From assembly GCA_963827735.1 (NCBI GenBank), contig CAWHBO010000005.1, positions 187,669 to 251,668 of the forward strand: a stretch of 64,000 nt of DNA, in the 5' to 3' direction. Made by a program: the position numbers and the translations under genes. Below, one piece after another: positions 1 through 64,000 of this stretch; positions within the stretch are counted from its first letter, which is position 1, and every line of letters begins with the position of its first letter. This DNA comes from Candidatus Parcubacteria bacterium (GTDB taxonomy: Bacteria; Patescibacteriota; Patescibacteriia; Patescibacteriales; UBA12075). Under the pieces are notes generated by a model. The model searched no databases. It worked only from the letters and a program-made list of their open reading frames with translations, and had not been told where the DNA came from.

Positions 1-758
1 GTTTCGACCCGGCAGAAATGCATCCGATTCCCAAAACCGATCCTTTGGTCGTTAAACTCAGGGAAATGCTTGGGATTCAGCCGCATGAAAAAATGATTTT
101 AACGATTGGCGGAGACGTGACATCCAAAGGCGCGCAGGAAATGCTTAAGGCCTTGGCGATTGTAGACAAAGATTTTAAAGATTGGAAATATGTGCTCAAA
201 CATTGGAATTCTGAATCGGCCGAAGTGCATGGGCCGGAAGAAGACGCCCTGATTGAGGAGTTGGGACTTGATCGCGGTAAGATCCGCTATCTGTCCGGAG
301 CTTTTTCGCACGACTTCATGGCATATTTAATCGCCGCGTGCGATATCTACGCCGCCCCTTCCCGTTTGGAGGGCTTTGGCATGATCCAGATGGAGGCAGA
401 GGCTTGCGGCCGCCCGGTTATTTCCATAAACAAAGGCGGTCCCGCTGACACGATTATCCATGGGAAGACAGGCTTCCTGGCTGAAGTGGGGGAGACGATT
501 GAGCTTAAGGAAAAGTGGGCGTATGAAGGCATGGGTTTTGATTCTGACCACAAGATAGTCTTTGACCAGCCCAAAGTTTTCGCTTACCGCGCTTCCATCC
601 CGGAACTGGCAAAGTATACTTTGATGCTTTTAACTGACGACAAATTGCGCGCAGAGATGGGCAAGAACGCAAGCGAACACGCGCTGGCGAATTACCAGTA
701 CCGCGATGTGGCGGCGAGAGCGTTGAAGATGCTGAAGGAGAGGATTGATATAAAGTAA
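1..758 (+). CDS. Glycosyltransferase family 1 (GT1), C-terminal part; the ORF is open to the window start, so it is 5'-partial
   Basis: Translation contains a GT1 C-domain signature (EGFGMIQMEAEACGRPVISINKGGPADTIIHGKTGFL). In-frame codons 3..17 have no stop. Confidence 0.75.
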   Translation, partial: FDPAEMHPIPKTDPLVVKLREMLGIQPHEKMILTIGGDVTSKGAQEMLKALAIVDKDFKDWKYVLKHWNSESAEVHGPEEDALIEELGLDRGKIRYLSGAFSHDFMAYLIAACDIYAAPSRLEGFGMIQMEAEACGRPVISINKGGPADTIIHGKTGFLAEVGETIELKEKWAYEGMGFDSDHKIVFDQPKVFAYRASIPELAKYTLMLLTDDKLRAEMGKNASEHALANYQYRDVAARALKMLKERIDIK

Positions 759-818
759 TTCGCCCCCAGAACTCCTTTTCAAGTTTTGGGAAGGGGAGCA
801 AGGTGAAAAAGAACAAAT

Positions 819-1577
819 TCAAACTATCTCCCACAAAGCTTTGAACACTTCTCTTTGATTCTTTGCTAATTCAATATTGCGAATTTCAATTGCATAATGC
901 GGTCTTTCGTTAGTAATTATCATGATTATATATTCACCACACACCCAATAAGTAGCAGTGAAAGGAATGCTTTTTTTAAAGTTTTTAATTTGTCTCTTGG
1001 AATAGTTTTGTTTTTCCATCACCTTCTCTATTTCTGATTTATTTGATAAAAGTCGAAGCTCCAAATCATTGGGAACATTTGCCCAGTACCAATCTATCCA
1101 TTGCTTATAATGTTCGACAAAAGTATGATCCTGATAACCAAGCCATTTTTCTTTATTTTCTAATATGCTTTTATTCCAAATCGGAGTTTGTTTGTATAAA
1201 AAATTTTCCAGTTCTTCTTCCGCGATGAATCTAACTTTTGGTATTGTATATTTAGTATTGGATGATACTTGTTTTAACTCTTGAATAGCACTTTTGATAA
1301 GGGTTCTTTTATTTCTTATATCCTCTTCTTGTTTTTTGATGATATTTTCCAAATCTTCCGGAGGAAGAGCAACTACATATTTAATCGGGCTAGAAAGATC
1401 TTCACTGATTACGTTTTTCTTCTTAAGCTCACTAATGATACTATAGACTGTACTTCTGTTAATTCCGGTAATTTGCGCCAAATCAGCCGGAATAATTTTT
1501 CCATTTTTTAATATTGCTAAATATACATCCGCTTCTTTGTTAGAAAAACCTAGATTGTTTAATATTTTTTGTATCAT
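819..1577 (-). CDS. TrmB-like HTH transcriptional regulator
   Basis: N-terminal winged-HTH (GFSNKEADVYLAILKNGKIIPADLAQITGINRSTVYSIISELKKKNVI) typical of the TrmB family. 252 aa ORF divergent from the transporter operon. Confidence 0.6.
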   Translation of the reverse strand: MIQKILNNLGFSNKEADVYLAILKNGKIIPADLAQITGINRSTVYSIISELKKKNVISEDLSSPIKYVVALPPEDLENIIKKQEEDIRNKRTLIKSAIQELKQVSSNTKYTIPKVRFIAEEELENFLYKQTPIWNKSILENKEKWLGYQDHTFVEHYKQWIDWYWANVPNDLELRLLSNKSEIEKVMEKQNYSKRQIKNFKKSIPFTATYWVCGEYIIMIITNERPHYAIEIRNIELAKNQREVFKALWEIV

Positions 1578-1734
1578 AATATTTATAAATTATAAGCCAA
1601 TATCTATATAATATCTTTTTGTTTATATTTTGTCAACAAATAATTATATATTTGTTTAAATATAATAAACATACTATTTAAATTTAATTTTAGCAAAAAT
1701 TTAACTTAAATTTTATAAATATTATATAATAATA

Positions 1735-1763
1735 TTGACAGTAATATAACTATATGTTATACT
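1735..1763 (+). promoter_or_regulatory. Sigma70-like promoter for the ABC-transporter operon (TTGACA, 17-nt spacer, TATACT)
   Basis: ttgaca at 1735-1740, a 17-nt spacer, and tatact at 1758-1763, in the AT-rich divergent intergenic region upstream of the SBP gene. Confidence 0.5.
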
Positions 1764-1859
1764 AGAATATCAAATTAAAAAATTTCAAAATGTAACTAAA
1801 AATTTTGTTAAACTAAAAAGATTTGATAAAATATAATTAATTAATAAAAATTAACAATT

Positions 1860-2738
1860 ATGAAAAAGAATTTAATTCAAGTTTTGGGAGTCATTGTGTT
1901 GACAATCATTGTTAGTATGACAACCATAAATTTAAATCAAACAGAAACTTTACCGACAGTCACAAAAAACACCTACGACAAAGTTATGGAATCAGGAAAA
2001 ATTCGTGCCTGTTATGTTGTTTATCCTCCGGCTTCAATCAAGGATCCAAACACTGGTGAAATGTCAGGAGTATTTGTAGAGACTCTGAACAAAGCTGCTG
2101 AAAACATGGGACTTAGTGTAGAATGGAACGCTGAAGTCGGATGGGGAGAGATGATTGAAGCTTTAAATTCAAATCGTTGTGATATTATCGGCTCTCCGGC
2201 ATGGAGCAACTCTACTCGCGGGAGAAGCGCCGAGTTTTCTCAGCCAGTTTATTATAGTGCTTTAAATGCTTATGTTAGAATCAATGACGATCGCTTTAAT
2301 CAAGATATTAAAGTAGCTAATGGCGCAGATTACAAAATCGCTACGGTTGACGGAGAAACTTCACAAGTAATTGCATCTCGTCAATTTCCAAACGCAAAAA
2401 CGTTGGAGCTTCCACAATCAACTGATGTTTCTCAAATGCTACTTAACGTAGTTGATGGAAAAGCTGATATGGCATTCTTGGAACCGACAGTCGCGAACGA
2501 ATATATAAAAAATAATCCGGGTAAAATAAAAAATGTTACCAAGGAAAAACCGGTGGTTATCTATGGAAATGTGATGCTGATTAAAAAAGGTGAATTTGTC
2601 TTTAAGTCAGCGGTAGATAATGCTATAATAGAATTACTTAATAACGGATATACAGATGAATTAATTGATAGATATGAAGCTGAATATCCAGGTGGATTTT
2701 ATAGAGTGGCTTCACCATATTTAGTTCCACAAATATAG
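1860..2738 (+). CDS. ABC transporter substrate-binding protein (family 3, polar amino acid type)
   Basis: N-terminal signal/TM followed by an SBP_bac_3-like sequence. First gene of a contiguous SBP-permease-ATPase operon. Confidence 0.7.
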   Translation: MKKNLIQVLGVIVLTIIVSMTTINLNQTETLPTVTKNTYDKVMESGKIRACYVVYPPASIKDPNTGEMSGVFVETLNKAAENMGLSVEWNAEVGWGEMIEALNSNRCDIIGSPAWSNSTRGRSAEFSQPVYYSALNAYVRINDDRFNQDIKVANGADYKIATVDGETSQVIASRQFPNAKTLELPQSTDVSQMLLNVVDGKADMAFLEPTVANEYIKNNPGKIKNVTKEKPVVIYGNVMLIKKGEFVFKSAVDNAIIELLNNGYTDELIDRYEAEYPGGFYRVASPYLVPQI

Positions 2739-2745
2739 TAAATGC

Positions 2746-3411
2746 ATGTCAATAATTAACATTATTATTACATATAGAGAAGGCCTGCTTGCAGGCCTTC
2801 TCGTTACTCTTAAACTCAGTCTGATCATTTGGTCGGTCGGTTTGGTTATTGGTACTGCCCTTGGTTATCTCGGAACAAAATTTCGCAATGAAATCGGTAA
2901 GCCGTCCCAAGTTATTTCTTTCGTTCTTTCTGGCATACCGGTATTAATTCTTCTTTTCTGGCTTCATTATCCGTTGCAAGCCATGTTGAAAGTAAATATT
3001 AACCCTTTTTATACCGCATGTTTTGCTTTTTCTTTAATAAATGTGTTTGCCGTAGCGGATATAGTTAAATCGGCGCTTGCGAATTTTCCCACACAATACA
3101 ATTTGGCTGCAAAAGTCTGTGGTATGTCTTCTGTTCAGACATTTTTAAAAATTGAGTTACCCATAATTTTTCGACAAATTATCCCGTCTTTATTAAGTCT
3201 TCAAGTTGCTATGTTGCAATTAACTTTGTTTGCTAGCTTTATTTCTGTAGAGGAAATTTTTCGAGTGGCGCAGAGAATTAACGCAGTGGTATACAAGCCG
3301 ATAGAAGTCTATACTGCGCTGGCAATTTTTTTCTTAATTATTTGTTTACCATTAAATGGTTTATCAATTTGGTTAAAAAGAAAATATACCAGAAACTTGT
3401 CTGAAAACTAA
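2746..3411 (+). CDS. Amino-acid ABC transporter permease
   Basis: 221 aa, multi-TM protein positioned between the SBP and ATPase genes. Has an EAA-like loop region typical of HisM/GlnP-type permeases. Confidence 0.7.
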   Translation: MSIINIIITYREGLLAGLLVTLKLSLIIWSVGLVIGTALGYLGTKFRNEIGKPSQVISFVLSGIPVLILLFWLHYPLQAMLKVNINPFYTACFAFSLINVFAVADIVKSALANFPTQYNLAAKVCGMSSVQTFLKIELPIIFRQIIPSLLSLQVAMLQLTLFASFISVEEIFRVAQRINAVVYKPIEVYTALAIFFLIICLPLNGLSIWLKRKYTRNLSEN

Positions 3412-3422
3412 TCATTTTATTT

Positions 3423-4589
3423 ATGTTAAGCGGCAAAAAAATAATCAAAAAACAAAATGACCGATATATATTAAAGGATATTAATATAGAAATTAAGCCT
3501 GGTACGATCACCTCTTTAATCGGTCCGAGTGGGGCTGGAAAAACTACGCTTTTACGAGCTTTGTCTCTTTTGGACTTGCCTAACTCCGGAAATATATCTT
3601 TTGATAATACGAAATATTTTTTTCCCGAAGACAAAAATAAAATTGTCGCTCCTTGGCCGATGATTTCCGTAGTTTTTCAACAGCTATTTATCTGGCCCCA
3701 TTTAACCTTGCGTGAAAATATTGAATTGCCATTAAAAACAAACAATACGCTTAAGGCCAGCCAGGATTATTTAAACCATTTATTCAAAATGTTCAACATG
3801 AATGAATTTATAGACCGTTATCCCAATAATTCTTCTATCGGCCAAAGGCAACGCACCGCGTTAGTTAGAGCGTTAGCGCTAAAACCAAAATATTTACTGC
3901 TTGATGAAATCACTTCTTCATTGGACGTTGAACAATCGGAAATAATTTTATCACATTTAGTGGAAATAAAAAAAATGGGGGTAGGGATTTTGGTAGTGGC
4001 GCACGATATAAATTTTGCCATATCCGATGCTGACAACGTTATTTTTATTGACAAAGGCAAAATTATTAAACAGGGAAAGCCTTATGAATTTTTGCTTGAA
4101 TCAAAAAATAAACAAATCTCTCATTTTATTAACAGCGCTTCGTTTAGTGCTTCGCAAATCAGGATTTATTCCGGTCATGAAGAATTTCAAGCATATCATC
4201 TTGCTTTGTTAGAGCGTTTGCCGGAAAATAGCACCATCACTATAATCGGTGGTCTGGGCGCAACTTGGTATGGGCCGATGGGTGAAAGCTATCAAGAATA
4301 TGATCGTTTACGTATTAAAAAAAATATTAAGTGGGACATGCTAATGTATGAGTATGGCGAAGAAGACAAGCGATTAGTTAAAACGAATCCGGAAATAAAT
4401 AAATTTTACATACTTTCACCTAGTATGAAAAATATGGCCGATATCAATATTAACAGCGACGGCACAGTTATTTTGCAAATTTTTGATCCAGTACCAACAA
4501 TAATTGAAATAAAAAACCAAGCGCTTGCAGATTCATATATGTACTATTATCATGATTTAATAAAAAATAGTAAAGAATATAAAGGCTAA
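3423..4589 (+). CDS. ABC transporter ATP-binding protein with an about 170-aa C-terminal extension of unknown function
   Basis: Walker A (GPSGAGKTT), ABC signature-like SIGQRQRTALVRALA, and Walker B (LLLDEITSSLD). The C-terminal extension (residues about 220-388) has no recognisable motif. Confidence 0.8.
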   Translation: MLSGKKIIKKQNDRYILKDINIEIKPGTITSLIGPSGAGKTTLLRALSLLDLPNSGNISFDNTKYFFPEDKNKIVAPWPMISVVFQQLFIWPHLTLRENIELPLKTNNTLKASQDYLNHLFKMFNMNEFIDRYPNNSSIGQRQRTALVRALALKPKYLLLDEITSSLDVEQSEIILSHLVEIKKMGVGILVVAHDINFAISDADNVIFIDKGKIIKQGKPYEFLLESKNKQISHFINSASFSASQIRIYSGHEEFQAYHLALLERLPENSTITIIGGLGATWYGPMGESYQEYDRLRIKKNIKWDMLMYEYGEEDKRLVKTNPEINKFYILSPSMKNMADININSDGTVILQIFDPVPTIIEIKNQALADSYMYYYHDLIKNSKEYKG

Positions 4590-4594
4590 AATTA

Positions 4595-4626
4595 AAACCG
4601 CCACCAAAAAAATCGGTGGCGGTTTT
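4595..4626. terminator. Bidirectional rho-independent terminator between convergent genes
   Basis: aaccgccacc / ggtggcggtt, a 10-bp perfect stem with an A-run loop, flanked by A and T runs. Lies between the ABC ATPase (+) and rel (-). Confidence 0.7.
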
Positions 4627-4649
4627 AATTTTGACTTTATCTAGTTTCT

Positions 4650-6131
4650 CTAATTTTTGTTGCTTTTGATTCCCGGAATAATTTTTTTAATCTGTTCAAA
4701 CCTTGAAAGCTTCGCCGCTTGTTTGATTTTTTCACGGGCGCGCGCCGTTTTTACGAATTTGAGCCAGTCGGTGTTGGGTTTTTTGCGGCTTTTTTCCGTG
4801 ATGATTTCCACCATATCGCCGTTTGTAAGTTCCGCGTCCAGAGCCGCCATCTTGTTGTTGATCAGCGCGCCGGTGGCTTTGTTGCCGATCTCGGAATGGA
4901 CGGCAAAAGCGAAATCCACCGGCGTGGATTTTTCCGGCAGATCAAAAACGTCGCCTTTTGGTGAAAAAACAAATATTCTTTTTTGGAAGACATCCACCTT
5001 GAGCTGGCTGATGAAGTCGTCAGTGTTCTTGATTTTTTTCTGGATCTCAAGAATGTCCTTGACCCAAGCCGGAGGTTTCATGTTTTTGACATCAGCGCTC
5101 TGCAACTGCTTGTAGTGCCAGTGTGCGGCAATGCCGTACAGAGATTCTTCGTTCATTTCTTCGGTTCGGATCTGGAATTCCGTGGCATTGTTATCCAGCC
5201 CGAAAACAGTGGTGTGCAGACTGCGATAGCCGTTGGGCTTGGGAACTGCGATATAATCCTTGATCCGATCTGATTGCGGCCTCCATAAGCTATGGATGAT
5301 ACCCATCGTTTTATAACAATCCGCAACGCTTGGGACAATGACGCGCAAGGCGAATACGTCATAGATCTCATCAAATTTATAATCCTTATTCTGCATTTTT
5401 TTGAAAATGCTGTAAAGGTGCTTGAAGCGGTTTTCAATCCTGAATTCTATTTTTTCCTCCTTGAGCCGGGGGCCGAGAGTGTTTTTTATTTTTTGAAAAT
5501 ATTGATTGCGCTCCAATTTTTTTTCAATTTCATATTTATATTCCAAAGCCTTAAAGTCTTCCGGATAAATATATTTAAAGCAAATATCTTCCATCTGCCA
5601 TTTTAATCGCCATATCCCCAGAAGTCCTGCAATGGGCGCATAAATTTCCATTGTCTCTTTTGCAATCCGCAGGCGTTTTTCTGGCGGCAAGGCATCCAGC
5701 GTTCTTAAATTATGCAAACGATCACAAAATTTTATAAGAATTACGCGCAAATCCTTGGCCATGGCTAAAAACATTTTCCTCAGCGATTCGCGGTATCTCT
5801 CAATTCCCCGGTATTTTATTTTGCTTAATTTCGTTATGCCTTCCACGAGTGTGGCAACATCTGAACCAAAATTTGTTTCAATATCTTTCAGTGTTGTCGT
5901 TGTGTCTTCAGGAACATCATGCAAAAGTCCGGCGATGATGGTGTTAAGATCAGCTTTCATCTGAGCGAGCAAAAAAGCCGTATGCAAGGAATGCTGAATG
6001 TAAGGTTCGCCGCTTTTTCTTTTTTGATCGCCATGCGCTTTCAGCGCGAATTCATAAGCCAGCCGAAGCATATCCAAATCAACTTTTGGGTTGTTATCTT
6101 TGACTTTGGATATGATTTGGTCAATGGTCAT
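4650..6131 (-). CDS. rel: Short RelA/SpoT-family (p)ppGpp synthetase/hydrolase (HD + synthetase + TGS; no ACT domain)
   Basis: HD motif (HGDQKRKSGEPYIQHSL...HD), RelA/SpoT synthetase motifs, and a TGS-like C-terminus. At 493 aa it is shorter than canonical Rel. Confidence 0.85.
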   Translation of the reverse strand: MTIDQIISKVKDNNPKVDLDMLRLAYEFALKAHGDQKRKSGEPYIQHSLHTAFLLAQMKADLNTIIAGLLHDVPEDTTTTLKDIETNFGSDVATLVEGITKLSKIKYRGIERYRESLRKMFLAMAKDLRVILIKFCDRLHNLRTLDALPPEKRLRIAKETMEIYAPIAGLLGIWRLKWQMEDICFKYIYPEDFKALEYKYEIEKKLERNQYFQKIKNTLGPRLKEEKIEFRIENRFKHLYSIFKKMQNKDYKFDEIYDVFALRVIVPSVADCYKTMGIIHSLWRPQSDRIKDYIAVPKPNGYRSLHTTVFGLDNNATEFQIRTEEMNEESLYGIAAHWHYKQLQSADVKNMKPPAWVKDILEIQKKIKNTDDFISQLKVDVFQKRIFVFSPKGDVFDLPEKSTPVDFAFAVHSEIGNKATGALINNKMAALDAELTNGDMVEIITEKSRKKPNTDWLKFVKTARAREKIKQAAKLSRFEQIKKIIPGIKSNKN

Positions 6132-6190
6132 AACTCATAACTCATAACTCATAACTCATAACTCATAACTCATAACTCATAACTCATAAC
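6129..6190. repeat. Heptanucleotide tandem repeat (TAACTCA / GTTATGA)x~9 abutting the rel start codon
   Basis: Perfect 7-bp period from 6129 to 6190. The last repeat supplies the ATG of rel. An inverted partner ctcataactcgtaactt lies at 6228-6246. Confidence 0.9.
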
Positions 6191-6394
6191 ATCTTACCTT
6201 AAAAGATTTTTAAAAATAGTTATAAGTTCCAAGTTACGAGTTATGAGAAAAAGAAAGCTGAAGCATGTTTTGGTATAATCTATAGTAATTGGTTTTTTCT
6301 TTGTCTTTTTTCCGCGTTTTATGTTATAATAGTATTACAAACCTGTGGATTAGTCAATTCGCAAAATTTCATTCTTTGCAATAAAACCCCCCCC

Positions 6395-8206
6395 ATGAAA
6401 AGAAAATTTATAATGCTTTTCAAAAAATCAGCTGTCTTGATGATGGTCTGTTTTATTTTTGCAGCCGCTTTTTTTGTATCCGGCGATGTTGCCAGAGCTT
6501 CTGACCCGATCAATCTTGAACAGGCAAAAGATCTGGGTCTTAAGACCGGAACGGTTACCGATCCGCGGATCCTGATTTTGAACATCGTAAAATATCTGCT
6601 TACTTTTCTGGGACTCTTAGCTGTCGTATTTGTCATGTGGGCGGGGTTTTTATGGATGACCTCTGAGGGCGACCCTGCGAAAATTGATAAAGCGAAAAAA
6701 ACTTTGGTTAACGCCGTTATCGGCGTGGCCATCATCATATCAGCTTTTGCCATCGTTTTGTATATCAACAAGCTTGTAACTGAAGGGATATCTTCACTGG
6801 GGGACAGTTCTGCCACTGTAAGCGTCGGTCCGGGCCTCAGTGCGGCCGGAGGAAGAGTCATTGAGAGCCATTATCCAGAGCGAGGCCAGACCAATGTCCC
6901 AAGAAACACCAAGATCGCGGTCACATTCAAGGAGCCGATTGACCAAGCAACCGTCATTGCCGATACCAATGGCAACACGATTTTCGGGGACTGGATTGAT
7001 GGCAACGGCAATTTGATCATGGAAGACGGCGAGTATGACAAGCTCATCCCGGAAAATGTCAGCATCGCTCTGGCCAATGCGATTTATACCGGCCCTTGGA
7101 AAGATAATCTTTATGCCAGTGTCAGCGCGGACAGAAGAACGTTTGTGTTCACACAAATTGCGCCTTACCTCGGCAGTCCCTCGGTTGACATCAGATATAG
7201 CGTTTATTTAACCTCAAACATAAAGAAAGCCAACGGATCTGATCTTTGGATGGGCGCGGGCAGCGGTTATCTTTGGAGTTTTGAAACAGGAACGATCATT
7301 GATACGGTTCCTCCCAAGGTGGAAAGCGTGGTCCCATATCCCGGAAACCAAGAGCCGCGAAACGTGATTTTACAGATAAATTTCAGTGAAGGCATCAGCC
7401 CGATCACAGTTAACAGTTCTTCAATTTCAGTGACAGCGGATGGAAGCGCGGTGAATGGATCTCTGTATGTTTCTAATGCTTATGCCACGGTTGAATTTTT
7501 ATCCGAAACGGTTTGCGGAGTCAATTCTTGCGGGCAGACAGTATATTGCTTGCCGGCTTCTTCCACAATTGCGTCTTTGATTGACGCCGCGACTCCCGGT
7601 CTGGATGACGGCATCACTGATTTGGCCGGCAATTCATTTGATGGGAACGGCGACGGGATAGCTTCCGGCTCTGTACTCATTGCCTTTAACGCCAACGAAG
7701 CGCTGGCTTTGGCGTCAGACGCATTGGCCGCCTATGCCGCGTCTCACGGCGATGATTATGCTTGGAATTTTGATACGACCAATACGATTGATATCACAGC
7801 GCCCTCAATCATCGCTATCAATCCGGGATTTAACGCTTACGGCATAAATGCGGGGACGGCGCCATCGGCAGTTTTTAACAAACTGCTTATGAAGAGTTCG
7901 GTCCTCAAGAATATCAGCGATGATGGCAGTGTGGCTTTGTACGCCAACCCCGCATCAGCGGAAGTTGTTTTCTTTTTAAGCACCGTATCGGATAATGCTT
8001 TAAAACAAAGCACAGTTCAGATAAAACACGCCAATTTTACCGACAGCGCGGTTTATGCCCCGGAGTTTAACTCCGGGATAAAAGATATTTATCAAAATTG
8101 TTTTACTCCCGATGGAACCGGCGGCGGCGGGCCGGCGTGTACGCCAACTGTTGCCATGCCTTATTGCTGTAATGGAACGTTGAGCGGTGTGAGTTGTAAA
8201 CCGTAG
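6395..8206 (+). CDS. Secreted/surface protein with a TrbC/VirB2-pilin-like N-terminal module (signal peptide + 2 TM helices) and a large extracellular region
   Basis: N-terminal motif ...TDPRILILNIVKYLLTFLGLLAVVFVMWAGFLWMTSEGDPAKIDKAKKTL..., shared almost residue-for-residue with the next gene. 603 aa. Promoter-like tataat at 6327-6332. Confidence 0.8.
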   Translation: MKRKFIMLFKKSAVLMMVCFIFAAAFFVSGDVARASDPINLEQAKDLGLKTGTVTDPRILILNIVKYLLTFLGLLAVVFVMWAGFLWMTSEGDPAKIDKAKKTLVNAVIGVAIIISAFAIVLYINKLVTEGISSLGDSSATVSVGPGLSAAGGRVIESHYPERGQTNVPRNTKIAVTFKEPIDQATVIADTNGNTIFGDWIDGNGNLIMEDGEYDKLIPENVSIALANAIYTGPWKDNLYASVSADRRTFVFTQIAPYLGSPSVDIRYSVYLTSNIKKANGSDLWMGAGSGYLWSFETGTIIDTVPPKVESVVPYPGNQEPRNVILQINFSEGISPITVNSSSISVTADGSAVNGSLYVSNAYATVEFLSETVCGVNSCGQTVYCLPASSTIASLIDAATPGLDDGITDLAGNSFDGNGDGIASGSVLIAFNANEALALASDALAAYAASHGDDYAWNFDTTNTIDITAPSIIAINPGFNAYGINAGTAPSAVFNKLLMKSSVLKNISDDGSVALYANPASAEVVFFLSTVSDNALKQSTVQIKHANFTDSAVYAPEFNSGIKDIYQNCFTPDGTGGGGPACTPTVAMPYCCNGTLSGVSCKP

Positions 8207-8215
8207 AAAATAAGA

Positions 8216-8322
8216 TTGGGAACCCACAAATCAACAAATTTCTACAAATCTACAAATTCAGACAAAAAGTTTTTATAAGTATTTGTTGATTTGTTGCTAT
8301 TCGTAGATTTGTGGGTTCCCAA
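8216..8322. repeat. AT-rich palindromic intergenic element (outer IR ttgggaacccacaaatc / gatttgtgggttcccaa, ACAAAT-rich arms)
   Basis: 17-bp perfect outer inverted repeat with imperfect inner arms. Same family as the element at 28559-28672. Confidence 0.8.
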
Positions 8323-8379
8323 ACAAAGTTAAAATATAGAGACAATTAAATTTATTGTATTGTAATTATTTTTTAAAAG

Positions 8380-11300
8380 ATGAGGCTTAATCATAAAAAA
8401 TTACTTTTCCTTTTCCTGTTCTTGGCTGTCTTTGCCATTGGTTCCAAAGCGCTGGCTGGCGATTTGGGTTTTAATTATGCCAACAATCTTGGCCTTACCA
8501 ATTCTGATATCACGGATCCGAGAGAGTTGCTGGTTAACATCGTCAAATTCGCTTTATCTTTCGTCGGGCTGATCGCGGTTGTTTTTATCATGTATGGCGG
8601 ATTCCTTTGGATGACCGCAAACGGCGATTCCGACAGGATAAGCAAAGCCAAGAAGACTTTGATCTCAGCGGCTATCGGTTTGGCTATAATCATTTCCGCT
8701 TTTGTAATCGTTAATCTTGTGATGAGAGGAACGGGCGCGATAATTTCCGGCACTTGTACGGATTCAGAAACGAGAAGCTGCGGTTGCGGCGGAACGCAGA
8801 CTTGCTCCGGGGGATTTTGGGGATCCTGTATCGGAAGCGATTGCGGCTTAACGCCTTCGTCTTTAAATTTTCAGGTTAAGCGGACAGTTCCCAGAGATCA
8901 AGCTCTGGTTGCCAGAAATGCATCGGTTGCCGTGATTTTCAACCAGCTTATCGGCACCACCGACCAAATCACTTTGAATGATAACTTTACATTTTCTAAA
9001 ATTGCCACGATCAATCCGGATACCTTGGAAGAAGCCGCTATCGCCGAAGAGCCATATGCGGATATCACTGACGTTGTCACGTCCGGCGATGGCTATCGGT
9101 TAACGCGCCAGTCCACGGAAGCTTGCGGCGATGAAAAAGCAACGCCCCATTGTTTTGATTCTTGGACAAAGTACCGCGTTAGGATAAATTCCGGCCTCGG
9201 GGACATTGAAAATACTTCCGGAACGGCCGCTCTGGATCACGCTTTTGAATTCAGCGTAAACAATTTGATTGATACCAATCCGCCAACAGCCGGAATCATT
9301 CCCGCGCAGATTTGTTATGACGACGGAACGCTGGCCGCAGACGCCAACTATATCGGCGCCTGGGGCCGGGACGATGTCGGAATCGGAGCAATGAGATTTT
9401 ATGAACAAGGAAATCCGACGCCGACAATTTCATTTATCGGCAATTCCCAAAAATATCAATATGAAGAATATCAAGTTGATGCCACTGCTTTGACGGTGGG
9501 AGACAGTTTTGTTTCAAGAGTGGCAGTTGACGACATGGTCCCAGATACAGCGTCGGGCAGTTTTTCAACGATCATCAGGCAAGGCCATTGCTGTAACGGC
9601 ATTTTGGACGCCGGAGAAGAGGAAACCGATTGCGGCGGAACTGATTGCGAATCATGTTCAATGCAAAATCCTGTGATTTCCTCTGTATCTCCGGATAACG
9701 GAGCGCCGGGAAATTTCATAACAATCAGGGGCCGGCATTTTGGCAGTACAACCGGAGAAGTGTATTTTTGGAACGGGGTTGATTATACGGTTTTAGCCGC
9801 TTATCCAAATTCCGTAAATGCGAATTGCATAAAAAATTGGTCAGACAGCCAGATCATCGCTGTCGTTCCGGCGCTGGCTTCAAGCGGTCCGATCAGAATC
9901 ATCAGAGGCGACGGAAGAGATGACGCGACTGATGACGATAACGGCCCCTCGGTTCCCGATTTTATCGTAAACGCCGTCACTCGCCCGGGGTTATGCCTGC
10001 TTGCTCCCGATTCTGGAGTTTATCGGGACAGCTTCAGTTTGGAAGGAAATGCTTTTTCCGGTTCCGGGCAGGCAGTGTTTTTTGGAAATGAAACGGATAA
10101 TCTTGAAGCTCCGCATTCAAATTTAACCAACACCAGAGCCTCATCTTCCGTTCCCAATGCCGCTTCCGGCAGAACGACAGTTTTTTTCGCGGCCAATGGG
10201 CAGAATTCAAACTCCTTGTATTTCAACATTGCCAGAGATTTAAACAATCAGCCGGTGATAGATTATATCAGTCCGGAAAACGGTCCGATCGGAGAGTATG
10301 TCACGATTTTCGGCAGCGGTTTCAGCGCGTTTTCAGCGGGAACAAGCAATGTTACATTTACGCGCATCTCGGATGGGACGGAATATGAAATTGAAACCGG
10401 CGCGGATTTTCCAAGCGCATGCCAAGACAAATGGTGGTCAAACAGGCAGATTGTCGTAAAAGTTCCCAATGTCGGAAGCGGCCTCGGCGATTACAGGATA
10501 ACAGTCAGAAGCAGCGGAAATTTAACCAGCGAACCGAAAAATTTTGAGATAACAGCTGGCGCTCCCGGCCCGGGAATTTGTCTGCTTGATCCGGATAACG
10601 GGAAAATCGGGATGGAAATAAATGTTTTTGGAGATAATTTTGGGTCTTCCCAGGGTACCGGTTTTGTCCAGTTTTTTGCGCCCTCTTTGATAAATGTAAG
10701 CGCCGGACTTACCTGGACCAATCAGAACATTAAGGTCAATGTTCCCGTATCCGCTCAGACCGGACCGGTTAAAGTTTCTAAGGGCACTTTGAGCAATGGT
10801 TTGCAATTCCGGGTTGGAGCCTGCGCCACTTCAACCGATTGCGACATTATCAGCGGTGAAGAATGCTGCGGGGCCGGCACTTTCTGGTCAGGCGTTTGCC
10901 GGACAGCCGGAACCTGCGGACAAGGAACCGCCGATTTGACCGGCTATGGCTGGAGCTTTACGGTTTCCAGCTCTTCTTCGGCTCTTGTGTGCGGAGGATT
11001 TTCTGATCAAGCCTCATGCGACGCGGCCAGCCGATGTCCCAATTCTCCCGGAGAATGCCAGACGAATGACAGTTTAAGCACCGGCAAGAATTGCTCAAAC
11101 GCTGATTGCAACAGCCGGTTTGCCCAATGCCAAGGGCAATGCGTCTATGATGGCATCGCAAATTTATGCGTTGCCAATGCCGCGCCTCTCACAACTTCCT
11201 GCGATTTGGCCAGCACAACTTTGATTTCCTCATATACTGCCGTCTGCCGGCAAGTGAATTCCCTTGGAATTTGGCAGATCAACGAACCTTTGCTTTGTCC

Positions 11301-14300
11301 GTCCGGGACGTATCTGGATATCAATGGCTGGTGCACGGTTGGCAGCATTGGTCATCCGGCGCTATGCGGTATCTGCGGAAGCGGATTTTTATGCGACAGC
11401 AACCATCGGTGCGTGGTCAATCAGTCAATTTGCCCGGACAATTCAACCTGTACCGCCGGACAATGCGTTCTTAGCAATGAGGCCTGCGAATGCTGCTGCG
11501 AAGTCGGGCAAGACGATCGTGATTGCTGTCTTGGACTTACTTGCGAAGCGGGGGGTTGCGGCAATGATCCTGTAAACTATGGCTTATGTTCCGGCTGCCG
11601 AGTTGATCTTAACGGAAACAACGCGGACTTGACCGCCGCTGAGCAAACCGCCAGTGATAACGCCTGCAATTGCGAGGGCACGAATGGAAAGTATTGCGAA
11701 ATCGCCGACCCGGCTGATTCTTCCGATCTGGGGGTTTGTAAAGATGCCAAGCCTTGCGACAGCAGTCCCGCGCCCGCGTGCCAAGCTGATAGCGTTTTGT
11801 GCGATACGGGAGAATTTTGCGATACGGATTGTTTTTGTAAAAAAGGAAAACCTTGCGACAACGACCTTGATTCTTCAGTTTGCGGCGCTCCCGGAAATTG
11901 CGACCCGGCTACGGAGTATTGCAACCCGGCTGATTGTTTCTGCCGGCCGGGAAAAAGCTGTGATAACGATCTTGACCCTACAGTTTGCGGCGCTCCTGGA
12001 AATTGCGACCCGGTAACGGAATTTTGCGATGAAGATTGCCTTTGTCAGCCGAATTCAATTCCCGCCGGCGATCCTTGCTTTCAAAATTCTTCATCCACGT
12101 TGCCGGCTTGCAATCCATTCCATTGCGGAAGCGCTTATGAGTGTTTGACAGATAACTATGAAAGCGAAGCCAGCGCTTGCGGATATTGTTGCTGTAATCT
12201 TGATAACGCGAAAACTTCTTTGGACTCTTGCCTTAATTTGAATCCAAATTTTTACTGCGCCGCCACGGCTGATACCGGAAGCGCTTGTTTTGATTCCAAT
12301 GTTTCCACCCCTCCTAATTTCGGCATCTGTTGCGGCTGTTCAGCTGACTCTGAGTGCGGCGGAACCGGGGAAGGCTGCGGAACGGATGCCTGCTGTCATG
12401 GCCGACCAGATGTGGAATCGGTATACCCGTTAGATATGCCGGCCGCCTCGGCCGGAACAGTCTGCCGCAACACGGCAGTTGAGGTAAGATTCAACCAGCT
12501 GATGGATGTTGAAAGTTTTCCCGAAAACATCATCCTGGTCGGCGACTATGGCGTCAGCGCCTGCCCCCAAGGTACCTCTTATTTGGCAGTCAGCGGCGAA
12601 AAAGAGAAAAATTACGGTCTGTTTAAAAAATTAGCTTTTAACATTTTAGAATTCGGAAAGAAAATTCTTGCCCCTGTCCTCCAGGAGAAAGAAGCCAGCG
12701 CTTTCACTCCGGTAAGCGCCCTGCATAATTTTTGCGCGGTAAAAGGTTCGGTTATGAGTTATGCGGAAGACGATAAGAGCGTACTGGTGTTTTCTCCGTC
12801 AAAGCTACTCGACCCCAGCAGGCTTTTTTACGTGATTGTCAAAGGCGATGAAGATTTAAGCAGCGTTACCGGCGTAAAAAATCAATGGGGAATCGGCATG
12901 AATCCCTTGGGTAGCCCTTCGGCTGGAGACAACACTTTTAACAAGATAACTTACGCCCATTCTTATACTTGGTCTTTTACCACGCTTTCCGATCAAGGGA
13001 GTTCCAAGGGCGTCTGCAAGGTTGACCGCGTAACTGTCGCTCCCGCGTCTTATCTTTTTCAAACGGTAAAAAATGATCTCAATGAGGCAGACAACAAAGA
13101 TTCAATCGCTGACAGTGATAAGATTTTTACGGCTAAAGCCAAAACCGCCGACGGTCAGACAGTCGTTCCGGTAAGTGATTATTCCTGGGATTATGCCTGG
13201 ACCGTATTGGATGGAAGCATTGCCCAAATCATAAGCGTTCCCAGCTTTACCGCGACCGGCAGCCGTCAGCTTGTCAGGGCTTCAGCGAACATCACGGACG
13301 GACGGACAGTTCTTTCCGCAACCGCTTCTTCAACCATTGTGCCATCCGGCATGGCTCCTTTCAGCAAGACGGGTGATGCCGAAATATACGTTTTTGTCTG
13401 CCAGAATCCGTGGCCGCCGGTCGTGGGAGGACTTTGGGCTCCTTGGCGGGATAACGGATCTAATTGTTCAGGCGGTTCCACCGGCTGCAACAACACGAAT
13501 TATGAGATTTATTACTGCCGCGATGCCGGAGTTTCAGGTACTTTTGACGATTTGCCTGCAATCGTCAGCAGTTCCACTCTAAGCTTCAGACAGACTCTTG
13601 TCTGCAGCGAAGGGGGCGCGCCTTGCGCCGTTTTGGGGGCGGTTTGCGGCACAGCGGGAACATGCGAAATCGGAGTGCTTAAAGAATCTTTCTTTTTCAG
13701 GGCCGCCGTTCCGGACGTGAGTACCATTACCATCGCCGGCAGTCCGGATGATGAAGGCGGCATCGCGCTTTTGCATTGGAATGATGTTCCCCCCGCCGCC
13801 ATTCCGGCAGAAGAGTCATTAAGTGCGTACAAAGTGTATTATGGCCTTTCTTCAGGAAATTATACCGAGTCTCTGATCGTCAGTATCCTGGATCCGCATA
13901 CGGCAATTTCTCCGTACGCAGTCAGCGGCCTTAAAAATAATGTTAAATATTATTTTGCCATCACCGCGGTTTACGCGAGCGGAGCGGAAAGCGGATTTTC
14001 CAACGAGATTGTTTTAACACCGGCGGATAAGGACGCGCCTGCGGCTCCAAACAATTTTACAGCCATCGCCACTAGCACAAAAGTGGAGCTGAACTGGGAC
14101 GCAGTCAATGGGGCTTCTGGCTACGTCGTGCATTTCGGAACAAACTCAGGCGTATATGGAAGCTCGGAAGATATCGGCGCGGATACGCAAGTGATCGTAG
14201 CCGGCCTGATAAACGGACAGACCTATTATTTTGCGCTTTCTGCCAAGGATAAGAATGGAAATGAGAGTTTGTATTCCAATGAAGTTGCCGCAACCCCGAT

Positions 14301-14310
14301 TTTACCGTAA
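8380..14310 (+). CDS. Giant (1976 aa) surface protein: TrbC/VirB2-like N-terminal module, IPT/TIG repeats, Cys-rich tandem modules, C-terminal fibronectin type III domains
   Basis: N-terminus paralogous to the 6395 ORF (ITDPRELLVNIVKFALSFVGLIAVVFIMYGGFLWMTANGDSDRISKAKKTL). IPT-like segments (NPVISSVSPDNGAPGNFITIRGRHFG; QPVIDYISPENGPIGEYVTIFGSGF). About 35-aa Cys-rich tandem repeats (KPCDNDLDSSVCGAPGNCDP...). Fn3-like C-terminus. A single uninterrupted ORF. Confidence 0.85.
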   Translation: MRLNHKKLLFLFLFLAVFAIGSKALAGDLGFNYANNLGLTNSDITDPRELLVNIVKFALSFVGLIAVVFIMYGGFLWMTANGDSDRISKAKKTLISAAIGLAIIISAFVIVNLVMRGTGAIISGTCTDSETRSCGCGGTQTCSGGFWGSCIGSDCGLTPSSLNFQVKRTVPRDQALVARNASVAVIFNQLIGTTDQITLNDNFTFSKIATINPDTLEEAAIAEEPYADITDVVTSGDGYRLTRQSTEACGDEKATPHCFDSWTKYRVRINSGLGDIENTSGTAALDHAFEFSVNNLIDTNPPTAGIIPAQICYDDGTLAADANYIGAWGRDDVGIGAMRFYEQGNPTPTISFIGNSQKYQYEEYQVDATALTVGDSFVSRVAVDDMVPDTASGSFSTIIRQGHCCNGILDAGEEETDCGGTDCESCSMQNPVISSVSPDNGAPGNFITIRGRHFGSTTGEVYFWNGVDYTVLAAYPNSVNANCIKNWSDSQIIAVVPALASSGPIRIIRGDGRDDATDDDNGPSVPDFIVNAVTRPGLCLLAPDSGVYRDSFSLEGNAFSGSGQAVFFGNETDNLEAPHSNLTNTRASSSVPNAASGRTTVFFAANGQNSNSLYFNIARDLNNQPVIDYISPENGPIGEYVTIFGSGFSAFSAGTSNVTFTRISDGTEYEIETGADFPSACQDKWWSNRQIVVKVPNVGSGLGDYRITVRSSGNLTSEPKNFEITAGAPGPGICLLDPDNGKIGMEINVFGDNFGSSQGTGFVQFFAPSLINVSAGLTWTNQNIKVNVPVSAQTGPVKVSKGTLSNGLQFRVGACATSTDCDIISGEECCGAGTFWSGVCRTAGTCGQGTADLTGYGWSFTVSSSSSALVCGGFSDQASCDAASRCPNSPGECQTNDSLSTGKNCSNADCNSRFAQCQGQCVYDGIANLCVANAAPLTTSCDLASTTLISSYTAVCRQVNSLGIWQINEPLLCPSGTYLDINGWCTVGSIGHPALCGICGSGFLCDSNHRCVVNQSICPDNSTCTAGQCVLSNEACECCCEVGQDDRDCCLGLTCEAGGCGNDPVNYGLCSGCRVDLNGNNADLTAAEQTASDNACNCEGTNGKYCEIADPADSSDLGVCKDAKPCDSSPAPACQADSVLCDTGEFCDTDCFCKKGKPCDNDLDSSVCGAPGNCDPATEYCNPADCFCRPGKSCDNDLDPTVCGAPGNCDPVTEFCDEDCLCQPNSIPAGDPCFQNSSSTLPACNPFHCGSAYECLTDNYESEASACGYCCCNLDNAKTSLDSCLNLNPNFYCAATADTGSACFDSNVSTPPNFGICCGCSADSECGGTGEGCGTDACCHGRPDVESVYPLDMPAASAGTVCRNTAVEVRFNQLMDVESFPENIILVGDYGVSACPQGTSYLAVSGEKEKNYGLFKKLAFNILEFGKKILAPVLQEKEASAFTPVSALHNFCAVKGSVMSYAEDDKSVLVFSPSKLLDPSRLFYVIVKGDEDLSSVTGVKNQWGIGMNPLGSPSAGDNTFNKITYAHSYTWSFTTLSDQGSSKGVCKVDRVTVAPASYLFQTVKNDLNEADNKDSIADSDKIFTAKAKTADGQTVVPVSDYSWDYAWTVLDGSIAQIISVPSFTATGSRQLVRASANITDGRTVLSATASSTIVPSGMAPFSKTGDAEIYVFVCQNPWPPVVGGLWAPWRDNGSNCSGGSTGCNNTNYEIYYCRDAGVSGTFDDLPAIVSSSTLSFRQTLVCSEGGAPCAVLGAVCGTAGTCEIGVLKESFFFRAAVPDVSTITIAGSPDDEGGIALLHWNDVPPAAIPAEESLSAYKVYYGLSSGNYTESLIVSILDPHTAISPYAVSGLKNNVKYYFAITAVYASGAESGFSNEIVLTPADKDAPAAPNNFTAIATSTKVELNWDAVNGASGYVVHFGTNSGVYGSSEDIGADTQVIVAGLINGQTYYFALSAKDKNGNESLYSNEVAATPILP

Positions 14311-14393
14311 AATCTTAAATAAGGCGGTAGAAAAACGAACAATAATCTTTGGGAATATTTTTTAGGCCATTTTTAATTTAAAAATCTAATCCT

Positions 14394-15125
14394 ATGTTTG
14401 ATAATTTAGACGACAAAACCACTCAAACCGCTCCTGTCCCGGGGAATGTTCCTGTGCCGGATGGTCCGCAAACGGCGGAAGATATTTTTTCAGAAACGAA
14501 TGATTCTGCGCCGACAAGCCCAAGCAATTTAACTGATCAGCCAAAAGTTCAAAGCGAACAATGGTCGCAAGTTGATCCGGGCATTGACAGTCTGGACATT
14601 GAAAAGCAAGGCAAGAAAAAAATGATAATGCTTATGCTCATGTTTATCGGGATGATTTTGATCGGCTGGGGAACATATTTGGCTTTTGGAAAGATTGTGT
14701 CTAGCATCGGTAGTTTTGGAAAAAGCACTGTTGAAAAAACCGAAACAGATAAAGCCGCCTCAAACTTGAATCAAACCGATGAAGCCAACACGACCAACGA
14801 TACCATTTCGACAAAAGAGCCAGACACCGTTTCCGGAACTTCAACAGAGGACTATATACCCGCTCCCGCTGAAGTTGAAAACGCCGATGCCGACAAAGAC
14901 GGGCTTTTGGATACGGAAGAAAATGTTTTAGGCACCAATCCTGGGAAAGTTGACAGCGATGATGACGGCCTTTTTGATCGCGAAGAAGTCAGGATTTATA
15001 AAACTGATCCCTTGAAGTCAGATACGGATAGCGATGGGTTTATGGATGGCGAGGAGGTAAAATCAGGCTATAATCCCAAGGGAGACGGGAAGCTGTACCG
15101 GATAAATGCTCAAACAGCGCAATAA
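14394..15125 (+). CDS. Membrane-anchored protein with acidic DxDxDG Ca-binding (TSP3/dockerin-like) repeats
   Basis: Single TM helix (IMLMLMFIGMILIGWGTYLAF). C-terminal DADKDGLLDTEE...DSDDDGLFDREE...DTDSDGFMDGEE repeats. Confidence 0.65.
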   Translation: MFDNLDDKTTQTAPVPGNVPVPDGPQTAEDIFSETNDSAPTSPSNLTDQPKVQSEQWSQVDPGIDSLDIEKQGKKKMIMLMLMFIGMILIGWGTYLAFGKIVSSIGSFGKSTVEKTETDKAASNLNQTDEANTTNDTISTKEPDTVSGTSTEDYIPAPAEVENADADKDGLLDTEENVLGTNPGKVDSDDDGLFDREEVRIYKTDPLKSDTDSDGFMDGEEVKSGYNPKGDGKLYRINAQTAQ

Positions 15126-15140
15126 TTTAAAAAATATCCA

Positions 15141-16178
15141 ATGGAACAATCAAAAAATCAAATAAGCGGCGCATCGGTCGGCTTATCCAATGTCAATGAC
15201 CCGGTCATTCATACGATGCCAAAACGCTTTATAAATTCCAAAGAAGAAAGAGGAACCTCTCACAAAGGAGCCGGACTTTTGATTTTCGGCATTGGACTTT
15301 TAATTTTGGGCGTCGGAGCGGTTTTTGTGTATTTTTATGTTTTTAATGAGCAGGCGGTACAGACGAATGAGTCTGCGTTAAAGTCGGGGCTTGTTTCTCG
15401 CGAGGTTACAGAGAAAGCGACAACCTCAAAAGATGCTGAAGATGATCAAATTAAACCGGAAATCGCCGTCAACACCGATACGACCGCGTTGACTCCCGCA
15501 AATGCAGAGGTTACGGACAAAGTCAGCAACAAAATCGAAGTTTCTTCTTCAAGTCCGGAAACGGAATCTGCCACCCGGACGATCAAAACCATTGATGTCT
15601 CGGATACTTTTGTAAACAAAGAATACTCTTTATCTCCAGATGTTGACCAGGATGGTTTGTCCGACGTGGAGGAGTTGATTTTTGGCACCGGCACCGGCTC
15701 AAAAGACAGCGATAATGACGGTTATTCGGATTTGGCTGAGATCGGTAATCAGTATAATCCGGCCGGAGAAGGGAAGTTGATCGTTAATCCGGGCATAAAA
15801 AAATATACTGATAACACGGTTGGATACAGCTTGTACTTTCCGGCCAGCTGGCAGACGAGTGCAATTGATTCCGGCAACACAATTGTTTTTCAGATTGACG
15901 GTATGGAATACATTCAGATCATCGTTTCGGACAAGGCATCCGGTCAAAGCCTGGACGATTGGTATAAGGAAAAATTCAACGCCACCCTCATAAAAGGCGA
16001 ACAAATTGTTTATAAAAAGGGTTGGCTAGGCATAAAATCCGAAGATGGACTGATGTACTTTTTATCAGACGGCTTAAGTGATAAAATTTTTACAGTTAAT
16101 TATGTTTTAGGAGACAAGACGATTTTGTCATATAAGAGTATTTTTGAGATGATGATCAATACATTGGAGAAGAAATAA
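15141..16178 (+). CDS. Paralogous membrane-anchored DxDxDG-repeat protein with an extra C-terminal domain
   Basis: TM helix (LLIFGIGLLILGVGAVFVYFYVF), DVDQDGLSDVEE and DSDNDGYSDLAE repeats, and the same ...YNPAGEGKL motif as the previous gene. Confidence 0.65.
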   Translation: MEQSKNQISGASVGLSNVNDPVIHTMPKRFINSKEERGTSHKGAGLLIFGIGLLILGVGAVFVYFYVFNEQAVQTNESALKSGLVSREVTEKATTSKDAEDDQIKPEIAVNTDTTALTPANAEVTDKVSNKIEVSSSSPETESATRTIKTIDVSDTFVNKEYSLSPDVDQDGLSDVEELIFGTGTGSKDSDNDGYSDLAEIGNQYNPAGEGKLIVNPGIKKYTDNTVGYSLYFPASWQTSAIDSGNTIVFQIDGMEYIQIIVSDKASGQSLDDWYKEKFNATLIKGEQIVYKKGWLGIKSEDGLMYFLSDGLSDKIFTVNYVLGDKTILSYKSIFEMMINTLEKK

Positions 16179-16279
16179 TCCCGCCATTTATTATCTTCTG
16201 TTGAGGGCGGGATCCCGCAGAAGGCGGGAGATATTGGGATATTAAGATATTAGAATATTAGGAAATTAGAAATTAGAAA

Positions 16280-16702
16280 TTGGTTATTTGGGTTATGATA
16301 GAAATTAACAATCAGACAAGAACAAAGATTGATTTGAAAAAAGTCAGGCAAGTGGCGGAAAATTTTTTGGAGTTTTATAAACAGGGAGATAAAGAAGTTT
16401 CCATTGCTTTTATCGGGGATAAGAGAATGCGGGATTTGAACCGGATGTACCGCCGAAAAGACAAAGTCACTGATATTTTATCATTTTGTGATGACGGTCA
16501 AGCAATTTTGGGAGAAGTTGTGATTGATTTTCAGCAGATCAAACGGCAAGCCAAGCAATTTTCAAAAAGCGCCAAAGAAGAATTGATTTTTATTTTGGTC
16601 CATGGACTTTTGCATCTGATCGGGCGGGAAGATGATACGGAAAAGGGGCGGTTGGAAATGATTGAGGAAGGGGAGAGGTTTCTTTTGGCAAATTTTTTTT
16701 AA
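16280..16702 (+). CDS. ybeY: rRNA maturation endoribonuclease YbeY (true start probably the in-frame ATG at 16295)
   Basis: Metal-binding H...H.....H motif (HGLLHLIGREDDTEKG). MIEINNQ-type N-terminus from 16295. Confidence 0.85.
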   Translation: MVIWVMIEINNQTRTKIDLKKVRQVAENFLEFYKQGDKEVSIAFIGDKRMRDLNRMYRRKDKVTDILSFCDDGQAILGEVVIDFQQIKRQAKQFSKSAKEELIFILVHGLLHLIGREDDTEKGRLEMIEEGERFLLANFF

Positions 16703-16763
16703 TGATCAATATCCAATAATCAATCAATATTTAATATTATAATATCTAATTGAAACCATTCGG

Positions 16764-17129
16764 ATGATAAAATTTAAGCGTCTGATAAAAAGTGTTAAAT
16801 ATGCGATAAGTGGCTTGATAAAAGCCTTTCGTGATGAGCAGAATCTTAAAATTCAAAGTATTTTTGCGATTTTTGCGATCATCTTCGGTTTTTTGCTTCA
16901 AATTGGTAAATTTGAGTGGTTGGTGGTAATATTAACAATAGGCATGGTTTTGTTGATGGAACTTATCAACAGCGCGATTGAGCGCTTGACGGACATGTTA
17001 AAGCCAAGGCTGGATCCATATAGCAAGGAAATCAAGGATATCATGGCCGGCGCGGTAATGCTTGCTTCCATCATGGCCGTCATCGCCGGCGTAATAATTT
17101 TTGTTCCGAAAATTTTTGAAAAATTATAA
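16764..17129 (+). CDS. dgkA: Diacylglycerol kinase (prokaryotic DgkA family)
   Basis: 3-TM 121-aa protein with an ELINSAIE motif. Synteny with ybeY. Confidence 0.8.
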   Translation: MIKFKRLIKSVKYAISGLIKAFRDEQNLKIQSIFAIFAIIFGFLLQIGKFEWLVVILTIGMVLLMELINSAIERLTDMLKPRLDPYSKEIKDIMAGAVMLASIMAVIAGVIIFVPKIFEKL

Positions 17130-17137
17130 AATTTTAT

Positions 17138-17503
17138 ATGTCAATCAAAACTTCAATCATGATTTTGCTTTTCTGCCTGCTGGCGGCTTTTATCGCGGCT
17201 TGGTATCTGGCCGACAAAATGCCGGGAAATCCGAATATGAGAAAAGCGCAATTTGAGCAAAAACAGTTAAGCGAAGAAGAGCTTAAAAAAAACAAAATGG
17301 AAGCTGATTGGGAGCGCGCGGTGAAAGATTTGCAGGAGCGGGAAGCAAGATTGACGCCGGAAGACCGCAAACGGATGGAAGCTGATTGGGAACAAGCGGT
17401 GAAAGATTTGCAGGAACGAGAAGCAAAAATGACGCCGGAAGACCGCGAAAAAATGGAGGCTGATTGGAAAAAGATGATGGAAACTTTTGAAAAAAATCAA
17501 TAA
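17138..17503 (+). CDS. Small membrane-anchored coiled-coil protein with three about 30-aa tandem repeats
   Basis: N-terminal TM, then three copies of MEADWE.AVKDLQEREA..TPEDR. The DNA repeat period is about 90 nt (17290-17470). Confidence 0.55.
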   Translation: MSIKTSIMILLFCLLAAFIAAWYLADKMPGNPNMRKAQFEQKQLSEEELKKNKMEADWERAVKDLQEREARLTPEDRKRMEADWEQAVKDLQEREAKMTPEDREKMEADWKKMMETFEKNQ

Positions 17504-17520
17504 TAAATAATTATAAGAAT

Positions 17521-18705
17521 ATGCAAAAACCATCAAAATTCGCGTTTAATCTTATCATCGCGGTTGTGTTAACTTTAGGGCTGTCAATTTCCTTCCAGTC
17601 ATTGCTCGCCGCTTGGAACCCCCCCACAGCCAACCCGCCGGACGGCAATGCTCTTCCCCCCATAACCGTGGATGGGGCCGGAAATACCAATCCGGGAACT
17701 TTTACCGCCGCCGGAACCATAACTGCAAATACAATCACGGCTACCGCTGGGTACACCACTGCTGGAAACATTGTTGCTTCCGGCAATGTCGGCATCGGAG
17801 TCATTCCGGACGGGAGTTATAAGTTGCATGTTGCCGGCGGCGCAATCGGTTCCGCGGCATATTTGCCGCTAACGACAAGTTGGAGCACATACGGCACCGG
17901 TGATGGAGGGGCCGCGATTTACAATGACGCCGGGACATATCAAGCTTTGATGATTGTCGGTGCGGACCGAGGCCAAGGCTACGGCCGCTGGGTGCGCGTC
18001 TGGGATTCGCTTTGGGCTTCGTCCCGGGTTGATTCTCCGATATACTATGACGCGGATGATCTGGCATACTATGTTAATCCTAACGGTAGCAGCATTATAA
18101 ATGATCAATCAAACAATACAATTCATACCGGATATTTGGATTTTCGATATGCCGGTGGTGATAGCGGACAAGGAAACAATGCTTATGCCATATTTCAAGA
18201 AGGGGGAGCATGGGCGCATCCTTATCCAGACTTAAGAATCGCATACCACACCGGAATCAAACTAGGCGCAAATTCCAGCTACAACGGGATACGATTTTAT
18301 AATGACTATGATATGTCTACCCTGGTTATGTCCGTAAATGATGTTGCAACAGGCGGCGCCAACAATGTTTGGGTTGAGAATCAGTTAAGCGCGGGATCTT
18401 TTGTGTATCACTCTGATGAAATTTTGAAAAAAGATATTCAGACAATTCCCGATGCTCTTCAAAAAGTGCTTGAGCTTAAGGGTGTGGAATTCACCTGGAA
18501 AGAATCAGGAGAAGAAAGTGTTGGTTTGATCGCCCAAGACGTGGAAAAAGTTTTTCCGGAGCTGGTTGAAACCGGAGGCAATGGATTGAAAGGCGTGCAG
18601 TACGGCAATTTGGTTGCGCCCCTCATTGAAGCGGTTAAAGAACAGCAGGCAATGATAAAAAGTTTGGAAGAGCGGATAAGTGAGTTGGAGAAAAAGAGCG
18701 AATAA
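17521..18705 (+). CDS. Secreted protein with a C-terminal phage tail-fiber/endosialidase-type intramolecular chaperone (peptidase S74) domain
   Basis: C-terminus SDEILKKDIQTIPDALQKVLELKGVEFTWKESGEESVGLIAQDVEKVFPELV...YGNLVAPLIEAVKEQQAMIKSLEERISELE matches the S74 chaperone consensus. N-terminal signal/TM and a Gly/Thr-rich fibre-like region. Confidence 0.75.
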   Translation: MQKPSKFAFNLIIAVVLTLGLSISFQSLLAAWNPPTANPPDGNALPPITVDGAGNTNPGTFTAAGTITANTITATAGYTTAGNIVASGNVGIGVIPDGSYKLHVAGGAIGSAAYLPLTTSWSTYGTGDGGAAIYNDAGTYQALMIVGADRGQGYGRWVRVWDSLWASSRVDSPIYYDADDLAYYVNPNGSSIINDQSNNTIHTGYLDFRYAGGDSGQGNNAYAIFQEGGAWAHPYPDLRIAYHTGIKLGANSSYNGIRFYNDYDMSTLVMSVNDVATGGANNVWVENQLSAGSFVYHSDEILKKDIQTIPDALQKVLELKGVEFTWKESGEESVGLIAQDVEKVFPELVETGGNGLKGVQYGNLVAPLIEAVKEQQAMIKSLEERISELEKKSE

Positions 18706-18714
18706 ACAAAATAT

Positions 18715-19893
18715 ATGCAAGAAAATTTAAGAAAATTTAGAAGTTTAATTGTCAAGCATTTATGGATCATCGTGCCGGTGTTTTTGTTGTTGATTTCCTC
18801 GTCCTTGGTTTTTGCAACTGGTGTCTGGAATCAAGGCTGGCGCGTGAATAGCAATGCAGATAAACAGCCCATAACCATAGATAACGTAAACACAACAAAA
18901 TGTTTAACCAATACTTCCACCATTGATTATTTCGTGCCGACCAATACAGCTACTGAGTGGAATGAATTTGTCGCGCATAAGCCAAGTGGAATAACAATAG
19001 AAGAATGCGCAACCAATTGTGATTCGTCTGCTACTTTAGGATCGGGAGACACAAGTTTTACAGTTGACGCTGGGGGTAATAGTGGTAGTATTAAAACGGG
19101 TACCTGCGCCAGTACTTATTGTGATAGTCTTCCTAGGGCAATATGTAATAATGGTGAATGGCAACTTTCCGGAAGCAATCCCTGTCGGTCAGGAGTTTTT
19201 GCATGGAGTTGTACTAGTTTTCCTGGTGGATTGGGTGATTGCTCTGGTATAACAAATTGGTGCCCTGGAGGCGCGTCAGGAAGTTGCACTTTAGGAGATT
19301 CTTGCGTAATAGCTTGCCAATCCGGAATAGGTGGAAGCGGATGTGAGTGTGGCGATATCTCAAGTAATTGGGTTTTTAATGGTAGCACCTTGGATTTAAT
19401 CCCACGATCTTGTGTCGGCGGAGTAACTGTTTGTCCTACTCAATCTTATTCTACCAAAGATGGTTGTGGTACAAAAAATTTGTATGATCAAGTTCCAGGC
19501 ACCACTGAATATGCGTGTCCAGGAAATTGCGGAGGTAAAGTTGTAGCTCCATGTAATGCCGGTGGAACTTGGGGTAGTATAAGTGATACTTGTCATCAAG
19601 CGGCAAATTGTCCGGCGGGATCAAGTTTCCCTGGTTGTTCGTATACCGCTATGGTAAGTGGTGAAACAAAAGCAGGAACATGTGCTGGCGCTGGGACATG
19701 TACTGTTTCTTGTTTTGATGGCAATGTTCAAGCCACAAACAATCAATGTGGTTATTGTGGAGATGGCTGGTGTGATAGGGATGGATTGTATGGTCCGAAT
19801 GAAAATTGTAATTGTTATGATTGTCCTGTTTGTCCTGATGGTTGCAGTTGCACTCAGTATGGTTGTTACAATGGATTTAATTTTTGTGGTTAA
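18715..19893 (+). CDS. Cys-rich secreted protein (unknown function)
   Basis: N-terminal TM/signal (LWIIVPVFLLLISSSLVFATG). About 40 Cys residues, many in CxxG/CxC patterns. A strong terminator follows. Confidence 0.6.
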   Translation: MQENLRKFRSLIVKHLWIIVPVFLLLISSSLVFATGVWNQGWRVNSNADKQPITIDNVNTTKCLTNTSTIDYFVPTNTATEWNEFVAHKPSGITIEECATNCDSSATLGSGDTSFTVDAGGNSGSIKTGTCASTYCDSLPRAICNNGEWQLSGSNPCRSGVFAWSCTSFPGGLGDCSGITNWCPGGASGSCTLGDSCVIACQSGIGGSGCECGDISSNWVFNGSTLDLIPRSCVGGVTVCPTQSYSTKDGCGTKNLYDQVPGTTEYACPGNCGGKVVAPCNAGGTWGSISDTCHQAANCPAGSSFPGCSYTAMVSGETKAGTCAGAGTCTVSCFDGNVQATNNQCGYCGDGWCDRDGLYGPNENCNCYDCPVCPDGCSCTQYGCYNGFNFCG

Positions 19894-19930
19894 TGAAATT
19901 TCAACCAAAGTTAAAATTTGATTTTATCAA

Positions 19931-19968
19931 AAAATCGTTAAACCCAGATTAAAGTTTAACGATTTTTT
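19931..19968 (+). terminator. Rho-independent terminator
   Basis: aaatcgttaaac / gtttaacgattt, a perfect 12-bp stem, followed by a T-run. Confidence 0.8.
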
Positions 19969-20128
19969 ATATTTCTTGAAATCTTGACTTTTTTCCAAAA
20001 ATTTGTTATAACCATAACAAGCATTTTGACCTTTGAAAAACAAAAAAATAGCGTAAAATCGTGGCAAACAAATCGTTGTTTTCCGCGGCATATATTGCAG
20101 TATTTAAGAAAAGGCATTTTTTATTCCG

Positions 20129-21775
20129 ATGAAGCATCGGGAAAGGAAGGAGGTAGGGAGTATGGGAAATTTAACTTTTAGAAAGTTTAGAATGGTGTTT
20201 ATTGTGTTTGTGGTAATTATCCTTTTAGCAGGATGTAACGGCGGCGGTGGAGATTCCGACAACGACGGAGGAAGCAATCCTGTAAAGAGCACTTGGTATC
20301 AGGACCCAGACAGTGATTTACTTCCTTCTGGTAATCCAATGACCGCTAGTACTCAGCCGGGCACCAATTATTATGTGGAGTCGCATTTTACTTCACTTAA
20401 GACAGACAACTGCCCAGATGTCGCTAACCAGAATCAGGAAGATATGGATAAAGACGGCATCGGCGATGCCTGTGACAGCGATAAAGACGGTGACGGAATT
20501 GCGAATGGATCCGACAATTGTTCAGGAACAGCAAATCCCGATCAACTGGACACAGACAAAGATGGCATCGGCGAGGCCTGTGACAGCGATAAAGACGGTG
20601 ACGGAATTGCGAATGGATCCGACAATTGTTCAGGAACAGCAAATCCCGATCAACTGGACACAGACAAAGATGGCATCGGCGACGCCTGTGACAGCGATAA
20701 AGACGGTGACGGAATTGCGAATGGATCCGACAATTGTTCAGGAACAGCAAATCCCGATCAACTGGACACAGATAAAGATGGTATTGGCAATGTTTGCGAT
20801 TCTGACATTGACGGAGATGGAATATCTAATGACAAGGATAATTCCCCCGCAATCCATAATCCTGACCAATCGGATTTGGATAAAGACGGTATCGGGGATG
20901 TAAGTGACCCTGATAAAGACGGTGACGGAATATCCAATGACGAGGATAATTCCCCCACAATCCATAACCCTGACCAATCGGATTTGGATAAAGACGGTAT
21001 CGGGGATGTAAGTGACCCTGATAAAGACGGTGACGGAATATCCAATGACGAGGATAATTGCCCAACAACCCCTAACCAAGCACAAACCGATGTTGACGAA
21101 GACGGCACAGGCGATGAGTGTGACGATTGTTGCGATAATTGCAGTAGTTTTGAATACGTCGCTTCGCAGACGTATAAGAATTGGGGCGATTCTCCGTCTC
21201 TGGCTTTGGTGGCAGCGTCTATGTATGGATATACAACCGGTCCATATCCTGCTCCTGGCAACATCGCGGTTTTTAAAACCCAAAGTCAGTTTGGTAATCC
21301 GGCTGAACCGCCATATTATCCAGAGTTCGCTGGAACGATTGGGATCATCAACGAAGTTGACGGGAATGTCATTACTGTTCAGTTCGGCGAAGAGGATATC
21401 AAAGAGTATTACCAGGTTGGTGCCGGTTTATTGGTGGATAATATAGGTAAGTATTATTACAATTTTACTTACATATATTATGCGGGACTACCAAGCCATT
21501 GGTATGAAATCTCGCAAAGCAAATATTATTTTGCTGGTTTTGACCAGCAAGTAAAAAAAGGAGAAGTATGCCGTCTGAGGGCGCCTTATAGCGCCAACAC
21601 CACATACGCCTGGACATCACCAGGCGCAGTTACATTGTCGGACAGTTCAAGCTTTATGCCGACCTTTGATACTTCAAATTTGGATGTCGGCTGGTACGAA
21701 TTCACCGTTACGCTGACGCAGCCTTATGACGTGCCTGCGACAGCGCCTGTAAGGGTTGAGATAATCAACCCATAA
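20129..21775 (+). CDS. Lipoprotein with thrombospondin type-3 repeats and a C-terminal globular domain
   Basis: Lipobox-like LLAGCNGG. Repeated DKDGIGDACDSDKDGDGIANGSDNCSGTANPDQLDTD (TSP3 consensus DxDxDG...DNC...NPDQ.D.D). Confidence 0.75.
   Translation: MKHRERKEVGSMGNLTFRKFRMVFIVFVVIILLAGCNGGGGDSDNDGGSNPVKSTWYQDPDSDLLPSGNPMTASTQPGTNYYVESHFTSLKTDNCPDVANQNQEDMDKDGIGDACDSDKDGDGIANGSDNCSGTANPDQLDTDKDGIGEACDSDKDGDGIANGSDNCSGTANPDQLDTDKDGIGDACDSDKDGDGIANGSDNCSGTANPDQLDTDKDGIGNVCDSDIDGDGISNDKDNSPAIHNPDQSDLDKDGIGDVSDPDKDGDGISNDEDNSPTIHNPDQSDLDKDGIGDVSDPDKDGDGISNDEDNCPTTPNQAQTDVDEDGTGDECDDCCDNCSSFEYVASQTYKNWGDSPSLALVAASMYGYTTGPYPAPGNIAVFKTQSQFGNPAEPPYYPEFAGTIGIINEVDGNVITVQFGEEDIKEYYQVGAGLLVDNIGKYYYNFTYIYYAGLPSHWYEISQSKYYFAGFDQQVKKGEVCRLRAPYSANTTYAWTSPGAVTLSDSSSFMPTFDTSNLDVGWYEFTVTLTQPYDVPATAPVRVEIINP
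20457..21057. repeat. Near-perfect 120-bp tandem repeats inside the TSP3 lipoprotein gene (3 copies of type 1, 2 copies of type 2)
   Basis: Identical 120-nt blocks starting near 20460, 20580 and 20700, and a second block type at about 20818 and 20938. Confidence 0.85.
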
Positions 21776-21797
21776 AATGTTGTTAACCTTTAGCCAA

Positions 21798-21834
21798 TCA
21801 CCAAACTAAGCAGTTAGTTTGGTGATTTTTTTAT
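21798..21834 (+). terminator. Rho-independent terminator
   Basis: atcaccaaacta / tagtttggtgat, a 12-bp stem, followed by a T-run. Confidence 0.8.
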
Positions 21835-22110
21835 TTTTAAATTTTGCATAGTTTGCTATGTTGTTATTTATGTAGAAATTATTTTTTTGTTTAATTTTAG
21901 GTAATTTTATAAACTTATTATATATACAATACATATTGTATGCATAGTTTCCAAAAAATTTATTTTTTCAAATAAGCAAAAATGGTAGGTACTTATTTTT
22001 GTTGGAACATTTTTAAGAATAATGCTATAATATTCAAGTAAGTGCATAAATTCTTTTACCTGTTAAAAGAATTTTTGAGCGTATTTTATTCGTATTTACG
22101 TAAATAACAT

Positions 22111-23376
22111 ATGAAAGATGAAATCATCGCCGGTCTTGATATCGGCTCAACTTCAATCCGTTTGGTGGTCGGACAGCCCAAGAATGACGGCAATGGTGAA
22201 AAATTGCAGATCATTGGCGCAGTGTCGGTGGAAGCGCACGGGATCAACAAAGGAGCCGTCAAATCCATTGATGACGTGACCTCATCAATTTCAGCCTGTT
22301 TGGAAAAAGCGGAAAGACTGGTCGGTGTGCCGGTGGAAAGCGTTTGGGTTTCCATAAATTCGCCCCATACCAGATGTGAGAAAAGCCGCGGGGTGGTGGC
22401 AATCGGCAGAAGCGACGGAGAAATCACTCAAGATGACATTGAAAGAGCGTTGGAAGCCGCGCGTGCCCTTTCCGTTCCACCCAATTACGAAATTTTACAT
22501 GTGATACCGGTAAAATTCACCGTAGACAATCAGGAAGACATCAAAGATCCCATCGGTATGACAGGGGTGCGCTTGGAAGTGGAAACATTGATCATCCAGG
22601 GGCTTACCAGCCAGATCAAAAATTTAACCAAAGCCATCTTCAGAACCGGTTTGGACATTGAAGATTTGGTTTTATCTCCTCTGGCGGCCGCGGAAGCCGT
22701 TATCGGCGAAAAGCAGAAAGAGCTTGGCTCGGCTTTGATCAACATCGGCGCCAGCACCACGAGCGTCGCCGTCTTTGAAGAAGGTGAACTTTTACATACA
22801 GCCGTCATCCCGATCGGCTCAGAGCATATCACTTCTGATATCGCCATTGGCCTTCGGTGTCCTTTGAACTTGGCAGAGAGGATAAAGAAAGAAATCGGCA
22901 ATGCTTGGCCGGAAAACTACAAGAAAAATGAAAAAATAGACATGTCGGAAATTGCCGCCGAAGAAGGGGCGGAAGGAGAGCTCAAAGAAGTTTCACAAAA
23001 GTATTTATCAGAAATCATTGAAGCCCGCGTGGAAGAGATTTTTGAAAAAGTTGACGACGAATTCAAAAAGATTGAACGTTCCGGCATGCTTCCGGGCGGA
23101 GTATACCTGATCGGCGGAGGCACAAAACTGGCGGATATCATTGAAGTTGCAAAAAAGACCTTACGACTCCCAGCCAGTCTGGGCGCAAACAGAAATGTCC
23201 GGACCGTCATTGATAAAGTAAATGAAACTGATTACCTAACCGCCCTCGGGCTGACAGCTTGGGGCGCAAAGGTGGCAGAAAGTTCCGGCGGAGGCAGCGG
23301 ATTCAAAGGCGGAAAGATGAAGATTGGAAAATCGGTGGAGAAGATCAAGGATTGGGTGAAGAATTTGATACCATAG
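22111..23376 (+). CDS. ftsA: Cell division protein FtsA
   Basis: Actin-like ATPase N-terminus (LDIGSTSIRLVVGQ). 421 aa. C-terminal amphipathic tail. Confidence 0.85.
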   Translation: MKDEIIAGLDIGSTSIRLVVGQPKNDGNGEKLQIIGAVSVEAHGINKGAVKSIDDVTSSISACLEKAERLVGVPVESVWVSINSPHTRCEKSRGVVAIGRSDGEITQDDIERALEAARALSVPPNYEILHVIPVKFTVDNQEDIKDPIGMTGVRLEVETLIIQGLTSQIKNLTKAIFRTGLDIEDLVLSPLAAAEAVIGEKQKELGSALINIGASTTSVAVFEEGELLHTAVIPIGSEHITSDIAIGLRCPLNLAERIKKEIGNAWPENYKKNEKIDMSEIAAEEGAEGELKEVSQKYLSEIIEARVEEIFEKVDDEFKKIERSGMLPGGVYLIGGGTKLADIIEVAKKTLRLPASLGANRNVRTVIDKVNETDYLTALGLTAWGAKVAESSGGGSGFKGGKMKIGKSVEKIKDWVKNLIP

Positions 23377-23422
23377 TTTACGAAATACAAATTTATACAA
23401 AGATACAAATATACAAATATAC

Positions 23423-23511
23423 AAATATACAAAATACGAACTTATACAAATATACAAACAAACGTTTTTTTTAAACTTTTTTGTATATTTGTATAAGTTC
23501 GTATTTTGTAT
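23423..23511. repeat. AT-rich palindromic element (about 30-bp perfect inverted repeat of ATACAAAT-type units with a T-run in the loop)
   Basis: tatacaaaatacgaacttatacaaatatac and its exact reverse complement flank aaacaaacgttttttttaaactttttt. Lies between ftsA and glyQS. Confidence 0.8.
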
Positions 23512-23537
23512 AGCAAAAATAAGTTAACCAAAAAAAT

Positions 23538-24926
23538 ATGACAGAAAACTTAACTTTAGAAAAAATCGTTTCTTTCTCAAAACGCCGCGGCTTCATTTTT
23601 CCTTCCTCGGAAATTTACGGCGGCTTTGCAGCTGTGTATGATTACGGCCCATACGGCGTTGAGCTTTCCAAAAACATCAAAAATGAGTGGTGGAAAGCGA
23701 TGGTGCAGATGAGAGAAGACATCGTCGGGCTGGACTCTGGCATTTTTATGCATCCGCGCATCTGGGAAGCTTCCGGCCATGTGGCGGGGTTTTCTGACCC
23801 GCTTTCAGAATGCAAGACCTGCCACATGCGAGTCAGGGTTGACCATCTTTTGGAAGATATCGGCATCACGGCGGACGAGAAAATGACCGAGGATGAGATC
23901 AATGATTTGTTCAACCAAAACAAAAAAAAGATCAAATGCCCCAAGTGCGGGAACAGTGATTTTTCCGAAGCCAAAAAATTCAACCTGCTTGTCAAATCCA
24001 ATCTGGGAAATTTTACCGGTGATTGGGACAAAGAGCCGGCTTATCTCCGCGGTGAGACCTGCCAGGGGATTTATGTGAATTACAAGAATGTTTTGGATTC
24101 AGCGCGGGTTCAGATTCCTTTCGGCATCGCGCAGATCGGCAAAGCCTTCCGCAACGAGATCACCGCGCGGCAGTTCATTTTCCGCACCCGCGAATTTGAA
24201 CAGATGGAAATGCAATTTTTTACTTCTCCGGAAAAAGAAATGGAAGAATATGAAAAGTTAAGGCAGGCAAGATGGCAATATTATCTGGATCTCGGAATCA
24301 AAGAAGAAAATTTGAAATGGCACAAGCACGAGAATTTGGTTTTTTATGCCAAGGAAGCATATGACATTGAATATAATTTCCCCTTCGGCTTTAAAGAGCT
24401 GGAAGGAGTCCATGCGCGCGGGGACTATGACCTGACACAGCACAGCAAATTTTCCGGAAAAGATCTCTCATACGTTGACCAGCGCGCAAATGAAAAATAT
24501 ATGCCGCATATCATTGAATCTTCCGTCGGAGTCGGCCGGACCTTGCTGGCTGTTATGTGCGATGCTTATGTTGAGGAGGAAGTCGATGGCGGGGAGCTGA
24601 GAACTGTCCTTAAGTTCCCAAGAAAATTAGCGCCGATAAAAATCGCGGTTTTTCCGCTTCTGAAAAACAAACCGGTTTTGGTAAGCAAGGCTGAGGAAAT
24701 CTTCAAATCATTATCAAAAGATTATATGTGTGAGTTTGACGACAACGGCAACATCGGCAAACGCTATCGCCGCCAAGATGAGATCGGCACGCCGTTCTGC
24801 GTGACGGTGGATTTTGAAACGATTGAAAAAGATAGCATGGTCACCGTCAGGGACAGGGATACGATGAAACAGGAGCGGGTTTTAATAAATAATTTGAAGG
24901 GATATTTTGTGGAGAAATTTGTTTAG
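23538..24926 (+). CDS. glyQS: Glycine--tRNA ligase (class II, homodimeric GlyQS type)
   Basis: N-terminus MTENLTLEKIVSFSKRRGFIFPSSEIYGGFAAVYDYGPYG, characteristic of GlyQS. 462 aa. Confidence 0.85.
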   Translation: MTENLTLEKIVSFSKRRGFIFPSSEIYGGFAAVYDYGPYGVELSKNIKNEWWKAMVQMREDIVGLDSGIFMHPRIWEASGHVAGFSDPLSECKTCHMRVRVDHLLEDIGITADEKMTEDEINDLFNQNKKKIKCPKCGNSDFSEAKKFNLLVKSNLGNFTGDWDKEPAYLRGETCQGIYVNYKNVLDSARVQIPFGIAQIGKAFRNEITARQFIFRTREFEQMEMQFFTSPEKEMEEYEKLRQARWQYYLDLGIKEENLKWHKHENLVFYAKEAYDIEYNFPFGFKELEGVHARGDYDLTQHSKFSGKDLSYVDQRANEKYMPHIIESSVGVGRTLLAVMCDAYVEEEVDGGELRTVLKFPRKLAPIKIAVFPLLKNKPVLVSKAEEIFKSLSKDYMCEFDDNGNIGKRYRRQDEIGTPFCVTVDFETIEKDSMVTVRDRDTMKQERVLINNLKGYFVEKFV

Positions 24927-24977
24927 CAGGAAAAAATTTGAAATTAGAAAATTAGGAAATTAAGAAATTGGGAATTT

Positions 24978-25008
24978 TAAAAGGCATCCGTTCTTCTGGA
25001 TGCCTTTT
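24978..25008. terminator. Rho-independent terminator hairpin
   Basis: ggcatcc / ggatgcc stem with flanking A/T runs. Preceded by a GAAATTA-type heptamer tract at 24937-24975. Confidence 0.75.
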
Positions 25009-25034
25009 CCTGTCTATTGCTATTTGCGGTATTT

Positions 25035-25406
25035 TTATTCGTGATTTACGGTGCTATTTACCATTTTTCCCATTACTTTTGCCATTGGTTCAGGCATGCA
25101 GATGTTGGGGCTGTATAGAAACTCCCTTTCTTTATTTACAAAAAAATGCAAGAGAAGCATTATTAGGCTCATATTGGAAATAAAAATGGTGTTATTTTTT
25201 ATGCCTACAATTGTTCCTTTTTCCGACGGATTGAAATTTTTGGAGAAAGTCAAAAAGCAGATCTGATCTTCTTGGTGCTCAATCTTAAATCTCCATGCCC
25301 CATCTTTTTCCGGGACAGAATTTTCAACGACATTGGTAATTAATTCCAGTAGCTCATTATGGGAAATTATATCCACCATTATCGAATTTGTTCCGATTCC
25401 TGTCAT
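25035..25406 (-). CDS. Hypothetical protein (123 aa)
   Basis: ORF with AT-rich codon usage consistent with part A and no recognisable motif. Convergent with glyQS and sharing its terminator. Confidence 0.4.
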   Translation of the reverse strand: MTGIGTNSIMVDIISHNELLELITNVVENSVPEKDGAWRFKIEHQEDQICFLTFSKNFNPSEKGTIVGIKNNTIFISNMSLIMLLLHFFVNKEREFLYSPNICMPEPMAKVMGKMVNSTVNHE

Positions 25407-25652
25407 TTTTATCCTCCTGATTATAGTTTTGTAGATATTATATTAACCGATAAATCGGATTTTTTTAAAGATCATAGTTAAAGATAAAATAGCGTAAAAT
25501 TTGGTTTAAGTCAATGCCTTGGTCATCCTGAACGAAGCGTAGCGGAGTGAAGGATCCCGACGTGCATTGATAAAGCAACGGGATCCTTCACTATCGTTCA
25601 GGATGACAGATTAAATTTGTTTTAACGATCAAAAAATGCTAAAATATCAAAT

Positions 25653-26999
25653 ATGCCCATCATCAAGAACAAAAAAGACCTCTCCACCACTCCAAAAAGA
25701 AAAATCGCTTTGGACATGATTGAAGCCGGCCTCAAAGCCGTTGACCCCAAAATTCTTTTGCGGAATTCTTTTAAATATAACGCGGATTTCAATTCCATTG
25801 AGATTCAGAACAAGATTTATGACGTCTTATCCGGACGGCTTTTTGTCATCGGCGGAGGAAAAGCATCAGGGGCGATGGCTGAAGAGTTGGAAAATATAAT
25901 CGGCCCGAAAAGAATAACGGCCGGGGTGGTAAATGTTCCGGAAGGAAATTTCAAAACCAAAAAGATCAAGACCATCAAAGCCGGGCATCCTTTGCCTGAT
26001 ATCAATGGAGTAAGAGGCGTAAAAAAAATGCTTGATCTTAAGGAGAAGTTCAAGATCGGCAAAAAGGACCTGGTCATCTGCCTCATTTCCGGCGGCGCCT
26101 CAGCCATGATCAGCATGCCGCGCGTTGGAATAACATTGTCTGACAACCAAAAAACCACCAAGCTCTTTTTGGAAAGCGGCGCGGATATAAATGAAGTGAA
26201 CACCATTCGCAAGCATTTGTCTTTGGTTAAAGGCGGCCAATTGGCGGAATTTTTTAAGCCGGCGCAAGTCGTTTCCATCATCATCTCCGATGTGGTCGGC
26301 AACAGCCCGGCGGTCATCGGTTCCGGACCGACTGTCAATGACCCCACGACTTTTAAAGACGCTTTCGCCATCGCGGAAAAATACGATCTTTTTGCAAAAT
26401 TACCGTCCAAAGTTTCGGAGCTCTTGCGGCGCGGAGCTAAGGGAAAAGAAAGGGAAACACCCAAAAATCTAACGAACGCTCAAAATTTCATCATTGGAAA
26501 AAATTCCCTTGCCATGGAAGCCATGGCTCATTGCGCCAAAAATTACGGCTTGAACCCATTGATCGTAAGCGCGGAAATGATCGGCCGCTCAATTGATGCC
26601 GCCAACATAATCGCTCAGGACATCTTGAAAGGAGAATATAAGAAATTCTCCTGCCTCTTGTATGGCGGTGAAACCACTCCGGTCTTGCCGGAAAATTACG
26701 GAAAAGGCGGCCGCAACCAGCATTTAGCGGCCGAGATGGCAGTCGCCTTGAAAGATAACGCACCTAAGGATTGGGTGTTTGCGAGTCTGGCGTCTGATGG
26801 CCGTGATTTTCTCAAAGGCATCGCCGGCGCCATTGTTGATGGCAGCACTCTGCGCCGCGCTGAAGCAAAAGATTTGGATTATAAAAAATATATAGAAAAT
26901 TACGATACGGCCACGATGTTCAAGAAAATCGGGCAGAGTCTCATCAAGACCGATGAAACCGGCACCAATGTCGGGGATTTGGTCGTATATTTACAATAA
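25653..26999 (+). CDS. Glycerate 2-kinase (MOFRL family)
   Basis: GGGKASGAMA motif and overall MOFRL/DUF4147 architecture. 448 aa. Confidence 0.75.
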   Translation: MPIIKNKKDLSTTPKRKIALDMIEAGLKAVDPKILLRNSFKYNADFNSIEIQNKIYDVLSGRLFVIGGGKASGAMAEELENIIGPKRITAGVVNVPEGNFKTKKIKTIKAGHPLPDINGVRGVKKMLDLKEKFKIGKKDLVICLISGGASAMISMPRVGITLSDNQKTTKLFLESGADINEVNTIRKHLSLVKGGQLAEFFKPAQVVSIIISDVVGNSPAVIGSGPTVNDPTTFKDAFAIAEKYDLFAKLPSKVSELLRRGAKGKERETPKNLTNAQNFIIGKNSLAMEAMAHCAKNYGLNPLIVSAEMIGRSIDAANIIAQDILKGEYKKFSCLLYGGETTPVLPENYGKGGRNQHLAAEMAVALKDNAPKDWVFASLASDGRDFLKGIAGAIVDGSTLRRAEAKDLDYKKYIENYDTATMFKKIGQSLIKTDETGTNVGDLVVYLQ

Positions 27000-27007
27000 G
27001 GAGGGGG

Positions 27008-27874
27008 ATGAAATTAAAATTTCAAAAATTTTTGATTTGGGCGGGGATGTTGCTCGTGGTTGCGGCGATTCCCGTTTTTTGGTATTTAAGCAACAAAATT
27101 CCCGCGGAAAGAAAATTGGAAGTAGATTTTTTGGATGTGGGCCAAGGCGATGCCAGCTTGATCAAAACGCCATTCGGCCAGAACGTTCTGATTGATGGCG
27201 GACCGGACTCCGGTGTGCTTAAGGCGCTGGCAAGCAACCTTTCTTGGTGGGATCGCCGCATTGATCTTGTGATACTGACGCATCCGCACGACGACCATGT
27301 TGCCGGACTCAATCAAGTGCTGAGAAGATATGATGTAAAAAAAATCGCTTATACCGGGGTCGTCCATAATTCCCCGGCATTTCTGGCTTGGCTTGATTTG
27401 ATCAACAAAAAAAAGATACCGCTTTTGATCATTGACCGTCCGCAAAAAATCGTGCTGGGTGGTGATTGTTTTCTGGATGTGATTTATCCGCTTCAGAGTT
27501 TTCTGGGAAAGGAAATTGAAAATCTTAACAATTCTTCCATCGTGGTAAAATTGGTTTACGGACAGACCGGTTTTCTTTTTACCGGAGACGCTGAACAGGA
27601 AGAAGAAAAAGAAATTCTCGGCGCCAAGTTTCCCGGAGCGGATGTGCTCAAAGTCGGACATCATGGATCAGATACCGCCAGCAGCGAAGATTTTTTGGCG
27701 GCAGTGCTTCCCAAAATTTCAGTGATTGAACTGGGGAAAGATAATGACTTTGGCCATCCAAGCGGAAGGACATTGAAAAAGCTGGAACGGCTGAAGTCGG
27801 AAATTTTCCGCACCGACCTTAATGGAACAGTAAAGATTGTAAGCGATGGTAAGAATATAAGCGTATTACAATAA
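27008..27874 (+). CDS. ComEC/Rec2-type metallo-beta-lactamase-fold protein (stand-alone MBL domain with N-terminal TM)
   Basis: DFLDVGQGDASLI...LIDGGPDSG...ILTHPHDDHVAGL, as in the ComEC C-terminal MBL domain. Confidence 0.7.
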   Translation: MKLKFQKFLIWAGMLLVVAAIPVFWYLSNKIPAERKLEVDFLDVGQGDASLIKTPFGQNVLIDGGPDSGVLKALASNLSWWDRRIDLVILTHPHDDHVAGLNQVLRRYDVKKIAYTGVVHNSPAFLAWLDLINKKKIPLLIIDRPQKIVLGGDCFLDVIYPLQSFLGKEIENLNNSSIVVKLVYGQTGFLFTGDAEQEEEKEILGAKFPGADVLKVGHHGSDTASSEDFLAAVLPKISVIELGKDNDFGHPSGRTLKKLERLKSEIFRTDLNGTVKIVSDGKNISVLQ

Positions 27875-27955
27875 GCTTTTTTGCCTTGATTTTATTTTAT
27901 ATTTCTTTTATAATTACGGGTAGTTATTGGATTATGGGTTATTATGGTATGAAGT

Positions 27956-28130
27956 TAAAAGATGTTAAAATTCCAAATTACAAATAACAAATTTCAAATA
28001 AATTCAAAATTACAAATTCAAAACATTTTGTTAAAACCAATTTTGAGTAATAAAAAATTTGGATGAATATTTAGAATTTAGAATTTAGAATTTATTTGAA
28101 ATTTGTTATTTGTTATTTGGAATTTATTCA
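27956..28130. repeat. AT-rich palindromic element (about 30-bp IR aaattccaaat(a/t)acaaataacaaatttcaaa) with an internal TTTAGAA x4 tandem
   Basis: Left arm 27958-27990, right arm about 28093-28125 (reverse complement). tttagaa tandem at 28071-28096. Immediately upstream of the response-regulator gene. Confidence 0.75.
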
Positions 28131-28165
28131 AATTAACAATATACGCGAATGCGTAATATAAAAAT

Positions 28166-28537
28166 ATGCCCGACAAAAAAATACTTCTCGTAGAAGACGA
28201 CAAGATGATCAGCTCAATGTATGAAACCAAATTAAAACAAGACGGTTATATGATCATATTGGCGGATAACGGCGCCATGGCGATTGACTTGGCCGTGAAA
28301 GAAAGACCGGACATCATCCTCTTGGACATAATCCTGCCTCAGCTTGACGGCTTTGCCGTTTTGCAGGAGTTAAGATCTTCGCCGAGCATGAAAAAGATAC
28401 CGATTTTGATGCTGACAAATTTAGGAACTTCCGAAGATCAGGAAAAGGGCAAACAGCTTGGGGCCACCGCGTATTTTGTGAAAGCGAACCTGACTCCGGC
28501 TCAGATCAGCGAAAAAGTAAAAGAATTCTTAAGTTGA
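28166..28537 (+). CDS. Stand-alone CheY-like response regulator receiver domain
   Basis: ILLVEDDKMI...DIILLDIILPQLDGF... receiver motifs. 123 aa. Confidence 0.8.
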   Translation: MPDKKILLVEDDKMISSMYETKLKQDGYMIILADNGAMAIDLAVKERPDIILLDIILPQLDGFAVLQELRSSPSMKKIPILMLTNLGTSEDQEKGKQLGATAYFVKANLTPAQISEKVKEFLS

Positions 28538-28558
28538 TACCAAAAAATACTATTAAAT

Positions 28559-28672
28559 TTTCAAGACCCACAAATCTACAAATTTCAACAAATCAACAAA
28601 TCCGATTTAAACGTTTTATATAAAATTTCTAGATTTGTTGTGAATTTGTTGATTTGTGGGTAAAATATAAAC
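28559..28672. repeat. AT-rich palindromic element of the same family as 8216-8322 (IR acccacaaatc...gatttgtgggt)
   Basis: acccacaaatctacaaatttcaacaaatcaacaaatc versus the reverse complement of gatttgttgtgaatttgttgatttgtgggt. Immediately upstream of ndk. Confidence 0.8.
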
Positions 28673-28691
28673 TATAATTTTTTGACATTTT

Positions 28692-29294
28692 ATGAAGACT
28701 GAAAAAACATTAGTGATCATCAAACCGGATGGAGTCCAGCGCTCTTTGATTGGAGAGATCGTTAAACGCTATGAACGAGTCGGCCTTAAGCTCATTGCCA
28801 TGAAGATGGTACAGCCGGCGGAAGATATGGCGACCAGGCATTATTACGAAGTGGGGGGCGATGAATGGATTGAAGAAGTTGGACGCAAAGCGCGCGCCGC
28901 TTATGAGAAAAAAGGCCAGGAATCACCGTATAAGACCAACAAAGACAATGGCTGGGCAGTGCTTAAAGCCAATGCCAAGTATTTAAGCGCCGGGCCGGTC
29001 GTTGCCATGATCTGGCAAGGAGCCTCGGCCGTTGAATTGGTCAGAAAACTTACCGGCGCCACCGCGCCTCTTATGGCTGACGTCGGAACGATCCGCGGTG
29101 ATTTTACGCTTGATTCATACGCTTTGGCCGATACAGATCAGAGAAGCGTCAGGAATTTGATCCACGCTTCCGGAACGACTGATGAAGCAAGACAAGAGAT
29201 TAAGATCTGGTTTGAGGAAGATGAGATTATGAAATATAAAAGCATACAGGAAAGGATTTTGTATGATGTTAATTTGGATGGGATTAGGGAATAG
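28692..29294 (+). CDS. ndk: Nucleoside diphosphate kinase (extended, 200 aa)
   Basis: LVIIKPDGVQRSLIGEIVKRYERVGLKLIAMKM, an NDK fold with insertions. Confidence 0.8.
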   Translation: MKTEKTLVIIKPDGVQRSLIGEIVKRYERVGLKLIAMKMVQPAEDMATRHYYEVGGDEWIEEVGRKARAAYEKKGQESPYKTNKDNGWAVLKANAKYLSAGPVVAMIWQGASAVELVRKLTGATAPLMADVGTIRGDFTLDSYALADTDQRSVRNLIHASGTTDEARQEIKIWFEEDEIMKYKSIQERILYDVNLDGIRE

Positions 29295-29354
29295 GAAATT
29301 AGGAAATTAGAAATTAAGAAATTGGGATATTTGGATATCTAGATTGGGAAAATA

Positions 29355-29382
29355 TTGACAAATATAATAGTTGTCCTATAAT
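29355..29382 (+). promoter_or_regulatory. Strong sigma70-like promoter (TTGACA, 16-nt spacer, TATAAT) driving a leaderless small ORF
   Basis: ttgaca at 29355-29360 and tataat at 29377-29382. Confidence 0.5.
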
Positions 29383-29390
29383 GATTATAT

Positions 29391-29489
29391 ATGAATAAAA
29401 CCACCCCAAAACTGAGCATTTCACAAACCATCATTATTATGGTCGTCTTGTTGCTTGGCGCTCGGGTGGCTCGTTTAGCGGTTGTGTAA
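29391..29489 (+). CDS. Small hydrophobic peptide (32 aa, MNKTTPKLSISQTIIIMVVLLLGARVARLAVV)
   Basis: ATG about 9 nt after the -10 element. Single TM-like helix. Followed by a terminator hairpin at 29507-29540 (aaggccatcc / ggacggcctt, then a T-run). Not in the supplied ORF track because it is shorter than 60 aa. Confidence 0.45.
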   Translation: MNKTTPKLSISQTIIIMVVLLLGARVARLAVV

Positions 29490-29646
29490 AAAGTTTACAT
29501 AAAGACAAAAAAGGCCATCCGAAAAGGACGGCCTTTTTTGTTGGTTCTTTGAAAAAGAAAAAAGAATAAAAAAATAAAAAGAACAAGAAGAATGAAAAGA
29601 CGGATATTGGGAGATTTGGAAATTAGAATATTGGAAAGTTAGAGAG

Positions 29647-29895
29647 TTGGTATTATTAATCTTTAAGAAAAAGGAGAAAAACATGGATATTCAAGCAATG
29701 GAATCAGAAGACAGAACCAATGAATGGGTAGAGAAAGGAGTGAGGGTAAGGAATAATATATCAACGCAAATTAATGTTTTGGAAAAAAGATTGATATCAG
29801 GAAATGGGTATGATCGAGAGAAAACCATGTTTGATCTGGAAACGGCTCAAAAGGGGCTTACGAAATTTTTTGAAAAACATCCACCAATGTTTTAA
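29647..29895 (+). CDS. Hypothetical small protein (82 aa)
   Basis: ORF with a plausible RBS (aaggag 29670-29675). Followed by a ccgcatgcgg palindrome at 29914-29925. Confidence 0.35.
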   Translation: MVLLIFKKKEKNMDIQAMESEDRTNEWVEKGVRVRNNISTQINVLEKRLISGNGYDREKTMFDLETAQKGLTKFFEKHPPMF

Positions 29896-30091
29896 CGTTT
29901 CCAAACAACAAAAGCCGCATGCGGATTTTACCCCGTAAGAAATCCTTAGCGCGAGGCCGGAGTATCACCGGATAGCGGAAGGGCAAGGCTTAACATTGCA
30001 ACCGGAAAAAGCGGATTATCGCTTTTTCCGGTTGCCTCAAAATTTTTGTAATTTTCTTGCATATTCTTATAAATATGGTATAATTATCCAC

Positions 30092-30162
30092 ATAATGGTG
30101 AATTTATAATCACCATTAGGGAAAACAAGAAAACGCCCCGCAGTAATGCGGGGCGTTTTTTT
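30092..30162 (+). ncRNA. Candidate about 70-nt small RNA (promoter TTGCAT-16-TATAAT at 30058-30085; two hairpins; intrinsic terminator)
   Basis: ttgcat at 30058-63 and tataat at 30080-85. Transcript contains hairpin aatggtga/tcaccatt and terminator gccccgcagtaatgcggggc followed by 7 U. Confidence 0.45.
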
Positions 30163-30319
30163 ATTTCCGCCCGCCACGAGGTCGCAAAGCGACTTTTTCA
30201 GGGGCGTGCCACGAGGTTGCAAAGCAACTTTTCGTGGCTAATGTAAGCTTATAATTTTTGACAAAAAGATATTTTTTTGTTATTATAAAGGACAGGTATT
30301 ATTATTTGTTATAAAAAAA

Positions 30320-30964
30320 ATGATTTTTGTGTTTCTGCAAACTTTCGCTTGTTTGATGTTTAAAACTCTGGGGAGGCTGTTTTTTGATTTGGAAGTAAAG
30401 GGCACAGAAAATCTTAAGGGATATGGGGAAAAAGGAATGATTTTTGCCGCCAATCATCAGGGGGCTTTTGATCCTTTTGTCATCGGCATGGCAACCCCCA
30501 TGGATTATCTTATAAAAAATTTCTTCCGGAAAAAATGCATAAAGATCCTGACTTATCATAAGTTTATGGAAAAATGGTACGGAGTCGTGATCTGGCTCCT
30601 CGGGTCTTTCGCGGTTTATCCGAAGACCGGCGACATCGCGGTTTCAACCGCGCAAGCAGTAAAGTATTTACAAAAGAATCAAGATATCATGATTTTTCCC
30701 ATTGGCAGAAGAGAGCCGGAGTTGAATCCGGAAGAGGCCAAGCGAGGAGTGTCATATATCGCCGAAAAGACCGGCGCTCAAATCATTCCGGTTTTGATAA
30801 AAGGCACCTTTGGTATTTCGGTAAAAGATTTTATCTTCAAAAGAAAAAAAGTTCTCGTAAAATTCGGTCTCGTGTTTTCTTTGGAAGACATAAGAATGGG
30901 CGATGTGACTTTTGCAAAAGAGGCGGTGGAGGTGATGAAGAGGGTGAAGGAGCTTGAGGAATAA
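30320..30964 (+). CDS. plsC: 1-acyl-sn-glycerol-3-phosphate acyltransferase (PlsC family); real start possibly the ATG near 30437
   Basis: H(X)4D motif NHQGAFD and FPIGRR (FPEGTR-like). Terminator hairpin at about 31003-31030. Confidence 0.7.
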   Translation: MIFVFLQTFACLMFKTLGRLFFDLEVKGTENLKGYGEKGMIFAANHQGAFDPFVIGMATPMDYLIKNFFRKKCIKILTYHKFMEKWYGVVIWLLGSFAVYPKTGDIAVSTAQAVKYLQKNQDIMIFPIGRREPELNPEEAKRGVSYIAEKTGAQIIPVLIKGTFGISVKDFIFKRKKVLVKFGLVFSLEDIRMGDVTFAKEAVEVMKRVKELEE

Positions 30965-31222
30965 AAATTACAAAATAAAATATAGTTTAAAATAAGCCCA
31001 AAACAACGTCATCCGCTTGACGTTTTTTTGTTTTTATGCTATATTTATCTATCAATTTACTGTGGTAGAACTGCGCCTATGTTTTCTACAAGTCTCTGTT
31101 GGTGTTGGTATGTTTATCAAGATTAACAGAGAGATGAAGAAAAACAGGATATAGGAGGGCCGGCTTCGTCAGAGGTCCTTTGACAATTTATACAAAAACA
31201 ATTTTATCTGGAGGATGAAAAA

Positions 31223-32779
31223 ATGAGAATAAAGATAAATAGCACAACGGATGTAGACAGGCGAGTAAAAGAGGTAAATAAAGAAAGTTGGCTGATATAT
31301 TTTTTGTTTAGTTTTTTTCTAAGACCCCTTAAGGCGGAATGGGTGAAAGCTACGAATGATTTAAAGAAAAAACTTGAAGACAAAGAGAAGTGGATGAGCG
31401 TTTGCGAAATCGAGCATCTTGATGAGGAAACTATTCATTCAATGAAAATTTCCATTGAAAAAGATCGCAAGATTTTAACGGTTTTGAAAGACAAAATACG
31501 AAGCCTTGAAACCCCACTGGACGAAAAGAAAATCGCTGAAGAACAAAAAATAAGCTTAGAAGCAAAGATGGACGCAGAAGCATGCGCACTCAAGGTAAAA
31601 ACCGATAAATTTGATAAAGAACATGTAAGCGGAATAGACATTGCAGAATACGTGTCCTTGTTTTATAAAAAAGAAGCTCAAATGAAAGCCGTAGGCAAGA
31701 TGTGCGTGGCATGGACAGTACTTTTTGTAAGTATCTTTATGATTTCACTGATTGTTGGTTTGGCTTATTATTTTTTCTCTCCATTTGAATTTTGTAAAAA
31801 GACCATCTCACTCATTCTTGTTCTGATTATTTTTGCGCCTATTGTACGTCGGGTTGTCCTGAAATCATATCGAACCGTTCCGGAAAAAGAGGAATGGCTT
31901 ATGCAGTGGTTTGGTAAATATCTGACCACTTGGGAGCCGGGACTCCGTTTTCGTTTTCCGTTTTTTATGAATCGTGGAGCCAGAGTAACCCTTAAAACTT
32001 TTTCGATTCCGCTTTTTAGAGGTGATGAAAAAAATACGAAAGATAAAGCTGGCGCGGAAGGAAGAAAAGATGCTGATGTAGAGTTCTCCGATACTTCCGC
32101 GGGAGTTGATGCGGATTTGTTTATTAGGATTGTTGATTCATTTTTATCAGTTTACGCGGTTGATCATATGGTTTCTTCTGTCCGTAAAAACATGGAAACC
32201 GGCATCAGAGCTTACTACGGTGGTGAAGATCTGGACAGCGCGATCGAAGGAAAAGTTGATGTCAGCCTCAGGAGCATTATAACCGAGAATGCGACAGACG
32301 CCTCAAATTTTAAAGATTGGGGAGTCAGGGTTGTCAGTTTGGCGATTGGAGATTTTATTCTTTCTCCGGAGTTGGATGCTCAACGGCAATTGATGTATAG
32401 CGCAGAGAATAAATTAAAAAGAGCAGCAGTTGAAATACAAACAGAAGAGAAGGAAGTAATAAAGAAAAAGCTACAAGGCCAAGGTGACGGTGAAAAATTG
32501 AAGCAATTTGCAGAATCTTTTGGAGTGCCAGTAAAGGATGCCCTTGCATATATTCTTCAAACAAAGAAATATGATGCTTATGAGAAAGCTGGCATATTGA
32601 TTGCTGGTAACTCCATGGGCACAAGTATGGATTCTGCGCTTTCAGGTGCTGTTGCCGGAGCCGCCGCACAGGCTGGTCTAAACGTTAAGTCTGCAAAAGA
32701 TAAAAATACCGAAACGCCAATTGAAGAGAAAGTTGTTGAGAAAAAGGACGATAATCAAAAGAAAAAAAAGCAAAAATAG
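31223..32779 (+). CDS. SPFH/band-7 domain membrane protein with an N-terminal coiled-coil and a Lys-rich tail
   Basis: TM helices followed by WEPGLRFRFPFFMNRGARVTLKTFSIPL, typical of SPFH (HflK/C-like) domains. Confidence 0.55.
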   Translation: MRIKINSTTDVDRRVKEVNKESWLIYFLFSFFLRPLKAEWVKATNDLKKKLEDKEKWMSVCEIEHLDEETIHSMKISIEKDRKILTVLKDKIRSLETPLDEKKIAEEQKISLEAKMDAEACALKVKTDKFDKEHVSGIDIAEYVSLFYKKEAQMKAVGKMCVAWTVLFVSIFMISLIVGLAYYFFSPFEFCKKTISLILVLIIFAPIVRRVVLKSYRTVPEKEEWLMQWFGKYLTTWEPGLRFRFPFFMNRGARVTLKTFSIPLFRGDEKNTKDKAGAEGRKDADVEFSDTSAGVDADLFIRIVDSFLSVYAVDHMVSSVRKNMETGIRAYYGGEDLDSAIEGKVDVSLRSIITENATDASNFKDWGVRVVSLAIGDFILSPELDAQRQLMYSAENKLKRAAVEIQTEEKEVIKKKLQGQGDGEKLKQFAESFGVPVKDALAYILQTKKYDAYEKAGILIAGNSMGTSMDSALSGAVAGAAAQAGLNVKSAKDKNTETPIEEKVVEKKDDNQKKKKQK

Positions 32780-32788
32780 GAGGATCAA

Positions 32789-33469
32789 ATGATTGATCAA
32801 ACAAAATATGATATTTTTCCAGAAGATGAAACAGACAATTCGTCCGGAACGAAAGTTCTTAACGATAAAGACGTGGTGGAAAATAAAAAAACAAATTTTA
32901 CAATAAAAATTCCACCATGGCTAACAGAAATTTTAGCTGGCCTAGGCATTGTCGCCTTTGTGATTGTTTGGTTCAAAATCGGTCCGGGCTTATTGGCTGA
33001 CATATTTTTTCCAACCGCAAGAGGTGCCCTTTGGTTAAACATTATGTCGGACATCGGCGGGGCGATTGTTGGAACGGTTGGTTATTATGTTTTTCTTTCT
33101 TCAATCAAGCCAAAGAACGGAACAATCATTTTTACTTTAAGTATGATTTTTCTGTTGTTGATGCATATCACCATGGTATCCATTTCGCACGTCCAAATAG
33201 CTTCTCACGCAAGAGTGGCTGAAAGCGACGTTATAGTTCTTAAGAAAGGCCTCCATAAAATTGTTGTCAGAAAGGGTGAACTGACAGATGGCTATTACGA
33301 CACAGATGGCGATATCGTAAGAATGGAATCGCCCAATAAAAATTTTATACTTATAAAGGCCGATAACAACCCCTTGTCCCCCTGGGAAATAAAAAAGTGG
33401 CAGAAAGAAGATTTTCTTTTTAAAATTCAATCTTTCGCCGACCAGGAGATTATTATCCAAGTTAAATAG
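32789..33469 (+). CDS. Hypothetical membrane protein
   Basis: Several TM segments. Followed by a 14-bp perfect-stem terminator at 33491-33533. Confidence 0.5.
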   Translation: MIDQTKYDIFPEDETDNSSGTKVLNDKDVVENKKTNFTIKIPPWLTEILAGLGIVAFVIVWFKIGPGLLADIFFPTARGALWLNIMSDIGGAIVGTVGYYVFLSSIKPKNGTIIFTLSMIFLLLMHITMVSISHVQIASHARVAESDVIVLKKGLHKIVVRKGELTDGYYDTDGDIVRMESPNKNFILIKADNNPLSPWEIKKWQKEDFLFKIQSFADQEIIIQVK

Positions 33470-33711
33470 GCAATAATGCCTAAAATATCCATAACCTCAT
33501 AAGCAAAATATCGCTTATGAGGTTATTTTTTTAATCAAAAATTATTTGCAAAAACTGCTTGACAAATACCGCTTGACAAATATGGTAAAAAGTGATATAC
33601 TCGTTTCAAGAATAAATATGCTCATTTTATCGTATAAATATATTTACAAGTGGAAGGTAGGTATATTTATCAATATTAAAAACAAATTTACTACTCAAAA
33701 AGGAGGTAGGT

Positions 33712-34040
33712 ATGGAAAAGAAATTCAGTCTTATAACGGCAGTAATAGCAATCATAATGGGGGCAATCTTTTTTTCATCGCCTGTCCTTGCCGGAGGCGA
33801 CGGTTATTCAGTCAAACAGGCTGAAGATCTGTGGCAATATGGTGTTGCTGATAAACAAAAGGCAATCACAGTGTTGGAAAAAGTGATAGACCAAAAACCT
33901 TCAAACAACAAGGCGCGTTATCTGTTGGGGCAATATAATTTTGAACTTGGCAAATTTGATGAGGCTTACAAAGCTTTTTCTCCCAATCCGGTTAAAGTGG
34001 ATTATGGCAAAGAGATCGCTGACCTCTACTTTAAAAATGC
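33712..34040 (+). CDS. Small secreted TPR-like protein, 3'-truncated at the compositional junction (the ORF runs artificially into high-GC DNA)
   Basis: Signal peptide [29 protein letters not shown] and TPR-like helices. No stop codon before the GC shift at about 34040. Confidence 0.55.
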
Positions 34041-34043
34041 CGA

Positions 34044-35025
34044 GTCAAGGAGGATCAGGACTACCTCCAGCGCCACCCCGACGGCCCCACCTGCCATTTC
34101 CCTCGGCCGGGCTGGAAGCTGCCGCGCCGCTACCAGGAGGAGGGCCGCGACAGCACGCGGTGGCTCGGCTTCCCGTTCCGCGACGGCGACATCGTGATCA
34201 GCACCCCGTCCAAGACCGGGACCACGTGGGCGCAGATGATCTGCGCGCTGCTGATATTCGGCGAGCCGCAGCTCCCGGCCCCGCTCGGGCGCCTGTCGCC
34301 GTGGCTGGATCACCTGGTCGCGCCACGAGATGAGGTACATGCCCTGCTGGCCGCCCAGCAGCACCGGCGGTTCATCAAGACCCACACCCCACTGGACGGC
34401 CTGCCGCTCGACCCCCGCGCCACCTACCTGGTGACCGCCCGGCACCCGCTGGACGTGGCCGTGTCGACCTACCACCACTGCGCCAACATCGACGAGGCAC
34501 GGTGGCGGCAGCTGATGGGCGAGCCCGAGCCGCCGAGGCCACCGCCGCCGCCAGAGCCGCTGCGCGACTGGCTGCTCCGCTGGATCGCCGACGACACCAA
34601 CCCGGCTCGAGGACCTCGACACGCTGCCCGGCCTCATGTACCACCTCACCGACGCCTGGGCCCGGCGCCGCGAGCCGAACATCCTGCTCGTGCACTACGA
34701 CAACCTGTGCGCCGACCTTGACGGCCAGATGCGCTGGCTGGCAGGCCAGCTCGGCATCACCATCCCCGAGCACGCCTGGCCCGCGCTCGTCCGGGCGGCC
34801 ACATTCGAGAACATGTCCCGCAACGCGGACCAGCTGGTCCCTGCCCCCGGCCTGTTCAAGAGCAACGCCGCGTTCTTCCGCCGGGGCACCTCCGGCGAGG
34901 GACGCGAGATCCTCAGCGGCGCCGAGATCGCCGACTACCACGCCCGCGTGGCGGGGATGGCGCCCCCCGACATGCTTGCCTGGCTCCACTCGCCCCGCCC
35001 CGGAGCCGTGACGGCAATGCCGTAA
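34044..35025 (+). pseudogene. PAPS-dependent sulfotransferase, 5'-truncated at the junction and split by a frameshift near 34600-34615
   Basis: 5'-PSB motif TPSKTGTTW and 3'-PB motif RHPLDVAVS in frame 0. The C-terminal part ([25 protein letters not shown]...FFRRGTSGEGREI) is in another frame. No start codon on the high-GC side. Confidence 0.65.
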
Positions 35026-35383
35026 TCACGACTGGCCCCGCGGGCCACCGATAGGGCGCGGCAGTACCGGCTCATCCCGCCGCAGGCCCGAGAGTGGCAC
35101 CAGGCGAGCAGCCGGGCGGCCCGCCTCGCCGGAGGGTGAGTGTTCAGGACGTCCAGCGGCGCTGTGAGCCCTCGCAATCAGCCAGCCGCCACATCATCGC
35201 CAACTGTGGCCTGACGGCAATAGACAACGTCGAACGCAGAGTCGGGCGCGTCCGATTCTGGGAGCGGATTGGGAGCGGAGGTCCGCCGTCAGCCGCGGTC
35301 AGATGCGGTCAGACTCAGCATGCCCATGCCTGCGACCTGCGGATACGTCGCTCAACCGCCGCATCGACAGCTCACGCGCCCAG

Positions 35384-35428
35384 TTCGGGACGAAGAGGCC
35401 GCCGGTTCAAATCCGGCCACCCCGACCC
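35384..35428 (+). other. tRNA 3'-half-like element (anticodon loop to acceptor; T-arm GCCGG-TTCAAAT-CCGGC), copy 1 of a direct repeat
   Basis: gttcgggacgaagaggccgccggttcaaatccggccaccccgacc. No matching 5' acceptor or D-arm upstream. Followed by a hairpin. Confidence 0.5.
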
Positions 35429-35517
35429 AGGTCACAGGCCCGTTTCCCCTCACGAGGAGCGGGCCTTCCCCTTGCCGAGCGCCACTGGTGCGCCAAGACG
35501 CCGCGTCCACGACTCGA

Positions 35518-35724
35518 TCACCTTGCCGTGAGCGTCGGGCGCCAGATGGGCGTACTCGTCACCGCCTGGGTGGCTGGGATGACCGCTCGCGCAGCACCAC
35601 GTACCACGCTCACCCCCGCGACCCCGGGCGCGGCGCCCGCCACAATCGCTGGCCCAGAGCCCAGAAAGGGACCAGCCATCGCCGTCAGGGCGAGGCCCAC
35701 CAAAGCGGCGGCTTTCATCGTCAT
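35518..35724 (-). CDS. Small secreted protein (68 aa, signal-peptide-like N-terminus)
   Basis: MTMKAAALVGLALTAMAGPFLGSGP... with good GC3. Local AT-richer patch upstream (RBS-like ggaaagg). Confidence 0.3.
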   Translation of the reverse strand: MTMKAAALVGLALTAMAGPFLGSGPAIVAGAAPGVAGVSVVRGAARAVIPATQAVTSTPIWRPTLTAR

Positions 35725-36197
35725 TTTTTCCGTACCTTTCCGCATTGATCCCCGGCTAGCTTGCGATACACCCTTCTTGTGCGGGCCCTGATTTAGCGCA
35801 TTGCGCTGGGGCCGTCGGCTCGCCCGGGCCGGCCACGGCGGTGCGACGGAATGGAAACTACTCTTAGCCGATACGTCCAAAAGGATTGCCAGGCCGCATG
35901 GGCGAGTGGCTGCCCGCGGCCGCTGAGACGAATCCCCCGCGGAGGTAGCGATGGCCGGACGAGGGCGCGGCAGGCGGAAGAACCGGCGAAGCCGGGGCGC
36001 GGCGGCAATCGCGGCCGCGGCGATCACGGCCACCGTGGCCGCCGCCGCGGCCTGGCCGATCAGCGACTCGCTCGCCGCCTCGCCGAAGCCCGGCTGGTTC
36101 ACTGGCCGGGGAGTCCGGCCGCGCCGGGCGGGCGGAGTCGCCCTCAGGCATCCGGGCCGGCTGGGACCCCGTACCCTACCGGCGCGCCCGGCTGTCC

Positions 36198-37082
36198 GTG
36201 CCTGGCCGGTGGCTGGTCGAGACCCCGCGCGAGATCTTCTGCCAGCCCCGCTCTGCCGGCATGATCTTCACCGGCGTCAAGCCAGGGATTCCGAAAGGGA
36301 CGGGCTGTGGCCTGACCGCCAGCTACGCCTGGATCGTGCCGGCCGGTCACATCCCGCCAGGAATCAGCCATCGCAAACCGACCGCGGTGATCAACGGCAT
36401 CCGGGTCTACCGGCGGCCAACTGGCCCGAACTCGGTGCTCTACCTCGTGCCGGAACTCAGCGTGCGAGTCGGCGCGCACGGACCGCTCGGCAGGAGGGTA
36501 TTGGCAACGCTGAACAGGTCACCGCTCTCCGTCGTGCTCGGCAAAGGCCGGGCCAGCCCGGTGCCCGCCCGCTGGGTCTGGCATCAGTTCGGCGGCGTCA
36601 GGTTCGCTGCTCCGCGCACCTGGCACCGGCACCGCCAGACGCAGTGGGCAACCTGCGGCACCGGCGTCGTGCCGGGCTCGCTGGTGCTGATCGATGCGAT
36701 CAAGCCGCCGCTCGCCCTGCCCTGCCCGTTCCCACTCCCCTACGCTGACACGTTCGCGGCCCAGCCTGGCCTGACGGCCGTCACCGGGAAGTTCGCGGCC
36801 AGGTCGGTCGGCGAGCGCTTCACCCGCTGCCAGCAGCGCCATCGCGCCCGGATCTGCCTGGCCGCGGTCACCGGCCATGGCGGCTTCCTCAGCGGCGTGC
36901 TGATCTTCTCGGTCTCTCAGGCCGCACCACCACCCAGCGGCTTTCTTCCTGCTGGGGCTGTCAGGATCAGGTGCACGCGCCCGGGCGATCTTCGACTCAA
37001 TGACACTCAGATAGCCCAGCTCCACCCGAAGCCCTCAGGGCAGCAGGCACGCACTAAGGCCCGTTCACGACTACCTGTCTAA
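36198..37082 (+). CDS. Hypothetical protein (W/Y-rich, strong GC3 bias). A Sec/TAT-like signal peptide is encoded upstream in a different frame (35951-36100), suggesting a frameshifted N-terminus
   Basis: High third-position GC across 36110-37082. Upstream frame encodes RRKNRRSRGAAAIAAAAITATVAAAAAW. Confidence 0.45.
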   Translation: MPGRWLVETPREIFCQPRSAGMIFTGVKPGIPKGTGCGLTASYAWIVPAGHIPPGISHRKPTAVINGIRVYRRPTGPNSVLYLVPELSVRVGAHGPLGRRVLATLNRSPLSVVLGKGRASPVPARWVWHQFGGVRFAAPRTWHRHRQTQWATCGTGVVPGSLVLIDAIKPPLALPCPFPLPYADTFAAQPGLTAVTGKFAARSVGERFTRCQQRHRARICLAAVTGHGGFLSGVLIFSVSQAAPPPSGFLPAGAVRIRCTRPGDLRLNDTQIAQLHPKPSGQQARTKARSRLPV

Positions 37083-37375
37083 TAACACTGTCGCTTCCGG
37101 CAGCCGACTTCTAGCACTCCCGAAATGACAATCTGCGCGTGGCAGGCAACTCGCAACGCCGGTGACTTCGCCGCGCCCATTCGGCGGTCGGGGTCAATCC
37201 AACCGCCCGGGCCGCTGTCACGCGTCGTGATCGCTCTTCGATGTGGCGGTGTGCCAAGCCTCCGTGCACGGAAACTTAGCCACGCAGAGCTAAGCTGCCG
37301 TCACTGTCGATCAACAGGCCGGGGCCGGTTGTGCCGAGGTGAGGAGGGCGGTCACCGGGGTCCGTCACGAGGCCG

Positions 37376-39259
37376 TCACGGTCGGGCCGGCCCGGACCGG
37401 GTGTCGGACATCGGTGTGTTGACCGTGATCTCGCCGGTGTAGGCGCGGAAGTGCAGTGCCGACTCGTGACCATGTCCGTGGTGCAGGGTGAGGTGCGCGA
37501 TCGGGCCGTCGGTGGCCAGGTCGTTGCGGTTGCGGGCATGCCAGTTGCGGTCCGCGAGCGGGAAGTTGGAGCCTGCGATCTCGATCCGGATCCGGTGGCC
37601 TGCCGGGAAGTAGTTCGCGGTGGTGATGCCGCCGATCCGGACCCGGTGGATCTCGCCGGGCACGAGCTTGGCTGGCTGCTCGAAGCCGTCGCGGTAGCGG
37701 AGCCGCAAGCAGCTGTCCGCGAGGTTGTAGGCGGTCCCGTCCGGATAGACGTCCACGAGCTTGACGAAGACATCCGCGTCCTCGACGTCGGCTGACACGT
37801 GCAGTTCCGCGCTGAGGTCGCCGACGATCGCTGTCGGCTCGGTCAGCACGGGCGTGCTGTACACGAGCACATCGGCCCGGCACTCAACCACCCGCTGATC
37901 CACGCAGATCGGGTCATGGGTGGCGAGGTCGCCGCCGAGCGACTGCACGGGGTTGTGCGGGTCGGCGATGAACTCGTCGGTCCCGGCGCCGCGGGCAGCA
38001 GGCACAAGGGCACCGTCGCCCCACAGCGTGTTCGCGGACTTGTCGCTGGCCAGGAAGAGCGTCCGCGTCTCAGTCTCGGGCAGCGGCCAGGACTCGCCGG
38101 TCAGCCAGGTGCACGCGCCCATGAGGAAGACCTGCACCTTCGGCATCGGCTGCCAGGCGTCTGCCTCATCGCCGAGGAACCGGTCGAACCACGAGATGAT
38201 GATCTCGTCGTAGGGGAAGCGGGTGTCGCCCATGGGCCGCTGGCCCAGGCGGGCCTCCGGGCCGGTCACCAGCATCCGGCAGTGCTCCGTCGGCGCCATG
38301 ATCAGGTACTGGTCGGGATGATGCTGCTGGAACTCGAATAGCTTGACCGTCTCGTGGGCGCCGACATCCATCCACCCGTTGAAGTTGATGGACGGCGTCG
38401 CGCCGGTGTGGCTGGCGTTGATCAGGTCAACCACTTTCCAGGCCGGGCTGGCCAGCCCGCCGGCCATGAACGTCTCGTAGCCCGTCAGCGGCGAGCCCAT
38501 CCGCCGCAATATGCCGCCGCTCGGCGCTTGCAGCGTCGCCTTGTCGAGGGCTGCGGTGTACTCCGGGCTGCGGAAGTCCGGCACGGTCACCGAGTACTGC
38601 CGGAAGATCCGGGCCAGCTCGTCGCCCGCGGCGCCGGCGGGCAGCTTCGGCCGCTGCCAGACCCCGAACGGGCCATACCACAGTGCCCATGCCTTGATCA
38701 TGGGAACGCCGCCGCGGAAGAAGCAGCCGTTCGATCCCTCCGCACCCGGGATGTCGCCGACGCCCGCGCCTGAGCTCATCGGCACGCAAGCGCGCAGCGC
38801 CGGATGGCCGATGGCGCCGAGCTTCAGCTGGTTCTCGGCGGTCGAGGAGCAGCCGTGCAGGCCCACCTTGCCGTTGGACCATTCCTGCGCGCTGATCCAG
38901 TCGAGGGTGTCCTGTGCGTCCGCGGTGGTGGTGGTCAGGATGCCGAAGTCGCCTTCTGACCATTCGCTTCCGCGCTCGTTCTGCATGATCAGCGCGTAGT
39001 TCTTCTTGAACTGCGCGGTGTGCATGGGCTTGAACTGATCGGGGATGGCGGCCGCGTACGGTGACCGGACCAGGAGGGTGGGATATCGGCCTTCAGCGCG
39101 CGGCCGGAAGACCACAGTCGCCAGCCGGATTCCGTCGCGCATCGGCAGCATGATGTAGTCGACCCGGTAGCGGATGGTGTCCGCTCCGAGGGCGCGGACA
39201 GCCGATTCGAGCGCTGTGGGCGGCCGGAACTCCTCGGGCCTGTCGTCGGCTGCTGTCAT
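37376..39259 (-). CDS. CocE/NonD-family hydrolase (X-Pro dipeptidyl-peptidase S15-like) with an atypical nucleophile motif
   Basis: Intact 627-aa ORF from MTAADDRPEEF. C-terminal X-Pro dipeptidyl-peptidase-like beta-sandwich region. The catalytic region reads GLHGCSSTAEN rather than the canonical GxSYxG. Confidence 0.6.
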   Translation of the reverse strand: MTAADDRPEEFRPPTALESAVRALGADTIRYRVDYIMLPMRDGIRLATVVFRPRAEGRYPTLLVRSPYAAAIPDQFKPMHTAQFKKNYALIMQNERGSEWSEGDFGILTTTTADAQDTLDWISAQEWSNGKVGLHGCSSTAENQLKLGAIGHPALRACVPMSSGAGVGDIPGAEGSNGCFFRGGVPMIKAWALWYGPFGVWQRPKLPAGAAGDELARIFRQYSVTVPDFRSPEYTAALDKATLQAPSGGILRRMGSPLTGYETFMAGGLASPAWKVVDLINASHTGATPSINFNGWMDVGAHETVKLFEFQQHHPDQYLIMAPTEHCRMLVTGPEARLGQRPMGDTRFPYDEIIISWFDRFLGDEADAWQPMPKVQVFLMGACTWLTGESWPLPETETRTLFLASDKSANTLWGDGALVPAARGAGTDEFIADPHNPVQSLGGDLATHDPICVDQRVVECRADVLVYSTPVLTEPTAIVGDLSAELHVSADVEDADVFVKLVDVYPDGTAYNLADSCLRLRYRDGFEQPAKLVPGEIHRVRIGGITTANYFPAGHRIRIEIAGSNFPLADRNWHARNRNDLATDGPIAHLTLHHGHGHESALHFRAYTGEITVNTPMSDTRSGPARP

Positions 39260-39827
39260 GCGCGGTCGACCTCCCGCGGTATTTGTTATCCGATCAATGC
39301 GCCGGGTTTGCGGTCCATTATCGATGTTGAGGCAACAGCGGCCGCAGAGCCGTCCGCCTCGACGGCTTCCGCCGCTCCGGCCCGGGAACCATCGCGCCAC
39401 GACGCCCAGCACAGAACCGGGAACTCTGGACCTTAACCAGCGGCCGTGCCAGCCCAACTGGACAAGCTCGTAATCGTTCTGCTGCGTTTCCTGGTGCCTG
39501 CGCTTTGGTGACCAGGCCGTACAGGTGGTGACCTGGCGTGACGACCAGTGCGATCTTACGGTCGAGTGGTCAGTTCTATTGCTTGGGCCGCGGTCGGCCC
39601 GGCAGCCTTCGGGGTCTCAGCCCAGCTCTGGAGAGGTCGCGTGATCGTGATGGGGGTGACCCTCCGGATCCTGCGAGACTGAGGCTGACCTGCCGATAGG
39701 ACTGCTCGGCCTGACGCGGCTGCGGGTTCGCGCCCTGCGCCGCGGACTGACCGGGGGCTGCCGATGGAATCTTCCGCGACGATGTCCGCTTCACACGGTA
39801 TCCGCGCTCGAACGCGAGTCGGCGGAA

Positions 39828-41056
39828 GTGCGGGCGCGCCGCCTGGCTGCCGCGCGCCGGCGGGCTACCGCTCTCCTGGCCGGGGTGACGGTTGTGTTCG
39901 TGGCCGTGACTGTGGCCGGTGTCCACGGGACGCTGCTTGGGTACGTGCAGGCCGGCGCCGAGGCGGCCATGGTCGGAGGCGTGGCGGACTGGTTCGCGGT
40001 GACGGCTCTGTTCCGCCGTCCTCTTGGCCTGCCGATACCGCACACTGCGCTGATCGTCGAGCGCAAGGATCAGTTCGCCGCCACTCTTGGCCAGTTCGTG
40101 CAGGAGAACTTCCTCAACGGCGATGTTCTTGCCGAGCGGATCCGCTCCGCCCGGCTCGTTGCCCGCCTGGCTGCCTGGCTCGCCGACGAGGCCAACGCCG
40201 CCGGCTTCGCCGGTCACGCCGCGGATCTGGTGGTCACGGTGGCCGAGGCTCTTGCGTGATGAGGATGTCCAGCGCGTGGTCACCGCCGAGCTGACCCGGG
40301 CGGCAGACGCCGTCGAGGTGGCGCCGCTGGCTGGGCGGGCCGTGCGGGTCCTCATGGCGGGAGGCCACCACGCCGAGTTGTTTAACGCCATCGTGTCCGG
40401 CGCCGATCGCTATCTCGCCGATCATCACACCGAGCTTCGCGAGCTGTTTGAGGCCGAGTCACCCCGCTGGGTGCCCGACGCGGTGTACCAGCGGGTCTTC
40501 GACCGCCTGTACAGCCGCCTGCGCGACAGGCTGGCGGCGATGGCGGCCGATCCGGACGACGAAGCCCGGCACCAGTTCGAGGAATGGCTCGCCGGGCTTC
40601 CCGACCGCCTCGAGACATCCCCCGAGCTGCGCGAGCGCGGGGAGCTGCATCAAGCGCGATGTCCTGGGCAGCGCCGCGCTGCGGGACTGGTCCTCGTCGC
40701 TGTGGAAGAGGCCAAGGACACGCTCCGGACCCAGGCGGCCGACCCAGGGTCTGAGCTGCGCCGCCGGCTGGCCGGTGCGCTGGCGGCGGCAGGCGGGCGC
40801 CTTGGATCAGACCGCCGCCTCCAAGACAGCGTCGAGCGTGTCGTCGAATCAGGAGCCAGGGCACTCGCCGATCAGTTCCACGACGAGCTTCGCTGGCCTG
40901 GTCACGGGAACCATCCAGCGGTGGGACGCCGCACAGACGTCGAGCCAGCTGGAGCTGCTACTAGGACGCGACCTGCAGTTCATCCGCATCAATGGCACAG
41001 TGGTGGGAGCTGGCGTGGGCCTGGCCTTGCACGCCATCGTCCTGGCCCTGGCCTAA
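39828..41056 (+). pseudogene. DUF445-family membrane protein, interrupted by two frame changes (about 40250 and about 40895)
   Basis: N-terminus GGVADWFAVTALFRRPLGLPIPHTALIVERKDQF and C-terminus GRDLQFIRINGTVVGAGVGLALHAIV are both DUF445 signatures, but they lie in three different frames. Confidence 0.6.
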
Positions 41057-41279
41057 TCCACGCCCATCTTGAGGCGGGCCCGGTCCTGCCAGGAAGCACG
41101 TGCTTCCCGGCGCGGCAGGCACGGCTCCTTCCAAGCCCTGACGGCGCCCGCACGCGCCGTTGACGTCGAAGACGGCACCACCGTCACCGCGACGAAGCCA
41201 TCGGCGGTCGTCACGCTCCCTAACCGATGATCTGCGCTCCTGCAGTGCCCGTGGCCGGCCAGACCGCTTACGCTGTACC

Positions 41280-41456
41280 CAGTTCGACCAGCGGACGCTG
41301 CGGCTGATCGGGCCAGCGCACCGCCAAGAGCCCGACGCCGTGGTGGCCGCAAGCCAGCGCATCGGCTGGCTCACCTGGGAGAAGTGCCACGACCTGATCA
41401 AGGCCAACTCCGGCGGCGGCTGCGCGTGGCTTGAGGCTGAGGAACGGACCGGATAA
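41280..41456 (+). CDS. Small hypothetical protein (...GWLTWEKCHDLIKANSGGGCAWLEAEERTG)
   Basis: Strong GC3 over about 180 nt. Start codon uncertain. Confidence 0.3.
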   Translation, partial: QFDQRTLRLIGPAHRQEPDAVVAASQRIGWLTWEKCHDLIKANSGGGCAWLEAEERTG

Positions 41457-41738
41457 TCGGACGGCTGCTCTCCTCGCTCGGATCGCGAGCCCGGCGGGGC
41501 AACCTTCTCCAGTGCCACGATTACTTCCGGTGGAGCAAACGCAGGTCAGCACAGCAACAACTCGTCCGGCGCACGGAGCGCCTGACATCCTCAGGGCATT
41601 TTCGAGGAGTTCCGCCGCTGCGGCGAGCGCAATCTCACGTCCTGACGTGCGGGCGCTGCTCCGGCCGTTCCGGCGCGATGATCGTCGCCGCGGGGCCACC
41701 GTCGGATACGGTGCTCAGCCCCAGGACCTGACAGCGGG

Positions 41739-42136
41739 CTAGACCGTGGCGGGCCAGAAAAAAGCGGTCCACGCGCAGATCAGCGCGTCGATCAGGTCTT
41801 CGCGGTGCTTGTGGGCAGCGTCGCTGTCCGGTGACGCTTCCTCAGCCAGCTGCCTGCCGACCGGGTGGGTGTGCAGGAGGAGCGGCGGGTCAGCGGCTGC
41901 CAGCCGGCTGATCCGGCTGATGAGGATGTCGCAGTTCGCGGCGCGCTCACGTTTCCATTGGGCAGCCGCGACCCGTCGTGGCTTGCGGTGCCGTCATCGC
42001 GCGAGCACGCGTCTGCCAGCGCCAGCAGCACCGGGCGCTCGTTGCCCAATGTCGGCGAGTTCGCCCACACCCAGGTCAGCACCGCGATGCTCACCGAGGC
42101 CGCCTTTCCGGGCCCCTGGCCACGCGGGTTCCGCAT
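41739..42136 (-). pseudogene. HTH_36-like (helix-turn-helix, mobile-element-type) protein, frameshifted
   Basis: MRNPRGQGPGKAASVSIAVLTWVWANSPTLGNERPVLLALADACSRDDG... with good GC3, then a frame change to ...ILISRISRLAAADPPLLLHTHPVGRQLAEE.... Confidence 0.45.
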
Positions 42137-42321
42137 CGGCGCAGGCCGCCCGAGCCGGTCCCCTCCGGCCCGCGCCAGTGCAGCGAGCTGGTGTCCGATT
42201 CTGGGAGTGAAATGGGAGCGGCCAAGTTCCGTCAGGTGCCCTCAGGTGCGGCGAGCCGCTTCCTGTCACTGCCGCTGACCTGCGCAGACGCGTCTGGCCA
42301 GTATGGTCGAACGGATGCGTG

Positions 42322-42400
42322 CCTGGTTCGGGACGAAGAGGCCGCCGGTTCAAATCCGGCCACCCCGACCAGGTCAGAGGCCACTTGTGAGCTTCACAGG
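42322..42400 (+). other. tRNA 3'-half-like element copy 2 (same 46-nt sequence as at 35384) followed by a 13-bp stem hairpin and T-run
   Basis: gttcgggacgaagaggccgccggttcaaatccggccaccccgacca, then aggccacttgtga/tcacaggtggcct and tttt. Confidence 0.5.
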
Positions 42401-42436
42401 TGGCCTTTTGCATGTGCTGAGTGACCAACTGAGTGA

Positions 42437-42710
42437 CTATCCGTCGGAGTCCGTGGCCGGGAAGATGCGATCCATGGCATCGGCACCGTGCAAGAGAACG
42501 GGCCGAATCTGCTTGCGGTAAACGGTCTCGGTTGTGGCAGTGCCGCTGTGCCCGACCAGACGGGCAATGTGCTCGACCGGAACGTCGGCATCCGACATCA
42601 GCGAGACGAAGCTGTGCCGAAGTTCCCTCGGAGTCCACTCCCCGGCTCCAAGGGCGCGCCTGGCGGCGCGCCAGCACTCCGGCTCGTGCTCGCTGAAGCG
42701 CCGAAGGACG
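42437..42710 (-). pseudogene. Tyrosine recombinase (phage-type integrase) C-terminal fragment
   Basis: ...WTPRELRHSFVSLMSDADVPVEHIARLVGHSGTATTETVYRKQIRP (box II: HxLRH...LGH...Y). No integrase-like sequence in any frame further upstream. Confidence 0.7.
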
Positions 42711-43362
42711 GTCATCGATACGTGGAGGCCGAAGACGGCATGTGCCTGCCTGCCGGTTCGGGCTGAGAGCGACGGGGATACCCGAGCCGCGCGGGCGGCG
42801 GGCTGTGCCCGCGCCTCTGCGCTTTGAGGGCGCCCGGCGCGGACTGGCCCGCCTCGCGTGCTCATCCCCGCGCCTGCCCGCACGGGGCAGCTCGCCGCAA
42901 CGGAGCGGGCACATGACCGGCCAGCATTTAGCGAACAGCCGAGGGTTGACGAACAGGTGGCGGCTTCGCCGCAGAAGGCCAGCGGGGCGCTGCCCCGGAC
43001 CCCGGCCCTCCCTCAGAGATGGGATCTGGTCTACCAGGTCATCCCCTCGCCCGGCCAGGCAGAGCGCTACGCCCGAACCCCCGGACAGTGCTAGGGCTCG
43101 CTTTGCTCGGCCTCCGGCAGACCCTTGCACTCCCCGGAGAACCGGGCGCAGCCCCGCAGGGTGCCCGACCGAGGAGATGACCTTCAGCCCGCCAGGTGGT
43201 GTCTGCGTGCCAGCCTTGAGTGTGATCATCCACGGCTAGATCCCGGCGCCTATCAGAAGAACGAGCGATGAGTGGATGATGCTCGTCCGGTCGCCGAACC
43301 GCCAGCTTGCGATGTGTCGTGCATCTACTTATGATGGTCATGTGAGTAAGGTGCAGGGCCCG

Positions 43363-43704
43363 ATGCGGGAGCCGACGTACTTCGTGCTGGCGTCGCTGCT
43401 GGACGGGCCGCTGCATGGTTACGCGATCATCCAACGTGCCGGGGAATTGTCGGCTGGCCGGGTCCGGCTGGCGACTGGGACGTTGTACACGGCGCTAGAC
43501 CGCCTTTGCGCTGAGGGATATGTGGAGCTGGTGCGCGAGGAGATCGTGAACGGCCGGGTGCGGCGCTCGTACGGGCTGACGCCGCCTGGTGCGGGGGCGC
43601 TGCGGGCCGAGGCGGCGCGGATGGCGGAGGCGGCCCGGCTGGTGACGGACCGGGGCCGCGGGCTGCGGGCGGGCGGCGCTGCGCGGAAGGCGAGTCCGGC
43701 GTGA
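43363..43704 (+). CDS. PadR-family transcriptional regulator
   Basis: MREPTYFVLASLLDGPLHGYAIIQ...GTLYTALDRLCAEGYVE...GRVRRSYGLTPPG. Confidence 0.75.
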   Translation: MREPTYFVLASLLDGPLHGYAIIQRAGELSAGRVRLATGTLYTALDRLCAEGYVELVREEIVNGRVRRSYGLTPPGAGALRAEAARMAEAARLVTDRGRGLRAGGAARKASPA

Positions 43705-44262
43705 CCGCGCTGGAGCGGCGGTGCCGGTGGCTGCTGCGCGCCTATCCCGCCTGGTACCGGCGCAAGCGGGGCGAGGAGATGCTCGGCACCCTGCTGGAGG
43801 CCAGCCCGGCCTGGCCGGAAATGGCCTTCCGTCCGCGACGCGCGGGCCCTGGCTATAGGAGGTCTGCGGGTCCGAGGCTGGACCTGGTCGCTGTCGATGC
43901 TGTGGGTTGCGGCTGGGGCTGTCATCACCAGCTACATCTTTTACGCCACCACCCCCAACTACATCTCGGCTGACATTTTTGGCACCGGGTTCATCGGGTA
44001 CGACGCAGGTCCTGCGGCCGTGCAGATCGCCGCGGTCCTGGCACTTGCCGCCTGGCTGGCTCTCCCTCTCCCGGTGGGGATTGCCGGGCTCATCAGGTTT
44101 CGCGGCTGGCGGGCGGCCAACTGGCTCCGCGCGGCCGCGTGGGCAGGTGCGTGGATCGCGGGCGCCGCGCTGTTGGTGCTGGCCCGTGCCTGGGGAAATT
44201 CCCCAGGGTCAGCTGGGGAGAGCTGCCAATCTGTGCGGCGTGGCTGGTACTCGGGGCCCTGA
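43701..44262 (+). pseudogene. PadR-associated membrane protein (N-terminus MTALERRCRWLLRAYPAWYRRKRGEEMLGTLLEAS); frame change near 43805
   Basis: N-terminal motif is in frame 0. TM-rich continuation (...GRKWPSVRDARALAIGGLRVRGWTWSLSMLWVAAGAVITSYIFY...) is in frame +1. Confidence 0.55.
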
Positions 44263-44755
44263 TGACCTCAATACTGGCGGTGCCGGTGACGTCTGACCTG
44301 AGAGTGCCTAACTGAGTGATGACGACAATGCTCGTGGCCACACGCCAGCGGACGCTCATGGATATGAGCGCCCAGGTCATGCGCGGATGCTGCCACGTCA
44401 TCGAAGTGCCGAAGTGCCCTCGTAATGAACAGGTCCGCAGATAACCAGTGAAGGCGCGGCCTGGCTTCTGAGTGACCAACTGCGTGACAACGGTCGCGGC
44501 GAACCGGATACCACGGGCGGACACCAGCGGACAGTCGTAGCAGGCTGGCAGGCTCATCGTGGGTGGCGAGTGGACTCTCTGACTTGCCTGATAAGGAAGA
44601 AGTCGATGGAGGCTGAGCCGGTCAGGCGCCCTGTTCTCATTCCGAAGTTAAAAGGCTAGTTAGCACCTGGTTTACCACCCTCTCGTTGGGTAGTCCCATA
44701 CACATCCGAATGGCTCGAACAGATGCAATGACGACCTATCATGTAGGATCGTGGC

Positions 44756-45531
44756 ATGGTGGAGCATCCCGAACTAGAGCGTGCGCTGCTCGCATCGGTC
44801 AATGATGCGATTAACCGACTCGCGCGTGATCCCAGTGCTAGAGACTACACAACAGATCTTGGCCACTGGCAGCGCGATCCAGAGGGGGCCTTCCGGATAG
44901 CGAGCGGCCCATAGATTTTGGAGTCGCACCGCACTGAGCCGCCAATTCGATCTGCCTACTTGGACGGCAGTTCTTGACGTGCTTCGCTGAGATGGCAGGC
45001 TAAATCGCCAACTACGATACTCTCGTTGGAACTGCGCAAAATAGTCATCGTATCGAAACAACAAGTATCGGTCGGCGTGTCCTACCACGCCCGAACGAGC
45101 TTGACCAGGTCACCGAAGCTTTCGAGAAGCACTACCAAGAGATTGAGGCTTTCCTAGCCGCAAATCAGATCGAGTACACAGTTATATGGCCGATGCCAGG
45201 CCTCACAATCGATGTGCTACCCATTCAACTAGAGGCCACGCTAGAGCTCGACGCCATGACGGACCGCGAACTGGGGTTTGCCCTGGATACTGAGATTGTG
45301 CGTACGACATTCCCACGCGAAAGGCTCTTTAATCGAACGCCTGAACATCGTACTTGTGTGCGCTACCAGTATAGCTTGCCCAAAGTGGTCGGAGACCGGG
45401 ACATAAATGAGACGCTTCGTACCGGCGAGGACATCGAGAATACGCTTCGGCATATCGAGTTGGCATTGAAAGAGTCACTGGCGATCGTATTGCCAGATGC
45501 GATCGGGATGGCAGGCCGCTTTGGCATCTAA
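44756..45531 (+). pseudogene. Hypothetical protein of a lower-GC sub-island, readable only across at least three frames (44756-44914, about 44915-45003, 45004-45531)
   Basis: About 55% GC versus about 70% in the surroundings. Protein-like segments MVEHPELERALLASVNDAINRLARDP... and ...NELDQVTEAFEKHYQEIEAFLAANQIEYTVIWPMPGLT...RHIELALKESLAIVLPDAIG. Confidence 0.4.
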
Positions 45532-45614
45532 GCAAGCCAGGAAGCCCTCTGTCAGGAGGCATTGCCTTCCAGCAAGCTACGTTGCCACAAGGCCCGCGTC
45601 TACGCCGCGCGCAT

Positions 45615-46135
45615 ATGAGTAATAGCCAGGCTTCCGAACTGTTTGAGGTCTGGCAATTTATACGCCAACCTGGGCTACTGCAAAGGCACAAGGGTCTAGC
45701 CTGGCCCTCCGTAGGTTGAGCTACCAGGCGCAACGAGAGCAACCCGAGGATGAGCTGCTAGACACGATGATTGCCGCCGAGGCGCTGTACCTAACAGACG
45801 TGGGTAATGAGGCAGAGCGCGGGGAACTTCGCTACCGACTTGCGCTACGCGCCGCCCTCTATAGCGGGCTAACCCGAGAGGCAGAAGTCGGATATACTGC
45901 ACGCGAAGTGCTTGGAATCATGAAATCTGCCTACGATGCGCGTAGCGCGATTGCCCATGGAGGGACACCCAAACCCGGAGACATGAAAGTGCGAGGGCAG
46001 AGAGTCTCACTTGGCGAGCTTGCTAAGGCCGCAAAGTCTGTGATTACTGCTGGCTGTCGAGCCGCTCTAGCCAAAGCAGTATCTCCAGAGGGAGGCTGGC
46101 CGCCAGACTGGGATGGCTTGGCTTTGGGTGTTTGA
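45615..46135 (+). CDS. HEPN-like domain protein (Rx4HG motif); ATG 45615 and TTG 45716 are in different frames, so a frameshift is possible
   Basis: ...ELRYRLALRAALY...YTAREVLGIMKSAYDARSAIAHGG.... Lies in the lower-GC island. Confidence 0.4.
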
Positions 46136-46645
46136 AAAGCTAAATCTTGCCATTACCCCTGCTTGCGCAGCGAATCGCTTCATCGCGCCACCGGGCTCAT
46201 TTGGTAGCGCGCCGCGACAAGCGCTCCGGATGACGCCAACCGAACCGAACCAGGTAGGGGAACGACCCAGTTGCCAATGCACACGTCCGATGGTGTCACG
46301 TGTTCTCGATCAGCGGCTGCGCGGCGCAGGCATGCAGTGTCAACCAACTATTTGACATATCGCGGGGGTAGTCAGTTACAGTCGCAGCTCACCCCCGTAC
46401 GGACAGATCCGAGACCGTACCCACACCGCCCGACGAGCGCAACGATCCGGCACGAACAAATGACATACGCCGTGGTCCTGCGACTGTGCTGGCGATGCGT
46501 CCAGCTGCCTCCGTGACACCACGCCAACGGCCATGCGGGCATCCTCTGAGTCGCAGGTCAGAGGATATGGCCCAGATCGAAGGACAACTCCCTGTAAGAC
46601 CGTCGCCCCGCGGATGGATGAAGGCGTAATGGGTAGTCGGCAGCT

Positions 46646-46951
46646 ATGGAAGATGTCCCTCCCGGGAGCCCTGACTTCGGGTCTCACGGCGCGGTCCCGC
46701 CAGGTCGGTCACCGGAGCCTGTGGAGTTCACCGAGGAGCAGAAGCGCGAAATCGCACAAGCCCTATATCAGGCCCAGATCGAGCTGCTGCGGGCCATCGC
46801 CCGCGCGGCCGACCAGGCTGACAGTAGTTACTCGGCACGCAGCGCTGTGCGTCATCTAACACATGCGCTGGGGACCCTGCGTGCCACCGCGGGCCGAGCT
46901 CAGTCCCGGTCGCCGTTCTTCCCGGGGCAGCCGCCATGGATCGGCCCCTAG
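46646..46951 (+). CDS. Small hypothetical protein (VEFTEEQKREIAQALYQAQIELLRAIARAAD...)
   Basis: Helical, protein-like composition. Start codon uncertain. Confidence 0.3.
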   Translation: MEDVPPGSPDFGSHGAVPPGRSPEPVEFTEEQKREIAQALYQAQIELLRAIARAADQADSSYSARSAVRHLTHALGTLRATAGRAQSRSPFFPGQPPWIGP

Positions 46952-47400
46952 CCACCGCTCTCGGGACAAGATCAACATGCTCCTCGTTCACGCTGTTGAG
47001 TTGTCAAGTTTCGAGCAGACCTTGCTGACACCGGCAACCGGCGCCTAACACGCAGCTCTTGCCGTCTGCCGATCTTGCTAACGGTTTGCTGACAACGGCT
47101 GTGGAAACGTGGGGTTGGTCTTGGACCCCAAAAGGGAGCCAACGCGTCATGCGGCCCGGGTCAGGCGGCCTGTGATGGACCACCTCGGAGTCTGCAAAGC
47201 CTCCTAAAAATCGGAAGCAATGCCGCGTGGCCTAGCTGGCCGGGCCGGAAGCCGTACAGCACACAAGTACAGCAACGCCATCGGCCGGGAACGACTCCGA
47301 CAAGCTGCCGTGAGACAGCGACCTGCCCCAACGACCACGAATGACCTCACTGCCAGGAGTTCGCATCGAGGTGCTCACTGTGACTCGTAGTTTTATCAAG

Positions 47401-47607
47401 CTAGTGCGGACCACGCCCGGCCTTGTTGATCTTGGTGATGGCTGCGCGGAGGTCGTCGGGGATGGGGTCGGCCGCGGTGATGAGGTGGTCGCCGGCCTGG
47501 ATCTGGATGGTGCGGTAGCGGCGGCTGGCTGACTGTGCGACCTGGGTGACTCGGCGGACCTCCGTGCGTGGCTCGGATAGCTCGTCAAAACGGTCAGAAG
47601 CTTCCAT
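47401..47607 (-). CDS. Small hypothetical protein (MEASDRFDELSEPRTEVRRVTQVAQSASRRYRTIQIQAGDHLITAADPIPDDLRAAITKINKAGRGPH)
   Basis: Excellent GC3 over the 3' 200 nt on the minus strand. The longer six-frame ORF 47401..48249 is not supported upstream. Confidence 0.35.
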   Translation of the reverse strand: MEASDRFDELSEPRTEVRRVTQVAQSASRRYRTIQIQAGDHLITAADPIPDDLRAAITKINKAGRGPH

Positions 47608-47688
47608 GCCACACCATGATCGCAGCACCTCACGGCTCGGGCGCTGATACTCCCGATCGACCTCGGCGCAGACCTCCGGCTCAAAGTA

Positions 47689-48204
47689 ATGGCCGCGTCC
47701 ACGCCGACTGCCTCCGGACCAGCTGTCATGAATCGCTTGGTGCCTGGCTTTCCGCTGTTCCGCGAGTCCGATCTGAAGCGAGTCGATGGCTGGGGTAGTA
47801 AGACCAGCAGCGGTAACGTCGCGCTTGTGAATTCGGACGAGCCGGACGACCACGCAGCCGAGCAGAGTCCTCGCGACCTGGAATTGGCGGTGCAGATTGC
47901 TGTCGCCTTCATAACCAACGTGCCCTATTTGTACAGTACGGAAGCAGGCCTGCTGGCGGCGAGTGCAGCTCCCATCCTGATGGCGATCGCAAATACTCGC
48001 GCCGTACAGAAGCTTGGCAGACGGCGTGCGGAGCACTCTGGCGAGACGATGCTCGACGCCGCTGAGGCTGCCAACCTGCTGTTGCGCGAATTCCTCGACC
48101 ACGCCGTCTCGGACGAGCGCCGCCAGAAGCTTCTGACCCGCACTTTGTGGATCGCTCAAGATGCCGCATTGAGAGCACGAGACGCGTCCTTGCTCGGGCT
48201 CTAG
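47689..48204 (+). CDS. Hypothetical protein (171 aa)
   Basis: Protein-like helical sequence (...LELAVQIAVAFITNVPYLYSTEAGLLAASAAPILMAIANTRAVQKL...) with moderate GC3. Confidence 0.35.
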   Translation: MAASTPTASGPAVMNRLVPGFPLFRESDLKRVDGWGSKTSSGNVALVNSDEPDDHAAEQSPRDLELAVQIAVAFITNVPYLYSTEAGLLAASAAPILMAIANTRAVQKLGRRRAEHSGETMLDAAEAANLLLREFLDHAVSDERRQKLLTRTLWIAQDAALRARDASLLGL

Positions 48205-48215
48205 CGAATGGGGTG

Positions 48216-48586
48216 ATGGGCGACCAAGCAAAGCTAGACGAGGAAGCACTTTTCATACGTGCCATCGAGGACATCGATGAGATGCACATTCGCCTGCTGG
48301 GGCGGCTCGCGGGAGGCGGGCGATGGGACGCCCCCCGAGAGCATCGTAAGGGGAGATCCCGGACTTGTCAGCGCTGGGCGTCGAGTCGCTATTGCGCACG
48401 CTAGAAGTGCATGGCATCGTCCGAACCCACCTTTCCGTCCCACCGGGGGGAGCCGTCCGCTCACTTGATCCGGTCGTATCACCACCCTCGGTGAACTCCT
48501 GCTCGGAAGGCTGGCTAACGACGGTCGAGGCCAGGCCTAGTCATGACCACTCTGATAAGGCAGCAGCTACGCCTCGGCCTCCGTGA
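48216..48586 (+). pseudogene. Hypothetical protein split over two frames (48216-48350, 48365-48586)
   Basis: MGDQAKLDEEALFIRAIEDIDEMHIRLLGRLAGG..., then after a frame change ...LSALGVESLLRTLEVHGIVRTHLSVPPGGAVRSLDPVV.... Confidence 0.3.
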
Positions 48587-49099
48587 CTGGCGAGACTTCA
48601 TCAGAAACAAGACCGTGGTGGGCCTCCTTGTCGCGCTCCTCGCAGTTGCCATCGGACTCGTCTTTAATCACAAGGTGTCTTACCTGGCATTGATCGCGTG
48701 GGGCGTGGTGGTAGCAGCGGGCCTGCTATTCGCTGTCATCCGGGCGCTCACGGGCTGGAACGGCGCAACTGGCGCCCGGCAGAGAACCCGATCAAATATC
48801 CCCCAGACAGCCCGCGATACCTCTACCTCTGTATCAACTTCAAAGGACCTATCGGGCTGCGTCTGTCAAGCAATCCACCCCTGTGGTCATGCGAGGTCCG
48901 GCACAAACATGGGTGGCCGTATCGGACGAACAAGATCTTCGGCGGCGGCCAGTTGCTGTCGTGCGACTTCCCCTCCAACTTCGGTACCGCACCTCCTTTG
49001 GCCTCTGGTCGTTATGTTGTCACGTTTTACGAGCAGCCACGCGGTCGGCGGCAGCGAATCATGCACTCGTATCAGATCAAGGTGCCTGCGGAGCCGTAG
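48543..49099 (+). pseudogene. Membrane-anchored hypothetical protein with a frame change near 48780
   Basis: N-terminal TM region (...VVGLLVALLAVAIGLVF...ALIAWGVVVAAGLLFAVIRALTGWNGATGA) in frame 0. W/Y/F-rich C-terminus (ENPIKYPPDSPRYLYLCINFKGPIGLRLSS...YVVTFYEQPRGRRQRIMHSYQIKVPAEP) in frame 2. Confidence 0.45.
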
Positions 49100-49236
49100 C
49101 TAGCTGTGGTCGCGTCCCCGAACGCCGCGCGGTCTCGTTCAGGCCGCGCTGCAGGAGTCGGACTACGTCGGCCAGGCTGAGACCGGCGGAGACTAGTGCG
49201 ACCCCCTCGGCGCCGGGGCTAATCAGGAACGGACGC

Positions 49237-49347
49237 TCTGCGTGCAAAACGAGGAATTCACTGTTTAGTTGTCAAGGCTCAAGCAGGCTGAGCTGCCGCT
49301 GAAGCCTGGCGATGCCGCCGCTGCAGACTCCGGCGGTCTTGCTAACA
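49237..49347. repeat. About 111-bp direct repeat, copy 1 (about 97% identical to 50557-50669)
   Basis: tctgcgtgcaaaacgaggaattcactgtttagttgtcaaggctcaagcaggctgagctgccgctgaagcctgg...gccgccgctgcagactccggcggtcttgctaaca. Confidence 0.85.
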
Positions 49348-49587
49348 CCTGAGTTGGGCCACGACTCGGCTCTCAGCGAGTCGTCAGCTGGCTGACCTGC
49401 GGTTTCGTTGTACGCGAAAGCTGAAGCTGTGCACTAATCCTGGTCCGGTAGTGTGAGCCCTGTCCCGGTGGGTGCAAGCGGTGCAGACCGTTTCGGGCGC
49501 TTCGGCTGGGCCCAACGGTCTGACCTCGTGGACTTGACGCGAGTCGGCCGCCGCGCGGCGCTTGAGTGATGTTGGAGGTAGGTAGGC

Positions 49588-50444
49588 ATGGCGAACCCGC
49601 ATTTCGCGAACCTTGGCGATGTCTGGAAGCACCTGTTGCTCACCGAGGTCATCCGCTGGCTGCGGCCCGCGCACTACGTCGAGACCCACGCCGGGTCGGC
49701 CATCTATGCGCTCTTCGACGACCTCGAGCGCGGCCTTGGCGCGGAGATGTTCCTCAGCGCGTCCTCGGAAATCGAGCCCTTGCGCAGCAGTCCCTACCGG
49801 CGGCATGTCCTGGAACTCGGTCGCGGCGCTGCGCCGTCGTACCCAGGTTCGGCGCTGCTGGCCATGATGCTGCTGGGCCACGCGTGCCGATATGTCTTTT
49901 GCGACACCGACCCGTCAAGCGTCGCCGGACCTCGAGCCGCGCGCGAACGGCTTGGGCTGCGGGACGAGGTCCGGGTGATCCACGGCGATGGCATCGCGGA
50001 GACAACGGCGCTATTGCATTCCCATAGCATTGGCGCGGCCAGCCTGGTGCACGTTGACCCGTTTGATTTCCGTGCGGCTGGGCGCGGCGTCCTCAGCGCG
50101 TTCGAGTTAGTCACGTCGCTCGCTGCTGCCAGCATCCGACGTTCGCCTGGTACGGGCTGACAGCGCGATCAGCCGCGCACGAGCTGTTCGATGAAGTGAC
50201 CTCCGCGGCGCCCGCTGCTGGGGCCTGGTGTGCCGAACTGCGTGTAGGCGGACAGCGAGCGAACGCGGCGGGCATCGGCTCGGGCTGCGGTGTCCTGTTC
50301 ACCGCCGGGGACCTGGCTGGGGTCGAGTCGATGCGGCGAGCCGCCGACGCCTACGTCCGCGCATTCAACGAGCACGGTGTCGCCGCCGATGCCGGCGTCG
50401 ACGTGACGGCCAGCTTCGTCCTATCCCCATCCGGCACCAGCTGA
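49588..50444 (+). pseudogene. RlmJ-like (DUF519, 23S rRNA m6A2030 methyltransferase family) protein, frameshifted near 50150-50200
   Basis: FANLGDVWKHLLL, YVETHAGSAIY, SYPGSALLAMMLL and LVHVDPFDF match RlmJ N-terminal and central motifs. The C-terminal segment (...GIGSGCGVLFTAGDLAG...) is in another frame. Confidence 0.5.
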
Positions 50445-50556
50445 GGACAGTCGTGCCAGCCGCACCGCAGCAATTTCGGCGCGCTGGCTGCGCACCACTG
50501 TCACCGAAGTCAGGTCACGGCCGAAGGAGGTGTGCACTAACTTGGCCCAACTCAGG

Positions 50557-50669
50557 TCTGCGTGCAAAACGAGGAATTCACTGTTTAGTTGTCAAGGCTC
50601 AAGCAGGCTGAGCTGCCGCTGAAGCCTGGTCGCATGCCGCCGCTGCAGACTCCGGCGGTCTTGCTAACA
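50557..50669. repeat. About 111-bp direct repeat, copy 2
   Basis: Same sequence as 49237-49347, with a 2-nt indel after cctgg. Confidence 0.85.
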
Positions 50670-50774
50670 GACTGCTAACTACGGTTATGGATCCCTGCCG
50701 TCAGGCCTGGTCAGTCAGATTGCGCAGCGCGACATATTTGGCCGGTCAGATGGCCGAAGGTGGACCGACTTTGA

Positions 50775-50826
50775 CCCGCAAAGCCTCCTGAAAAGCGGAA
50801 GGTCGGCGGTTCGATCCCGCCCCTGA
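50775..50826 (+). other. tRNA 3'-fragment-like element (T-arm GGCGG-TTCGATC-CCGCC, GAA-anticodon-loop-like ctgaaaa). Related copies at 55665-55720 and, partially, 47185-47215
   Basis: cctcctgaaaagcggaaggtcggcggttcgatcccgcccctgacca. The upstream sequence cannot form D and acceptor arms. Confidence 0.45.
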
Positions 50827-51209
50827 CCACGCGCTGACCTGGGCAAACGCGCTTCTGGAGATCGTTCGCCGGCGGCGTGTCGCATTTCTAGTCTCAGTGA
50901 GCAGCCCTGAATCGCATGCCGCCGCGCGAATAACAGCAGGTCCGAAGGCTTGCAAGGTCGGCAAAGCTGCCCCTCGTCCGCTCCGAAAGCGGACGGCTCG
51001 GCGTGCACCCGCGTACATAGGCGTCTGCATGGGCACGTCGTGGTTGAAGTGCACTTGCTGCCACCGGCGGCTCTCCGGGTCGCAGCCGGGCGGAGCGGCC
51101 ACCCCCCGCACCCGGTCACGTCGTGCTGCAAGGTGGCCAGGACCAGGCTGGTCGCGGTCAGCGCCACCCCGGTCTGGACGGCCGACGATTCCCGACGGCG
51201 ATCGTCAGG

Positions 51210-51796
51210 ATGCCGCTGCGGCTGAAGGCGGCCCAGCCCGACACGGAAAGCGCGTTGCCACCGAGCCGTTCACCGCCAGCACGCCCGCCCCGCCCGCGGT
51301 CGTGGCCGCGCCATGCACGCCGTTCCCGCTGCCCGTCCAGCAGCCGTACGACATCCAGCGGCCGCAGCCGCAGCCGACCGACCCGCTCACCCAGGCGGTC
51401 GCCGAGCCGTTCGACCTGGCCTACGAGGTGCTGCTCCAGGTGCTGACCCGGTTCTTCACCCACACCGATGAGACCGATGAGCAGCTGGACGCGCTGGTCA
51501 ACGCCGCGTTCGGCATCATGACCGGGCTCTTGAAACCGCTGGGCACCGCGCTGACCCGGCTGCCGATGGGGCCGGAGAGCCCCGATCACACGGCTGGCCC
51601 GTCGTTTCAGATGTTCTACCAGATGGGGAACTTCGTGCCGTGGCGCGAGGCGGCCTGGGTGCTGCTGGCCGAACGGGCGGCCGTGCTCGCCCCGCGAATG
51701 CGCCGGCTGGCGCCGCCCACGACCGTGGTCCCGCCGCAGCAGGCCAGCCCGCCACGGCCGCCGCCGGGATCGCGAAAGAGGTGGCCGGGCACGTAA
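51210..51796 (+). CDS. Hypothetical protein; the C-terminal 180 aa are strongly coding (...AEPFDLAYEVLLQVLTRFFTHTDETDEQLDALVNAAFGIMTGLL...SFQMFYQMGNFVPWREAAWVLLAERAAVLAP), and the N-terminus probably involves a frame change near 51250
   Basis: High GC3 from about 51240 to 51796 in frame 2. ATG 51210 is in frame 0. The antisense 286-aa ORF is an artefact. Confidence 0.4.
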
Positions 51797-53105
51797 CGCC
51801 GCGCGCGGCCCGCCTGAGGCAGCCGTCCCGGTAACGGGCGGCCGCCTATCGTCCAGCTCTGTGCCGAGGTGCGGGCTACATGACGACACTTCGCTCAGCT
51901 GGCACAGTCGGTCACGGTGCACGTCAGCGAGCCCACATTCACGGATGAGAGCGTCAACCGGAACCGCGTGATCTGGCGGGTTTTTGCTGCCAGTGGGCGA
52001 CGAGGACCTGGTAGGCACGCTCGGAGCGCTGGGCAGCGCGGCTTCCTCGTGTCGTCGCTGCTTGTCGTTGTATGCCGCGCCGGGCTGGCCGTAGTTGCTG
52101 CGGCGTGATGGTGCTCGCCGGCGGCGAGCTCGAGCTTGCGCCGTTTGTGGGTGACCAGGCCGGGCCGGGCCGTTGACACCCTCTAGATTGGTGGCCCATT
52201 CGGGGTGTACGGCGTGTCATCCGCGGCGGTCGCCGGCGTCGCTGTGGGCCGCTTTTGCTTTGCCGTATGACATTGTCAATCTCGGGGATCCAATGACAGA
52301 CCTGCAGTGTCTTCTTGCTTGCCCAAGTTCGGACGCGCCGACCGGTGCGCAGCACGCTGAGAGCTGCGGCGGCGAACAAGATCGCGGCGATCGCGGACGG
52401 CACGCTGAGAAGCCCCTGCTCGATCATGTGTACCAGCATTTTCCGCGGGCCTGGCGCATGCGGCCAGGTCGCCGCCGCTTGGTCGATGCCTTTTGGCCTA
52501 GTCGATAAAGGCCGGAACGCGTAACCTCAGGGCATGCTCGCCACCCGTCCGCCTGGGGAGCCTATCCCGCTGCCCCTTCCAGACGACGATGACGACGACG
52601 ATCACGGCAGCGGCGACAACGGCGATGACGACAACGACCAGAAGCACTAGCAGTTGCGAGAAGGACCGTGTGGGCGACCTATTTAAAGCTCTCTCAACTG
52701 GCTTCGCCAGGTTCGTCTTCGCCTGGGTGACGCCATCGCTGGTGACGGTCGGCATCTTCGCTGATCTTCCTCTGGCCGGACGTTGAGAGCACTAGACCCT
52801 TCAGGCCTATGTCCCATGTGACCAGCGAAGGTGCGGCCGCAGCGGCGATCATCTTCACGTTCTCGGTGATAGTGCTCGCAGTGGCTTTGCCTATGCTTCG
52901 CTACCGATTTACCGGATCCTCGAAGGCTATTCCTGCGGGATTCTTGCAGCGCCCTCTGTTGCGACGGCAATTGCGCGAGTTCGCCAAAGTGCGTGCGCTT
53001 GAGCGTCGCTACGCTACCACGGAAGGATGCCGACTGGAGTGACGATCGACGACTTCCGGCGCTTTCCGGAATCGGCGAATATCGTCCGGCCTACGAGGCT
53101 CGGGA

Positions 53106-53624
53106 ATGCTTCTGACTGCAATGGAGAGCTGGGCGAGTGAGCGCTATCGCCTCGACTCGCTCCTTATGTGGCACGAACTGCAGGGCGTTTCGCGCGACAG
53201 CGTACGCCGCGGTACCGATGAAGGGCGCGCTCCGGTCGATTTCTTCGTCAGTTCGATAGCGCACATGGCATTGCTCTTGATCGCTAGCCTCCTCATCGCA
53301 GCCCTAATGCCGCAAGCCAGGGTCCGTGCTGTGGTGATTGCAGCCACTGCGCTGCTCGTCATACCGGCGAGCTACCGCCTAGCGGTCAAAAACATGGTCG
53401 ACTGGGCCCAGAGTGTCAAGGCAATTGGTAAACCTGGGCAGGGCAGATCTGGCAGACGCACTGGGGCTGCGTATTCCCGCGAGGCTAGAAGACGAGCGAA
53501 GGATGTGGCTGCTGCATTATTGGGCCGTCGAACTGAACCAATCGAAGTACCGAGAGAGATACAACCGGTACCGGCGGCCGACGGCGGAAACACTACACGT
53601 GCACGGGAGTGGTGTATGGGGTAG
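53106..53624 (+). CDS. Hypothetical membrane protein in a lower-GC (about 58%) segment
   Basis: TM segment (FFVSSIAHMALLLIASLLIAALMP...VVIAATALLVIPASY). Confidence 0.3.
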   Translation: MLLTAMESWASERYRLDSLLMWHELQGVSRDSVRRGTDEGRAPVDFFVSSIAHMALLLIASLLIAALMPQARVRAVVIAATALLVIPASYRLAVKNMVDWAQSVKAIGKPGQGRSGRRTGAAYSREARRRAKDVAAALLGRRTEPIEVPREIQPVPAADGGNTTRAREWCMG

Positions 53625-56323
53625 TGGCTGATCCTACTGAGGCAGTCGCTTTGTGATTGCTTGAAGTGCTCAGACCGCAACGAAGGAAACCGAAATAGCG
53701 GCACGGACGGTGGCCGCCGAGGATTCCGCAATTCTAGGTGCAGGCTAACGTCGAGCACCCCGGTCGATCTGCAGCTATCCCGAAGGCCGGCGTTTAGGCG
53801 CTGCGTGCTTGCTGCTCGCCGTGCGGCGCGCAGGTCGCGATTTCGCGATATCTTCGCAGTCGGCCAGATCGGCTCTCGCATCGGGTCATTGTCGGAGAGG
53901 ATCCGGGAGAGCAGCCGCGGTGTCAGCGACGCCCGGATGAGGTCGCCAGCCTGCGTTGCCATAGGCGCGAGGTAGGGCTCGATGACGTCGAATTGACGGG
54001 ACAGTCGCGTCGACTCCTGCCCCGCGCGCCTGTGCCGCTCGCCGAGCAGAATTACCACGCAAGCTGCGGTCAGCGACATCATCCATGCAACCAGGTATGC
54101 AGAGAAAACCGGCCAGACCGAGGGCTGATGCTCAGCGCCCTGGTGGTTCAGCGAGCCTATCTGGACGAGCCCAGCTATCACGATGCCGAATGCCGAGACT
54201 ACGAGCACGGTAGCTACAGAGAAGTAGACGGTTGCGGCCCGCCGGTCGCGCTGAGCATCGCGGGCATATTCCGTTGCGACGTCGGCGAGTTTCGAGGCTT
54301 GCGCGGCTCATTGATTTGGGCCAGCGCTCGAGCAGGAGGAGGTCTGCGACTGCCGCGCGCTGAGGCTGGCAAGCAGTTGATCAGCGAGTACGTCCAGAGT
54401 CCGGAATTCGGGAACCGCAACGGGTGGCCGACCGGGCTCGGAAAGTACTGCAAGGTAATCAGCGCAGTTTGCGAGTTGCTCGTCGAGCGCTGAGAGCCGC
54501 TTGCTCCACGGCACGTCGAGTCTTGGCCCGAGCCTGGTGGACAGGTCGCTGACGACGTCACAGACGACGCTCAGCTTTTCCACAAGCTCGGATTGCCCTG
54601 CGGTGCTGATGATAAAAGAAGCGGTGAGTGAGCCCTGCAGCCGAGACGCAGAGGAGGCGAGGCTGCTGGCCCGGCCGGATGCCTGCATCGCACGTGACCT
54701 CACGCCCAAAGGTTACGTGCTGGCTATTCGCGAAGAAGGCTGACATGCCGGACGGGACCGCCTCCGGCTAGCCTGGGCTGACGTCAAACCCGTGATCTTG
54801 ACTCGTTGACGTCAATCCTGCGGGCCGACCGGTTCTCCAGCACTGAGCTCTGGCCGCGGCGCCCCCCATTACTCGATGTAAGCGCGCTCGGCAAGGGCAA
54901 GCGCATCGGTAGGGGCGGTCGTTGCCCGCGGCGTCAGAATCGGCACGCGCCGCGCGCGCTGCGGCCGCGCCCGGCGGCACCTCACAGATCGACCAGTTAA
55001 GTGCCGCCCAGGTGGCCACACCGTCGCCTTGGCGCTGAGTACCGAACGAGCCGTATTTGCGCGTCGAGCTGGGAGCCGCCGATCACGGCGCGGATGTCGG
55101 CGGGCTGCGGTTGGCCGTTCCGCCTGGCGCGCCGGCTGCGATCGGCGGACTTGCCGAGCCTCTGATGGCGGCGGCCGGCGGCTGGGGGCTGGCGGGCGGG
55201 CTGCTGGCATCCCGGGGGCGTCACGCGCCCGCTTCGGGCTCCGCGCGCGGTCGCCGCTCCGTCTGGCGAGCATGCCGCGGCTGGCGGAGGATGCGCGAGT
55301 CGTAGCTCGATCTCGACCTCGCGGCCTGCCTGGCGCTGGTCGGCTGCGAACCAGCGCGCCACCTGGTAATCGAACCACCCGAGCACCGCGCCGCTGCCGG
55401 CGTCGCGGACATACCAGCGGTAGCCTGGCTCTGGTTGTCTGCGGATCATGTACGTGTTCACGGCACCGGACCCTGGCTCCGCTTAGGGAGCCTGCCCGGG
55501 CGGCGCTCCAGCGTCCCCGGCTGGCGCGGTCCAGGTCCCCGGGACCGAGGGCGTAGTCTCATTTCTAGTCTCGTTTACCTGCGTACACGGGCGTCGATCA
55601 CGCAGTCCACGGCCAGCCGCTGAGCACGGCGAACGACCCAGCTCACCGGCCGTAGACGGTCATCCTTGCTCCTGAAAAGCGGAAGGCCGGCGGTTCGATC
55701 CGCCCCGCACCCACCTGTGACCTGCCATAACGCGCTGGATGATCTTTATGCACCACCAGAGGCTAGGGACGGGGAGTGAGCAGGCAGGACGACCTGGTTG
55801 GCCGCGTCTAGATGGCGATTCTCAATCCCAGAGGCGGAAGGTCGGAGACGCGATCCGAGCCCCGACCACCAGCTCAGAGGGCAATTGATCTTCGAGAAGA
55901 TCAAGTCTGATCCCAAAATGGTCCCACCGGTGCAGCGGGAGATGTCATATGCCTGAGCTGGCAGGCACCCGTCGCGGTCACGTCGGCCTCGATGATCCGG
56001 ACGCTGAGTCCGTCCACGCAGGACATGGCGGAACCGTCGGCAGGTGGGCGGCGACCTGCGGGTTGCGGCAACACGGGGCCGAGGCCAGCACCTTCGCCCC
56101 GGCACGGCTGATCTTGGCGAAGAACCCGGTGGCGAGCGAAGGCCCGGTCCAGCAGGACCAACATGCCCGGCTGCAGCTCCTGCGCTGTTGGGTCGCGTGG
56201 CCGCTCTTCCGGGACAGCTGGAGCGCAACGTCTTCGGTCGGCGTGTCCGAGCCGCGGCCGGCAGCCTGCAGGACGGCCTGCCGGTACCGTGCGAGCAGGC
56301 CTATCGCAGTCACGGAGGTCGAG

Positions 56324-56652
56324 ATGGCGACTAGGACAACCATCACGCTCGAAGACGACATCAACGGCGGTCCCGCAGAGGAGACTCTGCAGTTCCGCCT
56401 CGGCACCGCGGAATACGAGATTGACCTGAATGCCAAGAACGCCCGCAGGTTCCGCGCCCAGATGGCCCCGTTCATCGACCACGCCCGCAAAGCAGGCCGC
56501 AGACAGCGCCGGGGGCACGTCCCGCCTCCGCGCGTGAGCACAGCGCCGACATCCGGGCCTGGGCGAAAGCGCACGACATCCAGGTCAGCGACCGCGGGCG
56601 CATCCCGGCCAGTGTCATCGAACAGTACGAAACACGCACGACCGAGCGCTGA
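56324..56652 (+). pseudogene. lsr2: Lsr2-family nucleoid-associated protein, frameshifted in the Arg-rich linker
   Basis: N-terminus MATRTTITLEDDINGGPAEETLQFRLGTAEYEIDLNAKNARRFRAQMAPFIDHARKAG. C-terminal DNA-binding domain (IRAWAKAHDIQVSDRGRIPASVIEQYETRTTER) in the +1 frame. Confidence 0.65.
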
Positions 56653-57456
56653 CCGTTACCGATACCGACTTGACCACGAGATGTAACCTCGCTCGTCGAG
56701 CGGGCGACGGCCGGTGGCTCCTCCCTGCCGATTCTCTCGAGCGAACTTTGTGCGTCCACGACGTCGTTTCTCTCGGCGTGTCGGCTCGTCGTGGACCCGT
56801 TCTCTGGAGCCACGTCCTTGACGTGAGAAGCCGCGACTGTCCTTTCGTCGCTGCGCTTTTGACGTTCGAGGCCTTCGACAGGAGCTTGGTCATGGACATG
56901 TCCACGACGCAGAGTTGCCGGAACCCCTAGCGACCTCGCCGTGCGACTTCCTGCCGAATCTGTATTTAGGCTGTCGATCCGCTGCGAAATGGTTCGAGTA
57001 CAGAACGGCACTTCTGTGGGTGTTGCCGCGATGCGGATCCCGGCCAGCTGGTTGGACGGTTTGGCATCCGGATCCCGGCCGTTCTGAGTGCCCGGCGCGA
57101 CGAGGGGCCCCGCGAGCGGCCAGTCACCCAGCTGGCCGCGGGTTCCGCGCGGCCGACGTCGCGGGCTGCGGCGTGCCTGTCAGTGCCGGGCTTGCGGGGT
57201 GCTATCCGGCTTGGGTGACGAATCCCTGGCGGTGACCGGGACGGCCGCGGCAGGCCGGCCGCGGCGGCGCAGTGGCCCGCAGAGGGGCATGATAGCGAGC
57301 CGACCTCGGCGGACCCGCCCGCGTTTGGGCCCTGAGGCCGGGCACCGGGATCGCCGTGCCCCACCCGCCGTTCCGCTCGACGGCCACGAACCCCTGGCGG
57401 TGACGGGAGCGGTCGGTGTAGTACCCGCCGGCTCTGCCGCGCTGCCGCGCGCCAAG

Positions 57457-57752
57457 CCGAGGTCCATTTTTCGGGTCAGACAGTGCGATTCGGTTTCGAG
57501 GGCCCGACTACGAGATCGACCTGAGCACCACGAACGCCCGGGCCTTCCGGAACAAGCTCGCGCCGTTCATCGACCACGCCCGCAAGGCTGCCCGCGGGCG
57601 CACGCCTGCCTGCGCGGACATCGGCTGGCCGGCAGCGCAGCGGCGAAGTCCGGGCATGGGCCAACGACCACGGCATCACGGTGAACGCCCGCGGCCGGAT
57701 CCCGGCCAGCGTCTTGGAGCAGTACCGGGCCGCCACCGGCCAAGGACACTGA
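57457..57752 (+). pseudogene. lsr2: Second Lsr2 paralog, N-terminally degenerate and frameshifted
   Basis: ...VRFGFEGPDYEIDLSTTNARAFRNKLAPFIDHARKAA..., then in another frame VRAWANDHGITVNARGRIPASVLEQYRAATGQGH. Confidence 0.55.
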
Positions 57753-57958
57753 ACCGGCGAAGGCCGCCAGCTGTGCACACCACATCAAGTGCCGTCGACG
57801 AAGCGTGAGCTGACGCCGCACCTGCCGTCGCGGGTACCGCCGAGTATGAATGCCTACCGCGTTCATAGGTATTTATGGCAGCCGTCGCGCATAGCGACCA
57901 GTTACGTGCCGGTGCCCTGTGGTTGCTCCCGGCCCGGGTTCGCCGTAACCCGGCGACG

Positions 57959-59231
57959 TCACGGTGGGTTCGCGACTAGACCCACGGAGACGCTTGTGCC
58001 CACCGGCACCACGGTCCCGCCTCCAGGCGACTGATTGCCGACCCAGTTCCCAGAGCCGTGTGTCGTCATATGGAGTTGAGCGGCCTGGACTCGCTCCCGA
58101 GCAAGAGCGACGCTCAGGTCGATGAGGTCAGGAACGGTCGTTGTCAGCGGCGGCGGTGGCGGCGGCGCCTGGGGGTCGAGCAGTGTCCACGGTCCCCAGC
58201 CATTGCTGGCTACGGTTTGCCATTTGTGGTAGATATTCCCGTCGCCCGCCACCGCGAAGATTTCCAGGCGGCCGTCGCCATTTCTGGCGAGACCTGGCGC
58301 CGCGGCTATGAACCCGCCACCTTCGGCACCCTCATCTACCCAGTTAGACCAGCCGTTGCTGGCCGACGTTTGCCAGGCGTGATACATGTTGTGGTCGCCG
58401 CCCCTCAGGAACAGCTCCAGCCGCCCGTCCGCGCCTCGGAGCCACGACCGGATGGTCCAAGAAGCGCTCGTCGGGCGTCGAGGTCGCATCGAAGGAGTTC
58501 CAGCCTGACCAGGTCCCGACCGCGGTCTCCCACTGGTGGTAGAGCCGGTTGTCCTGGCCGCGCACGAACAGTTCGAGCCGCCCGTCAGCGCTTCTGGCAA
58601 GCGCGGGCCTGTCGACTAGAGCGACGCCGGGATTGCCGTACGCGTTCCAGCCGGAGTACGCACTGGACGGTGCTGTTTCGGCGGACATTCCACATGGAGC
58701 CGTGCGCGTCGATCGCGAAGACCTCGATCCGGCCGTCACCGCTGCAGGCGGCCGTGACAGGTCCGTAAAGCTCCGCGCCGCTCGGAGGTCCGTGGTCTTG
58801 CCAGCCCGACCAGCCGTTACTCCAGCCTCACCTGCCCGATCCGGTAGAGATGGCCGCTAGCCAGGAAGAGCTGAAGCCGACCGTCAGCGTCGGCGGCCAC
58901 CCCCGGTGCGTAGACACCGCCGCCAGGCACTGAGGGCAGTGCGGTCCACGCCGACCAGCCGTTGCTCCAGGCTGTCTGGGACGCATAGCTCAACTGCGAG
59001 ATCTCGTTCAGTACAGCCAGCGCGAGGGTCCCGTCGCCATTGGCTCCGACCGTCGCCGGCCGCCAGCTTCCCGGCAGACCCATGTCACACCAGCCGTACC
59101 AGTCGCTGCTGTTGCTCCACTGGGCCTGCCAGGCATGCCAGAGCCTGCCGGTCCTGCCGGCCGAACACAAACAGCTCCAGCCGACCGTCACCGCTGGGAG
59201 CGACGACGGGATCGCCATCGAATGGCTCCAT
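57959..59231 (-). pseudogene. Beta-propeller lectin-like (PLL/tectonin-type) repeat protein whose blades are distributed over three frames
   Basis: Repeated DGRLE(L/I)F..G.D...YH.WQT...GWS.W blades in ORFs 59085..59303, 58817..59218, 58344..58739 and 57959..58600 (all minus strand). Likely start MEPFDGDPVVAPSGDGRLELFVFG at about 59231. Confidence 0.5.
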
Positions 59232-59831
59232 GATCTGTCCTCCGCATGACAGCTGTCGCGATGCGCGAGCTTGCGAAGCTAATTGTGAGGGCACAGCTGC
59301 CATATGGCCACTCCCGCGCTAACGCCGGTCAGCCCAGACCTCGGCGGCGACTGCACGATCAGGCGGAGCTCGGCCGCCTGCTTCGGTCGTGAGCACATTG
59401 CCCTCGACCGTGGAGGAGAACCCGCACTGCGAAGACAGGCAGAGCTGGTCGAGCGGGACGAACCTGGCCGCCTCGTCGATACGCCGCTTCAGCGCGTCCG
59501 GGTCCTCGAGCTTGCCGGTCTTGGTCGTGACTACGGCGAGGGGAGACCGGCTTGGGAGTGGCCGGGCTGACGGGGCAGGAATGACGGCCAGCAGGATCGG
59601 TCAGCGTCAAGCATCGACTGCGCGGCACGACCAACGCAAGCATCGGCGGCCGCCCGGATCGCCGATTCGGCGCTCTTCTAGGCTGTGGTCAGCTTCGGCT
59701 GGTCTGGGCCGCCCCGAATCCTCTGTTCGGCGTCGCCCGGGCGTGCTGCGCCGGCGTCGCCTGCGTGAGGGCCTGCTGGTCTGAGATGGAGCGGAGCCGG
59801 ATCGCAACGACCGGAATCTTGCCGGGGTCTT

Positions 59832-60200
59832 GTGTCACAAGATATCGTGTTGGGCGTGGCGGATGCCGAGCTGACGGAGCTCCGCAGGGGCGTGCTGGGG
59901 CCGTGCGTGCTGGCGCTGCTGGAGCAGCGGCCGCGGTTCGGGCTGGAACTGGTCCGTGACCTCGCGGGCGCCGGCGGCCTGCTGACCAGTGACGGCACGG
60001 TGTACCCGCTGCTGAACCGGCTCCGGGACGCGGGCCTGGTGACCAGCGAATGGCAGGTGGTCGAGGGCGAGCGGCCGCGCCGGTACTACTCGATCACTCA
60101 GGCGGGGACGGCGAGCCTGGCGGCATTCCGCGGCGAGTGGGCGCGGTTCGCCGCCACGGTCAGCCAGGTACTGCGCGAGGGTGCGGCGGAGCCGGCTGGG
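59832..60200 (+). CDS. PadR-family transcriptional regulator (no in-frame stop until 60536, so the C-terminal boundary is uncertain)
   Basis: LRRGVLGPCVLALLEQRPRFGLELVRDLAGAGGLLTSDGTVYPLLNRLRDAGLVTSEWQVVEGERPRRYYSITQAG. Confidence 0.7.
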
Positions 60201-60389
60201 CGCCGCCAAGGGACGGCCGCGATGAACGACGCAGAGCTTGCGCATCGGCTGGTGGCCGGGTACCGTACGCGGTTCGGCGCGGCCGCGTGGATGCCCGCTG
60301 CGGGACATTCTCATTTGGCTGCACCGCGCCGCGCGGACGGTGACCCGGGTGGCAGCGGGTGCCTCGGGCGGATGGTACGGGAGGCGACC

Positions 60390-61289
60390 GTGATCGATGT
60401 GCTGGAGCATCCGCTGGTCGCGGGTTACCTGCGCGACCTCGACGCCGCGCTGGCGGGCCTCGGCGGCGGCGGCAGCGGAACTGTCCGAGCAGCTCCGGGC
60501 GCACCTGCTGGAAGCGCTGCCGCCCGATGCCGATGAGGACACGGTGATGGCGGTGCTCGCCGCGCTGGGTCCGGCCCGGCTGGTCGCCGAGGCGGCGGCC
60601 GGACCGGCTTCCGGGCCGGGCCGCGGCCGGGCCCGGCCGGACCCGCCGCTGCGCCGGATGGCGGCCTGGGCCAGGCGGCAGCCGGCCCGCACCTGGCTGG
60701 CCGTCGCAGCGGTCACCATCGCGATCGGGCTACCCGCGGGCACGCTGATCTTCTGGCAGGCCCAGCCGAGCCTGCAATGGGTGGGGTCATTCTCCTGGTG
60801 GAGCCAGGCCGATGGCGCCCGCGCGGTGACGACCGAGGCGGCCGGGGCGACCCAGTACACGGTGCCGCTGCGGCCCGGCAAGATCCAGGGCTTCGCCATC
60901 TTCGTGTACAACCCCTCGGACCTGACCGAGTTCATCACCGGCAGCGCCGACCACATCAGCCCGGGCGCGCCGGTCCCGGCCGAGATCGGCGTGTCGACGA
61001 CCGGCACCGTCCGGCAGTCGGGGAACCGCACGCGGTCAGCTACCGGACCGGCGGCCCCATCCCGCCGCACTCCTACCGGTGGGTCCGTGTGCTATGGCGG
61101 TCCGCTCACTGCTACCTGGAGGCCGCCGGGGGCTGGCAGGGGACCAGCGACCTGCAGCTGCGCGTCCGCGTCGGCTGGATCACCAGGACCGAGGACATCC
61201 CGCTGGCCGCTGAGGTCGCCGTCTCACCGAGCGCGGCCACCGTCCAAGCGGACAGGGCATACTGCCGGAACCGGCCACCGGGAGGCTGA
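60390..61289 (+). pseudogene. PadR-associated membrane protein with two frame changes (about 60470 and about 61020)
   Basis: VIDVLEHPLVAGYLRDLDAALAGL | AELSEQLRAHLLEALPPDADEDTVMAVLAALGP...TM...IGVSTTGTVRQSG | ...HAVSYRTGGPIPPHSYRWVRVLWRSAHCYLEAAGGWQGTSDLQLRVRVGW..., spread across three frames. Confidence 0.5.
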
Positions 61290-61867
61290 CCAGCAGCCGC
61301 CCGGGAGTACCCGCCGGCGCAACCGCGCCCAGACCACCAGCATTCCGGCCGCCGTTCCTCTGGGTCTTAGAACACCGGAACGCCAACTCAGCGGCGGCGC
61401 ATCGGCGCCGATCCTATCGTCGGCAAAGCCGCCGTCGGCCGCAACCACCAAGTCGACCGGCAATCACAGATCGTCACGCACCTGCGCGGAGCACTCGCGG
61501 ATCGCCGATTCGGCGCTATTAGCCCTGGTCAGCTTCGCGCAGGCCGGACCGCGCCGAATGGCTATTCCGTATGGCTGTGGCCAACGAGGCCGCGCCTGTC
61601 GGCCGGTGCCGAACGAGCAGTGCGGGTGCTTCCGTCAGCGCGTGGCAGTATCGCTGGTACTCGGGAGGAACTCGACCTCGCCGATGATGTCGCCGTAAGT
61701 TCGACTGGTTCTCGGCCCGGATTGATTCTCGGTGATGTCCTGGCCGCCAATCTGACGAATTTGGCAGCGGTCTAGGGAGGCTGACGCGGCAAGGTAGCGG
61801 CCGTCGCGCCGGGCTGGCGCTTGCATATCTGGACAACTGATTGTCTATCTAGATAGAGTTCCGTCTC

Positions 61868-62215
61868 ATGGCGGCGCGTTCCAGGTTCTCGGCCCAGACG
61901 CTGTCGGTGCTTGCGGTGCTGTTCGCGGAACCGGCGGCGTGGCGGCACGGATACGGGATCGCAAAGGACACCGGACTGAAGTCGGGCAGCCTGTACCCGA
62001 TCTTGATCAGGCTGGCCGAGCGCGGGCTGGTGGAGGCGTGCTGGGAGGCGGAGCAGCCAGCTGGCCGGCCGCGCCGCCACCTGTACCGGCTGACTGCCGG
62101 GGGCCGTGCAGAGGCGGCAGCGGCGCTGGCGGATCGGCAGGCCTCCCTGGCCGGCGGCATCCGGCGTCGCCAGGGCCACCGGGCGGCACCGCAGGGGGCG
62201 TCGTGGGCGGGCTGA
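61868..62215 (+). CDS. PadR-family transcriptional regulator
   Basis: AQTLSVLAVLFAEPAAWRHGYGIAKDTGLKSGSLYPILIRLAERGLVEACWE...GRPRRHLYRLTAGGR. Confidence 0.75.
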   Translation: MAARSRFSAQTLSVLAVLFAEPAAWRHGYGIAKDTGLKSGSLYPILIRLAERGLVEACWEAEQPAGRPRRHLYRLTAGGRAEAAAALADRQASLAGGIRRRQGHRAAPQGASWAG

Positions 62216-63290
62216 CGCGCGCGCTGTCTGCGCTGTTGCGGCACTCGGCCCGGCTGCTGCCGGCTGAGCGCCGCGCATGGGCGGAGGCAGCCTGGGCTGA
62301 AGCGGGCGAGGTGCCCGCCGGCCGGCGGCGGCTGGAATGGCTGGCGGGCGGGGTCTGGATGGCCGCGTCGCAGGCCCGCGTGGTGCGCCGGGCCGGATGG
62401 TGGCTGGTGTTCGGGGCGGTGGCGGCCGGAGTGGTCCGGTTGGGGTGGCCTGGCACTGCTGCCAGCCCGGCCACGGCGATCAACCGGGTCGACGCGGTCG
62501 CGGTCGTGGTGATCTTGTCCGGGCTGCCCTGGGCCGTCCGCCGGATGTTCGGTCCGGCTGGCGGGAGCAGGCTGTCCCGTGTGCTGCGGGCGGCCGGCTA
62601 TGCGGGGATATTGGCTCTGACCGTGGTTAAGGCGAGCGCGGAACGCTTCGGTTATCCGCACGATGCGAACCCCGGCGAGGCGGGTCTGCTGTGGCCCGGC
62701 GAGATCGTTTTCCTGGTGGTGATGGCCGGCTATGCGGTCGGGATCCTTGCTGTCACGGCGCGGCGGGCGCCGACCGCGCCGGCCGCCCTGGCCATCGGCT
62801 CCGCCGCGGGCGCGGCGGCGGGCATGGCGCTGTATGCGCGGGGAAACCTGCACCTCAGCGGCCCGGGGCTTGCGGCGGTGTTTCCGATGCCGTCACGGTG
62901 CTCACGTGGGCTGTGATGCTGGGTACGCCGATCGCGGCCGGGCTGGCCGCGGGGCGGCGGACAGGCCGGGCCCGGCAGGGCGCGGCGACCGGAGCTTGCG
63001 CGGGTGCCGCCGCCGCGCTGGTCGTCTCGGTGCTGGGGACCGGCGCCGCCGCGTTGCTGCCGCACGAGGCGAGGTTGCTGTACTGGGCGTATCCGGTCCG
63101 CCATCTCGCCCACGGCGCCCTGTACCGGTACGAGGTCAACGTGAGCCAGGGCGCGGCGGCCTACATTTTCGTCCTGCTGTTCTTCCCGCTGCTCGGCGCA
63201 GGTCTAGCCAACTTGGGAGCGCTGATCGCCGTGGGCCAGCCCAGCCAGCGGCCAGGCGGCGGCAATGGCGGCGGCCCCCCGCCGCCCCCG
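62205..63290 (+). pseudogene. PadR-associated polytopic membrane protein with a frame change near 62875
   Basis: LTRALSALLRHSARLLPAERRAWAEAAWAEAGEVPAGRRRLEWLAGGVWMAASQ...TM helices... | SDAVTVLTWAVMLGTPIAAGLAAG...YIFVLLFFPLLGAGLANLGALIAVGQ. Confidence 0.5.
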
Positions 63291-64000
63291 CCCAGCTCCG
63301 CCGCCTCCCAGCGGCGGCCGGGCCTGGGACACCCTCACCCAGCCACCCATCCTGCACGCCGGTCATTACATCACGCTCCCCGCCGCACAGGGCGCTTCCC
63401 AAGGCTCCGGAAACGAGCACGCAGCGCCCAATCCCGCCGAGCGGATCCTCATTACCGTCAGCCATCCCTGGCACAGCCGGACTCCAGCGCCCGGCCGCGA
63501 CACGCCCGAGGCGCGTCCGGCCGCCGACCGGCTCGCCGACCTCGGCCCGGGCAGCGACTCCACGGTCGCTCAAGCCGTCACGGACACCGCGGTCGACGAC
63601 GCCATCGGCCACCCGCACCGCGCTCGTCGACTCGAAGAGCTCCCGCCGGTCTCGCACGACGCGAGCCGGTACGGGCCGCGACCAGCGCCTGGCGTGGACC
63701 CTTGGTCATGACCAATGTGAGACCTCCAGCAACAGCACGGCCTCTGGCATCGACGCCGCGATCGTTAGTGCGTCCCGTGTGCTGGTGCTGTAGTCGAACC
63801 GCACGTCGGTTTGCCACAGCCCGAGGCCCAGAACGTCACCGTGGCTCTAGACGGCGACCTGGATGGCAGCCCAGCTGAGCCGGGTTATCGCGGTGAGTGA
63901 GCGATCGAGGAGCGCCACCAGGCGCGGAGCCCGGGCCCGGCGAGGGCGGGCGATACCCGCGTGAGGCAGTGATCGGCGCGGTCTTGCTGACGATCTTCAT

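Follow-up and report, generated by a model that had tools for sequence, protein, structure and literature searches.

How did two copies of the 3' portion of a tRNA come to lie 6.9 kb apart, and what do they bound? The initial annotation of the window (the whole stretch of 64,000 nt analysed here) read them as direct repeats of att type bounding degraded, tRNA-targeting DNA of a tyrosine-recombinase integrative element, and in this much it was right. Our explanation, to which we give a probability of about 0.8, is that decayed integrative elements have accreted here into an array at the tRNA-Pro(CGG) attachment site of an actinobacterium from soil, the host being probably a relative of the Streptosporangiaceae. 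The array comprises at least three islands, in the order tail of A, copy 1, B (6.9 kb), copy 2, C (~2.2 kb). None of islands A, B and C is self-mobile, and the whole is a scar of a kind common in genomes rather than a new system (table 1).

Table 1. Repeat units, integrase remnants and genes of the array, in positions of the whole window.
Feature	Position	Strand	Evidence and remarks
Sulfotransferase gene, split over two frames	34035-35025	+	pieces 34035-34721 and 34516-35025; PF00685 on both
Family-1 left arm (P arm), copy 1	35250-35382	+	starts GTCCGATTCTGGGAGCGGATTGGGAGCGG, then tandem GGTCAGA/TGCGG motifs
Core 1	35383-35440	+	tRNA-Pro(CGG) from anticodon loop to 3' end, CCC not CCA, plus 12 nt
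Hairpin 3' of core 1	35436-35466	+	-20.5 kcal/mol, z -2.0
int1-type tyrosine integrase C-terminus relic, ~40 codons	35462-35584	-	..GHPSHPGGDEYAHLAPDAHGKVIESW..; tblastn, DNA alignment
ORF, no Pfam match	35949-37082	+	codon-position GC signal; inside island B
S15 / CocE-NonD family hydrolase, apparently intact	37376-39259	-	PF02129 2e-33, PF08530 3e-40; island B cargo
DUF445 gene, broken over three frames	39830-41163 (start approximate)	+	PF04286 1e-29 on ORF 40087-41163
HTH_36 pseudogene	41792-42097	-	right end of island B; ~98 nt from arm, reads away from it
Family-1 left arm (P arm), copy 2	42193-42325	+	in register with copy 1 and external units
Core 2	42326-42382	+	tRNA-Pro(CGG) 3' portion 42327-42371, ending CCA
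Strong terminator-like hairpin and T-run (UUUU) 3' of core 2	42379-42409	+	-25.9 kcal/mol, z -5.7
21-nt arm-type repeat, P' arm of island C	42414-42434	+	CTGAGTGACCAACTGAGTGAC; directly before integrase stop codon
int2-type tyrosine integrase remnant, C-terminal ~72 aa	42437-42676	-	RH..GH..Y region; PF00589, phrog_1
PadR-like regulator, island C	43240-43704	+	PF03551 4e-14
Family-2 (pSAM2-type) P arm of island C	44468-44585	+	starts with 21-nt repeat CTGAGTGACCAACTGCGTGAC (44468-44488)

What exactly is repeated? The 46-nt repeat first reported is real, but it is only the best-conserved part of a 58-nt core (96.5% identity over 58 nt by BLAST), and the core in turn closes a 191-nt unit (35250-35440 versus 42193-42382, 73% identity by BLAST within the window). 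The rest of each unit is a diverged arm of ~133 nt, the two arms differing by 27%. A 22-nt probe for the T-arm and acceptor matches the window exactly twice, at 35404 and 42347, and none of 100 shuffles. The tRNA-derived part of the core spans 35384-35428 in copy 1, as first given, and 42327-42371 in copy 2, about 4 nt from the position first assigned. Comparison with tRNA-Pro, which the initial annotation had suggested, gave its origin: 45 nt of the core are identical to the last 45 nt of intact tRNA-Pro(CGG) genes on related contigs (L057, L081, L117), the identity starting sharply at the anticodon loop and running through the 3' end. At a reported 58 bp, the identity segment of pSAM2 has the same length as the core. 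ARAGORN and Rfam found no tRNA at either copy, and a tRNA-Pro 5'-end probe of the window gave no meaningful match; neither copy has a 5' half, as had been noted, and no intact tRNA overlaps either of them. Each copy is followed by a hairpin, also as described, that of core 1 having homologues at the equivalent position in L117 and L022.

Could the unit itself be a gene? It has discrete boundaries, and many copies are followed by a terminator-like hairpin, as if the ~190 nt were transcribed as a tRNA-like small RNA, or as a tRNA-Pro pseudogene interrupted by a long insert, ending at the hairpin. In the RNAalifold fold, YGGG in the arm is paired with CCCG in the 3' strand of the acceptor, and a degenerate full-length tRNA-Phe-like sequence lies at 50744-50830. 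However, the RNAalifold consensus of 60 units is weak (-16 kcal/mol, covariation -0.6, 1 compensatory pair), the anticodon stem has no partner, Rfam and ARAGORN are blank at both copies, and the identity starts exactly at the position of recombinase crossover. The conserved blocks of the arm are tandem direct repeats of 9-11 nt at helical spacing, a pattern typical of DNA that proteins bind. We find a small RNA scarcely credible. The family-1 arm carries tandem TGGGAGCG and TCAGRTGCG, and that of island B tandem TCAGGTGC(C/G); these short motifs are probably integrase arm-binding sites.

How would an array of such units be built? An element of this kind enters a tRNA gene through a crossover that a tyrosine recombinase makes in the anticodon loop, and it brings its own tRNA 3' portion. 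Each integration rebuilds the tRNA at the integrase-proximal end and leaves, at the distal end, the arm of the element followed by a tRNA 3' half. Repeated integrations stack the elements, so that an internal junction reads P arm (the end of the older neighbour), core, P' arm and the integrase of the next element. Copies 1 and 2 have the homologous arm at the left and unrelated DNA at the right, as is predicted for such P-O-P' junctions. Copy 2 would be the junction of islands B and C, and copy 1 that of A and B, only the tail of A being present. Copy 1 is not the simple left end that the initial annotation took it for: its arm aligns in register with that of copy 2 and with those of >100 external units. 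Since an element arm of the copy-2 type thus precedes copy 1, this copy closes a further island at the left as its right junction, and the array holds at least three. The islands presumably integrated in the order C, then B, then A. An array also implies that an intact tRNA is to be expected further upstream.

Where, then, is the integrase of the 6.9-kb island? The fragment of an integrase C-terminus that the initial annotation saw at the right of copy 2 is there (PF00589 profile positions 114-167 of 172), but it lies outside the repeats and belongs to island C. The integrase proper to the 6.9-kb element is the ~40-codon relic at the right of copy 1, which had been missed. It matches the integrase of L071 (tblastn E 2e-7), and the right flank of copy 1 aligns base for base with the P'-int region at attL in the complete element L117. 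Searches of Pfam, PHROGs and the PDB with the relic fragment alone were negative, the fragment being too short for recognition. Beside it, at ~35482-35497, a degenerate arm motif, GCCACTGGTGCGCCAA, stands at the P' end of island B, of which the relic region is the left (attL-side) end. The int1 and int2 remnants both converge with the tRNA part, their ends lying 20-55 nt from the core. Island B (35441-42382, ~6.9 kb) is an int1-type element whose integrase is almost entirely gone, and we infer that it is one single element.

A simpler account would place one degraded element between the two repeats, with the fragment at the right of copy 2 as its integrase and its target tRNA destroyed. Two direct repeats 6.9 kb apart and an integrase fragment nearby are what it calls for. 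On the other hand, that fragment, outside the repeats as it is, is bracketed by pSAM2-type 21-nt repeats of its own (42414, 44468), inside the repeats, beside copy 1, there is a second integrase relic, from a different family, an element arm stands at the left of copy 1, and the sequence is artificially truncated 1.3 kb upstream. The positions of the arm repeats and the int1 relic already contradict a single element, and we consider it highly improbable.

Within the array, what does island B carry? Both the CocE/NonD hydrolase and the frameshifted DUF445 gene of the initial annotation were recovered by Pfam, the N- and C-terminal parts of the latter lying in frames other than that of ORF 40087-41163. 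The HTH_36 gene, first described as frameshifted, is decayed: only its first 36 codons are conserved, with multiple indels thereafter. It is 86% identical over 36 aa to a protein of L008, with which its DNA aligns through -5/+11-nt indels; it is also Rep N-terminal-like (PHROG 5e-17), and its homologues adjoin units in L008, L012-14, L016 and L023. The right arm of island B is of family 1 and in design not identical to the arm of the int1 element L117, the link between them resting on the similarity of GATGCGGTCAG and GATGCGTCAAG. Between cores 1 and 2, which bound the island, no functional int and no transfer genes were detected.

Island C extends from 42383 to ~44585 (~2.2 kb). What survives of it is the integrase C-terminus, the PadR gene and two 21-nt arm repeats, one between core and int and the other ~100 nt beyond on the far side. 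By these repeats it appears to be of pSAM2/pACPL type. The reverse complement of 42414-42434 is GTCACTCAGTTGGTCACTCAG, which matches the pACPL/pSAM2-type repeat GTCACCCAGTTAGT(T/C)AC(C/T)CAG (PMC3364876), and that of 44468-44488 is GTCACGCAGTTGGTCACTCAG. The repeat of 42414-42434 recurs at the equivalent position in nine related loci. In island C as in island B, arm-type repeats flank the identity segment on both sides. The int2 remnant matches phrog_1 integrase (1.4e-9) and is 72% identical to its counterpart in L060 (E 8e-30), with full-length relatives in L045 and L090; its class assignment is that of a tyrosine recombinase only. When the island C P arm was aligned to the core-bearing arms of L016 and L099, the homology ended at ACTTGCC, the point at which the tRNA core would be expected, with no core after it.

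How far does the array reach to the left? Near 34045 the GC content rises from 0.41 to 0.73 within ~100 nt, and ~34045-34060 is demonstrably an artificial join of high-GC DNA to unrelated DNA of ~40% GC. The window is chimeric, and no inference holds across ~34045. The join lies only ~1.3 kb from copy 1 and cuts island A, of which the sulfotransferase gene is the last. ARAGORN, Rfam and the 5'-end probe found no intact tRNA-Pro in the window, whose high-GC DNA starts only ~1.3 kb 5' of copy 1; with the sequence beginning at an artificial join, the earlier statement that the target tRNA is no longer intact is unsupported. On the debit side of the array reading we enter that the window shows no intact tRNA-Pro and hence not the origin of the array, that island C has no right-hand core, and that replication, transfer and excisionase genes were not detected in the window.

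Might the duplication be an assembly artefact, a repeat mis-joined in a MAG or long-read assembly? The chimeric window, the long-read origin of the related MAG assemblies and the several frameshifted genes would fit. But the arms of the two copies differ by 27%, homologues of each flank occur independently, with the same junction types, in metagenome contigs from short reads, and the decay of HTH_36 takes the form of multi-base indels, not homopolymer slips. We give an artefact next to no chance.

Do the islands of the array still hold the genes of a mobile element? Pfam scans of 34-52 kb (35430-37400 in six frames, 39450-42200 and the remainder as selected ORFs) found only the sulfotransferase, S15 hydrolase, DUF445, PadR and integrase fragments. 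In these scans no replication genes (RepSA/RepAM/Prim-Pol) and no FtsK/SpoIIIE-type transfer genes were detected in the window. Nor was an excisionase (Xis/HTH_17) detected next to int in the window; the reference element L116 does have one. A functional AICE is recognized by its replication and transfer genes, usually accompanied by Nudix and Kor/Pra regulators, and the sole related item here is the HTH_36 pseudogene. The islands are remnants, not AICEs.

The arm-plus-core unit is not peculiar to this window. We found it at 10 MAG loci and in 97 metagenome stretches, on >100 soil actinobacterial contigs, the conservation starting sharply at GTGTCCGATTCTGGGAG and stopping at the tRNA 3' end. 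The initial annotation had reserved the case that its repeat might belong to a longer, unrelated repeat family. A longer family does exist, though it is the att arm itself, and the att reading is thereby strengthened. In L057, L081 and L094 an intact, co-oriented tRNA-Pro lies 1.6-4.6 kb upstream of the unit, among conserved housekeeping neighbours (PBP, YqeY and metallophosphoesterase genes); an intact tRNA is also found in the related loci L117-119. L117 is a complete 7.7-kb element: one end reads tRNA-Pro, hairpin, GTGCGTCACTGGTGCGTCAG, int1, and the other is an arm with a tRNA 3' half. Remnants of int2 in all stages of decay lie 3' of units at ≥16 loci. Tandem units 0.45-9 kb apart occur in M26, L004, L014, L016, L019, L050, L092 and L098, and in L023 a conjugation protein of the SCO6880 family and an HTH_36 Rep-like gene adjoin the arm. 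Intact tRNA-Pro genes, like many cores, have the outer arm motif GTGTCCGATTYTGGGAGC again 55-85 nt downstream. Among the loci examined no integrase was found next to this motif, which leaves part of the family-1 arm unexplained.

Could the units instead be recombination sites of integrase-less cargo islands, CIME- or satellite-like, that are widespread in soil Actinobacteria, gather at tRNA-Pro and are excised or shuffled in trans by the integrases of co-resident int1 and int2 elements? The array could then be a working system of cargo accretion rather than the product of decay alone, and GTGTCCGATTYTGGGAGC, present in the arm and 55-85 nt 3' of the tRNA, could serve an accessory protein. The units number >100, sharply bounded and with well-conserved arms; 93 of them fall into 39 distinct right-flank clusters. 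Some intervals between units are short and hold a single gene (L004, L016), the same alpha/beta-hydrolase gene stands beside units in L004 and L007 in either orientation, cores in L014 are truncated exactly within the anticodon loop or directly behind it, and no cognate integrase is seen beside the motif-(i) P' arm. However, nothing in the data shows mobility, and many recent related elements can account for the conservation of the arms. Integrases stand beside units in every stage of decay, as plain erosion would have it, and island B contains pseudogenes. On balance we hold such a working system to be unlikely and retain the array of decayed elements.

The main value of that reading is a correct annotation: the locus is a graveyard of islands at tRNA-Pro, not a single element, and the genes for the hydrolase, DUF445, sulfotransferase and PadR belong to the islands as cargo or are pseudogenes. 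The recognizable ~190-nt att signature marks the junctions of tRNA-Pro islands on >100 soil actinobacterial contigs and could aid island-finding software in delimiting arrays. Complete reference elements are supplied with it, L117 at tRNA-Pro and L116 at tRNA-Val.

How does the array compare with known systems? CIMEs, as in Streptococcus arrays of ICESt1/ICESt3 type, are att-flanked, devoid of recombination and transfer genes, derived from ICEs by decay and arranged at one site in tandem with relatives. Island B appears similar in being att-flanked without functional int or transfer genes; it differs in phylum and in recombinase lineage. Closer in target are pSAM2 of Streptomyces ambofaciens and pACPL of Actinoplanes sp. 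SE50/110, AICEs directed to the 3' end of tRNA-Pro (PMC3364876; PMC2440964), with attP directly downstream of int (PMC2440964). The pACPL identity segment of tRNA-Pro is flanked by two ~21-nt arm-type repeats of the GTCACCCAGTTAGT form (PMC3364876), and island C likewise carries GTCACTCAGTTGGTCACTCAG and GTCACGCAGTTGGTCACTCAG around its core and int. At ~2.2 kb against 11-14 kb, however, island C has its integrase cut to ~72 aa, lacks the xis, repSA, tra, spd, pra/kor and nud genes, and is missing the right-hand core.

Successive integration at the same tRNA left AICESav3708 and AICESav3728 of S. avermitilis with a shared att site of ~44 bp, and AICE remnants (Sco3997, Sare1208) retain int or parts of it after loss of the other modules (PMC2440964). 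The window resembles them in the att sites shared by neighbours and in the int parts kept. It differs in having at least three islands of two or three att/int families, all far more eroded, and in that the tRNA-proximal end of its array lies beyond the available sequence. In the small int-xis-Prim-Pol elements of soil Actinobacteria, with L117 and L116 as reference copies, the integrase is of the int1 family and converges with the tRNA; a hairpin and tandem GTGCGTCA lie between tRNA and int, and the distal arm has tandem 9-11-mers ~100-125 nt ahead of a tRNA 3' half beginning at the anticodon loop. Island B, for all the homology of the copy-1 right flank to the L117 attL region, keeps only ~40 codons of int1 and lacks xis and Prim-Pol genes. 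The family-1 arm at its distal end has in addition an outer GTCCGATTCTGGGAG module, which is absent from the arm of L117.

How far does the direct repeat extend, and what is it made of? A 22-nt probe covering the T-arm and acceptor region matched the window only at 35404 and 42347 and gave no match in 100 shuffles, so the repeat claimed in the initial annotation exists and is no chance match. At 46 nt, however, its extent had been put too short. BLAST aligned 35250–35440 (copy 1) with 42193–42382 (copy 2) at 73% identity over about 191 nt, within which an inner block of 58 nt (35383–35440 versus 42326–42382) is 96.5% identical. The conserved block starts in the anticodon loop (TTCGGGA, anticodon CGG) and continues through the variable loop and the T-arm into the acceptor 3' strand. 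The tRNA-derived part ends in CCA in copy 2 and in CCC in copy 1, and some 12 further bases are common to both. ARAGORN and Rfam found no tRNA at either copy, and a probe search showed the tRNA-Pro 5' half to be absent from the whole window, in agreement with the claim that neither copy has one. The hairpin reported after each copy was also found. That of copy 2, at −25.9 kcal/mol (z −5.7) and with UUUU after it, resembles a terminator; that of copy 1 is weaker (−20.5 kcal/mol, z −2.0). The gene content was upheld as well: an S15/CocE-NonD hydrolase, a frame-split DUF445 gene, a decayed HTH_36 gene, and an integrase C-terminal fragment to the right of copy 2.

Do these features amount to one degraded integrative element, as had been proposed? 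The general nature of the locus was recognized correctly, but we conclude that at least three islands, with at least two integrase families, form an array here. The order along the window would be island A, arm and core of copy 1, island B, arm and core of copy 2, island C. Of island A there is only the tail, with a frameshifted sulfotransferase gene. By the standard rule of array growth, every newcomer inserts into the reconstituted tRNA; on that rule island C would have arrived first and island A last. The locus belongs to a well-known kind, the tRNA-targeting integrative elements of actinomycetes and their remnants. Tandem AICEs that share an att site, and AICE remnants, have been described (PMC2440964).

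Features of the array in the window and in comparison loci (L numbers and M26)
Feature	Position	Strand	Details
int1 relic	35462–35584		~40 codons left; tblastn E 2e-7
int2 remnant	42437–42676	minus	72% identical to int2 genes of related loci
Island C	42383 to ~44585 (~2.2 kb)		integrase stub, PadR gene and both arm repeats
GTGTCCGATTYTGGGAGC downstream sites	L057 5105–5130; L081 1870–1915; M26 (L002+L006) 6890–6930; L117 2860–2900
Candidate arm sites for int1/int2			family-1 arm (that of copies 1 and 2), GTGCGTCA pair, 21-nt repeats, GTGTCCGATTYTGGGAGC motif

To which island does the integrase fragment beside copy 2 belong? Genes of its family, int2, occur at the same place after units in at least 16 loci, and range from full-length (L045, L090) down to stubs of 20 aa. 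Between core 2 and the int2 stop codon lies CTGAGTGACCAACTGAGTGAC (42414–42434), with a near-identical copy at 44468–44488. The reverse complements of both match the 21-nt repeats GTCACCCAGTTAGT(T/C)AC(C/T)CAG that flank the tRNA-Pro identity segment in the attP of pACPL, and that have been compared with the arm-type sites bound by the pSAM2 integrase (PMC3364876). Furthermore, 44468–44585 aligns to arms in L016 and L099. Those arms run into a tRNA-Pro core; the homology of the window ends at ACTTGCC in this alignment, with no third core after it. Since its repeats match those of pACPL and its arm aligns to those of L016 and L099, we read island C as a putative pSAM2/pACPL-type remnant. The integrase remnant had been assigned to the repeat-bounded element, which is the wrong one; it belongs to island C. 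The ‘CCTGATAAGG’ at 44585 was considered as a tRNA-Ile core and ruled out, no T-arm following it. In L009 (7473–7801, minus strand) an integrase N-terminal fragment, comprising the arm-binding and early core-binding regions, breaks off precisely where the tRNA core begins or ends, a truncation that is the reverse of the one in the window.

The right flank of copy 1 clusters with those of L022 and L071, which carry a different integrase, int1, at the corresponding position. A six-frame search of 35430–37400 gave no Pfam match, and the int1 relic by itself was not recognized in Pfam, PHROGs or PDB searches; it was identified solely through its homology to the integrases that L022, L071 and L117 carry at this place. 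Of the int1 homologues in the protein database, the nearest are encoded convergently with an intact tRNA-Pro(CGG), which lies in its native metallophosphoesterase–YqeY–PBP–WhiB context. L117 is a complete element of 7.7 kb, having tRNA-Pro, a hairpin, GTGCGTCACTGGTGCGTCAG and int1 at one end, and an arm with GTGCGTCGCCGATGCGTCAAG followed by the tRNA-Pro 3' half at the other. The right flank of copy 1 aligns to the attL of L117 through the hairpin and arm motif into the integrase. More distant int1 relatives show the same architecture at tRNA-Val, as in L116 (8.6 kb, with an HTH_17 Xis and a Prim-Pol gene). Island B starts with the P' arm of int1 and the int1 relic and ends with the HTH_36 pseudogene and the family-1 arm. 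Because the GATGCGGTCAG-type repeats of that arm resemble the int1 arm sites, being one indel apart, island B is most simply taken as a single eroded int1-type element.

Is the decay itself real? Some of the frameshifted genes may be products of long-read error. In HTH_36, however, comparison with an intact relative reveals several multi-base indels, and decay appears genuine in at least this one gene. HTH_36 is not an obligatory partner of the arm, being carried by just 4 of 98 left flanks, and so belongs to the cargo or the replication machinery of elements in one sub-lineage. No integrase was found within 10 kb of HTH_36 homologues in the contexts inspected. In L014 (2900–12700) the HTH_36/arm module lies beside an Eco29kI-type restriction-modification system with Vsr, a large helicase gene and a DISARM DrmE gene, which are defence-system cargo of a related island.

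Why does the window hold no intact target tRNA? GC content is about 40% from 1 to ~34045 and about 68% from ~34060 onward. The switch, at 34040–34060, takes place within less than 100 nt and breaks ORFs on either side of it. The TPR gene of the low-GC part, which encodes 347 aa in an independent assembly, is cut after about 111 codons. The window is two unrelated sequences joined at 34040–34060. Owing to this join, actinobacterial DNA begins just ~1.3 kb ahead of copy 1. The sequence further upstream is absent, and the claim of a lost target tRNA, an artefact of the chimeric window, loses its basis. In L057, L081 and L094 an intact tRNA-Pro(CGG), its 3' 45 nt identical to the core in the window, is found 1.6–4.6 kb upstream of the unit in the same orientation, directly after conserved housekeeping genes (PBP, YqeY, metallophosphoesterase).

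This placing of the tRNA, together with the tandem units, L014 and L023 described next, points to attR-type or tandem junctions. Other loci repeatedly show two or more units or cores that run in direct orientation at distances of 0.45–9 kb. L014 (1700–2310, minus strand) has a pair of family-1 arms separated by 450 nt, and their cores stop right after GTTCGGGA and GTTCGGGACGAAGA, with unrelated DNA beyond. These truncation points place the crossover at the anticodon loop, and the truncated cores look like the outcome of recombination with non-tRNA secondary sites. To the left of the arm, L023 has what is read as the body of a conjugative element, encoding an HTH_36 plus zinc-ribbon Rep-like protein and an SCO6880-family conjugation protein (NCBIfam 1.8e-55). 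In L016 (reverse complement, 2880–4985) two pSAM2-type (family-2) arms come within ~2 kb after a family-1 unit. One of these arms has a partial core of 22 nt, the other the full 46-nt core, and they are set apart by single genes (an acetyltransferase, an ORF of unknown function).

How widespread is the unit? It belongs to a large att family. Scanning for GATTCTGGGAG, then 125–153 nt, then GGTTCRAATCCGG yielded 10 loci in soil actinobacterial MAGs and 97 metagenome stretches. Two such scans of viral contigs returned no unit, leaving a phage origin without evidence. BLAST of the units against phages and plasmids gave generic tRNA-Pro matches or none; Streptomyces plasmid matches with an int2-like fragment (H20, H21) have a different, IS-disrupted arrangement. 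All pattern matches align in register. Conservation sets in sharply at GTGTCCGATTCTGGGAG. A second TGGGAGCGG comes after 11 nt, then TCAG(G/A)TGCG in two or three tandem copies spaced ~10 nt apart, the CTGACCTGCG block and finally the tRNA-Pro 3' portion, with whose 3' end conservation ceases; the right flanks of 93 units fall into 39 clusters. A structured RNA was rejected on the weak consensus fold of 60 diverse units (RNAalifold, −16 kcal/mol) with essentially no covariation (term −0.6, one compensatory pair). The conserved arm blocks are better explained as DNA repeats bound by protein than as RNA structure. One match, L108, was a false positive, an unrelated cluster of eight closely packed tRNA genes. 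Mosaic arms occur in L099 (3992–4480) and L107 (782–1260), where ~65 nt beyond a unit comes a hybrid with a family-1 start (GTGTCCGATTTTGGGAGCCCGTTGGGAGCG) and a family-2 end (..GCCAGCGGACGCTGACGGAC..CTTGGC and core).

The outer arm motif GTGTCCGATTYTGGGAGC is found again, in one or two tandem copies, 55–85 nt beyond the downstream end of intact tRNA-Pro genes, and likewise of many cores. These downstream copies span three distinct flank lineages, in a geometry parallel to the arm repeats of the other two families, and no integrase adjoins the motif at any downstream site seen. The motif could act as P' arm for islands that lack an integrase, or could be a site for an accessory protein. Its position beyond tRNA-Pro genes and cores, with no integrase nearby, would also suit units that are CIME-like cassettes mobilised in trans, a reading that we consider improbable. 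The same alpha/beta-hydrolase gene (93% aa identity) follows the unit in L004 (2660–3571, plus strand) and L007 (1174–2085, minus strand), in opposite orientation relative to the unit.

Beyond the arm of island C, GC drops gradually to 0.48–0.55 (44300–46000); a second artificial join at 44.6 kb is unsupported, there being no step. From 44.6 to 50.7 kb the coding signal is weak and selected ORFs are without Pfam match. At 50744–50830 ARAGORN calls an 87-nt ‘tRNA-Gly(CCC)’ to which Rfam gives 25.6 bits, short of the gathering threshold of 29. It seems to be a degenerate tRNA-Phe(GAA)-like sequence, its D-loop enlarged by a 20-nt insertion and its anticodon stem broken. Ahead of it lie GGTCAG motifs and, ~100 nt upstream (50660–50684), a tandem CTGCTAAC pair; it is possibly a further att relic, of a tRNA-Phe-targeting element.
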